Source: Haliotis rubra (taxonomy: Eukaryota). Taken from it: a stretch of DNA of 64,000 nt. A program made the translations under genes and the position numbers. The notes below the pieces were generated by a model, which ran no database searches, had not been told where the DNA came from, and was given only the letters and a program-made list of their open reading frames with translations. How positions within the stretch are numbered: position 1 is the first letter of the stretch; the number at the start of each line of letters is the position of its first letter. The stretch lies in assembly GCF_003918875.1 (NCBI RefSeq), contig NW_025767209.1, positions 186,001 through 250,000 on the forward strand. The letters run 5' to 3'. Below, in pieces: positions 1 to 64,000 of the stretch.

Positions 1-3000
1 TTCATCATAGGTGGGGACTGTGAGCTTCATGTAGGTGGGGACTGTGTGCTTCATGTAGGTGGGGACTGTGAGCTTCATGTAGGTGGGGACTGTGAGCTTC
101 ATGTAGGTGGGGACTGTGAGCTTCATGTAGGTGGGGACTGTGAGCTTCATGTAGGTGGGGACTGTGAGCTTCATGTAGGTGGGGACTGTGAGCTTCATGT
201 AGGTGGGGACTGTGAGCTTCATGTAGGTGGGGACTGTGAGCTTCATGTAGGTGGAGACTGTGAGAGCTTCATGTAGGTGGGGACTGTGAGCTTCATGTAG
301 GTGGAGACTGTGAGCTTCATGTAGGTGGGGACTGTGAGCTTCATGTAGGTGGAGACTGTGTGAGCTTCATGTAGGTGGGGACTGTGAGCTTCATGTAGGT
401 GGGGACTGTGAGCTTCATGTAGGGGATGGACTGTGAGCTTCATGTAGGTGGAGACTGTGAGCTTCATGTAGGTGGGAGACTGTGAGCTTCATGTGTAGGT
501 GGGGACTGTGAGCTTCATGTAGGTGGGGACTGTGAGCTTCATGTAGGTGGGGACTGTGAGCTTCATGTAGGTGGAGACTGTGAGCTTCATGTAGGTGGGG
601 ACTGTGAGCTTCATGTAGAGTGGGGACTGTGAGCTTCATGTAGGTGGGGACTGTGAGCTTCATGTAGGTGGGGACTGTGAGCTTCATGTAGGTGGGGACT
701 GTGAGCTTCATGTAGGTGGGGACTGTGAGCTTCATGTAGGACTGTGAGCTTCATGTGGAGTGGGGACTGTGAGCTTCATGTAGGTGGGGACTGTGAGCTT
801 CATGTAGGTGGGGACTGTGAGCTTCATGTGAGCTTCATGTGAGCTTCATGTAGGTGGGGACTGTGAGCTTCATGTAGGTGGGGACTGTGAGCTTCATGTA
901 GGTAGGTGGGGACTGTGTGAGCTTCATGTAGGTGGGGACTGTGAGCTTCATGTAGAGGTGGGGACTGTGAGCTTCATGTAGGTGGGGACTGTGAGCTTCA
1001 TGTAGGTGGGGACTGTGAGCTTCATGTAGGTGGGGACTGTGAGCTTCATGTAGGTGGGGACTGTGAGCTTCATGTAGGTGGGGACTGTGAGCTTCTGTGT
1101 GAGCTTCATGTAGGTGGGGACTGTGAGCTTCATGTAGGTGGGGACTGTGAGCTTCATGTAGGTGGAGACTGTGAGCTTCATGTAGGTGGGGACTGTGAGC
1201 TTCATGTAGGTGGGGACTGTGAGCTTCATGTAGGGTGTGGGACTGTGTGAGCTTCATGTAGGTGGGGACTGTGAGCTTCATGTAGGTGGGGACTGTGAGC
1301 TTCATGTAGGTGGGGACTGTGAGCTTCATGTAGGTGGGGACTGTGAGCTTCATGTAGGGTGGAGACTGTGAGCTTCATGTAGGTGGAGACTGAGCTGTGA
1401 ACTGTGAGCTTCATGTAGGTGGAGACTGTGAGCTTCATGTAGGTGGGGACTGTGAGCTTCATTCATGTGAGCTTCATGTAGGTGGGGACTGTGAGCTTCA
1501 TGTAGGTGGGAGACTGTGAGCTTCATGTAGGTGGGGACTGTGAGGTTCATGTAGGTGGGGACTGTGAGCTTCATGTAGGTGGGACTGTGAGCTTCATGTA
1601 GGTGGGGACTGTGAGCTTCATGTAGGTGGGGACTGTGAGCTTCATGTAGGTGGGGACTGTGAGCTTCATGTAGGTGGGGACTGTGAGCTTCATGTGGAGG
1701 TGGAGACTGTGAGCTTCATGTAGGTGGGGACTGTGAGCTTCATGTATGGGTGGAGACTGTGAGCTTCATGTAGGTGGGGACTGTGAGCTTCATGTGTAGG
1801 TGGAGACTGTGAGCTTCATGTAGGTGGGGACTGTGAGCTTCATGTAGGTGGAGACTGTGAGCTTCATGTGGGGTGGGGACTGTGAGCTTCATGTAGGTGG
1901 AGACTGTGAGCTTCATGTAGGTGGAGACTGTGAGCTTCATGTAGATGTAGGGACTGTGAGCTTCACTAGGTGGGGACTGTGAGCTTCATGTAGGTGGGGA
2001 CTGTGAGCTTCATGTAGGTGGGGACTGTGAGCTTCATGTGTGGGGAGCTTCATGTAGGATGGAGACTGTGAGCTTCATGTAGGTGGAGACTGTGAGCTTC
2101 ATGTAGGTGGGGACTGTGAGCTTCATGTAGGTGGGACTGTGAGAGCTTCATGTAGGTGGGAACTTGAGCTTCATGTAGGTGGGGACTGTGAGCTTCATGT
2201 AGGTGGAGACTGTGAGAGCTTCATGTAGGTGGGGACTGTGAGCTTCATGTGTAGTGGGGACTGTGAGCTTCATGTAGGTGGGGACTGTGAGCTTCATGTA
2301 GGAGGTGGGGACTGTGAGCTTCATGTAGGTGGGGACTGTGAGCTTCATGTAGGTGGGGACTGTGAGCTTCATGTAGGTGGGGACTGTGAGCTTCATGTAG
2401 GTGAGGAGCTTCATCATAGGAGAGTGGGAGACTGAGCTTCATGTAGGTGGGGACTGTGAGCTTCATGTAGGTGGGGACTGTGACTGTGAGCTTCATGTAG
2501 GTGGGGACTGTGAGCTTCATGTAGGTGGGGACTGTGAGCTTCATGTAGGTGGGGACTGTGAGCTTCATGTAGGTGGGACTGTGAGCTTCATGTAGGTGGG
2601 GACTGTGAGCTTCATGTAGGTGGGAGACTGTGAGCTTCATGTAGGTGGGGACTGTGAGCTTCATGTAGGTGGGACTGTGAGAGCTTCATGTAGATGGAGA
2701 CTGTGAGAGCTTCATGTAGGTGGGGACTGTGAGCTTCATGTAGGTGGGGACTGTGAGCTTCATGTAGGTGGGGACTGTGAGCTTCATGTAGGTGGGGACT
2801 GTGAGAGCTTCATGTAGGTATGGACTGTGAGCTTCATGTAGGTGGGGACTGTGAGCTTCATGTAGGTGGGGACTGTGAGCTTCATGTAGAGGTGGAGACT
2901 GTGAGCTTCATGTAGGTAGGTGGGGACTGTGAGCTTCATGTAGGTGGAGACTGTGAGCTTCATGTAGGTGGGAGACTGTGAGCTTCATGTAGGTGGGGAC

Positions 3001-6000
3001 TGTGAGCTTCATGTAGGTGTGGAGACTGTGAGCTTCATGTATGTAGGTGGGGACTGTGAGCTTCATGTAGGTGGGGACTGTGAGCTTCATGTAGGTGGTG
3101 GAGACTGTGAGCTTCATGTAGGTGGGGACTGTGAGCTTCATGTAGGTGGAGACTGTGAGCTTCATGTAGGTGGGGACTGTGAGCTTCATGTAGGTGGAGA
3201 CTGTGAGCTTCATGTAGGTGGGACTGTGAGCTTCATGTAGGTGGAGACTGTGAGCTTCATGTAGGTATGGACTGTGAGCTTCATGTAGGTGGAGACTGTG
3301 AGCTTCATGTAGGTGGAGACTGTGTGATTCATGTAGATGTGGACTGTGAGCTTCATGTAGGTCGGGACTGTGAGCTTCATGTTGGTGGGGACAGTGAGCT
3401 TCATGTTGGTGGGGACAGTGAGCTTCATGTAGGTGGGAACAGTGAGCTTCATGTAGGTGGAGACTGTGAGCTTCATGTACGTGGGGACTGTGAGCTTCAT
3501 GTAGGTGGGGACTGTGAGCTTCATGTAGGTGGAGACTGTGAGCTTCATGTAGGTGGAGACTGTGAGCTTCATGTAGGTGGGGACTGTGAGCTTCATGTAG
3601 GTGGGGACTGTGAGCTTCATGTAGGTGGGGACTGTGAGCTTCATGTAGGTGGGGACTGTGAGCTTCATGTAGGTGGGGACTGTGAGCTTCATGTAGGTGG
3701 GGACTGTGAGCTTCATGTAGGTGGGGACTGTGAGCTTCATGTAGGTGGTGGGGCTTCATGTGTGAGCTTCATGTAGGTGGGGACTGTGAGCTTCATGTAG
3801 GTGGGGACTGTGAGCTTCATGTAGGTGGGGACTGTGAGCTTCATGTAGGTGGGAGACTGTGAGCTTCATGTAGGTGGGGACTGTGAGCTTCATGTAGGTG
3901 GGGACTGTGAGCTTCATGTAGGTCGGGACTGTGAGCTTCATGTAGGTGGGGACTGTGAGCTTCATGTATGTGGAGACTGTGAGCTTCATGTAGGTGGGGA
4001 CTGTGAGCTTCATGTAGATGGAGACTGTGAGCTTAATGTAGGTGGGGACTGTGTGATTCATGTAGGTGGGGACTGTGAGCTTCATGTAGGTGGAGACTGT
4101 GAGCTTCATGTAGGTGGGGACTGTGAGCTTCATGTAGGTGGGGACTGTGAGCTTCATGTAGGTGGAGACTGTGAGCTTCATGTAGGTGGGGACTGTGAGA
4201 GCTTCATGTAGGTGGAGACTGTGAGCTTCATGTAGATGGGACTGTGAGCTTCATGTAGGTGGAGACTGTGAGCTTCATGTAGGTGGGGACTGTGAGCTTC
4301 ATGTAGGTGGAGACTGTGAGCTTCATGTAGGTGGGACTGTGAGCTTCATGTAGGTGGAGACTGTGAGCTTCATGTAGGTGGAGACTGTGTGATTCATGTA
4401 GATGTGGACTGTGAGCTTCATGTAGGTCGGGACTGTGAGCTTCATGTAGGTGGGGACTGTGAGCTTCATGTAGGTGGGGACAGTGAGCTTCATGTAGGTG
4501 GGGACAGTGAGCTTCATGTAGGTGGAGACTGTGAGCTTCATGTAGGTGGGGACTGTGAGCTTCATGTAGGTGTGGACTGTGAACTTCATGTAGGTGGGGA
4601 CTGTGAGCTTCATGTAGATGGAGACTGTGAGCTTCATGTAGGTGGGGACTGTGAGCTTCATGTAGGTGGGGACTGTGAGCTTCATGTAGGTGGGGACTGT
4701 GAGCTTCATGTAGGTGGGGACTGTGAGCTTCATGTAGGTGGGGACTGTGAGCTTCATGTGTGAGCTTCATGTAGGGGAGACTGTGAGCTTCATGTAGGTG
4801 GGGACTGTGAGCTTCATGTAGGTGGGGACTGTGAGCTTCATGTAGGTGGAGACTGTGAGCTTCATGTAGGTGGGGACTGTGAGCTTCATGTAGGTGTGAG
4901 ACTGTGAGAACTTCATGTAGGTGGGGACTGTGAGCTTCATGTAGGTGGGGACTGTGAGCTTCATGTAGGTGGGGACTTCATGTGAGCTTCATGTAGGTCA
5001 TGTAGACTGTGAGCTTCATGTAGGTGGAGACTGTGAGCTTCATGTAGGTGGGGACTGTGTGAGCTTCATGTAGATGTGGAGACTGTGAGCTTCATGTAGG
5101 TGGGGACTGTGAGCTTCATGTAGGTGGAGACTGTGAGCTTCATGTAGGTGGAGACTGTGTGAGCTTCATGTAGGTGGGACTGTGAGCTTCATGTAGGTGG
5201 GGACTGTGAGCTTCATGTAGGTGGGGACTGTGAGCTTCATGTAGGTGGGGACTGTGAGCTTCATGTAGATGTGACTGTGACTTCATGTAGAGCTTCATGT
5301 AGGTGGGGACTGTGAGCTTCATGTAGATGGAGACTGTGAGCTTCATGTAGGTGGGGACTGTGAGCTTCATGTAGGTGGGGACTGTGAGCTTCATGTAGAT
5401 GGAGATTGTGAGCTTCATGTAGGTGGGGACTGTGTGAGCTTCATGTAGGTGGGGACTGTGAGCTTCATGTAGGTGGAGACTGTGAGCTTCATGTAGATGG
5501 AGACTGTGAGCTTCATGTAGGTGGAGACTGTGAGCTTCATGTAGGTGGGGACTGTGAGCTTCATGTAGGTGGAGACTGTGAGGCTTCATGTAGGTGGAGA
5601 CTGTGAGCTTCATGTAGGTGGGGACTGTGAGCTTCATGTAGGTGGAGACTGTGAGCTTCATGTAGATGGAGACTGTGAGCTTCATGTAGGTGGGGACTGT
5701 GAGCTTCATGTAGGTGGGGACTGTGAGCTTCATGTAGGTGGGGACTGTGAGCTTCATGTAGGTGGGGACTGTGAGCTTCATGTAGGTGGGGACTGTGAGC
5801 TTCATGAGCTTCATGTTCAGGTGGGGACTGTGAGCTTCATGTAGGTGGGGACTGTGAGCTTCATGTAGGTGGGGACTGTGAGCTTCATGTAGGTGGGGAC
5901 TGGGGACATGTAGGTGTGAGCTTCATGTAGGTTGGGACTGTGAGCTTCATGTAAGGTGGAGACTGTGAGCTTCATGTAGGTGGGGACTGTGAGCTTCATG

Positions 6001-8370
6001 TAGGTGGGGACTGTGAGCTTCATGTAGGTGGGGACTGTGAGTTTCATGTAGGTGGGGACTGTGAGCTTCATGTAGGTGGGGACTGTGAGCTTCATGTAGG
6101 TGGGGACTGTGAGCTTCATGTAGGTGGGGACTGTGAGCTTCATGTAGGTGGGGACTGTGAGCTTCATGTAGGTGGGGACTGTGAGCTTCATGTAGGTGGA
6201 GACTGTGAGCTTCATGTAGGTGGGGACTGTGAGCTTCATGTAGGTGGGGACTGTGAGCTTCATGTAGGTGGAGACTGTGAGCTTCATGTAGGTGGGGACT
6301 GTGAGCTTCATGTATGTGGAGACTGTGAGCTTCATGTAGGTATGGACTGTGAGCTTCATGTAGGTGGAGACTGTGAGCTTCATGTAGGTGGGAGACTGTG
6401 ACTGTGAGCTTCATGTAGGTGGAGACTGTGAGCTTCATGTAGGTGGGGACTGTGAGCTTCATGTAGGTGGAGACTGTGAGCTTCATGTAGGTGGGGACTG
6501 TGTGAGCTTCATGTAGGGTGTGGACTGTGAGCTTCATGTAGGTGGGGACTGTGAGCTTCATGTAGGTGGGGACTGTGAGCTTCATGTAGGTGGGGACTGT
6601 GAGCTTCATGTAGGTGGGGACTGTGAGCTTCATGTAGGTGGGGACTGTGAGCTTCATGTAGGTGGGGACTGTGAGCTTCATGTAGGTGTGGACTGTGAGC
6701 TTCATGTAGGTGGGGACTGTGAGCTTCATGTAGGTGGGGACTGTGAGCTTCATGTAGGTGGGGACTGTGAGCTTCATGTAGGTGGGGACTGTGAGCTTCA
6801 TGTAGGTGGGGACTGTGAGCTTCATGTAGGTGGGGACTGTGAGCTTCATGTAAGCGGAGACTGTGATTCGTGTAGGTGGGGACTGTGAGCTTCATGTAGG
6901 TGGGGACTGTGAGCTTGATGTAGGTGGAGACTGTGAGCTTCATGCAGGTTGGGGCTATGAACTTCATGTAGGTGTGAACTGTGAACTTAATGTAGGTGGG
7001 GACTGTGAACTTCAAGTAGGTTGACACTGTGAGCTTCATGTAGGTGGGGACTGTGAGCTTGATGTAGGTATGGGGCCAGTGAGGTGGAGACTATGACCTT
7101 CATGTAGGTGGGGACATTGAGCTTCATGTAGATGGAAACTGTGATATTCATGCAGGTGGGGACTGTGAACTTCATGTAGGAGGAGACTGTGAGCTTAATG
7201 TAGGTGGAGACTGTGAGCTTCATGCAGGTATGGACTATGAAATTCATGTACGTGTGGACTGTGAACTTCATGTCGGTGGGGACTGTGAGCTTCATGCAGG
7301 TGGGGACTGTGAGCTTCATGTAGATGGCGACTGTGAGCTTCATGTAGGTGGGGACAGTGAGCTTCATGTAGATGGAGATTGTGAGCTTCATGTAGGTGGG
7401 GACTGTGAGCTTCATGTAGGTTGGGACTGTGAGCTTCATGTAGATGGAGATTGTGAGCTTCATGTAGGTGGGGACTGTGAGCTGCATGTAGGTTGGGACT
7501 GTGAACTTCATGTTGGTGAAGACTATGAGCTTCATGTAGATGGAGACTGTGTTATTCATATAGGTGGAGACTATGACCTTCATGTAGGTGGGGACAGTGA
7601 GCCTCATCTAAGTGGAGACTGTGAGGTTCATGTAGGTGGAGACTGTCAGCTTCATGAAGGTGGAGACTGTGAGCTTCATGTAGGTGGAGACTGACCTTCA
7701 TGTAGATGGAGACTGTGTGATTCATGTAGGTGGGTACACTGAGCTTCATGTAGGTGGGGACACTGAGCTTCATGTAGGTGGGGACTGTGAACTTCATGTT
7801 GATGGAGGCTGTGTGATTCATGTAGGTGGGGACTGTGAGCTTCATGTAGATGGAGACTGTGAGGTTCATGTAGGTGGAGACTGTGAGCTTCATGAAAGTG
7901 GAGACTGTGAGCTTCATGTAGGTGGAGACTGACCTTCATGTAGATGGAGACTGTGTGATTCATGTAGGTGGGTACACTGAGCTTCATGTAGGTGGGGACT
8001 GTGAACTTCATGTTGATGGAGGCTGTGTGATTCATGTAGGTGGGGACTGTGAGCTTCATGTAGATGGAGACTGTGTGATTCATGTAGGAGGACACTGAGA
8101 GCTTCATGTAGATGGAGACTGTGTGATTCATGTAGATGTGGACTGTGAGCTTCATGTAATTTGGGACTGTGATCTTCATGTAGGTGGGGACAATGAGTTT
8201 CATGTATGTGGAGACTGTCAGCTTCATGTAGGTGGGGACTTTGAGCTTCATGTAGGTGGGGACTGTGAGCTTCATGTAGGTGGGGACTGTGAGCTTCATG
8301 TAGGTGGTGAATGTGTGCTTCACGTAGAAGGGGACTGTGAATTGTTATGTGGATGGGGACTGTGTGCTTT
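1..8370. repeat. 24-bp tandem satellite (GTGAGCTTCATGTAGGTGGGGACT)n, continuing off the 5' edge of the window
   Basis: The unit is directly visible, with several hundred copies. The 8-aa periodic ORFs (CELHVGGD / MKLTVPTY / HEAHSPHL) are translations of the unit. Copies degenerate beyond ~6850. Confidence 0.98.
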
Positions 8371-10944
8371 CAACCATAAATATATTTCTAAACATACTTC
8401 CTAAACTTTTGTAAATACAAACACCATGAGCATCACTACCAGAGTACCCACGTTCGCTTTGAACAGGACTATCCGTCTCCACCTTAGATAATGGGAAATG
8501 TCGCTACCATATATGTTTCATACCGTCAGCACAACTGTAAAGTGATACCGGAAAGCAACTTACACATAGATCCTTCTGCCCATGACAATGAAGTTCATTT
8601 CTTAACCAAAGTGTATGCTATTGTTTTAAGTGTTTATTTAGTGTTTTCTGTTCTCAGCTTTGGCATAACGTATATGCCCTTAGTGGCCACAGTGATGGCA
8701 TAACTAATGTTGTGGATTAATGCAGTGTAGTTTCTGAAAGTCCCCACTGTTCCAATTAGGGTGGTCCAGCTTTAGCTATAGGTTGTCTATACTCTTGTTT
8801 CACTTCATGAGACTTAGCCCATTGAGTATGTTATGAATACACTCAATCAACCTTGAAACCTGTTTAACTATAGCTCACAAAGCAAACAGTGCTATTGTAC
8901 AAACGGTGTGCGTCATAATAATATCATTTGGGTAAGGGTACAAACGATGAAAAATGAATTCGGCATCGTTGTTGAAAAGAAAGACCCCTCAACAAGAACG
9001 CCATACTGATGAAACTGTTGCAAACCATGAACCGATCAACAACCCAAAATACAAATGTAAATATATAGTCAACAGATATGAACCGACTTACCGCTGAGCA
9101 GAGAAACATATATACCCCTGTGCATTAATTAAGCATCACCCTATTTTGAAAATACGATGTGATGCGACCGAAAACTTGGGGTATAGCCATCAATCTAATC
9201 AACCTGTAGTTAAAGAAGCTTTATCCACTGACAGTTTTACAAATATCATAACCATTTCTATTCCTTATGAAAGAATATGTTGATGAAAATGTGATGGGAC
9301 AGAATTTTTACCCGAAATAACTATTCCTCTCCTGCTCAAACTACACAATTAAATTATTAAATTAAGGTTTGACAAAAAATAACAATTTTGTTATTTACCA
9401 AGATGACATTTACACATCATGTAAGCCATAATTATGCATTAGCAGGAAGAACCAGAATTTGAAAGATTCAGATCTTTTTTCCAACAATTCAGATTGCTAA
9501 TTGACCAAAACTGAAAAAGGCCACATGAATAAGATTTTGGAATATTTTTTTTTAGGATTTTGAGTTTATTGTAATGAATAAACACTTCTCCTTGCCGGAT
9601 ACTGATAATTACAGCTAACATATGTTTGTTTTGTTTTTAACTTTTACTGCATTTTAAAATTTTCCTTTTTCCAAATCTTAGTTTACAAACTTCCATCCAT
9701 TCACAATAAATAACGAATTTATAGGCCACAGAACAATCAATTATTACTTTCATTTGTCTAGATAAGGTAGCTTGTTTTAGGACGGAAAATATAAGCAATT
9801 ATCCTAATTTAAATAAACATGGTAATTTCAATGATTTTTCGTTTTTGAAATGATATAGGCTTGCTCTATCAAATTATAAAGGTTATATTTTGGAAAGAAT
9901 TTCATTTCAGACAAAATTAAGTGGTAAAAATAGAGGGTGGTGCTTATGTTATGCACAGATGTATATATGAACCTAATATAGGGTTCTGGATCCGAATACA
10001 TTAGTTTGATATATATCGCTCCGTCTCTCTGCTCAACGATCACGTCATGTCTGTTGTGTGTTGAGACAAAAGTACAGTTCTGCACATGCTGTGTTTTGGG
10101 GAAAATCATCATGATAATTCCTGTTGAAACTGTTCTGGCAGAGGAATGGTAGTTCGACAGATCGCAAAATCAACCATAGTAAAGTTGGAAAATAATATTT
10201 AAAATTTAAACATGGTTGATAATATTAACATCAAAGCAGTTCTGGTAAACTTTATTTAGAATACACACACAATCTCAAGCAACACAGGAGTTTAATCAGT
10301 TATGTAGAGCATACAGTTCTCCTTCTCCTGGATCTATTTTACAGATACATCCAAGGGTGACGACGTCAACTGAAGGGGCTAAATACTGCTACTGTTCCCC
10401 TTGAAAAGGCAACGATAAGTCCTCCTCATTCAAAGGAGAATGTATCTACAAACGTTTCTAACGTAGAATATTTATGATTCTATTTTGAACCGAAATGAAA
10501 GTCCTAGCAATTGTCACTGACTTGAAAGAAGGTGTAAATCCTGCTGGTGTGTTATGTACCTGGTCCCTGACAAGGTGGCCAACATTTACTGATAGTACAT
10601 TATAGCCTGTTGTTATCATGCATTATCCTGTAATGTCGTTTTAATGGTTATATACTTACTTTATAAACAAATTTGTGATATTACTGTATTACATTTAAGC
10701 ATGTGTCATGTGTATTCTCATATAGTCACGTTATGGCTGAAATAGTGTCGATGTGTCATTTACTTTATCTCACTGAGACAGAGCTCTTTTTCAAATGTCA
10801 CAATTGTTTTTATTTTCCCATCCTTCATACGTTACATATATTTTTTCGAATGCAAACTATAGAATGATATTTATTAATTTCTAAAGTTACGAATACGTGT
10901 ACATATTTAAGAAATACAGTTCGCTCTACCACCATGTATAGTGT

Positions 10945-11706
10945 AATAATGCACACTTTCGCCCTGAACTATTACAACGTTAAAGCGTGCTCGGAATTTG
11001 GGATTTAACGTTGTAATAGTTCAGGGCGAAACTGTAAGATGCCAAATGTAATACTTTCTAAGGATAATGACGATTAATCTAAGGCAGAAAACAAACGACG
11101 TGTCGGTGGCCTAAATTACGAATCGTTGCACTGGGCTTACTGACGTGCTGTTCTATTGACGTGTCTGCCCCCCTACGTTAAGACGAACGTTACCAGAAAA
11201 GCAACTGATAAACAGTTTGATGACGGTTTACGGACGGGTTAAATATCTTCTCTAAATTATGTTAATTACATCTGTGATTAACGTAAACCATATGGGGCAA
11301 TATGAACGTCGCATTTCAACAACCAACGTAAGTTTACATCAGTACATCCAGATGAAGGTGACTAGTCAATCGACATTCCACGATTGCATTGTGGGAATGT
11401 AAACATTGCGAACGTCACCGTGTCGTTGTAAAATTGTCAGTCGAACTGAGACATTATATCCGTTGGAAAAAATAAACGTAATGTTTCCACCAGTGATGTT
11501 AGCTGAGTGAAGCAACTGCAAACCAAGAAACCGATTGCAACGGAGTACTTTACTGTAGGAGACTGTACGAGGCGATGACAACTGGCATACATCGTGACGT
11601 CGGTTACATTGTGACGTAATGCAAAAGTATTCGATTACGAGGGCGCAGACTAGAATGGTGCAGTGACGCCAATGCATTCTGACGTAATGCAAAAAGTGCA
11701 CATTAT
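10945..11706. mobile_element. MITE-like element with an internal 28-bp perfect inverted repeat
   Basis: Imperfect terminal IRs ATAATGCACACTTT (~10946) / AAAGTGCACATTAT (~11693). Perfect palindrome arms at 10957-10984 and 11004-11031. Confidence 0.45.
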
Positions 11707-11928
11707 CGTCTGATAAAGTACTGTCGGCGCCTTCTATCTTTCACCGAAGCATCTTAGAAACTCCCATACAAAAGTTTTTGTGAGAAATTGAGATAACACT
11801 TGTGTTGCAAAGTGACATTGCCATAACCTAAAAACCTGACTGTATCATACTTGAATCTGTTTGCCATGAAAGTGTGTAACAAAGTGAATTTAACACGGAA
11901 ATGTTCATTAAAATGGTGAATGTATCTA

Positions 11929-12894
11929 TCACGTAAGTCTCTGAATCAAGAACAATGTCTGTACAAATTGGAAAAAAACACAATATTTAAGAAGGTCAAG
12001 AATATGTAATAGTCCATGGGACTTTGCAGTATCTGCTGCTGTTTTTCCTTTCTTGTTCCTGGCGTTAATGTCAACTGAGTCCTGTGCTAGGACATACTTC
12101 ACCACCTCTATATTACCTCCCTCACAGGCAGTGTGAAGGAGGTGGTTGCCACTGACATCGACCAGTGACACGTCAGCTCCTTCACTCAGGAGGAAGACTA
12201 CCACTTCCTTATGTCCATTTTTTGCCGCTTCCATCACAGGAGTCCTACCCCGGAAGTCTCTACTATTGATGCCCACATTGTCCTGTGCAAGGACATACGT
12301 CACCGTCTCTACATCTACCCCCTGACAGGCAAAGTGAAGGATGTTCCTACCTTTTTCATTGACCAGTGACACATTAGCCCCTTTTCTCACGAGGAGCTCT
12401 ACCACGTCCTTATGTCCAGTTTCTGATGCAACCATCAGCGGTGTTCTCATCATCCTGTCTCCTCTGTTAATGTCCAATATATTTTGCGAGAGGACATACT
12501 TCACTATTTCCACATATCCTCCCCGACAAGCAGCGTGGAGGACATTATCACCTCTTTGATCGACCAGTGACATATCAGCTCCTTCACTCACGAGGAAGTC
12601 TACAACTCCCCTACGCCCGTTCTTTGCTGCTAACATCATAGGAGTCATACTCCTAAAACCTCTACTATTGATGTCCACATTGTCCTGTTCGAGGACCTGC
12701 TTCACCGCCTCCACATCTCCTCTCCGACAGGCAACGAGAAGTTTTTTGTTACGTCTTTTGTTGCCTTTTTTATTGATCAGTGACATATCAGCTCCTTTAC
12801 TCGGGAGCTCTACTACTCCCTTATATTCCCTTGCTGATGCAACCGTCTCCAGTGTCTTCCTTGACAAGTCTGGACTGTTGATGTCGATTATGTT
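11929..12894 (-). CDS. Ankyrin-repeat protein, large terminal coding exon (about 8-9 ANK repeats)
   Basis: Repeated TPLMxAAxxGHxxVVxLLxxxGAD and NxLHxACxGGxxExVxYVL motifs. Acceptor ...cttttgatttcag| lies at 12895 with an in-frame TGA just upstream, so this is a phase-0 exon. Confidence 0.9.
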   Translation of the reverse strand, partial: NIIDINSPDLSRKTLETVASAREYKGVVELPSKGADMSLINKKGNKRRNKKLLVACRRGDVEAVKQVLEQDNVDINSRGFRSMTPMMLAAKNGRRGVVDFLVSEGADMSLVDQRGDNVLHAACRGGYVEIVKYVLSQNILDINRGDRMMRTPLMVASETGHKDVVELLVRKGANVSLVNEKGRNILHFACQGVDVETVTYVLAQDNVGINSRDFRGRTPVMEAAKNGHKEVVVFLLSEGADVSLVDVSGNHLLHTACEGGNIEVVKYVLAQDSVDINARNKKGKTAADTAKSHGLLHILDLLKYCVFFQFVQTLFLIQRLT

Positions 12895-13517
12895 CTGAAA
12901 TCAAAAGTGCAATATTTTGTACTTGGGTTTACTTCCCAAGAAACGAAGCAGCCGGGATACCGAACCCAGTCAGAGCAGGTGGGTGTGCACTCAAGTGTAA
13001 CGGCTGGTTCATTTGCCGATGCCCCCACGGCTCATTGTGTGTGTATATATAGAGATGTTGGATTTTGTAAATACATGCTCAATTTTTGTGCATAACAATT
13101 TACAATCAACAGACATCATAACATGTCATGTGTACAAGTATGACTCCTGCCTGTCTGTGTAATTACATAATGTGACAGAGACCGAACTCGGGCCATAAAT
13201 CAATGCGTATTGTATATGGTGTTAAGTTCAAATTGCATGTGGTCAGTGATCGCAGTTGTGTCAATGAAACAGACATTGAGTTTTGTCTGTGACAAAGACA
13301 TATCTATATCAAAGTTAGAAATTCTGTCAACGCTAAATAATGACATTGCTTTTAAGTATCGAACTGAGAAAGTAATTCGGTGAAAAGAACGTAGGTTGAA
13401 ATAGACAACTGAAATTATATAAACAGTTAAATCGGTAATCTACTGTCATAACATATTAAAAGCTCGCGCCTGTGAAATATCAACAAAACATTAGAAAAAT
13501 AGCTCACACCAAAGCCT

Positions 13518-13600
13518 TAATAATAATAATAATAATACAGTAGATTTTTTATGCGCCAAAACTCCAGGCACTTGGTGTCTGCTCATGGCGCTACACAAAA
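13518..13600 (-). mobile_element. L2-type LINE 3' terminal fragment with (ATT)n tail
   Basis: An (AAT)n run is followed by a sequence resembling the 3' end of the L2 element at 43862-43930 (gcgcc...tgctca.ggcgctaca). Confidence 0.5.
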
Positions 13601-14201
13601 TTAATAAACACTGCAGTAGAGGTGAATACTCAGTAAAGCCTTCACTGAGTATTCCTAGCTGCGCGAACCTATTTCATTGCGCATGTGCTATGAGTGAAGC
13701 CCAGCCCAGCTGTTGAAACAACATTTCCCCCAAGTGCTGGGGGAAAATGAGTGAATCGTTTGAACTCCGATTTCGCGCAGGTTTTTCATCGCGTTATTTG
13801 CCAACTTTATAAGCTGAATTTGCATTTTTGATGATTTGTTTCGGTAAGTCCATACCGAAAGGTATCAGAATCTACCAAGTTGTGTTTTACGCTGCATGTG
13901 ACCTTTAAGAAGTAGGTTTGATTCAAACTTTAGGTAACTTTTGTCAAATTACTATGAATGAAACAAAGACAAATATTGTTTCAGTATATATGTTCTGCAA
14001 GTGAATATATGTATATGTCTTTGGGACCATTTCAACAGTTTGACACACAATTACTAACATCCATTAAACACAAAATGAAGGCAAGTCTCATAACGAATAC
14101 ACTTGCCGCTTCTCTTCTTGTTGTATCGTTCATATAACTACACATATCTAGACACACATACACACTTTGTAACACCTCCATTTTACTTAGACATAACTTA
14201 C

Positions 14202-14477
14202 ATGCGATTGATTCTCAGAACGGCCGCCGGGTCCGCCTGTCCTCTCAATCTTCTTTGATTCACTTGCTCGATGACAGTGTGCGAAAATGAAGGAATCGTC
14301 GTTACAGTCAAGTTGGCACGTCTTCTTGTCAATGTTTCTAAAAATGATTGCCCTCTCCTTCATGTTCCCTGTCATCTTAAGTCCACATTCCTTTGAGCTG
14401 CATGTGGAAAGTAAAAACATGTAAACGGCTACTGCTAAGGCACTCTGGAGACAGTTATTTAAACAGAATGGCATCAT
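14202..14477 (-). CDS. Putative first coding exon of the ankyrin gene: signal peptide plus small Cys-containing module
   Basis: MMPFCLNNCLQSALAVAVYMFLLSTCSS-KECG...CQLDC...CH...NQSH, ending at a perfect phase-0 donor CAT|GTAAGT (14202/14201). The phase is compatible with the acceptor at 12894. Confidence 0.55.
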
Positions 14478-14879
14478 CTTGAAGTAATCACCGAAGAGCA
14501 CAGGGACTGAGAACTGGTTAGACGAATAAGAGAGGCTGCTGAACAACGGTTCAGAGATCACTGTCATAGGTATTGTGAGTTCTGACTTTAAGTAGTTTCA
14601 GGACAATGTTTCAGGACATCACGTGACATTACAATGTGGTCATAATGGCAGAGGCTTCAATACATCAATAAAAGAAATGCCAGAGCGTGCTACACCACAT
14701 ATGAGAGATCAGTGGAAACGGAAAACTGAGTTCTTCTTTTACGTGGATGCATCCGGGACATCACGTGGCATAACACACAAGTGAAATCAATAAAGCACAA
14801 GGCTTGACATGTGACTGCCATATATACGACAGTATATTCATTTTTATGCAAACCGAATGGCTCACTAGTCCAGGGCGAT

Positions 14880-15272
14880 CAACACAAAAGGTCCACCAAC
14901 AACTCTACCAACAACCCAACAGGTCCACCACCTTCACTATAAATGCCCCAACTGGTCCACCACCTTCACTATAAACAAACCAACAGGCCCACCACCTTCA
15001 CTATAAAGTACCCAACAGGTCCACCACCCTTACTATAAACAACCCAACAGGTCCACCACCTTCACTATAAACAACCCAACAGGTCCACCACCGTCACTAT
15101 AATCAGCCCACAAGGCCAACTACATCCACCACCTTCGCTATAAACAACCCAACTGGTCCACCACCTTCACTATAATCAACCAAACAAGTCCACCACCTTC
15201 ACTATAAACAACCAAACAGGTCCACCACCTTCACTATAAACAACCCAACAGGTCCACCACCTTCACTATAAT
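14880..15272. repeat. 32-bp minisatellite (AAACAACCCAACAGGTCCACCACCTTCACTAT)n, about 11-12 copies
   Basis: Tandem units are directly visible and abut the LINE 5' region. Confidence 0.92.
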
Positions 15273-16542
15273 CAGGCACCCATGAAGGGCCACCTCCTCG
15301 TGGTGGGTGCTGGGTAACGCTAAGCGCCCTTCAACCCCCCGTTGTGGACCCGGGGGGATATTTGGTCCACCAACCCGTTTGCCGTGGGTTGCGCCCCTGT
15401 GTCGGTGGAGGACGGGAGTCTGGTGGTTGAGGGCAGTAGGAGCCTGGAACCGTGTTCCTATTGCCCAACACACCACTTCGGCCCTTACTTCACCTAGACG
15501 GGTGGTAGAATCGGCCCGATTCTATCAATCGGCTGGTCACGCCATGCCCTGTGCGTAGAAAATATTTTTGCACTTTTGAATAATTGGGTATTGGTCATTT
15601 TGACGTCTAGTGTAGAAAATTATTGATATATTTACTTGCCTAGAGTCCTATGCCAGAAGGCGGTGGCTCATGGGCCAATCTGGCGATGTTGACCGCTGAA
15701 TAATGTATGTCTCTAAGTTATTGTTATGGGCAGAACCACCCTACCAATTAACTTAGTAGACAAATATAGCTATTCAAGTCATATTTGCTTGAGTATAACA
15801 TCCCTGTATCCCTGGTGTTTGCATGCTGGAGACCCGATGCAGTTAGACACCGTCCTCGTTGACACTCCATGGTGGGTGGGGACCAGGGCTGTCGAATCAA
15901 TTTTATATCACCATGGCTCACAATCATTCTGGTTCTAGTCGCAGTGAAAAGAAGAGACGTTTGGAAGCTGAGATATTGTCCTCTGATGATGATATTTCTC
16001 TTCCTCAAAATTCAAATTCCTGGGCACGATTTATTGTCGTTGACTCAAAAGATGGACTCCCTTTGAAAATCAACCCTTTTGCTATTAGCAAAGCAATTGA
16101 AGGCATTTGTGGAGAAGTAACAAATGATTCACGGCTCCGAGGCGGCTCTCTTTTGGTAGAATGTGCCCGACGACCACAGGCTGTTAATCTTTTGAAATGT
16201 ACCACTTTTGTCAATACTGAAGTCACTGTCTCAGTACACCGAACTCTAAATTCCAGTCGAGGGATCATCCGCGACAGAGCCCGTTGTCTCGCGGAAATGA
16301 CTGAGGAAGAAATACTGAAAGAACTTTCTGGGCAACATGTGACCTCAGTGAAACGTTTCATGAGAAAAGATGGAGATGCAATTATCCCAACAAATACTTA
16401 TTTGTTCACTTTTTCGCTGACTGCTATCCCCAAATCCATTAAGGCAGACTATTTTAACATCGGAGTGGAGGTGTATGTCCCCAATCCACTCCGGTGTTAC
16501 AATTGTCAGAAATTTGGACATGGTTCCAAATTCTGCAATTGA
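15273..16542 (+). mobile_element. 5' part of a non-LTR retrotransposon (I/Nimb-like): 5' UTR plus gag-like ORF1, truncated just after the first CCHC zinc knuckle
   Basis: ORF from ATG at 15913 (MAHNHSGSS...) with NPFAISKAI, RLRGGSLLVEC, HRTLNSSRGII and YVPNPLRCYNCQKFGHGSKFC (CX2CX4HX4C), typical of I-group ORF1. Confidence 0.85.
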
Positions 16543-16776
16543 AAATACTCAAACATACTCGAAGACAAACGTTGTTGTGACACAGACACTACAAACAGAA
16601 TCAGTGTTAAACGTTTACAGCTTCAAGGCACTGTAACAATCAACAGAACATAAAACATGAGGAAGGAACGTGTGTTGGTTCCCTGCAAACAATAACGTCA
16701 ACCTTTGAGTATATGTTTGAAGCCAAAAGGAAAAATATAATCTCATCAAAAGCAGAATGCCCTATAAGAATCTCAC

Positions 16777-16870
16777 CTCTGCCACGTCGGATAGCATATC
16801 CGTTGATGAACGGGTCTTCATCTTGGCTTTCTATTGTCGCAAGATGGCTCTCCAAGTAACAACAGTAGGC
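16777..16870 (-). pseudogene. Orphan perlucin-like C-type lectin exon (AYCCYLESHLATIESQDEDPFINGYAIRRGR)
   Basis: Bounded by tttcag| and |GTGAGA. Closely resembles the abalone perlucin segment GYCRYLESHLAIISNKDEDSFIRGYATRLG as I recall it. Flanking lectin exons were not found in the window. Confidence 0.75.
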
Positions 16871-18189
16871 CTGAAAAGTACACTCCATTGTTTAAACAGC
16901 AAGCAGAGGAAGCACGTTCTTCCAAGACGACACCTACCATCTGTACATCTCTTTAAATACGAAAGACTAAATTTTGTTCAAGTCTAGAGAGATATGTCGG
17001 CACATACTTTTATCAGTGACAGAAAAGTGATTTGTAAAATACATGTCCACATCTGCTTTTCTGACTCAGTTGGAATAATTTAAATTTTCGAGCTAACTGT
17101 TTTGAGCAATTTGTTTCAAAGTACATTGTATACAACAACTATGTCTTCTGTAAATGAAGTAAAATAAATAGGGTATATCATGTGTCAGGGGTGATGAGGC
17201 CATCTCATGCTGCAGTTTCACGTCATTCTGTGTTGTTGTTTAACGTTATGTGGTGGCGGTCTGTAGATAACTGAGCCTGAACCAGGCAATACAGTTATCA
17301 ACAGCTTGAGCATTGAATTGAGATACAATGACACGTGTCATTCGAGTCAGCAACCCGGATCGTCATGTATTCATCACATAATTGTGAAAGGCTGAATTTT
17401 GTTAAGTCCAGAACATATTTCTGACAATTCTAACCTTCACAGGTGGTCAGAATATTTCAGCTTGCATTGTATCATGATAAATACTTTATAAGTTGTATGC
17501 TTCTCTCAAGGGTAATACGGTCTGATGTACGCCTCTTTGTAGCAGTAACACCCGAGCTGGAAGGCGCACATCAGACCGTATTACCCGAGGGAGAATCATG
17601 CATCGTGTTTATCTTACCGCCATGTTAAATGTACAAAATATCATTTTATTTTATTTTAAAGATCGCTACTACCGACTATATGACAATTAAACAAAATGGC
17701 GTCTGTCTCTCGACTGGATTTTTAAAATCCATGAAACATATTCTGACAAGCTTAAAACTGCTCTAAAAAAGGTTCATTATTTTTAAATTGAGAGTGCCAA
17801 CGAATAATGTATAAAGTAGTTTAAATAAAGCAGTGAAAGTCGGTAAAATAAATGTGTACAAAGTGAACTAAAAACAGCTAATCGAACGGTTTTCGAACTC
17901 CAGTCACTGCATACGTCATATTACTCAGCGGATAGTTGTTACCGTGGCAGCAGGTAATATCCTCCTGGGAGGGGTGACACGGAAACTTGTTTAAGCGTCA
18001 TTAACCAATAAAATTAAAGTATTTTACATGAAGGTAAGATAAGTGGTGGTTTGATTGTTTGAAGCCCAGTAGGAGAGAGTTAAAGGTGAGAAAAATACTC
18101 TCATGCGATAATACTTACAGCCGCCTCTGGAAACGAACATCGCACGTTTGAGAACCAGTAGCAGGACTTTCTGTGTAGATGAAATCCTA

Positions 18190-18668
18190 GCGGACATCCT
18201 GATAAATGATAATATATCAATTTTGAATGGAAAACTGCTTAATAACATTGATTAATTTATGAAAAAACAGCAACAAAACCCTTGAAAACCTAAAGAAACC
18301 TGAATCGTCGGATACCAACCAGTTAATTTACCAGCACGATCATAATGAACTTATCATTTCTTACAAAACTACAGACAGATCAAATCCTTATTTACAGATG
18401 GATCCAAGGATGATGGTGCAGTTGCTTAGCCACTGTCGTTGTATCGAATAAAATAGCACCCAGATTATCAGACAACAGTTCAATATTTATAGCAGAATCC
18501 AGGGCAATTGTAACAGCTCTCAAATATATCAAAAACCTATTTAAATATAATAGTTTATAATAGTGTCTGATTCCCTTTCCTGTCTTCAGGCCGTAATATA
18601 AGGAATATTTCTAATATACATCCACTGATCTGTGAAGTAATAGAACTGCATAATGCTCATGCTACTAG
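18190..18668 (+). mobile_element. Degraded RNase H domain of an I/Nimb-like LINE
   Basis: Translates with stops and frameshifts as SLFTDGSK...DNSSIFIAESRAIVTALKYI...SDSLSCLQA...HPLI. Homologous to the ORF at 35411-36130. Confidence 0.75.
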
Positions 18669-18942
18669 TCAGGGCGTAGTCTCTAAATGCCTACAGTGAC
18701 AAATGCCTACAGTGTAGAATAAACAAAGTACTGCACCAGTGATTTCAAGCAGCAGTATCTTCTCCCCATTACATAAATGGAACATTCCAACAGACAAGGT
18801 GGACAAATGCCTACACAACGAAAAAAATGCTGGGGTTTTCATATATTTGTGAAATGGAACAATAATTGAATTCATATCTTTACATCTGACAGGGTCAAAT
18901 ATCTTTACATCATCTTATGCATATTTATGCTGAGAATTTGTT

Positions 18943-19364
18943 TTACTCCATCTTCACTAGTCGACCAACAGCACTGAGAAAGTCCAAGGGAGCCTTCACA
19001 CCAGCTCGTAGCTGATCCTTTAGTCTATCAAGCATGTTGTCAATCTCCTTGCACACACGACGTCGTGGCGGTGGTTTAGCTCCATGGATGAACTGAACAA
19101 GCCTGTTCCGTTCGGTCTTCTCCAGCTTCTGAAGAACCTTCACCAACTCAAAGCTGTTTGGATGAGCTCTCATGACGACCTTGTTCAGATGGGAATGCCA
19201 CCCCTCGAGCACTATTTGGGAACACTGCTTCTGTGGCTCTGATGGCGGCGATTTCAAAGTCTGTTTGGATGCTAGTTGGCTGAAGTGGATGTCCAGTGGT
19301 TTCCTGTACTTTCTCACTCAAGAGTCTCAAGAGTCTGAACAGAGAGTCAAGGTAGCAAAGGTAC
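18943..19364 (-). mobile_element. MULE (Mutator-like) transposase fragment, internally deleted
   Basis: TDFEIAAIRATEAVFPN (frame 19148-19330) and LEGWHSHLNKVVMRAHPNSFELVKVLQ (frame 18943-19317) are characteristic MULE DDE C-terminal motifs. Confidence 0.8.
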
Positions 19365-19641
19365 TGTAAGTCCCCATGGTCCCTAGTATGGTGATCGGCC
19401 TTCAGTTGTTGGCGATCTATAACCTGTTTTTATCTTGTATTGTCCTAATAGTGCTATTAATTTTAACCTTCCACACTAGTTTTAAATCTAATTGTGATAT
19501 TCTAGTTGTTTTACTGTCCTTCGATGACAAGTTTTATAATATATACATATTTCATTTCAATGTAAAATGTTCTCGTCACGATATGGCTGAAATATTGCCG
19601 ATGTGACGTTAAATATTAACTCACTCACACACTCACTCACT
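19365..19641 (+). mobile_element. 3' UTR and tail of the RNase H LINE family, ending in (TCAC)n
   Basis: Reverse-complement match to ~34844-35110 (taagtccccatggtccctagt...gttctcgtcacgatatggctgaaatattgccgatgtgacgttaaat...actcactcac). Confidence 0.8.
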
Positions 19642-22487
19642 TAAATGTAAACTTAGCATGTCCAGGCCATTTTTTAATATAACTAAATCAATATTCTTCC
19701 TCTGTTTTATTATTCATTATTATTTATGGAACTGTAAATACCGTCATTTCTTAACCTCCACTGGTCACGTGCAATTTTCCTGACCCAAATTTTGAGAAAA
19801 CATGTCCAAGTATCTTTGGCATTAACTGATAAAATTAAAAAGCACAAATATGATACATGTTCATTCTCTTTATTGCAGCTTTCAACTGCCCCAAAAACGT
19901 GGGCAATGATTTTAAAAGTGACAAAGTGTGAGGTTATAATTGTGATTACAATCATCTTTCTCTTTGCAATAGTCATAACATCCAACAATGTTCAATAGTT
20001 TTATGGGGGATGAATTGATGTGTGGAACTATAATTCAACAATTATTATGCACAAAAAAGGACTTTTTTTATAAAATAGGCTATTTCAAAGACGAGTAAAT
20101 GTTAAAAAAAAACCACTTTGTTCTCCATAGTTCAAATTACACTTACAACTGGAATGGGAAATACTGCATTTATTTAATCTTTGTCTGTTTTTAAAGTAAA
20201 TGGTTATTATGAACAAACAAAAAATAATAAACATTTAATGAGACAGAATGACTCAAGCTGTGAATGATTATCGCTTGAGACTGTGGTAGATATCTGCATT
20301 TAAAACATACGCAAGAACATATTGGTATATATAACATATATAGAATATAGATAAGGCATCATGAGAAAAAAATATGAAATATTTTCAATAGTGATGTTAT
20401 ATGATATCTGCATTTGTCTTTCAACCATCTAAGAAGTGTTGAAACAACTACTAGTGTGCTAAATCATAACACAAACCAAATTAAAGCATCAGGCGTAGCT
20501 TCTGTATTTCTTCTGATTTCAGAGGTACATCGCTGAGTCAATGGCCCTGAAAAAAAAGGAAAAGAAAAACCATGAATAATTACTTCTTTTTTCATGCCTT
20601 AAAGAAAACCATTTATTCTTTTATTGCAGACGGATATTAATTTTATATTAATTTGATTTAGAATAAATAGATATTCCTGATATTTCGTCTACGAATGGTT
20701 TTGGGATGTTGAATGCGTTTGAAATATTACAATACATTACATATCTTTTGAATGATTACAAATGTTAGTAAGAAATGGAAGCGAACTAGCATGTTCAACC
20801 AAAAAAAATGTTCAGCTACAGGTTAGTAGAAAAACAAAAGATGTAAAAGATAAACAGTTGGTTCATTAGGTTAACTGACCAAAAGTAAAGAAAACAACAA
20901 CATTTTTTGCAAGTTTCTTCACAGTTTCCATTTCCAGTTCTTGTTGAAAACTTTTCTCTGGAGCAACTACGTCGTTTTCAGCAATAGTTGGGACATCGAA
21001 AATTTCATTTCTGTAATTTTGTTTCTTTTGACCACGGTTTTTCCTATCACACGCCAGTGTTCAGTATATTTTCCGAGCGAGGGCATGTTCAACCTGACTA
21101 GCCTACAAACCCAATCAGAAAGAACTGTTCTTTTCAAACTGTTACAACTTTGAATTCTACACAATTCTAACACTAAGCCATTCTGAATAACTCCACTCGA
21201 AAGTTTTTCGATATTTCTTAAAAAAAAAAACTCAGGCTGGAGTCCAAACTTCCATAAAATTCATAAACATGACTGATGAAAAGTTTGACTGACTAACTAC
21301 AATTGAGTGTTTGGATAACAGTTTCGATGTCGATGGTGTTCTGCATTGATGTGATTAGCTCCCTGGTGATCAGGGTTTGTGTGGAGACATCTTTGCATGT
21401 AGTCACTTCCTGTTCTTCTTGTACTTCTTCTAAATCCTGGTCAGGAAGGGGTTTGTTGTCTTCCCCTCCCCAGAGGGAATAGGCCTCTGCTCTCATGTCC
21501 ACAATGGTAGTATCAGAGTCATCTGCCCTTTGTTATTCTTCGTGTATTCCAACATTTTCAGTTCAGGTTCATAATCCTTGACCAGTTCAACTTGTGTAAT
21601 TCCGGGACAAGCCGAATGACGACTCGTGCCCCTCTAGAATGATTTCATATTGGCGTATGAACATCAGAACTACTATACACAAGAACGGTAACTCTATCCC
21701 CCTTTGATTAAAATGTTTCTTAATATCATCGAAGCACTGGTACATAGTATTGCTGTTGTTTTGGGTGTTTTTTGTTTGTTTGTTTTTTTATTTTTGTTGT
21801 TTTTTTTTACTTATTTATTTTTAAGAATTAAACCTCTTTGATACAACTAAAAGAAGGAGAGAAACATATTTGCTAAAGACATATTCTTATGTAATTATTA
21901 CCAGCTGTTCACCTTATATTTCCAATTATATTAGTTTTCTAAATAGGGTTTAATATTCACTTATAGGAATTGTTTTGTTGAATATACAAACTGAACACCC
22001 GTGTAACCTTGCTGTCACACCCCTGGTGGAATTTTAAATGAATTCGCTGAAAGACATATGAATGACAAAAACAAAGTGAGACTAAAATATCCCCAGAGAT
22101 GTGAAATATAAACCTGATGTTAAAGAATAATGTTGATTAGTTACATACAGATATAATATTATTGTTTTTAAACTCGTAGCGATTTACACATGTTGGAAGC
22201 GCACATACAATCTCCATAACAAGCCCGCAAGATCGTCAGAAATACACTCAATTAGACCCATGAGAGCCGTTATGTCAACAAACGCACGTGCGTGTATTTG
22301 AATCTCTCGCCGTCCATGTCACTATCCTTACTAAAATCTACACGAGGCAACATAGTTCTGTTAGCTTCATTCCTTGGGCTTTCAATATGACGATATATAT
22401 TTTAGAAGTTGGAAGATAGAACAAGTATATATGGCAGGCAGCTTCTTTAAGTATAGAACACGACGTTTCGAACACGACGCTGTTAAA

Positions 22488-24860
22488 CCAAAGTCACTCA
22501 CTCACTCTTTGTGGCTTACCACTTTCACGTGGTTTCCTCATACAGTCAGCAGAGGATAAAACAATATGTGCAAATTTGCCAACAGCGAGATTAAAATCAG
22601 AATATTTGAGCATTGACAAATCTGTGAGTAACTGACATGACTGAGATAATTTGTTTACGAATCTTTCAGACATGGAGGAGTTCCGTCTATATGTATACCT
22701 CTGGGGTTTGTTAGAGTCAGAAGGAATTTGGTCATAATCAGCTGATTTCATAAAATGACGACATGCTGGCATGTGTTTCGATTCTACTCTGGAATCGACT
22801 AACATATAATTGGTGTCATATTGACAGAACGAATAAAATAATCTACAACACTGCAACCTTGCTGAGCTATATACGTAAAGTTACCGTAACTATCTCCAGT
22901 TGCTCTCCCGTTGAATGTGTATACATTATGGGTAAAACACAGGTCAAGCAACAGCTCACCAAATTTATTGGGGGTCTTGTCACATGACTGCCTATATGGG
23001 GACAGTCGGTTCTTCAGGAAAGGCCAGTGGTCCAGCTGATCTATAGGTGTGGTTTTCTCAGCTGTAACATAAAATGTGGAGCCAACCGTTGAAGTATGCA
23101 TTCCCAAAAAATAATACATCTTTATTGTCTATTATCGTTGTTTAGAACAAACGTGTCTATCTTAAGGCAAAGGGCATTATGTATGCTGGTCTCCATTTGT
23201 TGACAGTAGTCTGCAATTGAGTTGTGCACAAGTAGCATAACTCCGCCCGAGACTCTACCAGCCTTGGCAATCTTATAAGCTTTTGCTACGTATATCTCAT
23301 ACGCATTTAGTTGAGGAAGTGCTCTAACCTTATCTAGCTTGAAAGGCATTCGATAAAATCAGTGTCATCGATTTTGGATATAGATCCTTCGGTGTTCCAA
23401 GTAACATATTTAAGTAGGGAATTAAAGTCAGTTACCTCAGCACCTGGTTGGTTTGTTCGTGACATATGGACCGGGCCTAGCTGTCATCCTCCCTAGCAGA
23501 TCTCCCCTCGGGGTTGGGCGCTTACTCCGCGACTAACTGCTGTCCCCCGGGGTTCGGGGTTGATGTATATACCCCGGGTCAGGGCTGTAAAAGCGCCTGA
23601 TGGGGGTGGGGAGATGACGTCAGTGTCTGTGCTTTGTTCAGCTCAGGACCTCTAGACACTGGCTTGACTTGAAGGAATCTGCAAGGTGTATCGCTGTCTT
23701 GCATTGGTCTTGTTTCCAGTCTACCGTTCTTGTAGGCATCGAGTCCTTTACTACGAAGGTCAGCCAGAGTGTCTCTCTGTTAGATCGTTAGCTACGCCTA
23801 TCCCACTACTTCTCAACGTGTCTCTCTGTGAGATCGTTAGCTACGCCTATCCCACTACTTCTCAACGTGTCTCTCTGTGAGATCGTTAGCTACGCCTATC
23901 CCCTACTTCTCAACGTGTCTCTCTGTGAGATCGTTAGCCACGCCTATCCCGCTACTTCTCAACGTTTCTCTCTGTGAGATCGTTAGCTACGCCTATCCCG
24001 CTACTTCTCAACGTGTCTCTGTGAGATCGTTAGCTACGCCTTTCCCAATACTTCTCAACGTGTCTCTCTGTGAGATCGTTAGCTACGCCTATCCCCTACT
24101 TCTCAACGTGTCTCTCTGTGAGATCGTTAGCCACGCCTATCCCGCTACTTCTCAACGTTTCTCTCTGTGAGATCGTTAGCTACGCCTATCCCGCTACTTC
24201 TCAACGTGTCTCTGTGAGATCGTTAGCTACGCCTTTCCCAATACTTCTCAACGCGTTTTTCTCTGAGATCGTTAGCCACGCCCATCCCACTACTTCTCAA
24301 CGCGTTTCTCTCTGAGATCGTTAGCCACGCCTATCCCACTACTTTTCAACGTGTCTCTCTCTGAGAACGTTAGCTACGCCTATCACACTATTTCTCAACG
24401 TGTCTCTCTCTGAGATCGTTAGCCACGCCTATCTCACTACTTCTCAACGTGTCTCGATGTTTGAGTTCAGAGGTCTTCTCATCAGTGTGATTAAACTTGG
24501 CCATAAGTGGGCGTGGTTTATCGGGTTTGGAGTTTCTACCTATGCAATGCGCCCATAAAATATCGCCTTTACTCCACTCCATATGTCGATTCAAAACTGA
24601 CACAATATTAATCCTTACACGACTCAAACGATTCATTTTGCTGTTCAGGTAGACCATAGAAATCTCCTGGACGCCGCTAGTCTATCTATCTCTGACCCGG
24701 GAGCTGACACTATTTTCTCTAGATTTACGGTAGCTTGCTCATGCCTCGACTTTATTACGCGTATCAGAAATGGATGTTTCTTATGTGATGCATCTTGGTA
24801 ATACGAGCAGCAGTTTGGAATACGCTCGCTCAGAGTGTATAAGATACACTTCACTGTAGG
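22488..24860 (-). mobile_element. Decayed LINE (CR1/RTE-X-like): ORF1 plus APE endonuclease portion, copy 1
   Basis: ORF1 remnants KPRPLMAKF...LRSSEIGVANDL. Endonuclease remnants GRVSGGVMLLV, NKFGELLLDLC, GNFTY..QGCSVVDYFI and ESKHMP. Paralogous to 51357-53525. Confidence 0.8.
23771..24455. repeat. 49-bp minisatellite (GTCTCTCTGTGAGATCGTTAGCTACGCCTATCCCACTACTTCTCAACGT)n, about 14 copies, inside LINE ORF1
   Basis: Tandem units are visible with period 49 (23771 to 23820). The paralogous locus at 53010-53115 has only about 2 copies. Confidence 0.93.
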
Positions 24861-25189
24861 CGTATTAATAATAATATTGTTAAATTTTCGAATATAGCAT
24901 TTTACTCACATTAATCAAATTTCGCATTAAATTACTTACAATTAAATAAATTTTCACATTGAGTTAACAAATCGTTTGCATTGAATATAGTATTTTCAGG
25001 AAAGTATCTAAAGTAACTATCGGATTCATAAAATTAGCTGGGTTTTGGGGGGGGGTGTTGTTTCAAATATTATGTGTGTGATATACTGATAGTGTGAGAA
25101 AAAGGCTGTGCACTTCTTGATATAAATTTGAATGCCTCATGGGATTTTGAGGTCTTGAGGAATGGCCAACATGACTGATTGCCAAGTTC

Positions 25190-25320
25190 GTGTTTAGTTT
25201 TTAGCAATATTCCATCAATATCACGACGGGGGTCACACGTTGTACCCATGTGGGGAGTCGAACACGGGTCTTCAGCGAGACGAACGAACACTTTAACCAC
25301 TTGGCTACCCCGGCGCCCAA
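25190..25320 (-). mobile_element. tRNA-derived SINE (family A)
   Basis: Reverse complement reads ggtagccaagtggttaaagtgttcgttcgtctcgctgaagacccgtgttcgactccccacatggg (A-box and B-box), followed by the shared gatatt...gaatattgctaaaa tail. Confidence 0.8.
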
Positions 25321-25564
25321 CCTTAACAACAGAGGAGTGTGTGAAAAACCAAAGACTGTTGGTTGTATCTGTGTAACGGATGCCTTGATTAAGTGACATG
25401 TCATACTATTAGCAAAAGCCTTAATCACTGAAGCATTGATGACCGTGTAAACATCTTGTTGGCTGACCGGGACCATCATAAGGCACAGCTGGATCTGTCG
25501 ACGATGTATCTAAACATTATCTAGTCTCCTTGTGTTCGGACAACAGGGTTCGACCGCATAAATA

Positions 25565-26630
25565 TATACCATTAAAAAAAAGAAACGCATAACCCAGAAA
25601 TTTGTTGCGAAAATGTTGTATTTTCAAAAATGTATAACCCGTCCACAAACAGACTTCAGGAAATGATTTTTTGCATCAGCTTAGAAGAAGGAAATGTCTA
25701 TACAACCAAGTGGATAATTTTACATAACGGAGACACTGAGCGCCATGGTGGCGACGTAGCACGGACCCGACGTCGGGTCTCCTGGCTCTCAGTCCAATCT
25801 CTCTCAACCCGTTCCGTACAGCTTGATCGGATATCCTCCGAAGTCCAGGCACCCTAGCTGCTGTGCTCTCACCCGTGGCAGTACGATCAAGCAGATGTAG
25901 TACCTGGATGTACCGATCTTGGACTACAGTGGTGACTCGAGGTCTGCCTGTACGGGGAGGGTCATTTGTTATACCTGTTTGGTTGTAAAGAGTTGTAAGC
26001 CGTGATATCGTGCTCAGACTAACATTCAAACGCCTGGCAACAGACGATTGGTAATCTCCAGCGTGTAATCTTCCAATGGTGATGTTCTGTGTCGCAGCGT
26101 CAAGACGTGGCGTAGTGATTTGACCTTGCAACTCCTTCAAAACGAATGCCGATTTCCGAAAGTAATCTGGATTTTTATAACTTCTTTGAGTGGCATATTA
26201 GAAGTTGGGAAGTACAATATAGAACAAACTTTATGGATAATAACTTTTTATGCAACGTTTCGATATAGATTCTTGTACCGTTGACAACGGTACAAGAATC
26301 TGTAATCGGAACGTCGCACTCACGAATAAAAAGAAGTTGTTATCCATAAAGTTTGTTCTATATTGGATTTTTATAGCCAAACAGTGCATGCTTTTTGCTA
26401 CACAATTTAAACTGGAAAGAGATTTCTGTTAGGTTGTGGTGACGCCTTTTTAATCTTTGTAAGAAATCTCATCAGAATCAGTATTTTCAGGTAAAGTCGA
26501 TTTTTTGGGGTGTAAAATCATGTTATCAACATTTTTGTTACATATTTTGACGATTGTTTGAACACAATAGGCAATTAATAGATTTTAAAGAATACAAAAC
26601 GCCTATGCGTTTCTTTTTTGGGATAGTATA
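25565..26630 (-). mobile_element. Tc1/mariner DNA transposon relic, internally deleted
   Basis: Imperfect TIRs (tac.at..aaaaaagaaacgcata / tatgcgtttcttttttgggatagta) flanked by TA. ORF 25676-26140 encodes the paired HTH region and the GRPR motif; the DDE domain is missing. Confidence 0.85.
26180..26363. mobile_element. Palindromic insertion (Penelope-like remnant or MITE) with a 12-bp target-site duplication
   Basis: TGGATTTTTATA at 26168-26179 and 26364-26375. Nested inverted arms caatatagaacaaactttatggataa / ttatccataaagtttgttctatattg and agattcttgtaccgttg / caacggtacaagaatct. Confidence 0.65.
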
Positions 26631-26778
26631 TATTCCCATGTTGTCAGTATGTCTGAGTCTCTGTCTGATAGTTGCTAGTTTTCCACCGACCCCACTACAG
26701 TTTCAGCATTAGCTGAGTACGAAACGACATATTTTACATGAATTCATCATGAAAACTTTAATTGAATTGGTATTGACG

Positions 26779-26985
26779 AACCCGTGAAGATCCGGGTAAG
26801 AATTGATCTTTAACAAACAGGGATCAGATTGTCAAGATCGCTGACCTAGTTGATGCATGTCATCGTATCCCAGTTGTGTAGATCGATGTCCATGCTGTTG
26901 ATCACTGGATTGTCTGGTCCAGACACGATTATTTACTGACCGTCGCCGTATAGCTGGAATATTGCTTAGTGCGGCGTTAAACAAC
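26779..26985 (+). mobile_element. SINE (family B, MESC/Meta-like core), partially deleted
   Basis: acccgtgaagatccgggtaagaattgatc...gtcatcgtatcccagttg...ggattgtctggtccagac...gctggaatattgc, shared with copies at 27958, 39505, 46750 and 63075. Confidence 0.75.
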
Positions 26986-27087
26986 ATATTTGACATGAAT
27001 TTAAAAAAAAAATAATTTAAAAGGCAATATAAAACGCAGAACCAGAGTCAGGTGACGCCACATTTATTGCATGGTCGGGCTGTGTCT

Positions 27088-27164
27088 TTATTTTCCAGAC
27101 ACTACACATCCCCAGCAGAACAGGCACCATCCACCCCACCATCTCTTAGACCGGTTCCTCACAG
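27088..27164 (-). CDS. BRICHOS gene exon 6 (AVRNRSKR-WWGGWCLFCWGCVVSGK*)
   Basis: ttcgcttccacag| acceptor in phase 1, stop TAA at 27090-27088, poly(A) signals downstream. Confidence 0.85.
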
Positions 27165-30100
27165 CTGTGGAAGCGAATAATTGGTTTTTGTATTAGTGAT
27201 TAAACCTGATAAAAATATCGCTGTATCTCTACATCAACACAGCTGTGTACTTTACGGAAGCCGTTTTGGGCCACTCTGGTTGGGTTTTGAGGACATTAAA
27301 AATTTATTTTGAAATTTCAAGATGATGATCTTCAAATTTTAAAATCTTATCTTGACATTTAAAGATCATTGTCTTGAAATTTAAACTTTATGTGAATCTC
27401 GAAATTTCATTTTAGCATCTTCAAATATCAACCTTGGTATTCTTTTCGATATTACTTACAGATGAAGTTGAAAACTTACCACCTCTTTTCGCGGTTACTC
27501 TCGGGACATCTGAAATAGCAATTGTTTACTTGACTACAGCATTTGCATCGTGTAAGCCAGATAAGATTAAAATAACCAGATGACATAAGGATTATTGACG
27601 TCCAGCTGAGTATTGCATATGATCAACCATGACTACGCATCCAATACATATTTAATCTCGTACTCTTGACATATTTGGCTCGTTTCGAAAGGTCGAGAAA
27701 GGACCTCCTGATAGCTCATAGTTTTGTGTGGTGCGCAACGATGACAACCGCTCACCTGCAGCAGCCCTGATCACTTTGCCGTCTTGGAGGAGATGCACTT
27801 TGCAGCCGCTACAGAACTTTGCTATCCTCTTTCCCACTTTCTGTTCGATCTCTTCTGCAGGTAATGGCGTTTTGGGAACGACCCACTCTTCAGTAGCTTG
27901 AACCTTTGGTGCTTTCTCTCCCTGCATGGTGAACACAGGATGAACAGAATGATAGGTTGAGTGAGTGAGTTTAGTTTTACTCCACACTCAGCAATATTCC
28001 AGTTACATGGCGGCGGTCTGTGAAACATCAAGTCTGGACCAGACAATCCTGTGATCAACATCATCGATCCACGCAACTGGGATACGATGACATGTGTCAG
28101 CCAAGTCAGCGAGCCTGACCACCCGATCCCGTTAGTCGCCTCTTATGACAAGCATGGGTTACTGAAGATCAATTCCAAGAAAGAAAGAAAAAGTGTCAGC
28201 GAAAATGGAATAAAATAATGAAAAGCCTCAGTTGCAATATGCATCAGCTGTTAATGTGACACACCTTTTCGATGTTGTCTACGACCTTCTTAATGTCGTC
28301 GTATGTCTCGTCAGATGGCTTCACAAAACAAGTATTTTTTTCGGTGATCTTCATAGCCACTAAGCCCTGCAAAATATACATGAAATAGACGTTTAACTGG
28401 CATATGTCAGATATTTAATACTGTCTCTGAATTTCAAATTTGTTTCCATAATTTATGTTCAGTTTGTTGCAACAATCTTCACCGATTCTCTATCCTACTA
28501 ACCAAGATGTTATTCAATTCCTTGCGCCCCCCTGAACGACCTCATGTAGATGGGTAGCAGCTATCAAATATGTCATCACCCATATACATCACGATGTATG
28601 TTTCTTTGAGAGAGTTATAATTTTAAGTAAGCGTTGTTTCAGCCATGCAGTGACAAGAACAATTTTATTTTTACACATAATATTAATTTAAGCGATTTCT
28701 GTTTAAAACACGCTACAACATGAACTTTGCCACGTCGCTAGCTACCATTGAGCACTTATTTCAGATGCATATATACCTTTGTAAAGTCATGGTAGTTGAT
28801 TATATACAACAATTCAAAACACGTTAAGGCAGCTGAAGGCCTTGGCTAGGTCACTAGCTGGAGATCATGGAGCACTTATTTCAGATGCATATGTACCTTT
28901 GTAAAGTCATGGAACTTCACTATTTGTAAAGTCATGGCAGTTGAGTATTTGTAAAGTCATGGCAGTTGAGTATTTGTAAAGTCATGGTAGTTGACTACCG
29001 TTTAAACCACACAAAGGCAGCCTGACCTTTATACGGAGCATATATTTCAGATGCACGTGTACCTTTGTAAAGTCATGGTAGTTGATTGACTTCTTGAAGC
29101 ATTTTTGAGGCGGGTCAGGTGTTCCTGGGTAGGTTATCATACTGTTGTCGTGCAGCTCGATGTCCATAGGGATGACCTCTCCATTCCCGGGTGTCACGGC
29201 ACCGTGAGCAAACTATAATATAGAGAGATTGTCCTCAGTATACCGTGATTAGAAGTACAAAGTCTTGATCTAAGATATAACCTTGATTTGAACATACCAT
29301 GATATAACGAATACCATTTTTCCTCACATGCCAAACACGTCTGAAAGTTTGGCATGGCTACAATTCACTTCCTAAACTGTGATGATCACGTGGAAAATAA
29401 CGTACAGTATCGTGAGCACACTGGACAATAACGTACATTATCGTGAGCACACTGAACAATAACGTACTGTACCGTGAGCACTCTGGACAATAACGTACAT
29501 TATCGTGAGCACACTGGCCATTAACGTACATTATCGTGAGCACACTGCACAATAACGTACTATTTCGTGAGCACACTGGACAATAACGTACAGCATCTTG
29601 AGCACACTGGACATTAACATACTGTGTCGTGAGCATATTGGACAATAACGTTCTGTACCGTGAGCACACTGGACAATGACGTACAATATATTGAGCACAC
29701 TGGACAATAAAGTTCTCTATCGTGAGCACACTGGACATTAACATACAGTATCTTGAGCACACTGGGCAATAACGTACAGTATCGTGAGCACACAGGACAA
29801 TAACGTACATCATATTCATCACACTGGACAATGACGTACAGTATCTTGAGCACACTGGACAATAACGTACAATATCTTGAGCACACTGGACAATAACGTA
29901 CAGAATCGTAAGCACACTGGACAATAGCGTACAATATCATGAGCACACTGGACAATAACGTACAGTATCTTGATCACACTGGACACTAGCGTACAGTATC
30001 GTGAGCACACTGGACAATAACGTACAGAATCGTGAGCACACTGCACAATAACGTACGGTATCATGAGCACACTGGACAATAACGTACAGTATCATAAGCA

Positions 30101-33100
30101 CACTAGACAATTAAGCACAGCAGCGCGAGCACATTGGACAATATCGTACAGTATCTAGAGCACACTGGACAATAACGTACTGTATCGTGAGCACACTGCG
30201 CAATAACGTACAGTATCGTGAGCACACTGTACAGCATCGTACAATATGTTTAGCACACTGGACAATAAAGCACTGTATCGGAGCACACTGGGCAATAACG
30301 TACAGTATCGTGAGCACACTGTACAGCATCGTACAGTATGTTTAGCACAATGGACAGTACAGCATAGTATCGGAGCACACTGGACAAAAACGTACAGTAT
30401 CGTGAGCACACTGGACAGTAAAGCACAGTATCGGAGCACACTGAACAATAAAGCACTGTATCGTGAGCACACTGGACAATAACGTACGGTATCGTGAGCA
30501 CACTGGACAATAACGTACAGTATCATAAGCACACTAGACAATTAAGCACAGCAGCGCGAGCACATTGGACAATATCGTACAGTATCTAGAGCACACTGGA
30601 CAATAACGTACTGTATCGTGAGCACACTGGGCAATAACGTACAGTATCGTGAGCACACTGTACAGCATCGTACAGTATGTTTAGCACACTGGACAATAAA
30701 GCACTGTATCGGAGCACACTGGGCAATAACGTGCAGTATCGTGAGCACACTGTACAGCATCGTACAGTATGTTTAGCACACTGGACAATAAAGCACTGTG
30801 TCGTAGCACACTGGACAATTACGTACAGTATCTTGAGCACACTGGACAGTAAAGCACAGTATCGGAGCACACTGGACAAAAACGTACAGTATCGTGAGCA
30901 CACTGGACAGTAAAGCACAGTATCGGAGCACACTGAACAATAAAGCACTGTATCGGACGGAGCAGACTGGACAAAAACGTACAGTATCGTGAGCACACTG
31001 GACATTAACGTCCAGTATCGTGAGCACACTGGACAATAACGTACAGTATCTTGAGCACACTGGACAGTAAAGCACAGTATCGTGAGCACACTGGACAATA
31101 ACGTGCAGTATCGTGAGCACACTGGACAATAGCGTACAGTATCCTGAGCACACTAGACAATAACGTACAGTGTCTTGAGCACACTGTACAATAACGTAAA
31201 GCATCGTGAGCACACTGGACAATAACGGAAAGAATTGGGAGCACACTGGACAATAGCGTACAGTATCGTGAGCACACTGGAAAGTAAAGCACAGTATTGT
31301 GAGCACACTGGACAATAACGTACATTATCTTAAGCAGACTGGACAATAAGGTACTCTATCGTGAGCACACTGGCCATTAACGGACAGTATCGTGAGCACA
31401 CTGGACTATAACGTAAAGTATCTTGAGCACACAGGACACTAAAGCACAGTGTCTTGAGCACACTGGACAATAACGTACTGTATCTTGGTCACATTGGACA
31501 ATAAAGCACACTATCGTGAGCACAGTGGACAATAAAGCACTGTATCTTCAGCACACTGGACAATAACGTACGAAATCGTGAGCACACTGGACAATAACGT
31601 ACTGTATCGAGAGCACATTGGACAATATCGAAAAGAATCGTAAGCACACTGGACAATAAAGCACAGTATCGTGAGCACACTGTACAACATCGTACAGTAT
31701 CTTTAGCACAGTGGACAATAACGTGCAGTATCGTGAGCACACTGTACAATAAAGTACTGTATCGTGAGCACACTGGGTAATAACGTACAGTATCGTGAGC
31801 GCACTGGACAATAGCGAACAGTATCTTGGGTACACTGGACAATAACGTAAAGCATCGTGAGCACACTGGCGAATAAAGCACAGTATCGTGAGCACACTGG
31901 ACAATAACGTTCAGTATCGTGAGCACACTGGACAATAAAGCACAGTATCGTGAGCACACTGGACAATAACGTACAGTATCTTGAGCCCACTGGACAATAG
32001 TGTACAGTATCGTGAGCACACTGGACAAAAACGTACAGTATCGTGAGCACACTGGACAATAAAGCACTGTGTCGGAGCACACTGGACAATAACGTACAGT
32101 ATCGTGAGCACACTGGACAGTAAAGCACAGTATCGTGAGCACACTTGACAATAACGTGCAGTATCGTGTGCACACTGGACAATAACGTACAGTATCGTGA
32201 GCAAATTGGGCAATAACGTACAGTATCTTGAGCACACTGTACAATAACGTACAGCATCGTGATCACACTGGACAATAACGTACAGAATCGTGAGCACACT
32301 GGACAATAACGTACAGTATCGTGAGAACACTGGAAAGTAAAGCACAGTATTGTGAGCACACTGGACAATAACGTACATTATCTTAAGCACACTGGACAAT
32401 AAGGTACTCTCTCGTGAGCACACTGGCCATTAACGGACAGTATCCTGAGCACACTGGACAATGGCGTACAGTATCGTGAGCTCACTGGACAATAAAGCTC
32501 TATATCGTGAGCACACTGCACAATAACGTACTGTTCCGTGAGCACACTGGACATTAACGTTCAGAATCGTCAGAACACTGGACATTCAAGTACTGTATCG
32601 TGGGCACATTGGACAATAACGTTCTATATCCCGAACACACTGGACAATGACGTACAATATATTGAGCACACTGGACAATAACGTACAGTATCTTGAGCAC
32701 ACTGGACAGTAAAGCACAGTATCGTGAGCACACTGGAAATAAAGCTCAGTATCCTGAGCACACTGGACAATAACGTACAGTATCGTGAGCTGACTGGACA
32801 ATAACGTACAGAATTGTGAGCACACTGGACAATAGCGTACAGCATCGTGAGCACACTGGACAATAACATACAGTATCGTGAGCACACCGGACAGTAAAGC
32901 ACAGTATCGTGGGCACACTGGACAATAACGTACAGTATCCTCAGCACACTGGACAATAACGTACAGTATATTGAGCACACTGGACAATAAAACACAGTAT
33001 CGTGAGCACACTGGTCAATAACGAACAGTATCGTGAGCACACTGGACAATAACGTACAGTATCTTGAGCACACTAGCCAGTAAAGCACAGTATCGTGAGC

Positions 33101-36100
33101 ACACTGGACAATAAAGCACAGTATCCTGAGCACACTGGACAATAACGTACAGTATCCTGAGCACAGTGGACAATAACGTACAGTATCGTGAGCACACCGG
33201 ACAGTAAAGAACAGTATCGTGAACACACCGGACAATAACGTACTGTATCTTGGTCACATTGGACAATAACGTACAGTATCGTGAGAACACTGGACAATAA
33301 CGTACTGTATCGTGAGCACACTGGACATTAACGTACAGAATCTTGAGCACACTGGACAATATCGTAGAGTATATTGAGCACACTGGACAATAACATACAG
33401 TATGGTGAGTACAATGGGCAATAACGTACGCTATCTTGAACACTAGGGACAATAACGAACAACGTCGTGAGCACACTAGACAATAACGTACAATATCGTT
33501 AGCACACTGGACAATAACGTACAATAGCTTGAGCACACTGGACAATAACGTACTGTATCGTGAGCACACTGGACAATAACGTACAATATCTTGAGCACAC
33601 TGGACACTAACGTACATTATCGTGAGCACACAGGACAATATGGTACAATATCTTGAGCACACTGGACAATAACGTACAGTATCTTGAGCACACTGGACAA
33701 TAACGTACTGTATCTTGAGCACACTGGACAATAACGTACAGTATCCTGAGCACACTGAACAATAACGTACTGTATCTTGAGCACACTGGACAATAACGTA
33801 CAGTAACGTGAGCACACTGGACAATATGGTACAATATCTTGAGCACACTGGACAATAATGTTCAATATCCTGAGCACACTGGACAATAACGTACAGTATC
33901 TTGAACACACTGGACAATAACGTACAGTGTCATGAGCACACGGGACAATAACGTACAGTATCGTGAGCACACTTGACAATAACGTACAGTATGGTGAGCA
34001 CACTGGACAATAACGTACAGTATCGTGAGCACACTGTACAATAAAGTACTGTATCTTGAGCACACTGGGCAATAACGTACAGTATCGTTAGCACACTGTA
34101 CAATAACGTACAGTATCATGAGCACACTGGACAATAACGTACAGCATCGTGTTCACACTAGACAATAACGTACAATATCTTGAGCACACTGGACAATAAC
34201 GTACAGTATCGTGAGCACACTGGACAATAACGTACAGTATCCTGAGCACACTGAACAATAACGTACTGTATCGTGAGCACACTGGACAATCACGTACAAT
34301 ATCTTGAGCACACTGGGCAATAACGTACACTATCTTGAGCACACAGGACAGTAACGTACAGAATCGTGAGCACACTGGACAATAACGTACAATATCATGA
34401 GCACCCTCTATTACTACCTACAGCATACTGAGCACATTGGACAATAACCCATAGCATTCTGAAAACACTTAACTGTACTGTGTTTCACGAATTGGGGACG
34501 TATACCGATGGTTATATAGCCGCAAATTTAGTTATAACGGCGACGCGTAAACAGCGTTACCCCTTTAGTTTAGAGATACATTCAAAGGTTTTGGTGAATC
34601 GGTTTTCAATATGCTGATTATACGGTCAGAAATTTATAGCATTGACCTCAGAACTCGTGTTACATACTAAGTTGAATTAGAATAGAATATAACGTACAGG
34701 ATAGTGAGCACACTATGTTATTACCTACGGTCTACTGAGCACACTGGACAATAACGCACAGTATCATTTAGAAATAAGGTTAGTTGATTCACGCAAAACT
34801 GAAGTATAATGTATAGTGCTTTGAATGTCGTGGTACATTTAGAGTGAGTGAGTGAGTTATTATTTAACGTCACATCGGCAATATTTCAGCCATGTCGTGA
34901 CGAGAACATATGTGACATTGAAATGGAATAGATGTATATTATAAAAACCTGTCCACGAAGGACAGTAAAACAACTAGAATATCACAATTACAACTAAAAC
35001 TATTGTGGAAAATTAAACTGATAGCATTATTTGGACAATACAATATAAAAACTGGCTATAGATCGCCAACAACCGAAGGTAGATCACCAAACTAGGGACC
35101 ATGGGGACTTACATTACTTTTGCTATCTGCATGGACCCTAGTTGGATTTATATCATCCCTTCAGCCGCTGGCGATTGAAGTCAAATTTAGCCAAAATTAA
35201 AATGACAAGAATACTACATTTAAAACAGCTGGTAAATTTAAATTTCCTTTGAATGTTTCAGGACTTACGTACCCTCTCAGGAGGACAATAATTTTACGCT
35301 ACTTCAACCCCCTTTGAGGGTACAGCCACTAACAATCTCAGTTACTAATCTAAACTACCAATAATAAAATATATATCTATTTACAAATCAGTTAACAAGT
35401 CTAATTCTTTTTAAAATGCAATAATTAAATGAGAACTTATATTACTAAAAAGATCCTTCATAGTTTGTGATTTGAAATAGAAATCCCTTGTGATGGAATA
35501 TTCAACACAGTCAAGCAGGACATGATTGACCGTGATTCTTTCATCACAAGGGATACAAAACGGAGGATCCTCACCTTTTAATAAGTACTCATGAGTATGT
35601 CTAGTGTGGCCAATACGACATCGTCGTGTGATGACCTCTTCAAATCTGGACTGACAACCCAAGTAGGTGTAACCGATAGTTGGTTTTAGTGCATGTAATT
35701 TATTGATACCTACTTGGGTGTCCCACTTCTTTTGCATCAGATCACGGATATAACATCTAATAGCAGCTTTGTAATCAGAGTATGGGATCAGAGGTGGTGT
35801 CACAGATTTGTTGAGTGCTGCCTTATCAGCACGATCGGCCATTGTGTTCCCAGAAATGCCAACGTGGCTGGGTAACCAACAAAAGACGATGTCGTATTGG
35901 CCAGTAGCGAGCTCATTATACAATTCAATCATTTCAAATGAAAGTGGATGTTTACAAGAAAGATTCTTAAAAACCTGAGGACACGAAATAGAATCGGAAC
36001 ATATTATGTATTGTTTATATTTACGGTGTTTATTAATATATTTAAGAGCTGTTAATATGGCGTTTGCTTCTGCTGTGAAAATAGAGCTGTTATTTGGTAG

Positions 36101-36628
36101 TCGAAAGGATATTGTTCTGGATCCAATGACAGAGGGTACATTTAGAAATAAGGTTAGTTGATTCACAGGTAACTAAAGTAGAATGTGCAGCGCCCTGAAT
36201 GACACAGCTCATGTAGAAATAAGGTTAGTTGATTCACGGGTAACAAAAGTAGTGTTCTCGTCACTATATGGCTGGAATAATGCCGATGTGACGCAAAACC
36301 CAACTCAACCTCATTCCAACCTCAATCCAACTAAAGTAGAATGTACAGCGCCCTGAATGACACAGCTCATGTAGAAATAAGGTTAGTTGATTCACGGGTA
36401 CCTAAAGTAGAATGTACAGCGCCCTGAATGACACAGCTCATGTAGAAATAAGGTTAGTTGATTCACGGGTAACTAAAGTAGAATGTACAGCGCCCTGAAT
36501 GACACAGCTCATGTAGAAATAAGGTTAGTTGAAACACGGGTAACTAAAGTAGAATGTACAGCCCTTACCTCTGTTGTTCCGCTTGCTCCATGCAGAAGCA
36601 GTGCGACGAGAGTGGCCACAGCAAACAT
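27088..36628 (-). CDS. Secreted BRICHOS-domain prepropeptide, 194 aa, 6 coding exons (36628-36569, 29212-29063, 28366-28265, 27921-27756, 27509-27480, 27164-27088), with C-terminal peptide WWGGWCLFCWGCVVSGK after RSKR
   Basis: All five introns are GT-AG with consistent phases (0,0,0,1,1). The exons total 585 nt, an open frame ending in TAA. Signal peptide MFAVATLVALLLHGASG; BRICHOS hallmarks YHDFTKGLVAMK...TCFV...IAKFC...VHLL; furin site; AATAAA signals overlapping the stop and at 27063-27068. Confidence 0.88.
27480..27509 (-). CDS. BRICHOS gene exon 5, 30-nt micro-exon (DVPRVTAKRG)
   Basis: gctatttcag| ... GTG|GTAAGT, symmetric phase 1-1. Confidence 0.75.
27756..27921 (-). CDS. BRICHOS gene exon 4 (GEKAPK...IAKFCSGCKVHLLQDGKVIRAAA)
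   Basis: catgcag| ... CAG|GTGAGC, 166 nt, containing the second conserved BRICHOS Cys. Confidence 0.9.
27958..28177 (-). mobile_element. SINE family B (MESC/Meta-like core) in BRICHOS intron 3
   Basis: Reverse complement contains aattgatcttcagtaacccatgcttgtcataagaggcgactaacgggatcgggtggtcaggctcgctgac, with a (TCAC)n tail. Confidence 0.85.
28265..28366 (-). CDS. BRICHOS gene exon 3 (GLVAMKITEKNTCFVKPSDETYDDIKKVVDNIEK)
   Basis: ttttgcag| ... AAG|GTGTGT, 102 nt, containing the first conserved BRICHOS Cys. Confidence 0.9.
29063..29212 (-). CDS. BRICHOS gene exon 2 (FAHGAV...SINYHDFTK)
   Basis: tattatag| ... AAG|GTACAC, 150 nt, ending in the BRICHOS HDF motif. Confidence 0.88.
29390..34450. repeat. 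31-bp satellite (GAGCACACTGGACAATAACGTACAGTATCGT)n, about 160 copies, in BRICHOS intron 1
   Basis: Tandem units are directly visible. The Cys-rich ORFs here are frame-cycling translations of the unit. Confidence 0.97.
34844..36134 (-). mobile_element. 5'-truncated RNase H-bearing LINE (I/Nimb-like) with (TCAC)n tail and 12-bp TSD
   Basis: ORF 35411-36130 with SSIFTAEA, IICSDS, WLPSHVGISGNTMADRA and a C-terminal CxxC..H..C. TSD GGTACATTTAGA at 34832-34843 and 36135-36146. Confidence 0.9.
36142..36562. repeat. 71-bp tandem repeat (TAGAAATAAGGTTAGTTGATTCACGGGTAACTAAAGTAGAATGTACAGCGCCCTGAATGACACAGCTCATG), about 5 copies, plus a displaced unit at ~34768-34843
   Basis: Period 71 (36372, 36443, 36514). 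The array starts a few bases inside the intron-1 donor. Confidence 0.9.
36569..36628 (-). CDS. BRICHOS gene coding exon 1 (signal peptide MFAVATLVALLLHGASGTTE)
   Basis: ATG at 36628 and donor GAG|GTAAGG. The acceptor tattccctcag| at 36645 implies an upstream non-coding exon. Confidence 0.75.
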
Positions 36629-36869
36629 AGCGGCTCGCAAGTACCTGAGGGAATAATACTCGAATATTCTAAACAGGGATAGTCATTTATCAATATCTGA
36701 AATACGTTTGTATTTGTTTTGTTTGATTTTGTCAGTCCTTACATAACATACATGTAAGTACCGTTTCCCTGTCACTGTTTCCATGTTACGACGTTACTTT
36801 ACACCAAACACACCTTGTACCAATATCTCGCCACCCACTTTACGCAGTATAGATGTTAATCCCTACGGA

Positions 36870-37025
36870 GGCGCTAGGGTAGCCGAGTAGTTAAGCGTTA
36901 AGCGTCACCCCCGAAGATCCTGGTTCGATTCCCAACTTGAGTACAATGTGTAAAGCCCAGTTCTGGTATCCCCCGTTGTGATGTTGAGGGAATATTCCTT
37001 AAATATCCCCACTCACTCACTTACT
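36870..37025 (+). mobile_element. tRNA-derived SINE family A
   Basis: ggtagccgagtagttaagcg...cctggttcgattccc...gaatatt...actcactcac. Confidence 0.75.
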
Positions 37026-37899
37026 AATCCCTACCGGTGGAATGCCCTTATGTCAGGTTAACCCAGCATCCTACTGGTCCGGAGACGGGTTTTTGTGACA
37101 CGCTGTTACCTTGAAGTTGCCTTAGGTTTCTTTCATGGTAATGAAAATCCCTCGTATTTACAGTGTTCCAATAGTGCCGTCCACCCATAGTATTTAGTGG
37201 CAAGGAATGAGTTTAGTTTTACGCCGCTTTTAGCAATATTCCAGCAATATCACGGCGGATGAGTGAATGCTTTAGCCACTAGGCTACCCCACCGCCCCGA
37301 TTGAGTGAGAGACACTGCACACCACCGTCTTGCCATCAACTTAATGATCGACACCATACATCAACAAAGAAGGCAATTAAAACACTCAGAGTGACCTGTC
37401 TCAAATCTAATAATATCACATCATGCAGAAAATAGATTTTTTAAAATGTTTGAAAAATATACACACCAAAACATGTCTCTTCAGTGATCCCCACAGCTGG
37501 AACTGCTGTCCAGTCGAGTTCCTGACAAGCTTATAAACATGAACCAACACATGTTCGCACCTCAGTGTTAAAATATGACGTTTCACCTGCATCATACCTT
37601 CTGACCTTTGTCTGCATGTTTCTGACAGACACGGATTTAAATTATTTTACGATGAACATTAATCATGTCAGAATATGTGGATAATTAACACAGAGGTCAC
37701 AGTTTTGATCTCTTGCGATCTTCTGTCAGATAAACGTGAAGAACTTCAATACCAAATTTACAGTTTTATGATGTGATAGTTTGATTACAGTTTAACCAGG
37801 AGATGAGTGCATTAGTCGGGGAAACAGTTATTATTTTCAGGGAATGGTGGTAAACACGCTCAGTATGTACTTGTCATGATGAAGAACCTATGTGTACTA

Positions 37900-39322
37900 T
37901 ACTGAGTCAAAAAAGAAACTTCACATTCTTTCTTCAGGGCACTATAAAAGAACAAGAGATGGTAAGATGATTACCTTGATATTATTTCATTGCTGAGATC
38001 TGTGTGATGTACTCGATACACTGACAGTGCCATAATCAGTTCCATCAGCTACACCGCCGTTCCAAAACATGGGTATACAGAATGTCAAGTCACAAAAATA
38101 AAAATGCGAAATTTCTCAGTTCAATATCGTGTATGGCCGCCCCGCGCATTCACCACTGCCAAACACCGTCTCCTCATCGACTGTCTGATGCTTGTGAACA
38201 CGTGGTTGGGGATTCTGCGCCATTGCTCTTGCATCCCAAACGTGCTCTATTGGATTAAGGTCAGGGGACCTCGATGGCCAGTCCATGACGTTGATTCCAG
38301 CGTTTTGAAGGAAATTTCGTGTCAACATCGCGGTATGCGGCCGAGCATTATCATGCTGGAACTGCAGACCTGGGCCATGAGCAGCCATGAAAGGAACGAG
38401 TTCGGGGGTGAGCACCTGGTCGCGGTAAGCAGCAGCTGTGAGGTTTCCACGGATGACCAGACGTCGGGAACGGTTGTTCCCACAGAAAGCTCCCCACACC
38501 ATGCAACTTCCGCCCCCGAATCTGTCGACTTCCTGTACACAACATTGGGCATACCGTTCACGACGTCGTCTCCAGACTCTATGCCTGCCGTCCGCGAATC
38601 TGAGGGTAAACCTGGATTCATCGCTAAAGACAACTCGATTCCAGACTCTCTGGGTCCATCGGAGGTGACGTTGGGCCCACAGCAGACGTTGACGTTGATG
38701 AAACGGCGTCAATATTGGCCCACGATTTCGAATGGTCTGTGAGGACAGTCGACCTCTGACATTTCAGCCCTGGTTCGTGTAGCCGGCAGAAATCTGTCAC
38801 GTAGGTGACGTAGGACGATTTGACAGTCTTCTGCTCGTTACGTCACACGTGGACGACCCGACCTTGGGCGATCAGAAGTGGTGCCAGTTTGTTGTAGACG
38901 ACCTCGCAAGTCATACACATTACGACGGCTGCATCCCATTGCTCTTGCGACGTCAATAACTGATCTTCCCGCTTGCAACATGCCAACGGCACGTTCACGT
39001 TGCACATTTGACAATCGTGGCATTTCAAGTACCGTAAGAACTGTGGTTTAAAAGTATTTTTTCAATTCTTGAGACCAATGCAAACACGTGCATATGAAGA
39101 AAACTTCGATGCGAAGATCACATGATCGACTGCACGTGCAAAACCTGATTTGGCACTAACGTCATTTACACGACGAATAGATGGGTTTGAGTTGGTTTTG
39201 CAAACGTTTTTCTAGAATCGAAAGATAGGGATCCCATTTCGGATACATAGATGTATCATCAGAGAAAAATTATTCATTATTTTTCAAATTACATTTTGTG
39301 AACTTTCTTTTTTGACTCAGTA
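37900..39322 (-). mobile_element. Tc1/mariner transposon with TIRs and a frameshifted transposase (39023->38116)
   Basis: TA-flanked TIRs CTGAGTCAAAAAAGAAA / TTTCTTTTTTGACTCAG. Motifs MPRLS...GRPRVT, FSDESRF, QHDNARPH and WPSRSPDLNPIEHVW. There is a frameshift near 38838 and the C-terminus is disrupted. Confidence 0.93.
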
Positions 39323-39349
39323 TATATTGTGACCGTTTTCACTGTGGGG

Positions 39350-39742
39350 TGGTGGGGTAGCCTAGTGGTCAAAGCGTTCGCTCGTAACATCAAAGATCCA
39401 ATGTTCGAAGCCTATTTCTGGTGTCCCGCGCTGGAATATTGCTAAAGGCGGCGTAAAACTAAATTCACTCACTCACTCACTCACTCACTCACTCACTCGT
39501 TCTCACTGTACCCTTGAAGGGGGCGGAAAATCCCCGTTAAAATTGATCTTCAGTAACCCATGCTTGTCGGAAGAGGCAACTAATCGGATAGGGTGGTCAG
39601 GCTCACAGACTTGGCTGACACATGTCATCGTATCCAAATTGCGTTGATCGATGCCCATGCAGTTGATCACTCGATTATCTGGTCCAGACTCATTTTTAAC
39701 AGACCGCCACCATATAGCGGTGTGAAACAACCAACCAACCAT
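39350..39742 (+). mobile_element. Adjacent SINEs: family A (39350-39500, (TCAC)n tail) and family B (39505-39742)
   Basis: ggtagcctagtggtcaaagcgttcgctcg...; aattgatcttcagtaacccatgcttgtcggaagaggcaactaa... Confidence 0.8.
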
Positions 39743-41849
39743 TCTCACTGTATCATACAGGGAAAACCATTTTCTCATATTATATAATCTCATCATTAGT
39801 TTTAATTCCCGATCTCACACATTTAATGTGGAAGAACCAGGATTCACTGATGTCATCTATAAAAAAAGGCATCAGTATTGACTGGTCATTACAGATCCTT
39901 GTCAAAAAGCTTTCATAAGTATGTGTTTTTGATTGACTTTCAAATTGCGGTAATACAATGTGAACATATTCTGCCGAAACTTTGGCACCTATCTATAATC
40001 ATTCCCTGATTTGATGCAAATGAAAGGGCTTCAACGACTTGAGATATGTAACATCAGACACTTTGGATCGTCGTAATCGTGCGTCTATTGTTGACTTTGA
40101 AATAGTGGGGATACAAAGTGAGCATCTTCTCTAGTAATTATGGCAGCCATCATAAATACAAGCACAGGTACCGCAATTATCCATTTGAAAATACACAGAA
40201 ACACATGGTACAACTCAAAATAAGAACATTCACCAGACATAATTTCTGTCACTGATTCACCAAACTTGGAAATGTCCTCCACAAGTGTAATACAAATCTT
40301 AAGGTTTTCATAGGAAATAAATCAGGGAACTCTCATACAATGTCTCAGCAAGAGCTGTAACAACGCTTAGAAATGTTCGTTAAAGGAGCAAGCTCGATTA
40401 TGTGGTTGAGACAGAAACCAATGAAATATGTTGCAGAAACATTTACCAACCACGAAATTAAGGTTTTACTCAGTCTATGAGCAGATTCTACACATTCTTA
40501 ACCAAAACACTTATTAAATATAACTAAATTAATGATATTTTAAGTTTGTATTACAAGGTCACTTTTTCATATGTCTTCTTTGAACGTTTGTATGAGAAAG
40601 TATCATTCTTCTGCAGAATATCTGAGAGTTTTAGGTACTGAATACTTTTCCTTTTTACTGAATACTCATCAATTAACATTCAAACTAGCATTTAAGTACA
40701 GTTCTAAACGTTGGGAGGGGTAACATATGGCAAGCTGCATGTGGAAAGATTACAGAGTGAGTGTGTGTTTTCTATTCGATATTCTATTCTATTCGATGTG
40801 ATTCTTCATCATTTAATACCCATCAACTTGAATAGAATTTCAAATTTAATTCAACTGAAAGTTTCCGCTGCCCTAACAGTTTATTGATGCTTGTTCGTAT
40901 AGTCAAAGCTGAAAGTTAAACATCATTTTCGTTATTTTGTATGTGGAATTATATCGCGTGAGTGGTGTATTGATCGGCAGGTTTGTGTAAGTGTTACAAC
41001 CAATTACAGAGTATTAATTTTCGTGGAAATGGTGCGACAGCATGACATTGGCCAAAGCTGTTTCTTCGTTTTCGCAGTTGCTGGTGATTTATAGCCCGTG
41101 TTTAGTTACATGCGAGTGTTTTATCTCTAACTGTGATACACGAGTAGTTTTACTGCTCATCGTAAACAGTATTATTCATTCTAATATTATTGATCTTTAC
41201 TGATAATTAATTGTTCTCGTCACGATAAGGCTGAAATATTATGGATGTGTCGAGAAATATTAACTCACTCCCTCACTCTTCGTTTTCGCACAATATAACA
41301 TCCGTTTCAATCGGTTCCAAACAGTCTCATTTTACAACCATCCACCAACATATGTCGACTCTGGACGTGTAGCGATTACTGAAACACAACTACGCTTCAC
41401 ACATGATGTGTTCAGGGAATATGAAATCCGGGAAGGCTTTAATTAGTTTACTGTTCTTGTGACGCGAGTGTTGGGAGAGTTGGGGTTGTCATGTGATATG
41501 ACTGTAGGAAGCTGAATGTGTAAACATCGAAAGTTGTTAGGTTTTTTTAATCCTTGCAGTTTGGCGGTCAGGTTGGAGATCCATTATTGCTGCAGTTTGT
41601 AGTGTGGCAATACATTATTTCGTGCCGTTGGAAAGGCGGCTAGGCTATCCGTTATTGTGTTTAGTTTGAGAGGCAGTATGGGTATCCATTATTGTTAGCA
41701 GTGTGATGGCAAGTATGGTTATCCATTATTGTTTGCAGTTTAAGGGCCAGTATGGCTATCCGTTATTGTTTTTAGTTTTAGCGGCAGTATGGCTATCCAT
41801 TATTGTTAGCAGTTTAAGGGGGCAGTATGACTAATAAGAAAATAACTAA

Positions 41850-42175
41850 TAATAATGTGTCCGTTTATATAGCGACAAACTCCACACCAGGTATGCTCAT
41901 AGCGCTAGCAAGGCATTATTGAAGTCCATTGATATAGTACCTTCTGTAGAGAAAGGTTTTGAGATGCCCCTTAATGTTTGCAAGGGTTGGAGACAGCATA
42001 AGCTCATCAGGGAAGGAATTCCATGTGACCGATGCCATGTTCTGGTAAGACTTGTAGCCAAATGATTTGAGGTTACACTTGGTACACAGAGCAGATTAGA
42101 CGAGGATGAACGCAGAGCTGTTCTTTTCATGTAAGGAGAGATGAGTTCTTGAAGATGCAGAGGTGCAATACCATG
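41850..42175 (-). mobile_element. L2 LINE 3' fragment
   Basis: HGIAPLHLQELISPY..RTALRSSSSNLLCVP...WNSFP-type C-terminus and an (ATT)n tail, homologous to the end of ORF 44014-45411. Confidence 0.75.
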
Positions 42176-42310
42176 AGTGAGTGAGTGAGTGAGTGAGTTT
42201 AGTTTTACCAGAAATGGGCTTCACACATTGTTCCCATGTGGGGAATCGAACTCGGGTCTTCGGCGTGACGAGCGGACGCTTTAACCACTAGGCTGCCCGA
42301 CCGCCCCTGC
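42175..42310 (-). mobile_element. tRNA-derived SINE family A inserted in the L2 fragment
   Basis: Reverse complement reads ggcagcctagtggttaaagcgtccgctcgtcacgccgaagacccgagttcgattccccac, with a (GAGT)n tail. Flanked by a duplicated TGCAATACCATGA. Confidence 0.85.
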
Positions 42311-42847
42311 AATACCATGAATGGACTGAGTATCCGTTTTTGTTTGTAGTTTGAGGGACAGTGTGGCTATCGGTTGTTGTTTACAGTTTGATGGACAGTG
42401 TGACTATCCCTTATTGTCAGCAGTTTGAGGGGCAGTATGGCCATCCGTAAATACTTGCAGTTTTTTTAACCATGAGATTCATTGCAAGAAAATACTGTTT
42501 TAACAGAAGACATTAGTACAATAATCAATACTGTCGATGCAATATAACAGCCTCATAACCTTCCTGAACTTGGCATGCACATATGGCGTGAAACCAAGAG
42601 ACACATTTTCTGAAAGGCGGTAGTAACTGTGTTCCACAGGATATATCGCTTGTGTGAGATCAGACGATATCCTAGGTGATATCGTTTTGGCAGTAGATTT
42701 TGCACAATGCCCTGGCAATGCTATGGCGTCATGAACTTGATCACGTCACAATGCTATGACATCGCTGCACTGCAAATCTAATGGCAGTACTGTGTTCAGA
42801 GATGTACATTTATCATTAAAAAATTAATGAAGAGTGATTTTTGATGA

Positions 42848-43127
42848 TAAATAGAATCTCACCCTCGTGTCTTCTGATATCAAACGGGTTCGAATCCCCA
42901 CATGGGCACAATGTATGAAGCCCATTTCTGGTGTCCCCTGCCGTGATGTTGCTAGAATATTGCTAAAAGCGACGTATAACACAACTCAGTCAGTCTGACA
43001 TCAAATATATCAACTCTCGTTGATAAAAGTAAAAATATCCTCGGCAAGCCTCGGACATTTGTTACTTTTTCAACTCTAGGTGATATATTAGATATCAAAA
43101 GACACTCAGGTGAGATTCTCTATTTAC
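42848..43127. mobile_element. Palindromic MITE with a SINE fragment (42885-42990) inserted
   Basis: IRs aatagaatctcacc.tcgtgtctt.tgatatc / gatatcaaaagacactc.ggtgagattctctattta. The SINE is flanked by tctga(t/c)atcaaa. Confidence 0.7.
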
Positions 43128-43861
43128 TCCACACTCAGCAATATTCCATAATGTCAGCTGCGTTATTTATCAGCATTCCCATGTCAATCTGCACACCGAA
43201 CGCTTAACACCAGAAAAGGCATAGTGAGACAAGGGGTAGGCTTGTTGCCGATATGGTGAAAATACATATCATCTGGGATTGAAAGACTGTGGTGTAATAT
43301 AAGAAAATAAGAAAAACATTTCCCATTCTGCGAAACCCTAATATCTAAGGTCTATATGTTTTCCTGTAAATGCTTTAAAATCAATAAAGGCTGGTTACTG
43401 TAAAATAAATGTCTATGCCAAACGGTTGTGACAGGCATTTTATGTAAAAAGGACCAACTGGGCAGGCGATTATCTATCATTCTCTTAAATAGCAGATCGA
43501 AATTCACAGTATAAAATTCACCAAAACCATTGGTTTTTTTACAGATGACCAAAAACTTGTCCAAAGATCTCGACTCCGGTGTCTCTCATTTCGAATGTGA
43601 CAGGAAACATCGTAAAAAAAAAAGAGAAGCAAAAACAACAACACTCTTGCTAATGTAATTAAATATAAACCTTTGAACATCCGGGTCTTCAGCAACTACC
43701 GTGATCGATTTGATTCGATTCCTTTATTACCTGTATCTGTACAGATCATTGGTATGTCAAATAGCGGTATTGGTACAGGTTTGGGTTTTTTTAAAAGACG
43801 GCGACAATGGACATATAAAGGACGATGTGCAATTACTGCACTCTAATTAACTCATTTCTTA

Positions 43862-45468
43862 AATAATAATAATAATAATGGATATTTTTAGCGCGCCATT
43901 TTCCACCCACTGATACATGCTCAAGGCGCTACATAAAAGCATACATACAATGCATACAGAGGATAAAATAGCAAAATAAGTATACATTGAAATTGATGAC
44001 AGAAAGATTGATTTTAGGGATAGGCTTTGGAAAAAAAGAAAGTCTTCAACTTAATTTTGAAAGTTTCCAATGTGGGAGACTGCTTTATGTGGAGAGGGAG
44101 AGAATTCCACAGAGTAGGACCAGCGTACTGGAAAGACCTCTTGCCAAAAGAAGAAAGGAGAACTTTGGGAACGGAGAGAAGACATTGGTCTTGAGATCTG
44201 AGAGTTCTGGTTGGGGAGTACACAGTGAGAAGTTCAGAGAGATATGAAGGAGCTTGATTATGCAAACATTTATACACAATGCAAAGAAGTTTGAAGTGAA
44301 TCCGGAACTTGATTGGAAGCCAGTGTAATGATGAGAGTACAGGGGTGATATGGTCTCGTTTAGTGGTAAGGGATATAATACGTGCTGCTGTATTTTGGAC
44401 TTTTTGTAGTTTATTGAGATGTCCGTTGGTGAGACCGTATAGAAGGCTATTACAGTAATCCAATCTGGATGTTACAAGGCATCTCACAAGAGTGTGGGCA
44501 CTTTCCATTGTGATGTGCTTCCTAATCGTCCCAATGAGTCTGAGGTGGTAATAGCAGGTATGACACAACTTATCTACATGCGAATCTAGAGACAGGCCCG
44601 AATCAATATAAGCACCAAGATCTTTTATCAAAGCTGACGGTGTGATGTTAGCTGAACCAATCTTCACACTATCGATGTTAAATTTCTCCAAGCTCTTTGG
44701 TTTCCCAACAAGGAGAACCTCTGTTTTAGTGTCATTCAGTATTAGTTTTCTGCCCGTCATCCATGTCTTGATTTCCAGAGTACAATTCTCAATCTCTTTC
44801 AACGTTGATTGGGCATTATTTGGTCTGAACTTTGTCAGGAGTTGGTTGTCATCTGCATAGGAAAAGTGTGGTATTAAAAATTTGTCACTGATCAGAGAGA
44901 GTTGGTTGATGTAAATCAGGAAGAGCACTGGGCCTAGAACAGATCCCTGTGGAACTCCACATGACAGAGTAATCTTCTGTGAGATGCTGCCCAACACTGT
45001 GACTGACTGGTGTCTAGCAGACAGGTATGAAGAGAACCAGGCCAGTGCTTGTCCGCCGATTCCAGAGTGATTTTCAAGAGTATGGAGAAGAATCTTGTGG
45101 TCCACAGTGTCAAATGCCGCACTCAGATCTAAGAGTGTCAGAATTGCCACGTCACCTCTATCAACCAGGCATCTTAGGTCATTTACCACTCTAAGAAGGA
45201 GAGTTTCGGTAGAGTGGTGTGGACGGTAAGCTGATTGGTACTCATCTAAGATGCTGTTGCTTGACAAGTGACCCATCAACCTCTTGGTAGCTGCTCTCTC
45301 GATAAGTTTGGAGAGAAAAGTCAGATTAGAAACGGGGCGGTAGTTTTTAAAGTCATTTTTGTCAAGTTTTGCATTTTTAACTAGTGGCATGATAACAGCA
45401 TCTTTTAGCATATGTGGAAAGATCCCAGATGACAGACTCTTGTTGATGATTTCCGTTAATGTCGGCCC
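43862..45468 (-). mobile_element. L2-clade LINE, 5'-truncated, with an intact RT C-terminal ORF (465 aa, 45411->44014)
   Basis: NYRPVSNL, LLDLSAAFDTVDH, GVPQGSVLGP, YADD, SRLDYCNSLL and LHWLPI motifs, followed by a 3' UTR with an (ATT)n tail. Confidence 0.95.
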
Positions 45469-45469
45469 T

Positions 45470-46735
45470 CATCTTAATATACTAACCGTATATAAATATT
45501 TGCCTTAGTTACATAATACTCTAACATTGTTAATGCTAAGAAGTTGAATAAGCTAAAATACCGATGGACATTTGTAATAATATGGTTTGATATACATTAT
45601 TCTATAATTTTAATATGATACTACTGTCAGACACAAGAAGCTTACACCAGTATTTAGTCATATTATATTGTCTCTTAAATAAAAGCGGCTAACGACCTAA
45701 CTCTGCGTAAACCATCAAATTACTAGTTGATTTCTTAACTCCTAACAAAGAACCTTTTCAAAAATCCAAATGATACCTTTCAACATTTAATCCCTTATTG
45801 TAGCCCAATCTCAGACGTATAAGATGATATTCTGCCGACATAACAATCAAAGACAAAGAGCAGAAATTCCGGATTAACAGAGAGCGAACTGGTATTGTTG
45901 TAAATGGAACAAAGGGCCTTTCTATCCTGATCAGACAACTGCATCTGAGCCTTTGAAAATCGGTTATTATAATTAAAGACTATTCCTAAGTAAGTAAACG
46001 CATCAGCAACCTCTAGGACACTGCCATTATAACATCAATGTTCTGAAGAATTAACTTTACCACCTCTTCTAAAAAAACATTTGTTTTAGCAATGTTCACT
46101 TCAAGTTCCCAGCGATTTGAATTAAGCCAACAACGAATTTAACTGTGTTTTCAACCCTTCAACAGATTTAGAAAATATGACAAGATCATCAGCGTACATA
46201 AGCAGAAATATACTTAAAGATTTAAACTCGTAAGGTATACATTTTTCTTTTAGAACAGATTCTTCAAAATCACTTACATAAAAAGAAAACAAAATTGGCG
46301 ACAATACATCTCCCTACATTAGGCCAAAACTATATCTGAAATACTGACTATCATAACCACCGATCCTCACACATGACCTTACATTAAGATACAACAAATG
46401 AATAACTGACAATTGCTTCCCTCTAACACCTAATTTTGCTAACTTATACCATAATTTACACCTATCTATTTAACCAAAAGCACGTTTGAAATCCACAAAT
46501 GCGCAATATAACCGTTTAATACCATTCACAGTACGACTAATCAATGAATGGAGCGAAAATATAGCATCAACTGTACCAAGATTAGGACGAAAACTAAACT
46601 GAGCATTCGAAACAGTTGTGTGTTCCTCTGCCCAGTAAAGAAGCCTCTGAATAAAAATCCCGGTCAACAACTTTCCAAAACAACTTATGATACTTATTCC
46701 TCTATAATTACAGGGAATACTGGCATCACCTTTCT
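45470..46735 (-). mobile_element. Decayed reverse-transcriptase LINE fragment (CR1/RTE-X-like)
   Basis: NYRGISII, QFSFRP..GTVDAIF, YCAFVDFKRAF, QGDVLSPILF and LMYADDLVIF motifs with stops and frameshifts. Confidence 0.85.
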
Positions 46736-46749
46736 ACTACACCAGTCGA

Positions 46750-46948
46750 CTGCCGGGATCGAGTGGTCAGGCTCACTGACTTGATTGACACATGTCATCG
46801 TATCTCAAATGGGTAGATCGATTTTCATGCTGATGATCACTGGATTGTTAGGTCCAGACTAGATTATTTAAAGACCGCTGCCATGTAGCTTGAATATTTC
46901 TGGGTACGGTATTAAACAACAAACCAACCAACCAACCAACCAACCAAA
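46750..46948 (+). mobile_element. SINE family B fragment with (CCAA)n tail
   Basis: cgggatcgagtggtcaggctcactgacttgattgacacatgtcatcgtatc... Confidence 0.75.
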
Positions 46949-49786
46949 CATGGAACATATGTTCAGATAATACAACATGTTCTGTGAATATAAAATTTCA
47001 ATTTAGTTATTGTTATGCTTTTGTACTCCAATTTCAGATATATTCGGAATCTGATCATGTTTGCTTATCCAGAAGTAGACGTTCGAGTAGGGCTTACGTG
47101 ACATTGTTTGCTTTTGCAGTCTGTATCAAACCATGGTTTGCGTATGTGTGGGTTTGCAGAGGACTTAGAAATGGTATTGTCCCCCATGGCATTTAAGACG
47201 ACTGAAATAGTTCGATGGGATCAGGAACATTCCTGAAATTGTCAGGCTTACGGTTTTCATAGCATAGGGTTTAGAAAAATGGCCAATTGGCCTTAGTAAA
47301 ATTCCACCTTGTTAAAGGTGGTTCATCCGCGCGAGTTGACATGAGAAAGAATCGTTTGGATGTTATCAGTTCCACACAGATCGGTGGGAGGCAGATGTGT
47401 TGACAGATTGCTTGATTTACCATGACAGATACATTGATACAACAATATAAACACCTGCCTTGTCATTATCACTCACACCCACCCACGTGAGAACGCCAGA
47501 AGTTACCAATCAGGAAGAAGTCTTTGTCCAGCAAAATAATTGATTAGGTATGTTTGATTGCTAACACCTTTTTCATGTACAATTCCTGAAAATTGTGTAA
47601 CAGCTGTATTTACGCCGGATCTAGCATTTCCTGCTGCAAGACATAAAAGCCGGGTTTTCGAACCCTCAGCGGACGCGACGTTATGTGCTGCTGAATCGAC
47701 GACCATGCAACTTGAGATCCTGTCTGCCCTGGTGTGCTCTGTGGTGACCGTGAATGCAGGTAAATATATTTTCTTCATTCCACACAATTTCATTCCTAAA
47801 GGACCATGGTATACATGTCATCCATGTTTAGTGTATGACAAACACTTTACTCAGTTTAAACACGGAGTAGTTACAATGTCCCTTTATCACCTACACATCT
47901 CAACTGTCCCAGTGGACAAAACAGCTGGCATTGAGTGTGGTTGTAGTCATGACGATATCTGGTGGAACCCTGTCGACCACCAGTATGTCACATGATGGCT
48001 CACCCTCACGCCATGTCCAGCTCATCATTTTCAGGCTGACCCCTACGATGTCTGAAACGTGACTTTATGTTGACTCGACCGATGCATCTGTTTAATTGTC
48101 AAGGAGGCATACGTGCATTCCGTTGTTGTGACACTGAGTGTGTCATGACCTCTGCCTGCAAATGCAAACTTCTTCTTGCAGTGTGGTGGAACACTGTCGA
48201 CCACCAGCATGTTACATGACCCAAACGTCACGCCCAGGACATCACCACAGATGTCTGCAACATGTAGCGTGATAGCTGATCCAGTCTTCGTGAACTGCTC
48301 ATCACACTTTGGCAGAAAGCAAAGACGTCTTTAATGTGTCTTTCATGCCATTTAGGAATGGTTACCGAAACTTCTTTCTATCTTTATGTACTCATTCATT
48401 CGTCCTGGATTTGTTTTTAAAACGTCATATTTTCGTCCATTGGTACCCGTGAAGCCATCCGTTGTTTTTATTTTTCAAGCAATCGTCACCTCTTATGTTT
48501 TGCCCCCCATGCGATGCAAAGTTGACTCCTACCAAACTCATACTGTACATTTCAACGTTTTCTGCAATTGAAATAAGAGCGACAAAAGCACATCCATGAG
48601 GAACTTGCTGGGTTAACCAGTGTAACGACGGTCTGGGTGGCGATAGTTTGTGTTCGTGTGAGGTGGGTATCTTCGTGTATCTTTTTAAGGCTGGAAACAG
48701 AAAGAAGGAGTGTAAATATATAACATTATCCTTGTTGGGTTTTCGTTACTATTGTTATAAACCTCACCAGTTACATACAATTCTTTTTCCAGATTTTAAT
48801 GAGCATGTTCTCTTTTGTTTCATTCATTGAAATTATTCCTTCCGTGGATGTATCACTGGTGTAATCCGACCTAAATATTTGTGGGCTTCTTTGAATTCAT
48901 CGTCAAACAACCTTTCAAAGTAGAGACAAGCATATAAAGTGGACGAATGATTGTAACTACCATCCTGTATTCTTCTAATCTGTCCTGACACTGGGCATTC
49001 ATATCAAGTAAACTGTAAAACAAGCCGCCAGCAGCAAGACGTTAACCTCTCAGATTAGCAGTGAGCGTTAACCTCTTTCTGCTTTGACAGCCCTTTCTTC
49101 TGCTGGATCCACTTTGAAGGGATCAGCTGAACCTTTACACTCGGAGCATCCTTTGCTGAACTGAAATTTAAAATCACCATCATCGTTATCATCATCATCG
49201 TCATCATGTTTCTCTTTACCTCGTCATTTGTCACAATTGTATCAAGGAGGCACCCTCGTTTACAAGGAATCCATGGTAGAAAGCACAAACGTACGCCTTC
49301 ACTGGCAGATGTCGTGCTGTTGCCATTACAAAACTTAAAGTAATTAGCGTTTTCATTTTCGCTGTTATAAGTTTCCTGGTTAATATTACCTGAGCCTTGG
49401 CCATGCCCCTATGGCTGCGGTATGGCGTCATGCTTTTAGTGTTCAGTGGAGTCATCGGGTTGATTCCAGGTTGTATGTTGTGTATCCTGCTCGGTAACTA
49501 ATTTGTCATACTTGAAATATCCCATGAGACCCGAACCCTTGAGCTGCTGTCTTTCTCTTGCTGATTCCACATCCTGCATTCTTAAATGACGTTCATGCCT
49601 TAAGTGCCTCTGGTGTGTTGACAGTGTCCTTGACCTCGGCGATCAGTGGGCGTGGTCGATCCGAACCTGGACGTGTGAAGAGCACGAATAATGTCAGATG
49701 TTTACCCCCTGTTAATCTTGACAAATTCAAGCATCAAGTTGATGACACTCTGTGTGCACATCACATGATCCTCATCACGTCAACAG

Positions 49787-50052
49787 ACACTTCTCAGAAC
49801 ACATGGACTGATGAAACGAACACTTTCTATAACCCATTGACTCATGAAACGAACACTTCCCAGAACACATGGACTGATGAAACGAATACTTCCCGGAACA
49901 CATGGCCTGATGTAACGAACACTTCCAGAACACATGGACTGATGAAACGAACACTTCCCAGAACGCATGGCCTTATGAAACGAACACTTCCAGAACACAT
50001 GGCCTGATGTAACGAACACTTTCCAGAACACATGGCCTGATGTAACGAACAC
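49787..50052. repeat. 33-bp minisatellite (ACACTTCCCAGAACACATGGACTGATGAAACGA)n, about 8 copies
   Basis: Tandem units visible, giving the 11-aa periodicity TSQNTWTDETN in the ORF track. Confidence 0.88.
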
Positions 50053-51356
50053 ACCTGCGTCTGCAGACACTAGTTCTGCTGTCTGCTCGGGGAAGAAGGA
50101 AACGTGACTCTTTGGTGAGAACTCTTCTCTACTCAGTTACTTCCCTTTGTCATTGTTGTCTGCTCCACTGGAGATAACAACGTCGATGTCAACATTGGTA
50201 GCCGGGATGGACATCTTGCACTGACGCCATACACGTTTAGACGTCATCAATGTGAACATTGCTGACAAGTTTTCTCGAATATGGCATGCTTCTTGGGATC
50301 CATCTTACAGGACTTGGGTGGTCGTCGTGCAATGATGTAACTCAAATTGTTTCCTTGTATACTTGACTCCATGACATGAAGAATAGACATGGTTCGCACT
50401 TGGATACAGATTAGACAGTTATGCTTCTTATCTACTCCATGAAGCATTGTGAAAACAGATGTCCGACTTCTTGAGTTGCCTATACAAAATGCACAGTTAA
50501 GTCTCGCCATACTCACACAAGCTAGTGAGTCACATTAAATACGCGTTTCTGTTCAGATACACCACTGACTATATTTTTGTAATATTGTGATGTGCACCTG
50601 TCATTGCCATTACATGGTTTCTCTGAAGGTCATGCATGTGCATGTGAACTGTTTGTCTTCGTTCTTTTACAACTGGGGCGGTGTGGTAGCCCAGTGGTTA
50701 AAGCGTTCACTCGGTGGATAAAGTGTCTCAAGCCTATTTCTCGCGTTTCCCGCCGTGATATTGCTGCAATATTTCTAACGGCGGCGTAAAACCCAACTCA
50801 GTAACTAACTTACTCTTCTTCAGCTGATCAAATTAGTTTAATTTTACATGGGTTGGGGCGGGTACCACCGTTGGAGCAGGATATGCTCACCTTTTTACGA
50901 ACACCTGGTGTCCCCACTATTTGATTCAGAAATATATGCTCGTGATATATGCGGATGTGTTCAACTGCGTGCAATCAAAGTTTGTTCGAATAAAGAAACT
51001 GTTTTGCCATATTTGTAAAAATTATGTCATGAAAGAAGAAGGACACGTTTCACGCGCGATACGTGACATCAAATTTCATGCAAAGTGCTTAGCTACGTGT
51101 TAATTTAGAGTTAGTTTTCATTACTTTTCAAATAACTTTATCTCATGCAATTTTATGTGATGCACAGTTACTTTTTTCCGTTAGTTTATATTACATTTAT
51201 TGCGTGCTGCTTTTTTTAGAGAACAGAATGAATGTTATAAAACGTAAAAGCGTTCCCTCCTCACGCCGAAGACCCGGGTTTGATTCCCCACATACAACGT
51301 ATGAAGCCCATTTCCGGTGTCCCCCGCAGTGATATTGCTCGAATATTGCTATTAAA

Positions 51357-53525
51357 CCAAAGTCACTCACTCTTTCCGGTTTACCACTTTCACATGGCTT
51401 CCTCATACAATCAGCAGTGAATAAAACAATATGTGCAAATTTGCTAACAGCGAGATTCAAATCAGGATATATGAGCATTGACAAATCTGTGAGTAACTGA
51501 CATGACTTAGATAATTGGTTTAGGAATGTTTCAGACATGAAGCAGTTCCATCTATATGTATACCTCTTGGGTTTGTTAGAGTCAGAAGGAATCTTGTCAT
51601 TATCAGCTGATTTCATAAAATGAAGACAAACTGGCATATGTTTCGATTCTACTCTGGAATAACTGGTGCATATTGACAGAAGCAATAAAATAATCTACAA
51701 CACTGCAACCTTGCTGAGTTATATATGTAAAGTTACCGTAACTATCTCCAGTTGCTCTCCCGTTGAAAGTGTATACATTATGGGTAAAACACAGGTCAAG
51801 CAACCGCTCACCAAATTTATATTGGTGGTCTTGTCACATGACTGCCTATTGTCTATATGCGGACAGTCTGTTCTTCAGGAAAGGCCGCTGTGTCTAGTCA
51901 AGGTTTATGCAGTGTCTCTGGCCGGTTGTTGCACTCGCCTACACGTGTGTTCAAGTCTCCACATATCAACACATCACAGAAGAGATCAGTGTTGTCGCTC
52001 AGACAGTGGTCCAGCTAATCTATAGCTGTGGTTTTCTTAGCTGTAATATAAAATGTGGAGCCAACCCGATGGAGTATACATTCAAAATAAAAATACATCT
52101 TTATCGTTGTTTAGAATAAATTTGTCTATCTTTAGGCAAGGGCATTATGTATACTGGTCTCTATTTGTTGACAGTAGTCTGCAATTGAGTTGTGCACAAG
52201 CAGTATAACTCCACCCGAGACTCTACCAGCCTTGGCAATCTTATAAGCTTTTGCTAGTATATCTCATACGCATTTAGTTGGGTAAGTGCTCTAACCTTAT
52301 CTAGTTTGAAAGGGATTCGATAAAATCAGTGTCATCGATTTTGGATATAGATCCTTCGATGTTCTGTGCGTGACATATGGACCAGGCCCTAGCTGCCATC
52401 CTCCATAGCAGAGCTGCACCCGGGGTTGGGCGTTGACTCCGCGGCTAACTGCTGTCTCCCGGGGGTTGGGGTTGATGTGGACCCCGGGGTCAGACCTGTA
52501 GAGGCGCCGTGTGGGGAGATGACGTCAGTGTCTGTGCTTTGTTCAGAGCAGGACCTCTAGACACATAATCTTCGTCATGTTTATTTCTTTAATAGGCCAA
52601 CAGCCAACATGAAAAATACATTATACATACTTTCAAAAGCGCGTTGCCAACATTTGCCTCACCACTCAACCCCCTTACAAAGACCTTTCGTGACAAAAGA
52701 TAGCACTAAAAAGAAGATAAACATTCATGGATAATTCAGATTATAGTTTTACTTTACCTGAAATATATGATAAACGAATTTGGCTAAGTTGAAGGTTAAT
52801 ACTTCAACTTTGGTTTGTAAAAGATTTATAAACTTCATCATGTTTGGAGACTTGTATACGTCCAGAGGTAAGTGGCGACGCCTACACAGGCTTGGCTTAA
52901 AGGAATCTGAAAGATGTTTCGCTGCCTTGCACTGAGAGGGATGATTTGTCTTGTTTCCAGTCTACCGTTCTTGTAGGCACCGAGTCCTTTACTGCGAAGG
53001 TCAGCCAGAGTGTCTCTCTGTGAGATCGTTAGCTACGCCTATCCCGCTACTTCTCAACGTGTCTCTCTGTTAGATCGTTAGCCACGCCTATCTCACTACT
53101 TCTCAACGTGTCTCGATGTTGAGTACTGAGGTCTTCTCATCAGTGAGATTAAACTTGGCTATAAGTGGGCGTGGTTTATCGGGTCTGGAGTTTGTACCTA
53201 TACCATGCGCCCTTAAAGTACCGCCTCTATTCCACTCCTTAATGTTCACATGTTGATTCAAAACTGAGACGATGTAATCCTCACACGACTCAAACGATTC
53301 ATTCTGTTGTTCAGGTAGACCATAGAAGTCTCGTGAACGCCTCTAGTCTATCTGTCTCTGACCCGGGAGCTGACACTATTTTGTCTACATTAACGGTAAC
53401 TTGCTCAAGCCTGATTCTATCGACTTCATTACGCATATCGCTGGACGTTTCTAATGTGGTGCAGTTTGGTAACACGAGCAGCAGTTTCGCTCGCGCAGAT
53501 TGTATAGGATACACTTCACTGTAGA
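51357..53525 (-). mobile_element. Decayed LINE ORF1 plus endonuclease segment, copy 2 (paralogue of 22488-24860)
   Basis: Collinear, highly similar sequence throughout (GDSYGNFTY..QGCSVVDYFI, ESKHMP, the GC-rich block, VSAPGSE.DRL). Confidence 0.85.
52566..52888 (-). mobile_element. 3' end of another LINE inserted into copy 2
   Basis: Absent from copy 1. Encodes RHLPLDVYKSPNMMKFINLLQ...NLAKFVY* followed by a UTR with AATAAA, and is flanked by a short ACACA duplication. Confidence 0.7.
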
Positions 53526-54782
53526 TGTATAATTAAAGTACTTGTTATGTACTTCAGTATAGACGTCAGCTGTTATTGTGAAACTTTAGGTGACCGATAT
53601 CATCGATAGATATTTCTACATCACAGAACATTTCATTGAACATTTCATTCCGGGTTAAAGAATCCTGGTTGAAGATCCGGGTTAGAATTGATCCTCAGTA
53701 GCCCGTGTATGTCGTAAGAGGCGACTAAATGGCTAGCTATTCTCGAAACTTCTTAAGCCCATTCTAAACACACTGGCTACGATCAAAGTTAAGAATTCTT
53801 AGGGCTACGAACGTTTCGAGAATAGTGATCCAAATGTAAAACTCATACACAGCCATCATACACAGCCATTCACAACCTCCTCCAGCCTGTATGAACTAAT
53901 AGTGATATCGAGTGATCCGTAGTTAAATACGCATGTATCTGGGCAAATGTGTGCAGTTACATTAGGATTTGCACACTCCGGCACAGCGATGACTTAACAT
54001 AACATCACTGCCACAGGCTAATTTGCATATCACGTGACCGGACTTGTCTCTTGTTTGTAATCAAACGCGCATATTCATAATCAGAAGAGACTGGACTCAC
54101 GACAGCTTTTCGGCGCTCTCTTCATAATGTTTTACATTGTTACATACATATTCTTCCACAACTGCGACAGTAAGGTCTATGACAGTACATATTTAGATAT
54201 CCAACTGGCTGCATCGTTTGCTCTCCATCAGCTTCGATGACAGCACGTGGAGCCGTACAGTACAACCTATGTAAACAAAGGATTGCCACGCAAATCGAAA
54301 TAGTGTTACATGTTTTAGGATATTTTCTCAGTGAAACTAAACCATTCTACCAAAGATGTTTAGTTAGATGTGTAGACTCGTCAAAAATAAAAGAGTAAAA
54401 GAAATCTGTACATTATATTAAATGGACATTGCAAGATGTGACGAATCGTCACATTTGTCTGGCCTGTGGCAGACGTACTATGCTGGCTTGCCGCATGGAA
54501 CTCTGGGTAGGAGAGTGTAGGATTTGGTAAATGATCACACTATTCTCGAATCCAGGAAACTGTATAAACTATCATAAGAAAAATGTGCTGATGAGATCAA
54601 AAGTAAAGATATACTGATTATGAGGAACACCAAAATCCCAGGCGAGAATTATATCCATTTACAGCAAATTGGTGATGTCAGTTCCTTTTGCTGAGAACAA
54701 AATTATCAGACACATTTTACTGGTCTTATACCAGGTGATCTGCAACCATCCGCTCATTCTCCTGCACAGGCTCAAACTGTGT

Positions 54783-54879
54783 CTATGATGGGTCACGTGG
54801 AGGTAATTTAGTGAAACGGGATACAAATCCCATTATCAGGCAGTCACTGGCAACATTTACTGTGGTGCCAAAACGATTC
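54783..54879 (-). pseudogene. Tandem duplicate of the SLC1A terminal exon ([31 protein letters not shown])
   Basis: Has its own acceptor ttttccag| at 54880. A GAG->TAG change gives an earlier stop, and the 3' UTR is duplicated too (~54590-54880 vs ~54960-55250). Confidence 0.8.
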
Positions 54880-55093
54880 CTGGAAAAGTAATTAAAAAGC
54901 TGTACAACAAACATAATTTGTTGAAAACAGTTAGGAGGAAAGACGTTGCTTACCGGTATTCTATATTGGGGATCTGATTAAGAGGAAGAACAAAAAATCC
55001 CGGGAAAGAATTGTATCAGTTTATTGCACATTCGTGATGTCAGTTACTTTTGCTGAGAACAAAATGTTGATTATCAGACACATTTTACTGGTC

Positions 55094-58000
55094 TTATACC
55101 AGGTGATCTGCGACCATCCGGTCTTCCTCCTGCACAGGCTCAAACTGTGTCTCTGATGGGTCACGTGGAGGTAATTTGGTGAAACGGGAGACAACTCCCA
55201 TTACCAAGCAATCACTGGCCACGTTCACTGCCGTGCCGAAACGATCCCTGAAAGATAATGATAATCAATAACAGATATGTTATGTTTTAACTCAGAGCTC
55301 GTCTTGTCATAATTGAGCATGTTTTATATAATTGTATTAATCTAGTTGTCTTTTTCAAAAACGTTTTTTCTGGAGAAAATCAGCAACAAAAAATCACAAA
55401 GTCTACAAGGGTTAATCATGAAACAAATGCTTGTGACATTTCGTAACAGAGAATATATGTTCTCATTAGGACTAGCGTTTTCTCGTTATTTCAGTAGTCA
55501 AATGTTCTCGTCACTATATGGCTGCAATATTGCCGATGTGACGTTATATAAAAACTCACTCACTCACTCGTTATTTCAGTAGAACAATTTATGTAAACTT
55601 ACAACAACCAGTTAACTGAGACCAACAATGAGGTGCCTCCAACTGGGAGACCAATCGACCGGAGGACAAGAAGCAGCATGGCCAGATCAGACCCAGGTAT
55701 GCTGGCGGTTCCTATACTGCTCAGGAAAGCTGTCAAACTTAAAAACATTAAAACATTTTGTGACTCTTTAGATAGATGATGGTACAAATGATTCATTCAT
55801 TGTTTTACATACATTTACCAAATTGACATCACCAAGAGCTGTTTTATGGCCTTAAACACCTTAACACCAAGAGCAGTTTTATGGCCTTATACACCTAAGT
55901 AGACTTCAGGATTATTTGGAATGGAGAAGAACTCGACAGGAAACAGAGGTCAAACAGTATACACTAACCTTACGTTTAACTTTAGTTCTAGTGACAATAT
56001 CTGTTTAACTTTAGTTCTAGTGACAATATACGTTTAACTTTAGTTCTAGTGACCATATACGTTTAACTTTAGTTCTAGTGACCATATACGTTTATCTTTA
56101 GTTCTAGTGACAATATACGATTAACTTTAGTTCTAGTGACAATATACATTTAACTTTAGTTCTAGTGACAATATACGTTTAGCTTTAGTTCTAGTGACAA
56201 TATACGTTTAACTTTAGTTCTATTGACAACATACGCTTAACTTTAGTTGTAGTGACAATACACGATTAACTTTAGTTCTAGTGACAATATACGATTAACT
56301 TTAGTTCTAGTGACAATATACATTTAACTTTAGTTCTAGTGACAATATACGTTTAACTTTAGTTCTAGTGACAATATACGTTTAACCTTTAGTTCTAGTG
56401 ACAATATACGTTTAACTTTAGTTCTAGTGACCATATACGTTCAACTTTAGTTCTAGTGAAAATATACGTTTAACTTTAGCTCTAGTGACCATATACGATT
56501 AACTTTTGTTCTAGTGACCATATGCGTTTAACTTTAGTTTTAGTGACAATATACGTTTAACTTTAGTTTTAGTGACAATATACGTTTAACTTTAGTTCTA
56601 GTGACAATATACGTTTAACTTTAGTTCTAGTGACAATATACATTTAACTTTTGTTCTAGTGACAATATACGATTAACTTTAGTTCTAGTGACAATATACG
56701 TTTAACTTTAGTTCTAGTGACAATATACGTTTAACCTTTAGTTGTAGTGACAATATACGTTTAACTTTAGGTCTAGTGACAATATACGTTTAACTTTAGT
56801 TCTAGTGACAATATACGTTTAACTTTAGCTCCAGTGACCATATACGATTAACTTTAGTTCTAGTGACCATATACGTTTAACTTTAGTTTTAGTGACAATA
56901 TACGTTTAACTTTAGTTTTAGTGACAATATACGTTTAACTTTAGTTCTAGTGACAATATACGTTTAACTTTAGTTCTAGTGACAATATACGTTTAACTTT
57001 AGTTCTAGTGACCATGAAATGGTCTGAAAGATTGAGCACGGATGAATTAAGCAGAGATTGCCTTCGGTTGTGGATTAGGGTTTTGTCAATCTAATGCAGA
57101 CGTAAGCCAAATGTGTTGCTGCAGAAAGTTATATCCTCTCACTCTCCCTCTCTAACCATGTTATGAAGAAGTCTCCAAATGACAGGGTTATTCCATTGTA
57201 CTGAGCTGTGAACACAACGCCGACGACGGCATACACAGCTCCACCATCCATGTTTACAGTTGCACCCACTGGGAGGATGACCCTTGAGATCCTCTTGTCC
57301 ATGTGCAGCCTCTCCTCAACACACCGCATTGTCACAGGTAGAGTAGCAGCACTACAAGCAAACACACAGTTGAATGCACAAACTTATCAACTGTTTGGGC
57401 ACACCACAAGTATATTTCTGGAGCTGTTCGATAGGCATTCCGTGGATGTTGAAAGATGACAATTGGGACACTTTGTGGGGATAACATTTATGTATCACAG
57501 AATATGTTGATATTAACATTGTGACAGGCAGAGTAGCAGCACTAGAAACAAACATTGTAAGGAGATGCACAAACTCAGATCCAGTTTATAGACATATCAA
57601 CCGCTTGGGCACACGACACGTAGGTGGAAAAGTATATTGTTTTAGCTGTTCGATGGCATTCCGTGGATATTGAAAGATGACGATGTGGACACTTTTTTGA
57701 GGATAACAATTTCCTTTATATATCACAGTAGACTATGTTGATATTAACAGAAATGAGATTTTTAAATACACAATTTATTTATTGCAAGGGATGCGACGTT
57801 TTGTTGTAGATGCTGACACCGTTATCAAGCAAGTGCTAGCATCTACACCGAAAACGTCGCATCCATTGCAAGAAAGAAGTTGTCTATCCAGAAATATTCG
57901 TTTCTGTTCATCATACCAGCTTCTAAATGCCACTCAAAGAAGTTGTGTTAAGATTGGATGCTTATAACGAACTGCCGGTTGAAAAGAACTCGTTTTTCCC

Positions 58001-61000
58001 TGGCCACAATATATGTGTTGTATTCATTATGTGTATAACGAGCTACCATCGGTGTCCCGATGAGTACGTTGTGACCGTGTTTTACAGTATTTCGGTATAG
58101 ATCCAATGGAGACAAAGTGTGGTACAGAACTATGTATGGTAGTTCAATCATGTAAGAAGTCTTAAATAGATTGTTGTCCTAAAGGGTTTATACAAGCAAA
58201 CACCGCAAGGTGATCCAGATTAAAGACGTTTCATCCGCTTTGAGCCACATCAAGTATGTTGACACATGCCCGATTACATATTTTAAGTTGTTCTGTGGGC
58301 ATTCCGTAGAAGTTAAAGTATGACGATGCGGGCACTTTTCTAGGGTTAACATTATACATTGCATTGTTTATATCAGACGCTTATGACGAACTGACTGATG
58401 AAACGAAATGTTTGAGGTTTTTTGTTTGTTTGTTTTTTCCTGACCATTGCTTTATGTTTTAGTCATATTGTGTATAACAAACAATAGTTAGAACAAACTA
58501 AACTTAGTGGTCCTCTTTAGATTGTTTCAACCGTAGTTTAATCTATGTTGGTACAGACTGGGCAAACTGAGTGTGGTAGGTGAACCCCACATAGCATTCG
58601 GACGTTGGCCCAACGTCTGAATGCTATCTGGGACCATGTAAGAAAGTATTAAATACATTTTTGTCCCTTAAGTGTTTAGACTTTGACGATTTCTCACTTT
58701 CTAACAGTGGAAAGGTGGTTGTTCTCTTTCCTTACCTTACCCCTAGTTGCTTGATGTGAATATTTCTAACTCTTATCGAGTGTTAGTTTATATGTTTGGT
58801 CAACACACTGATGTGTACGCGGTGGGGAAGCCGAGTGGTCAAAGCATGTCACCCCGAAGTCAGCACTACTGCTGAAAGCGGCGTAAAACTACACTCCCTC
58901 ACTCTCTTACTCTAGTGCTATTTTCTTTGAAAGTGTATACATCGTATAATGTTTGTATTAACATTACCTTCTGTCAGAAAATAAGGAATTATTTCTGATA
59001 ACAGGTGTTTCCCAGTTTCCCAGCTTACTATATTTATCATGAATTTTCTTCTCTATGCTGCGTGTAATTGGTCATATTCATAATGGGGATACACAATACA
59101 TGTATTTCTCATCAAGTGGCAAAGACTGCGTGAGTTTAGTTTTACGCCGCTTTTAGCAATATTCCAGCAATATCAGGGCGGGGGACACCAGAAATCACTG
59201 GGCTTCACACAGTGTACCCATGTGGGGAATCGAACCCGGGTCTTCAGCGTGACGAGTGAACGCTCAAACCACTAGGTTACCCATCGCCTCAAGTGGCAAA
59301 ATGATATCTCGATGTGAAACTCTGGCGTGAATAATAATTCTATCAAAATTTTAAGAGCTAGGAAATGTTAACCTAGAGCTTGTGGCAAAGGCTGTGAGCA
59401 GAGCAGGCAGTGATCGGAGGTATATCACATATGGGTTCTGGCTGGTCAGGATGAAGTACATGGCGGGAAGGACCACCACACTGTGGACTGCGAGTCCGCA
59501 CAACACTGAAGCCACGTAGACCGCAACTGTCTGTCCAGTCTCCATAATGTCAGCTGTGGACATTATCTGGCCCATGATGAGGGACATTACTCCAAGTGGA
59601 GAGTACCTTAGAACAATGCAGCAGATGGTAAATCCAAGGTACTGATTCCGTCATGGCATTAAACAAATCAAAGCAACAAAAACAACGCATATCCTTGGTA
59701 CAATAATAATTTCCGACCGAACTGTCAGGAATCGATTGCGTGAGTGGGGATTGGATCAAGAAGGCCTGTTGTCAACCCTATTTTGAGATCGTTTGCGGTG
59801 GTGTCGTAGAGTCCGGAACTGGAACCTTAGAAACTACAGACCCCTACCAATCCTGTCAAGAATTCCAAAGTCATCAAGTAATCACTGCATATATGGAAAA
59901 TGTTTTTGAATTATTAATCGCTGTGTTGGAGCGGATATCTTACCGCCATGTTCATATATGTTTTGTACGTAGGCCATTGATCTTTTACTTCAATTATTGA
60001 ACGGTTCACAGCCTAAACCCAACTCACCACATGACAAGTTTGATCATGCAGATGGTGACGGTGTTGATCTGTGAGAAGAACTGTATCAGTGCAGCTCCAC
60101 GCTGACCAAGTTTATTGAGAGTCACACCAAACACAATGCAGTAGGTGAGTACACCTGTCAGAAGAGAATCGTGAGTCAGCGAATGTCGAATAACTCTACA
60201 GTCATCAGTGTGACGCTAGCATCACAATAAATCAAAATACTAAACCATATTGTAAGGTTATTGAATGTCGATAGGCACGGTAAACAAAAAGCATCATTTG
60301 ATATCGTTTGGTATGAAGCATCAGGACACTTCTCGTGAGTTTAGCCATTTTCTTGACAACAAAAAAATTTAGGAAGACAGTAAGATTTGAGGCCCGATTA
60401 ATTTAGTTCCAGTCGATATACAGACAGTGAACGTATCTAACAGCATTTCTAAGTGAATGAACTTTTGTTTATGACATGTTGTCATGAACAAGCATTCCTC
60501 GCCTATTATAGACGCAACCCAAACACCTTTCTGGTGCATACAGTTGGCACGCGTACCTATGACGTTTTCACCATCAACCAAAACTGTCCTCTTTGTCGAA
60601 TTAGGATGGTGAATGTTGTTTACTTCCATGGAACCATTTATCCTTTCATCAGCACTGGAGTTGACGCCGTGCACTCCTTCATCTTCCGCGGCTACCGACA
60701 CAGTGGTTGAATGCTGAACTGTTGCTGCGACAATGTTGTCAGGTATTAAGTTCCTGGATAATAGAAGATTTTATCACATGGACGACTGGAGTACTTGATT
60801 CAGATGACATTCAGTTTGAAGAATAAGTTTGTACATGGAAGGCTAAAAGTATGGCAAGACAGAATGTATTCCTGGATAAAAGAACTAGTTTACTATGTAG
60901 CTATAGGCGAATGAATATGTTATGCAAATAGGAAGACAAACAACCTGTCAAAAGACCCCCTTGCAGTCAAATAATACCACCCGACAAACAACAGGTATGA

Positions 61001-62777
61001 TAAACTAAACATTCTTTTCTGCTATGTTTAATCGCATTTAATAATGGGCCAATAATTTAATAATGGAAAATAAAACATTTGTTAATCATATGAAGGATGG
61101 ATTACTTGTTTGGATGAAAGGGAAAAGTTTGAACATGGAAGTAAAAATAAGGACAGTTCAAGTTTACCATGTGGACGAAAGGAGTGCTAGATTCACTTAG
61201 CATTGAATTTGTTAAAAGTTATGCAAAAGGGTAGACAAAGGAGACGCTTAAGACACTCTCTCAAAAAGTCAAAGGATACTATTTGTCAAACAGCATATGT
61301 GATAAACAGTTACGGCGCTTTTTTACATTATTCCTGTCAATTTTAATCGAGTTTTTGTGCCATGTTTAATCGTGTACTTATGTTGCATCAAACGGGCCAG
61401 TGATTAAGTAATACTACAGGTGTTAAAACGAATATTTACTTGTGCACGGATTATCTATTGCAACGTTTACCACTTGTCTTACCGGAACAAATCTAGTATG
61501 GAATCCATTCCGGACACAATGCCACTATTTTGTGAAACATAGGTTGCTGTCGAGTCTGTGTATGACCCAGGTTTGATGATCACGACCACCGCTAAGCCAA
61601 CAAGTGTTGCCAGAATAGAGGTACTTGCATAGCAAACCATGGACAGTGCCCCTATCTTGCCTGCAGAAGATCCACTACCACTGCTTAGACCTGAGCATTG
61701 TAAAACACATTTCAAAGAATTCGTTACTTGAAAAGTACAGTTATTATTTAGAGTTTCTGCATTATCCGCATACCACCTCCTTATGGTGATACATGTTGAG
61801 ATTTATTGGTGAAATGACATCGAGTGGTTGAAATATTAAAATAAGATTTATAGTCATCGCCGTGCTTTTTTTCGGCCATATAGCGACGAGACCACCTTTA
61901 TACATGCACACAAGTTCATCATTAATTCAAGTCACCTTTAAAACAAACGCATAATGAATATTATCGCTTGGCATTATTATTCAAAATAGTTAATGAAACG
62001 GGCTGTTAACCTGACACAAACCAGGCTGGTCCACATCCCTGCGTAACATGAGGACTTACACTAATAGTCCTAGGTCAAATGTTCGAAAAGTCCCTATCTT
62101 TTAGGATCTCTCAGCAGCAGTAAAAGCGTTATCCAGTAATGGTATGACAACTCCCACCCTCCAGAGATTCTTGTCAATGTGGAACTAGACACAGAATGTA
62201 TCAGGTTGCTGAAAACAAACAAGGTTTACCCCACTGTTGAAACAGTGTCCACATGTTCATAGACCAACTTCATGAGTATTAACCGCATGGTTTAATGAAC
62301 GGTGACAAGCACTGGTGTTCAACATGATCAAGATATGCAGGTGTATCATATTACCTGGTGTATCATGTTACCTGATAATGATGTTATCTCTACATTTGGC
62401 CTAGGAGTACTAATTTTCCTTTTTGCATGATACCGCAGGACGATTTACGTCATCACTTTAGCCCCTGGCGGCTGGTTGCAATACTGGCCAAGAAGATTCG
62501 ACGTAACACATTGGCTGATAATACTAATATTGATTGTAAGCATTACGTCTTAGGTGAAATCCTTAATGTTACCTGTTATGATGCTGGATATTATCAGAGG
62601 AAGCATCAACATTCTCAGCATTCTAAGGTAGAGCTCCCCTGGAAACTGTGCAAGCTGAACAGTGTCTGAAGATGGCTCGAATAGCCGACACACCATCCCG
62701 GCAATAATTCCAAAGATGATTGCCAACATGGTGACAATGAGAAGGAGATTCTGTTGGAGGAACTGAAGCACCTTCAT
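55094..62777 (-). CDS. SLC1A: SLC1A-family (EAAT/ASCT-like) Na+-coupled amino acid transporter, 484 aa, 8 exons: 62777-62573, 61690-61483, 60753-60557, 60154-60028, 59606-59373, 57351-57157, 55737-55603, 55247-55094
   Basis: All introns are GT-AG with matching phases, giving a 1455-nt open frame. Motifs [51 protein letters not shown] (HP1), GATVNMDG (TM7) and [12 protein letters not shown] (TM8). The ATG sits directly after an acceptor, so an upstream exon probably exists. Confidence 0.93.
55971..57013. repeat. 29-bp minisatellite (TACGTTTAACTTTAGTTCTAGTGACAATA)n, about 36 copies, in an SLC1A intron
   Basis: Homogeneous tandem units are directly visible. Confidence 0.96.
59128..59290 (-). 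mobile_element. Near full-length tRNA-derived SINE family A
   Basis: Reverse complement reads gggtaacctagtggtttgagcgttcactcgtcacgctgaagacccgggttcgattccccacatggg...gctggaatattgctaaaagcggcgtaaaactaaactcac. Flanked by a duplicated TCAAGTGGCAAAA. Confidence 0.88.
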
Positions 62778-63074
62778 CTACAGAAAGGAAAAGAAGTCTG
62801 GACGCGGAGAAACTGGAGTACTGATAACCTATCATGCACAGTTATCTTGTCTATTCACATATTTCTTTTGAGTCTGATATTTGTGATTCAATAATAAGAT
62901 TGTATCTGACTGGATTGTGGACAATGAACAGTAACAAAACAACTGACACAACAATTCATGCAAGTTTAACTGCATTCAGTTTAAAGTTGTATCACACTTA
63001 AAATATTGTTTGTTCCATATTAATATAGAATGCATCGAAACGAGTATGTCGTGCTCATTCTGTCCCAACGAGTA

Positions 63075-63280
63075 AACCTTTCGGGTTAAAATTGGACTTC
63101 AGCAACCAGTGATTGTCTTAAGAGGTGACTATTGGGATCAGACTCGCTGACTTCGTTGACACCTGTCATGGTATCCAAATGCTTCGATCAGCGTTCTAGA
63201 TTGTCCCGTTAAGACGTAATAATTTACAGATGTTATGAGGCGTGAAGTTGCTGAGTACGACGTTAAGAAAACAACAAAAC
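63075..63280 (+). mobile_element. Degenerate SINE family B
   Basis: aattggacttcagcaacc...gtcttaagaggtgacta...ctcgctgact...gacacctgtcat. Confidence 0.65.
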
Positions 63281-64000
63281 GGGTCTCTCTTTTTTCATAA
63301 ACTGCTTTCAATGGTGACAGAAATTACGTATGCGCAAAGAACTTTTCAAGTAAGTTTATGTTATAATCTCATATAACATCATGAAATGTTAAAACTGCTG
63401 TCGCGTTTATTAAGTAGAAATTCATTTTATTCAACAAACCTAGTCAAAATAAATTACTGTTTGAACTCCTGAATAATTTTTTTTTGTAATTTAACTGACA
63501 CACTTACTCATAAATAATGCTAAATTTGCGTTAGCCCCAAAAAAATTAATAGAATATGTTAATGACAGTACTGATCTGGATACAACATTGATGTGGCACA
63601 TGCTGGACATTAATTACGGCACAACAGTCTGTACAGGTTACTTCGTGCATGTTCACTGAAATATAATTAATTTATACCACATGCGTACTCTTACATACAT
63701 TCAATTATTTATTGACATAGAGAATACTAAACGACCTTCCGTGTAACACCATTTTTAGCAAACTAGCTAATGCGCGAAAGCGAGTTGGATACTAAATATT
63801 ATTTTTTTTTTAATAGTTTTAAAAGAAGCGAGCTAAGTATTTTGTTTATTACTCTCCAACATAAATTGATAGAAACTGCCTGCAGTGTGATGACTCTCAG
63901 CTTTCCACGGGTCATGTAATGTCTGATACCTTTGTGACAGAGGTATCATTATTGTTACGTCATAACTGTAAACCATTATGACGTCATACGTCTACCGATA

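Follow-up and report, generated by a model that had tools for sequence, protein, structure and literature searches.

The window, a stretch of 64,000 nucleotides from Haliotis rubra contig QXJH01000516.1, matches the RefSeq locus LOC124292387 with 100% identity across 30,387 bp; the gene span of that locus corresponds to window positions 37474-27088. The source organism is an abalone, in agreement with a sequence-only reading of the window, which had proposed a gastropod gene encoding a 194-aa secreted BRICHOS precursor. Letter for letter (verified by script), these 194 amino acids are residues 9-202 of XP_046585425.1 (P0017), the product of isoform X2 of LOC124292387 in H. rubra. The gene was thus not hidden, as had been claimed, since the exact protein was already a RefSeq model under the label 'uncharacterized protein'; the literature, searched by LOC identifier, gave no result. 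LOC124292387 is a real abalone gene that encodes a BRICHOS precursor, a pre-pro-protein of ~200 aa with predicted secretion. Residues are numbered below as in the 194-aa protein unless P0017 numbering is indicated.

All six exons, and the other coding features described here, lie on the minus strand; every junction is GT-AG, and the 585-nt splice translates to exactly the protein that the sequence-only reading had assembled from six exons with canonical junctions. Exon 1 (36569..36644) has its true start at 36644, preceded by an acceptor, and not at the originally proposed ATG at 36628 (exon 1 as 36628-36569). It encodes the hydrophobic signal peptide MFAVATLVALLLHGASG, followed by TTE. Further upstream lies an additional 5' exon, the coding end of which (37467..37474) reads ATGTTTTG directly before the gt of the intron, with an in-frame ATG at 37474. 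P0017 accordingly starts MFWYLRAAM, and the eight-residue RefSeq extension MFWYLRAA ahead of the originally proposed Met is owed to this exon, which contributes its codons 1 and 2 and part of codon 3. The same exon also bears a longer upstream ORF (37595-37467), which the RefSeq isoforms of a paralogue splice directly to exon 2.

The BRICHOS region is spread over three exons: exon 2 (29063..29212; 150 nt, residues 21-70) codes for the beta region at the N-terminus and for the beginning of the domain, including an invariant H-D-F; exon 3 (28265..28366; 102 nt, residues 71-104) encodes BRICHOS strands and helix 1 with the invariant Cys83; and exon 4 (27756..27921; 166 nt, residues 105-159 plus one base) encodes helix 2 and the last strands with the invariant Cys141. 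These are followed by a 30-nt cassette micro-exon, exon 5 (27480..27509), encoding (D)VPRVTAKRG with an extra KR site, and by exon 6 (27088..27164; 77 nt), which includes the TAA stop at 27090-27088. An AATAAA polyadenylation signal (27063..27068) lies 19 nt past the stop codon on the same strand. Most of the 7.3-kb intron 1 is occupied by a non-coding 31-bp minisatellite of ~163 copies (29391..34448), which yields many spurious ORFs. Isoform X3 skips exon 5, and isoform X1 keeps intron 5, giving a protein that lacks the tail. Exact-protein look-ups with P0017, its residues 9-202 and P0001 found no transcript contigs, and RNA support for the gene is implied only through the alternative isoforms of RefSeq.

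The N-terminus is hydrophobic, with a Kyte-Doolittle maximum of 2.8 at residues 1-12 and an AlphaFold helix at 3-20; the small residues A-S-G precede TTE, and the signal cleavage site was read by the -3/-1 rule only. Full-length tests, Pfam among them, were run on P0017:9-202, identical to the 194-aa protein. The Pfam BRICHOS profile PF04089 matched residues 65-147 (27793..29080, broken by introns 2 and 3) over profile positions 8-90 of 91, scoring 33.6 bits (E 4.7e-8) where the gathering score is 25. When single exons were searched, only exon 3 matched PF04089 (E 0.045). Paralogues scored 29.5-39.7 bits, and the domain was present in all family members tested. An AlphaFold model built from an 11-sequence alignment had a core pLDDT of 75-94, and the best 30 Foldseek matches in AFDB Swiss-Prot were all BRICHOS proteins (chondromodulin, tenomodulin, ITM2A/B/C and gastrokines), down to E 4.3e-9. 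Cluster matches in the AlphaFold DB include preproalvinellacin (E 2.4e-5) and mollusc BRICHOS proteins. Foldseek matches in the PDB were weak, with ependymin and LolA at the top (E ~0.03) and 2YAD, pro-surfactant protein C, at rank 48 (probability 0.85, TM by target 0.59); the AlphaFold DB matches were the decisive ones. By sequence, the family profile had no significant match in the PDB, the ITM2B BRICHOS domain (8rnu) standing at E 1.7.

The hallmark residues agree with this assignment. In P0017 numbering, H74-D75-F76, C91 and C149 do not vary among 11-13 family members, and in the AlphaFold model D75 ends strand 70-75, C91 lies within strand 90-95 and C149 follows helix 143-148. The BRICHOS hallmarks described in PMC9714404 are an Asp at a strand end and a Cys pair placed on a strand and after helix 2. 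Two comparisons that the sequence-only reading had named, against Pfam PF04089 and by AlphaFold with Foldseek, gave BRICHOS, and the presence of the domain is confirmed by sequence profile and by modelled fold.

Directly before the tail stands R-S-K-R (residues 174-177; 27142..27153), a consensus proprotein-convertase site at which we infer cleavage. The tail itself, WWGGWCLFCWGCVVSGK (residues 178-194; 27091..27141), comprises 17 aa with a CxxCxxC arrangement and four Trp, and its terminal Gly-Lys was read as an amidation signal. The proposed layout of signal peptide, BRICHOS domain, RSKR and Trp/Cys-rich tail can therefore be seen at the sequence level. Without its Gly-Lys, the predicted peptide has 0 K+R, 0 D+E and a GRAVY of 1.13, and so carries no charged side chain, while the pro-region (residues 18-173) has 24 K+R versus 22 D+E and a pI of 8.3, and is not acidic. 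The three tail cysteines are non-nested, and AlphaFold gives the tail no confident structure (pLDDT 28-40); judging from their close spacing, they would probably not form a hairpin with nested disulfides, the pattern typical of mature BRICHOS peptides. An ESM Atlas search with the tail alone was uninformative (score 0.65). The literature yielded no described family for the mature peptide, which bears out the earlier impression that it matches none. The analogy with arenicin-type precursors that had been drawn holds for the precursor layout, but is weakened by the chemistry. With no charged side chain in the predicted peptide and no acidic pro-region, the sequence does not describe a BRICHOS antimicrobial peptide of the classic cationic kind.

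Members of the family were found in H. rubra, H. rufescens, H. cracherodii and H. asinina, and so far in Haliotis only. Two profile searches of a 5.8-billion-protein collection reached just 13 Haliotis clusters and, by sequence, no relatives outside the genus, an absence that this word-based search does not prove. HMMER with exon 4 against 1.84 billion representatives found Haliotis relatives only, together with two false positives, rejected as helicase-associated-domain repeats. When divergent paralogues were used as tblastn queries, the 64-kb window showed no second gene of the family. The tail motif kept in the four species consists of the basic site, (W)GGWC-xx-C-xx-C, three further residues and then G-K/R. 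In all members of the GGWC clade a K/R-R pair occupies the position of this basic site, and all five intact members end in G-K/R, as GK in P0017, P0020 and P0010 and as GR in P0002 and P0004. Untrimmed, the tails of this clade have 1-3 K+R per 15-16 residues, one of them being the terminal basic residue. The divergent paralogues P0012 and P0014 lack the terminal G-K/R, P0014 and P0015 lack a dibasic pair directly ahead of the motif, and hydrophobicity is missing from several paralogue tails (GRAVY -0.04 to -0.19).

Exons 3-5 measure exactly 102/166/30 nt in H. rubra, H. cracherodii and H. rufescens, and exon 2 measures 150 nt in the first two and 147 nt in H. rufescens. Whole-gene dN/dS is 0.19-0.35, and in the tail the pairs that allowed an estimate of dS have dN below dS (0.24 and 0.32), synonymous sites being saturated in the other pairs. 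Each genome carries several paralogues, and one copy is decaying, with its changes concentrated in the tail. The dN/dS values show that the gene is under purifying selection, and the frame of the tail is conserved across species and paralogues.

The best explanation of these features, and one that we regard as somewhat more probable than not, is a processed, chaperoned and amidated peptide with a membrane-active role in defence. The signal peptide would be removed after HGASG, and the BRICHOS domain would shield the very hydrophobic, aggregation-prone tail within the secretory pathway. A furin/PC-type convertase would then cut after RSKR177, a carboxypeptidase would take off the C-terminal Lys, and peptidylglycine amidating monooxygenase would convert the Gly. 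Convertase release of a C-terminal peptide is described as the general rule for BRICHOS pro-proteins (PMC9714404), and the worm BRICHOS antimicrobial peptides are likewise freed by a convertase (PMC6265681). The predicted product would be an uncharged 15-residue peptide with three cysteines, WWGGWCLFCWGCVVS-amide, and its predicted counterpart from a paralogue would be WGGWCLFCWGCKTS-amide. As a secreted effector, such a peptide would act on membranes by Trp-mediated hydrophobic insertion and not by cationic attraction. Cleavage, amidation and bioactivity are inferred here from established BRICHOS and prohormone biology, and the defence role, though the most likely one, is the weakest step of the explanation.

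Given the size of the protein and its topology (TM 0.51-0.55 by hit), it might instead resemble the gastrokines, in that the secreted BRICHOS protein would function unprocessed and as a whole, for example as a mucosal or extracellular chaperone; the basic stretch would then be a mere linker, and the Cys-rich tail might be disulfide-bonded to the otherwise unpaired Cys58 of the pro-region. With three invariant cysteines in the pro-region and another three in the tail, each side has one without a partner, and these two could pair across the cleavage site; the odd cysteine could hold the tail disulfide-tethered to the pro-domain. The paralogues without a clear dibasic site directly before the motif also fit such a protein, and isoform X1, with its tail-less product, suggests a possible independent role for the BRICHOS part. 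Nevertheless, R-S-K-R is a full furin consensus, the K/R-R pair keeps its place across the GGWC clade, a conserved terminal Gly plus basic residue would be difficult to account for if the C-terminus were not processed, and members of the BRICHOS superfamily normally undergo convertase release (PMC9714404), so that we consider an unprocessed protein unlikely, if still deserving of attention.

A dibasic site combined with C-terminal Gly-Lys/Arg is the classic signature of a prohormone, and the strong conservation of the core residues between species despite saturated synonymous divergence would suit a receptor ligand; the amidated peptide could thus be a hormone, neuropeptide or pheromone. However, we know of no BRICHOS precursor that yields a neuropeptide, and reviews likewise name none; the many paralogues per genome, with one copy decaying chiefly in its tail, look more like an effector family, and the extreme hydrophobicity of the peptide (GRAVY 1.13) would be unusual for a soluble ligand, which together make a signalling role improbable. 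It is more improbable still, to the point where we give it very little weight, that the hydrophobic C-terminus is a GPI-anchor signal and the product a membrane-tethered BRICHOS protein that releases no peptide. The signal peptide, the small residues G169 and A170, a polar spacer and a 14-residue hydrophobic end are what such a signal calls for, yet the spacer is strongly basic and equals the furin site, GPI signals conserve hydrophobicity only whereas here three Cys, G-G-W and the terminal G-K/R are conserved, and the non-hydrophobic tails of several paralogues also speak against an anchor.

As a tentative proposal that we hold with less than even confidence, abalones may make an undescribed class of 13-15-residue, uncharged, Trp-rich, CxxCxxC amidated peptides chaperoned by BRICHOS, which would be the first BRICHOS-peptide system outside annelids. 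Such peptides might insert hydrophobically into membranes, assemble into dimers or functional amyloid, or work through thiol or metal chemistry. The BRICHOS antimicrobial peptide family has been called restricted to marine worms or polychaetes (PMC6780910, PMC9756803), and we found no mollusc precursors of this type in the literature. BRICHOS-derived peptide products of this kind so far being all annelid, the abalone family would extend the system to molluscs with a cargo chemically far from that of annelids: neutral, Trp/Cys-rich and apparently amidated. The BRICHOS-plus-convertase module would then have been recruited independently for quite different cargo within Lophotrochozoa. At present, no route to new beta-hairpin antimicrobial peptides is more productive than the mining of BRICHOS pro-proteins (PMC13001179). 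In the abalone family, the handling of an extremely hydrophobic peptide by BRICHOS could be studied on a natural pair of chaperone and client, and the family would provide a candidate effector for aquaculture research in a commercially important, disease-prone animal; with a peptide of only 15 residues, the hypothesis is cheap to test.

Among known systems, the closest in layout are the annelid precursors of arenicins, alvinellacin, capitellacin, nicomicins and the HfBRI peptides, which likewise comprise ~200 aa with a signal peptide, a BRICHOS domain, a basic site and a short Cys-containing C-terminal peptide, and which also form multigene families whose mature peptides are unrelated between lineages. 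The annelid peptides are cationic hairpins with one or two nested disulfides, whereas the abalone tail is uncharged and Trp-rich with three Cys. The precursors differ as well: the abalone one has a pro-region of pI 8.3 and a putative C-terminal Gly-Lys amidation signal, while the nicomicin pro-region is described as acidic (PMC6265681). In its uncharged tail and non-acidic pro-region, the abalone precursor thus differs from every characterised BRICHOS antimicrobial peptide.

Outside the annelids, ITM2B/Bri2 (and ITM2A/C) shares the BRICHOS domain, a furin site and a short Cys-containing C-terminal peptide, with fold matches at E 1e-5 to 1e-6 and TM ~0.5. The Bri2 peptide, with its single Cys5-Cys22 loop, is neither Trp-rich nor amidated, unlike the predicted abalone tail, and Bri2 is held in the membrane by a signal-anchor, in type II orientation, whereas the abalone protein has a predicted cleaved signal peptide. 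By sequence, no similarity to Bri2 was detectable beyond the BRICHOS core (8rnu, E 1.7). The peptide that Bri2 releases, Bri23, has 23 aa (PMC9714404). Gastrokines (GKN1-3) are secreted proteins of ~185 aa with a signal peptide and a BRICHOS domain and gave the best TM normalised by hit, but unlike the abalone protein they have neither an RSKR site nor a Trp/Cys tail. To our knowledge, they do not free a C-terminal peptide. Pro-surfactant protein C offers a parallel of another kind, since its BRICHOS domain chaperones an extremely hydrophobic, aggregation-prone segment of its own precursor; there the client is an N-terminal transmembrane poly-Val helix, whereas the candidate client in the abalone is a C-terminal peptide that follows a furin site.

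All parts of the 194-aa protein were located on the minus strand of the window by k-mer matching against its six-frame translation, and splicing across these placements yielded six exons, at 36628-36569, 29212-29063, 28366-28265, 27921-27756, 27509-27480 and 27164-27088 (exons 1 to 6). All introns start with GT and end with AG, and the 585-nt spliced product encodes 194 residues and a TAA stop codon, with an AATAAA signal 19 nt downstream. The canonically spliced six-exon protein proposed in the sequence-only reading was reproduced residue for residue, and, as stated there, the ORF list of the window contains none of the six exons whole.

The same reading had described the gene as hidden, which did not hold. 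Querying with the exon-4 ORF retrieved Haliotis proteins with precomputed BRICHOS annotations, and a cluster look-up led to isoform X2 of LOC124292387 (P0017, XP_046585425.1, 202 aa), of which residues 9-202 match the 194-aa protein exactly in a script comparison. Over 30,387 bp, window 17088-47474 matches the RefSeq locus of isoform X1 (GCA_003918875.1, contig QXJH01000516.1, 203088-233474) at 100% identity; the window is therefore H. rubra, and the gene is already annotated, though as uncharacterised. The RefSeq model has an additional 5' exon ending at 37467, with an ATG at 37474 that places MFWYLRAA before the previously proposed methionine; exon 1 therefore starts at 36644. Isoform X3 (P0016) lacks the 30-nt exon 5, while in isoform X1 (P0008) the reading frame continues past the exon-5 donor and closes without the tail (the last 17 residues of the 194-aa protein). 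To our knowledge, the NCBI pipeline Gnomon puts forward such variants only given transcript support; exact-protein look-ups found no transcript contigs. The 5' exon also holds an ORF (37467-37595, minus strand; MMQVKRHILTLRCEH...), which RefSeq isoforms of the paralogue LOC124260255 join straight to exon 2, omitting the signal-peptide exon; rather than a cytosolic isoform, it probably represents an artefact of annotation or an upstream ORF.

We then examined the domain assignment. Single exons gave next to no Pfam matches, and the spliced protein (P0017:9-202) matched the BRICHOS profile PF04089, the check suggested by the sequence-only reading, at 33.6 bits, above the gathering score of 25 (E = 4.7e-8), with residues 65-147 covering profile positions 8-90 of 91. 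Every relative tested also passes this profile. An AlphaFold model built from an 11-sequence family alignment (A4) has a core pLDDT of 75-94, with no confident structure for the tail. When this predicted fold was compared with AFDB Swiss-Prot using Foldseek, the 30 best matches were all BRICHOS proteins, namely chondromodulin-1, tenomodulin, ITM2A/B/C and gastrokine-1/2/3 (E = 4e-9 to 6e-5, TM ~0.45-0.55). In the AFDB cluster library the model matched further BRICHOS proteins, with accessions that we take to be from Lottia, Crassostrea, Mytilus and Lingula, together with "Preproalvinellacin" (E = 2.4e-5), and a shape search of the ESM Atlas with the model placed a mollusc BRICHOS cluster on top. 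The hallmarks catalogued by Sanchez-Pulido and Ponting (PMC9714404) are invariant across the Haliotis family: the Asp of H-D-F at a strand end, the Cys on strand 90-95 and the Cys directly after helix 2.

The 13 clusters that profile searches returned came without exception from Haliotis, each labelled "uncharacterized" (H. rubra, five; H. cracherodii, four; H. rufescens and H. asinina, two each), and a full exon-4 HMMER scan gave no credible match beyond this genus. The paralogues that the sequence-only reading had suggested looking for were found, with tails more divergent than the domain, mean pairwise identity being 0.38 for the tail and 0.64-0.70 for the domain. Three H. cracherodii members lie on one scaffold at 3.6, 8.6 and 34.4 Mb, and the family is therefore dispersed rather than tandem. 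Rebuilt from their loci, the genes of H. cracherodii and H. rufescens each comprise six coding exons and show GT-AG at the junctions, with exons 3-5 measuring exactly 102, 166 and 30 nt in every case and exon 2 measuring 150 nt in H. cracherodii versus 147 nt in H. rufescens. Whole-gene dN/dS (Nei-Gojobori) was 0.19-0.35. For the tail, three of five pairs were saturated or near-saturated at synonymous sites, with dN at 0.27-0.46; in pairs with an estimable dS, dN/dS came to 0.24 (between the two H. cracherodii paralogues) and 0.32 (between the window and H. rufescens). This pattern of dN against dS indicates that the exon-6 reading frame is under selection.

The aligned tails, RSKR-WWGGWCLFCWGCVVSGK in the window, RSKR-WGGWCLFCWGCKTSGK in the H. 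rubra paralogues, KSKR-WGSWCVFCWGCKARGK in H. rufescens, and TKR-GGWCFLCFGCAAVGR and AKR-GGWCLFCFWCAAVGR in H. cracherodii, keep the basic site and G-(G)-W-C-xx-C-xx-C. Within the clade bearing the GGWC motif, a terminal Gly followed by Lys/Arg is also conserved. In established prohormone biochemistry, R-X-K-R serves as a furin/PC site, and a basic residue behind a C-terminal Gly marks a precursor for trimming by a carboxypeptidase and for amidation. For the window precursor, the predicted product is a 15-mer amide with four Trp, three Cys, no charged side chain and a GRAVY of 1.13. At this place the divergent paralogues read GGCILCWSC... (P0012), GDGWCVLCIKCKITI (P0014) and KCEVACVSC... (P0015). 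The H. asinina member P0009 keeps RAKR-WGGWCIFCLRC and continues for ~60 residues in what corresponds to the 3'-UTR frame of the window, which could reflect a frameshift or lost stop in H. asinina or its assembly. In the H. cracherodii locus of P0013 (L007), the annotated model finishes in unrelated sequence, and an open frame ...SISRRQNIEGTVARAANGWCLFCLKCKVSA* (L007:15053-15150) lies ~380 nt past exon 4 behind a good acceptor, in frame only via a GC donor where exon 4 usually ends; either an annotation error or ongoing loss of the tail in this copy could explain the arrangement.

A second H. rubra locus, L001 (QXJH01000516.1, 672075-697594; LOC124292404), is a whole-locus segmental duplicate, inverted and ~450 kb distant on the same contig; its flanks share 92-96% identity. 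This copy appears degenerate: exon 2 has lost its second half, the exon-6 acceptor reads AA in place of AG, and the part coding for the tail shows a net deletion of 8 nt and a concentration of substitutions against flanks ~95% identical. The protein that RefSeq models there, P0003, is frame-shifted. In the window gene, intron 1 is occupied by a 31-bp minisatellite (29391-34448, ~163 copies, 82% matches) that yields dozens of long spurious Cys/Val-rich minus-strand ORFs, against just ~0.9 kb in L001 (L001:12125-12993). A 71-bp tandem repeat (36329-36562, 3.3 copies, 97% matches) begins 7 nt past the exon-1 donor. Intron 2 contains, at 28898-28994 and 28759-28872, a 25-bp tandem repeat (3.9 copies) that derives from the exon-2 3' end and re-encodes NYHDFT, and a decayed partial exon-2 copy (43% identity, tblastn E = 0.001), a feature also found in L001. 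Mobile-element remnants, all on the minus strand, comprise an RNase H ORF within intron 1 (35414-36166, 26.4 bits), a reverse-transcriptase ORF (44017-45411, 105 bits) and, shortly past the 3' end of the gene, an ORF (25679-26140) with a weak helix-turn-helix match (HTH_29, 25.0 bits, below the 28.1 cut-off). A 312-aa ankyrin-repeat ORF (11932-12867, minus strand; Ank_2, 173 bits) is probably an exon of a neighbouring gene, and the overlapping long minus-strand ORFs at 835-8323, one of them weakly cornifin/SPRR-like and low-complexity, are probably repetitive sequence.

The mechanism we propose builds on the architecture, fold, conservation and selection established here. By analogy, the BRICHOS domain would shield the hydrophobic tail as its client, a convertase would free the peptide from the precursor, and the peptide would then become amidated. 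Shielding and convertase release are modelled on how BRICHOS pro-proteins generally behave (PMC9714404) and on worm BRICHOS antimicrobial peptides (PMC6265681, PMC13001179); the amidation step is drawn from prohormone biochemistry. The cysteine count is odd on either side of the cleavage site, so that the protein may instead stay unprocessed or disulfide-tethered, with the tail bound to the pro-region across that site. The hydrophobic C-terminus is unlikely to be a GPI signal, because conservation falls on specific tail residues, beyond mere hydrophobicity.

Function is the least certain element of the chaperoned-peptide mechanism. A secreted effector is favoured by the presence of several paralogues per genome, by the greater divergence of tails than of the domain, and by the clustering of differences in the decaying L001 copy within the 55 nt coding for the tail. 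The lack of charge on the predicted peptide argues against a classic cationic antimicrobial mode, and Trp-driven hydrophobic membrane insertion or self-assembly is more plausible.

Nicomicin has been described with an acidic pro-region (PMC6265681), whereas that of the abalone precursor has a pI of 8.3. One review holds that the BRICHOS antimicrobial family "seems to be restricted to marine worms" (PMC6780910), another that it is "only found in polychaetes" (PMC9756803), and the examples in 2025-2026 reviews are solely annelid, echiuran included (PMC11767717, PMC13001179). Our literature search for BRICHOS with Haliotis or molluscs returned reviews, papers with no bearing on molluscan BRICHOS and a single primary mollusc paper, a Mytilus transcriptome in which up-regulated genes include a "BRICHOS domain-containing protein" beside a defensin-like protein and an amidating monooxygenase (PMC4203926), which is no more than a circumstantial lead. 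With the gene product already in databases, novelty lies not in the sequence but in its reading as a mollusc BRICHOS-chaperoned peptide precursor with a predicted uncharged, Trp/Cys-containing amidated cargo, which offers researchers on marine peptides and BRICHOS a specific and cheaply testable lead.

Follow-up and report, generated by a model that had tools for sequence, protein, structure and literature searches.

The 77-nt stretch at positions 27088-27164 of the analysed Haliotis rubra DNA (64,000 nt, hereafter the window) is a real coding exon of an annotated but so far unstudied gene from a family of secreted BRICHOS proteins. This last exon encodes a predicted cleavage site together with a short, hydrophobic, Trp/Cys-rich tail that abalone species have conserved and that a BRICHOS chaperone precursor probably sets free as a peptide. 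As an overall reading, a tail that is shielded by the BRICHOS domain, released, amidated and used as a secreted effector seems fairly likely.

The exon belongs to LOC124292387, and the identity of the gene, the exon and the precursor as the BRICHOS proprotein of this locus is close to certain. The RefSeq locus corresponds letter for letter to window positions 25088-39474 (contig QXJH01000516.1 of GCA_003918875.1), the NCBI CDS span of the gene maps to 27088-37474, and the RefSeq annotation reads only 'uncharacterized protein'. The terminal coding exon runs on the minus strand from 27164 to 27088, opens behind an AG acceptor at 27166-27165 and reads (A)VRNRSKR-WWGGWCLFCWGCVVSGK-TAA. The features of the gene, all on the minus strand, are as follows.

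37467..37474, minus: first RefSeq coding exon, ATGTTTTG followed by a GT donor; adds MFW.. ahead of the signal peptide
37467 to 36644, minus: joint that yields MFWYLRAAMFAV of the isoform X2 protein
36569..36644, minus: signal-peptide exon, ..YLRAA MFAVATLVALLLHGASG TTE, with an alternative ATG at 36628; judged by eye, its core is hydrophobic and it ends in the small residues ASG
29063..29212, minus: pro-region exon of 150 nt, phase 0, ending in ..INYHDFTK; carries the invariant Asp75 and also Cys66
28265..28366, minus: central BRICHOS exon of 102 nt; carries the invariant Cys91
27756..27921, minus: BRICHOS C-terminal exon of 166 nt, ..IAKFCSGC.., ending in ..VIRAAA; carries the invariant Cys149
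27480..27509, minus: cassette microexon of 30 nt, (D)VPRVTAKRG; in isoform X2, not in X3
27088..27164, minus: terminal coding exon with the linker AVRN, the basic site, the peptide, an amidation-type signal and the stop
27142..27153, minus: Arg-Ser-Lys-Arg codons, a proprotein-convertase site predicted by reading the sequence
27097..27141, minus: predicted mature 15-mer WWGGWCLFCWGCVVS, containing G-W-C-x-x-C-x-x-C
27088..27096, minus: Gly-Lys-TAA, amidation-type signal and stop
27063..27068, minus: AATAAA hexamer 20 nt past the stop, conserved among the H. rubra copies and also in H. asinina
27087..27092, minus: second AATAAA, overlapping the stop codon

A spliced model made from the window alone, without the first RefSeq coding exon, starts at 36628 and has 194 residues, with AG/GT borders throughout and consistent phases. 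The protein of isoform X2 (XP_046585425.1, 202 aa, here P0016) equals this model with eight additional N-terminal residues, MFWYLRAA. Isoform X3 (P0015) skips the microexon and otherwise matches the model; isoform X1 (P0007) continues past the donor of the microexon and does not include the peptide exon. An earlier note on this DNA had labelled the peptide exon as exon 6, while it is coding exon 7 in the RefSeq model; the composition given there (17 residues with four Trp, four Gly and three Cys arranged as CxxCxxC, followed by the stop after Gly-Lys) was re-read from the sequence and is correct. The plus-strand ORFs over the same bases were without support. Neither runs of N nor sequences resembling human DNA were encountered.

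The BRICHOS domain assumed earlier is real: P0016 matches Pfam BRICHOS (PF04089) with 33.5 bits at a cut-off of 25 (E=5e-8; residues 73-155, profile positions 8-90 of 91), four of its relatives score 33.6-39.7 bits, and Pfam found nothing else in P0016. When single exons were searched, only the 34-residue exon 28265..28366 gave a weak BRICHOS match (E=0.045). Asp75 (in HDF), Cys91 and Cys149 are invariant in ten family members according to the within-family alignment; all three fall within the stretch matched by Pfam or at its margin. The AlphaFold model, which was based on a ten-row alignment, features a helix at residues 2-22, beta strands at 28-56, a BRICHOS core (approximately residues 70-160, pLDDT 80-93) and a hydrophobic tail of low confidence; residues 165-202 have pLDDT below 50, and the model does not place the tail on the BRICHOS domain. 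The architecture of P0016 as modelled is thus a hydrophobic N-terminus, a linker, the BRICHOS domain and a C-terminal beta-prone region. Structural comparison by VIA-align recovered the BRICHOS domains of proSP-C (2yad_A, Z 4.6, rmsd 3.8 A, 70 of 77 residues aligned) and of Bri2 (8rnu_A, Z 4.1), and ESM-Atlas returned a molluscan BRICHOS cluster (TM 0.55) and an 'Integral membrane protein 2' cluster (TM 0.58 over 150 residues); all of these scores are moderate. LolA-like structural matches by VIA-align (Z 5.1-5.4) were rejected as being under the trustworthy level. Foldseek against PDB yielded only noise, a profile sequence search of PDB recovered no BRICHOS chain, and the tail alone had no usable match in the ESM Atlas.

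Transcription was assessed by comparing contigs from public sequencing runs, whose RNA nature is a guess of the tool, with window positions 26800-29400. In run X1 (organism A), a 484-nt contig of depth 147 joins 29214/29062-28365/28264-27920/27756, which are the predicted junctions, and run X3 of the same organism contains a counterpart with the same three-exon BRICHOS joints. The parts skipped between the joined exons have GT..AG ends. The joint 29063/28366 between the pro-region exon and the central BRICHOS exon is exact in the presumed-RNA contig, the joint 28265/27921 is present in runs X1, X3 and X5, and none of the exon joints was found in the DNA run X6.

The peptide exon itself was found in a spliced context in run X5 (organism B), where a 241-nt contig consists of the last BRICHOS exon, 35 letters and positions 27159-27068, ending at 27068. 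The 35 letters are the microexon plus 5 nt, which fits microexon inclusion. This contig differs from the window by Val>Lys, Val>Thr and the loss of one Trp codon, and the same changes are present in the protein of the sister gene (P0019); the homologous peptide exon of the sister copy is spliced to BRICHOS exons in a transcript-like contig. The window copy's peptide exon has a depth of 3.8 in the organism-A runs vs 147 for the BRICHOS exons and was not seen joined to them in these runs, while the high-depth contig halts 3 nt beyond the last BRICHOS exon, probably at the branch that the cassette exon creates. A word search with the peptide exon alone found only two or three of ten words in the presumed RNA runs. 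Given the low depth of the peptide exon, the expression of the window copy itself is supported by the RefSeq models and by the transcript-like contig of its sister.

Relatives were identified in H. rubra, H. rufescens, H. cracherodii, H. asinina and H. discus discus. Word searches in 5.8 billion proteins, made with single sequences and with a profile and restricted in sensitivity by the word filter, yielded no relatives outside Haliotis. A phmmer search of 1.84 billion representatives, for which the query was the last BRICHOS exon, found Haliotis only, its sensitivity being restricted by the query length of 55 residues. The sequences indicate that the family of LOC124292387 consists of small secreted BRICHOS proproteins that form three old clades and are found only in abalone. 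In the maximum-likelihood tree of the pro-region these are the paralogue clades A, B and C; since Australasian/tropical as well as North Pacific species occur in each of them, the paralogues are older than the divergence of the species sampled. Nine proteins mapped to their loci share the same exon plan, and in every one of them the basic site and the tail lie together on their own terminal exon, as had been claimed for the window copy; seven of the nine genes have the 30-nt microexon upstream of the peptide exon.

The window and sister copies of H. rubra differ by 12 non-synonymous and two synonymous changes and by one codon, and their loci are colinear with about 92% identity over 27 kb, so that they are either divergent haplotigs or products of a recent duplication. 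Several members have changed at the peptide exon. In LOC124292404 of H. rubra, located approximately 450 kb away on the same contig, the acceptor AG has become AA and indels are confined to the peptide core; P0009 of H. asinina has lost its stop by a 6-nt deletion and reads through AATAAA; and in P0014 of H. rufescens the first Cys is shifted and a long extension follows. An unannotated clade-C exon was found in H. cracherodii (L011:15052-15147). The tails of the three clades are listed below.

Clade A: RSKR-WWGGWCLFCWGCVVSGK (window); RSKR-WGGWCLFCWGCKTSGK; KSKR-WGSWCVFCWGCKARGK; KSKR-WGSWCAFCWGCKAVGK; KSKRRGSWCLFCWGCRVGGK
Clade B: LTKR-GGWCFLCFGCAAVGR; LAKR-GGWCLFCFWCAAVGR; MKR-GGCILCWSCNNKKRSL
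Clade C: ..KRKIAGDGWCVLCIKCKITI; ..ARAANGWCLFCLKCKVSA (the latter from the unannotated H. cracherodii exon)

The scaffold G-W-C-x-x-C-x-x-C near the C-terminus occurs in all three clades and in nearly all intact copies, and it is conserved although synonymous sites are saturated. Lys-Arg precedes it, either directly or by one or two residues, in every intact clade-A sequence and in most of those from clade B. The furin-type Arg at P4 is not conserved: the site is RSKR in H. rubra, RAKR in H. asinina and KSKR in H. rufescens, H. cracherodii and H. discus, and the clade-B sites LTKR and LAKR of H. cracherodii also lack it. Gly-Lys/Arg-stop was found in six of seven clade-A genes, two of four clade-B genes and neither of the two clade-C genes. 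The expectation that orthologues would keep the processing site, the cysteine spacing and the terminal signal hence holds for Lys-Arg, CxxCxxC and Gly-Lys/Arg-stop in three H. rubra, one H. rufescens, three H. cracherodii and one H. discus discus sequence, but not for the full RxKR motif, the site being RSKR, KSKR, LTKR or LAKR. Similarly, the proposed amidation signal is present in eight genes of four species, the window copy among them, and is absent from clade C, from H. asinina (P0012 and P0009) and from P0014 of H. rufescens; two decaying copies lack the signal or the stop.

We calculated substitution rates by the Nei-Gojobori method relative to the window copy, comparing the peptide with the pro-region as the earlier note had proposed. 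For the pro-region, dN is 0.09-0.17, dS 0.5-0.85 and dN/dS 0.11-0.33; for the 17 peptide codons, dN is 0.25-0.33 and dN/dS, where calculable, approximately 0.4-0.5, with Cys, Trp and Gly being fixed. The linker before the basic site is the least conserved part (dN 0.47-0.86). The tail evolves faster than the BRICHOS domain, around fixed Cys, Trp and Gly residues, a pattern typical of effector peptides; with 25 codons and nine genes, the numbers are too small for a formal test of diversifying selection between the cysteines.

The predicted products of clades A and B have 13-15 residues and a net charge (Lys+Arg minus Asp+Glu) of 0 to +2, a range that is atypical for antimicrobial peptides. The window 15-mer has a net side-chain charge of 0; 'almost no charge', as stated initially, describes this copy and two others, but sister copies have +1 to +2. 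The Wimley-White interfacial energies of the predicted products range from -4 to -9.5 kcal/mol, the window copy being the most extreme (about -9.5). All clades have three Cys in the CxxCxxC arrangement, so that at most one internal disulfide can form and one thiol is left over; both the odd number of cysteines and the hydrophobic, Trp-rich character, first noticed in the window copy, proved to be traits of the family. A reading of the tail as a GPI anchor or membrane anchor was rejected, because its hydrophobic part is not long enough and basic residues lie in front of it.

Release and amidation of the tail peptide, as judged from these signals, are reasonably likely. Alternatively, and with rather low probability, the tail might not be released but stay on the secreted BRICHOS protein as a hydrophobic Cys-bearing C-terminal segment. 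There it could be a client or lid within the molecule, serve oligomerisation or attachment to membranes, or be tethered to the pro-domain by a disulfide, in which case KR and GK would have no meaning for processing. Such retention would agree with GWCxxCxxC being the sole element universal to the three clades, which the processing signals are not, and with the even total of three pro-domain and three tail Cys in clade C and P0012, which makes a disulfide between tail and domain possible there. It does not account well for Lys-Arg before the scaffold and Gly-Lys/Arg-stop after it, which are kept in eight genes of four species while their neighbours vary, nor for the poor conservation of the linker, which is what one would expect of a spacer.

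A released peptide could also be a signal (a neuropeptide, hormone or pheromone) instead of a defence effector, which we consider improbable. A dibasic site combined with C-terminal amidation is the classical prohormone signature, and not only are KR and G-K/R-stop conserved, but the LTKR and LAKR sites of H. cracherodii, having no furin P4 Arg, resemble prohormone-convertase sites. Yet the multi-copy organisation of the family, its decaying copies and the variable residues between the cysteines fit effector families better, the extreme hydrophobicity and the free thiol speak against signalling, and the literature searched links no such peptide to abalone signalling. We know of no neuropeptide that originates from a BRICHOS precursor.

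The possibility that CxxCxxC functions through metal or redox chemistry (with Cu(I) or Zn, or by thiol-disulfide exchange), compatible with both release and retention, has a small probability. It would explain why three Cys are invariant, with fixed spacing and in odd number, in every clade, and it leans on the analogy with general CxxC motifs; but the flanking invariant Trp and Gly are atypical of metal sites, and searches of the tail in Pfam and the Atlas gave nothing, so no homology to a metal-binding family was found.

The longer cationic 26-mer (GAVRNRSKRWWGG..) suggested earlier as the product of cleavage at the upstream AKR only is very unlikely. The AKR is present in the window copy if the microexon is included, but it is encoded in a skippable 30-nt cassette, absent from isoform X3 and from isoform X2 of the sister gene, its counterpart in three North Pacific orthologues (H. 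rufescens, H. cracherodii, H. discus) has ..RQGK instead, and the conserved site is the KR adjoining the scaffold. Finally, a chance ORF or non-coding annotation artefact, for which nothing but the short length speaks, has a negligible probability: the exon, its phase, the scaffold and the stop are conserved across species, with the same terminal exon, scaffold and stop position in eight other mapped genes from four Haliotis species, a spliced contig reaches the homologous peptide exon, and the RefSeq models include the exon.

The layout of the abalone precursors, with a signal, a BRICHOS pro-region, a basic site and a short C-terminal Cys-containing peptide, is that of the polychaete BRICHOS antimicrobial precursors (arenicins, alvinellacin, capitellacin, nicomicins and the HfBRI peptides); both are approximately 200 residues long and keep the scaffold residues while other peptide residues vary. 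The cargo differs. The abalone peptides have a net charge of 0 to +2, whereas the annelid peptides are strongly positive and amphipathic; they have three Cys, an odd number, and not two, four or eight paired ones; and, judged from sequence, they are Trp-rich with an amidation-type signal, unlike the annelid BRICHOS peptides. Homology to the annelid precursors was not recovered by phmmer or word searches, which returned Haliotis only and whose sensitivity suffered from the word filter and from a query of just 55 residues. Within the annelid group, nicomicin-1 is an example of a very hydrophobic, aggregation-prone cargo [PMC6265681], and according to a review BRICHOS antimicrobial peptides are known from polychaetes only [PMC9756803].

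ITM2B/Bri2, from which furin releases the C-terminal peptide Bri23, likewise carries a convertase site and a short C-terminal peptide with Cys behind its BRICHOS domain. Bri2, however, is a type II membrane protein and its linker is longer, while the N-terminus of the abalone protein is short and of signal type. The two-Cys peptide Bri23 is not amidated and not rich in Trp, and no sequence similarity between Bri2 and the abalone protein was found past the Pfam domain. In proSP-C, as proposed here for abalone, the BRICHOS domain protects a peptide from its own precursor that is beta-prone and extremely hydrophobic; that cargo, however, is an N-terminal transmembrane helix, vertebrate-specific and of different peptide chemistry, and not a C-terminal tail. 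Chondromodulin-1 (LECT1) shares with the abalone layout the BRICHOS domain and a basic-site cleavage before a C-terminal Cys-containing part, but its long, defining C-terminal cysteine-rich domain is absent from the abalone proteins studied here, in which only 17-25 residues follow the basic site (17 in the window copy). As for the peptide itself, the predicted products resemble indolicidin, tritrpticin and gramicidin in having 13-15 residues, three or four Trp, a C-terminus that would be blocked and a predicted strong partitioning into the membrane interface. Indolicidin and tritrpticin are Trp-rich, amidated and membrane-active, but strongly cationic and devoid of Cys; gramicidin A is neutral, is made non-ribosomally and contains D-residues, and it is a distant functional analogy; none of these peptides is a homologue.

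The proposed pathway would start with removal of the signal peptide, after which the BRICHOS domain would shield the hydrophobic, beta-prone tail in secretory transit. A kexin-type convertase would then cut after Lys-Arg, a carboxypeptidase E/D-type enzyme would trim the final Lys, and peptidylglycine alpha-amidating monooxygenase would convert the exposed Gly into an amide. The product of the window gene would be WWGGWCLFCWGCVVS-NH2, beside which WGGWCLFCWGCKTS-NH2 is a further predicted amidated product, and sister genes would yield versions of 13-14 residues; the third thiol may stay available to link a dimer, bind a metal or enter a mixed disulfide. Convertase cleavage, carboxypeptidase trimming and Gly amidation are established general processing steps. 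In BRICHOS-related peptide precursors, dibasic cleavage is common and the cargo can be extremely hydrophobic and aggregation-prone [PMC6265681].

The most likely role of the released peptide would be that of a membrane-interface-active secreted effector without the strong cationic charge of the annelid peptides, probably serving host defence by analogy with the annelid BRICHOS precursors, although defence as such, being argued from analogy, is put forward here tentatively. The low charge and the odd cysteine argue for a mechanism that may be unlike that of arenicin-type peptides. Somewhat doubtful is the more specific proposal of an abalone effector class, BRICHOS-chaperoned and the first outside annelids, comprising Trp-rich, neutral or weakly cationic amides of 13-15 residues built on G-W-C-x-x-C-x-x-C with an obligatory odd Cys, which would act as disulfide dimers or as thiol- or metal-reactive agents at the membrane interface and not as cationic pore-formers, the BRICHOS domain being needed for solubility until release.

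A literature search for BRICHOS in Haliotis and molluscs, for LECT1/chondromodulin in abalone and for the peptide motif returned general reviews only, in which neither the abalone family nor the peptide is described. We read the family as a molluscan variant of BRICHOS-linked secreted peptides that was not described before in the literature searched. BRICHOS has been studied chiefly as an anti-amyloid chaperone in human disease (proSP-C, Bri2) and, in invertebrates, as the pro-domain of worm antimicrobial peptides. The abalone family would extend BRICHOS-linked peptide biogenesis to molluscs, with a chemically different cargo that is almost uncharged, rich in Trp and Cys and has an odd cysteine and an amidation-type end. 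Its tail would be a natural test case for what BRICHOS domains guard against, and it offers a small, readily synthesised scaffold on which activity towards membranes or metals, or in redox reactions, can be examined. Since abalone are raised in farms and prone to infectious disease, a new family of defence effectors, if true, would be of applied interest.

The cDNA-derived homologue from H. discus discus (ACZ15981.1) is deposited as 'leukocyte cell derived chemotaxin 1-like'; this name reflects BRICHOS similarity only and is misleading.

Family members of the BRICHOS gene LOC124292387 whose terminal exon is altered, or is missing from the annotation, are found in the following Haliotis loci (L numbers denote fetched loci):

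L009:15330-15521, decaying H. rubra paralogue LOC124292404, on the same contig as LOC124292387 and ~450 kb away
L011:15052-15147, terminal exon absent from the annotation of the H. cracherodii clade C gene P0011, encoding ..ARAANGWCLFCLKCKVSA-stop
L004:16291-16539, altered end of P0009, the clade A orthologue in H. asinina

In LOC124292404 the acceptor AG has become AA, and 3-nt and 5-nt deletions together with numerous substitutions all fall within the peptide-coding core, while the flanking intron and the 3'UTR retain ~95% identity; it is thus the peptide on which divergence is concentrated. The unannotated exon of P0011 lies ~390 nt downstream of the final BRICHOS exon, and the annotated 3' end of this gene, which differs from it, is probably wrong. 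In P0009 a 6-nt deletion removed the G-K-stop, the annotated frame runs ~60 codons further, across the conserved AATAAA, and the sequence suggests a non-stop or degenerating copy.

LOC124292387 also contains two short motifs:

27127-27138, minus strand, W-G-G-W codons in the predicted peptide
28778-28987, minus strand, exon-end motif CCATGACTTTACAAA, repeated five more times in the intron downstream of the exon

WGGW, like WGSW, matches W-x-x-W, the tryptophan C-mannosylation consensus, and would be a candidate site; the first tryptophan of the motif is replaced by arginine, or is missing, in some orthologues. The five intronic CCATGACTTTACAAA copies are local duplications of the 3' end of the exon. 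Two of the five are followed by a donor-like GGTA, and from their sequence the duplicates might act as decoy or alternative donors.

At the 3' end of the gene, RefSeq isoform X1 reads through the microexon donor and then splices out an 'intron' of ~35 nt (27397-27432, within 27355-27479), ending without the peptide exon. This mini-intron may be a 36-bp indel polymorphism, because contigs from other individuals, both DNA and presumed RNA (from public runs only guessed to be RNA), all break at 27396/27433. Isoform X1 itself may be an intron-retention artefact.

For residues 25-159 of the model of isoform X2 (P0016), comprising the N-terminal strands and BRICHOS, the top PDB matches are the bacterial lipoprotein carriers LolA and LolB, with Z-scores of 5.1-5.4, which is below a trustworthy level. 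One Atlas row for the pro-region names a metazoan 'LolA-like' domain. Low as these scores are, a pro-region that would carry hydrophobic cargo is a suggestive idea.

Repeats are found both within and around the gene:

29380-34470, minisatellite of ~5 kb whose period is 31 nt (lag-31 self-match, 78%)
26850-26990 and 27958-28175, two copies, in opposite orientations, of a very high-copy SINE-like interspersed element
35414-36172, 38119-38763, 44017-45468 and 25676-26140, minus strand, transposon relics recognized from ORF translations alone

The minisatellite occupies most of the large intron, and the long Cys-rich ORFs within it are spurious products of the 31-nt repeat. The SINE-like copies flank the 3' exons; contigs containing this element reach depths in the millions for DNA and in the tens of thousands for presumed RNA. 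Judged by their translations, the relics appear to include transposase ORFs of the Tc1/mariner type, a reverse-transcriptase ORF of 484 residues and, within the large intron, an RNase H-like piece. Positions 1-8000 of the window, with GC ~0.52 and GC skew ~+0.5 (~0.4 and ~0 in the remainder), are probably a strand-biased G-rich satellite.

The H. rubra locus of the sister gene LOC124257861 (L001, QXJH01000677.1:319334-354356) is colinear with window 19700-41800 over ~27 kb at 90-96% identity, representing either a very divergent haplotig or a recent segmental duplication. It carries an even longer minisatellite array (~9 kb) at the equivalent place, and an SLC1A/SDF-family transporter gene lies past the 3' side of LOC124257861.
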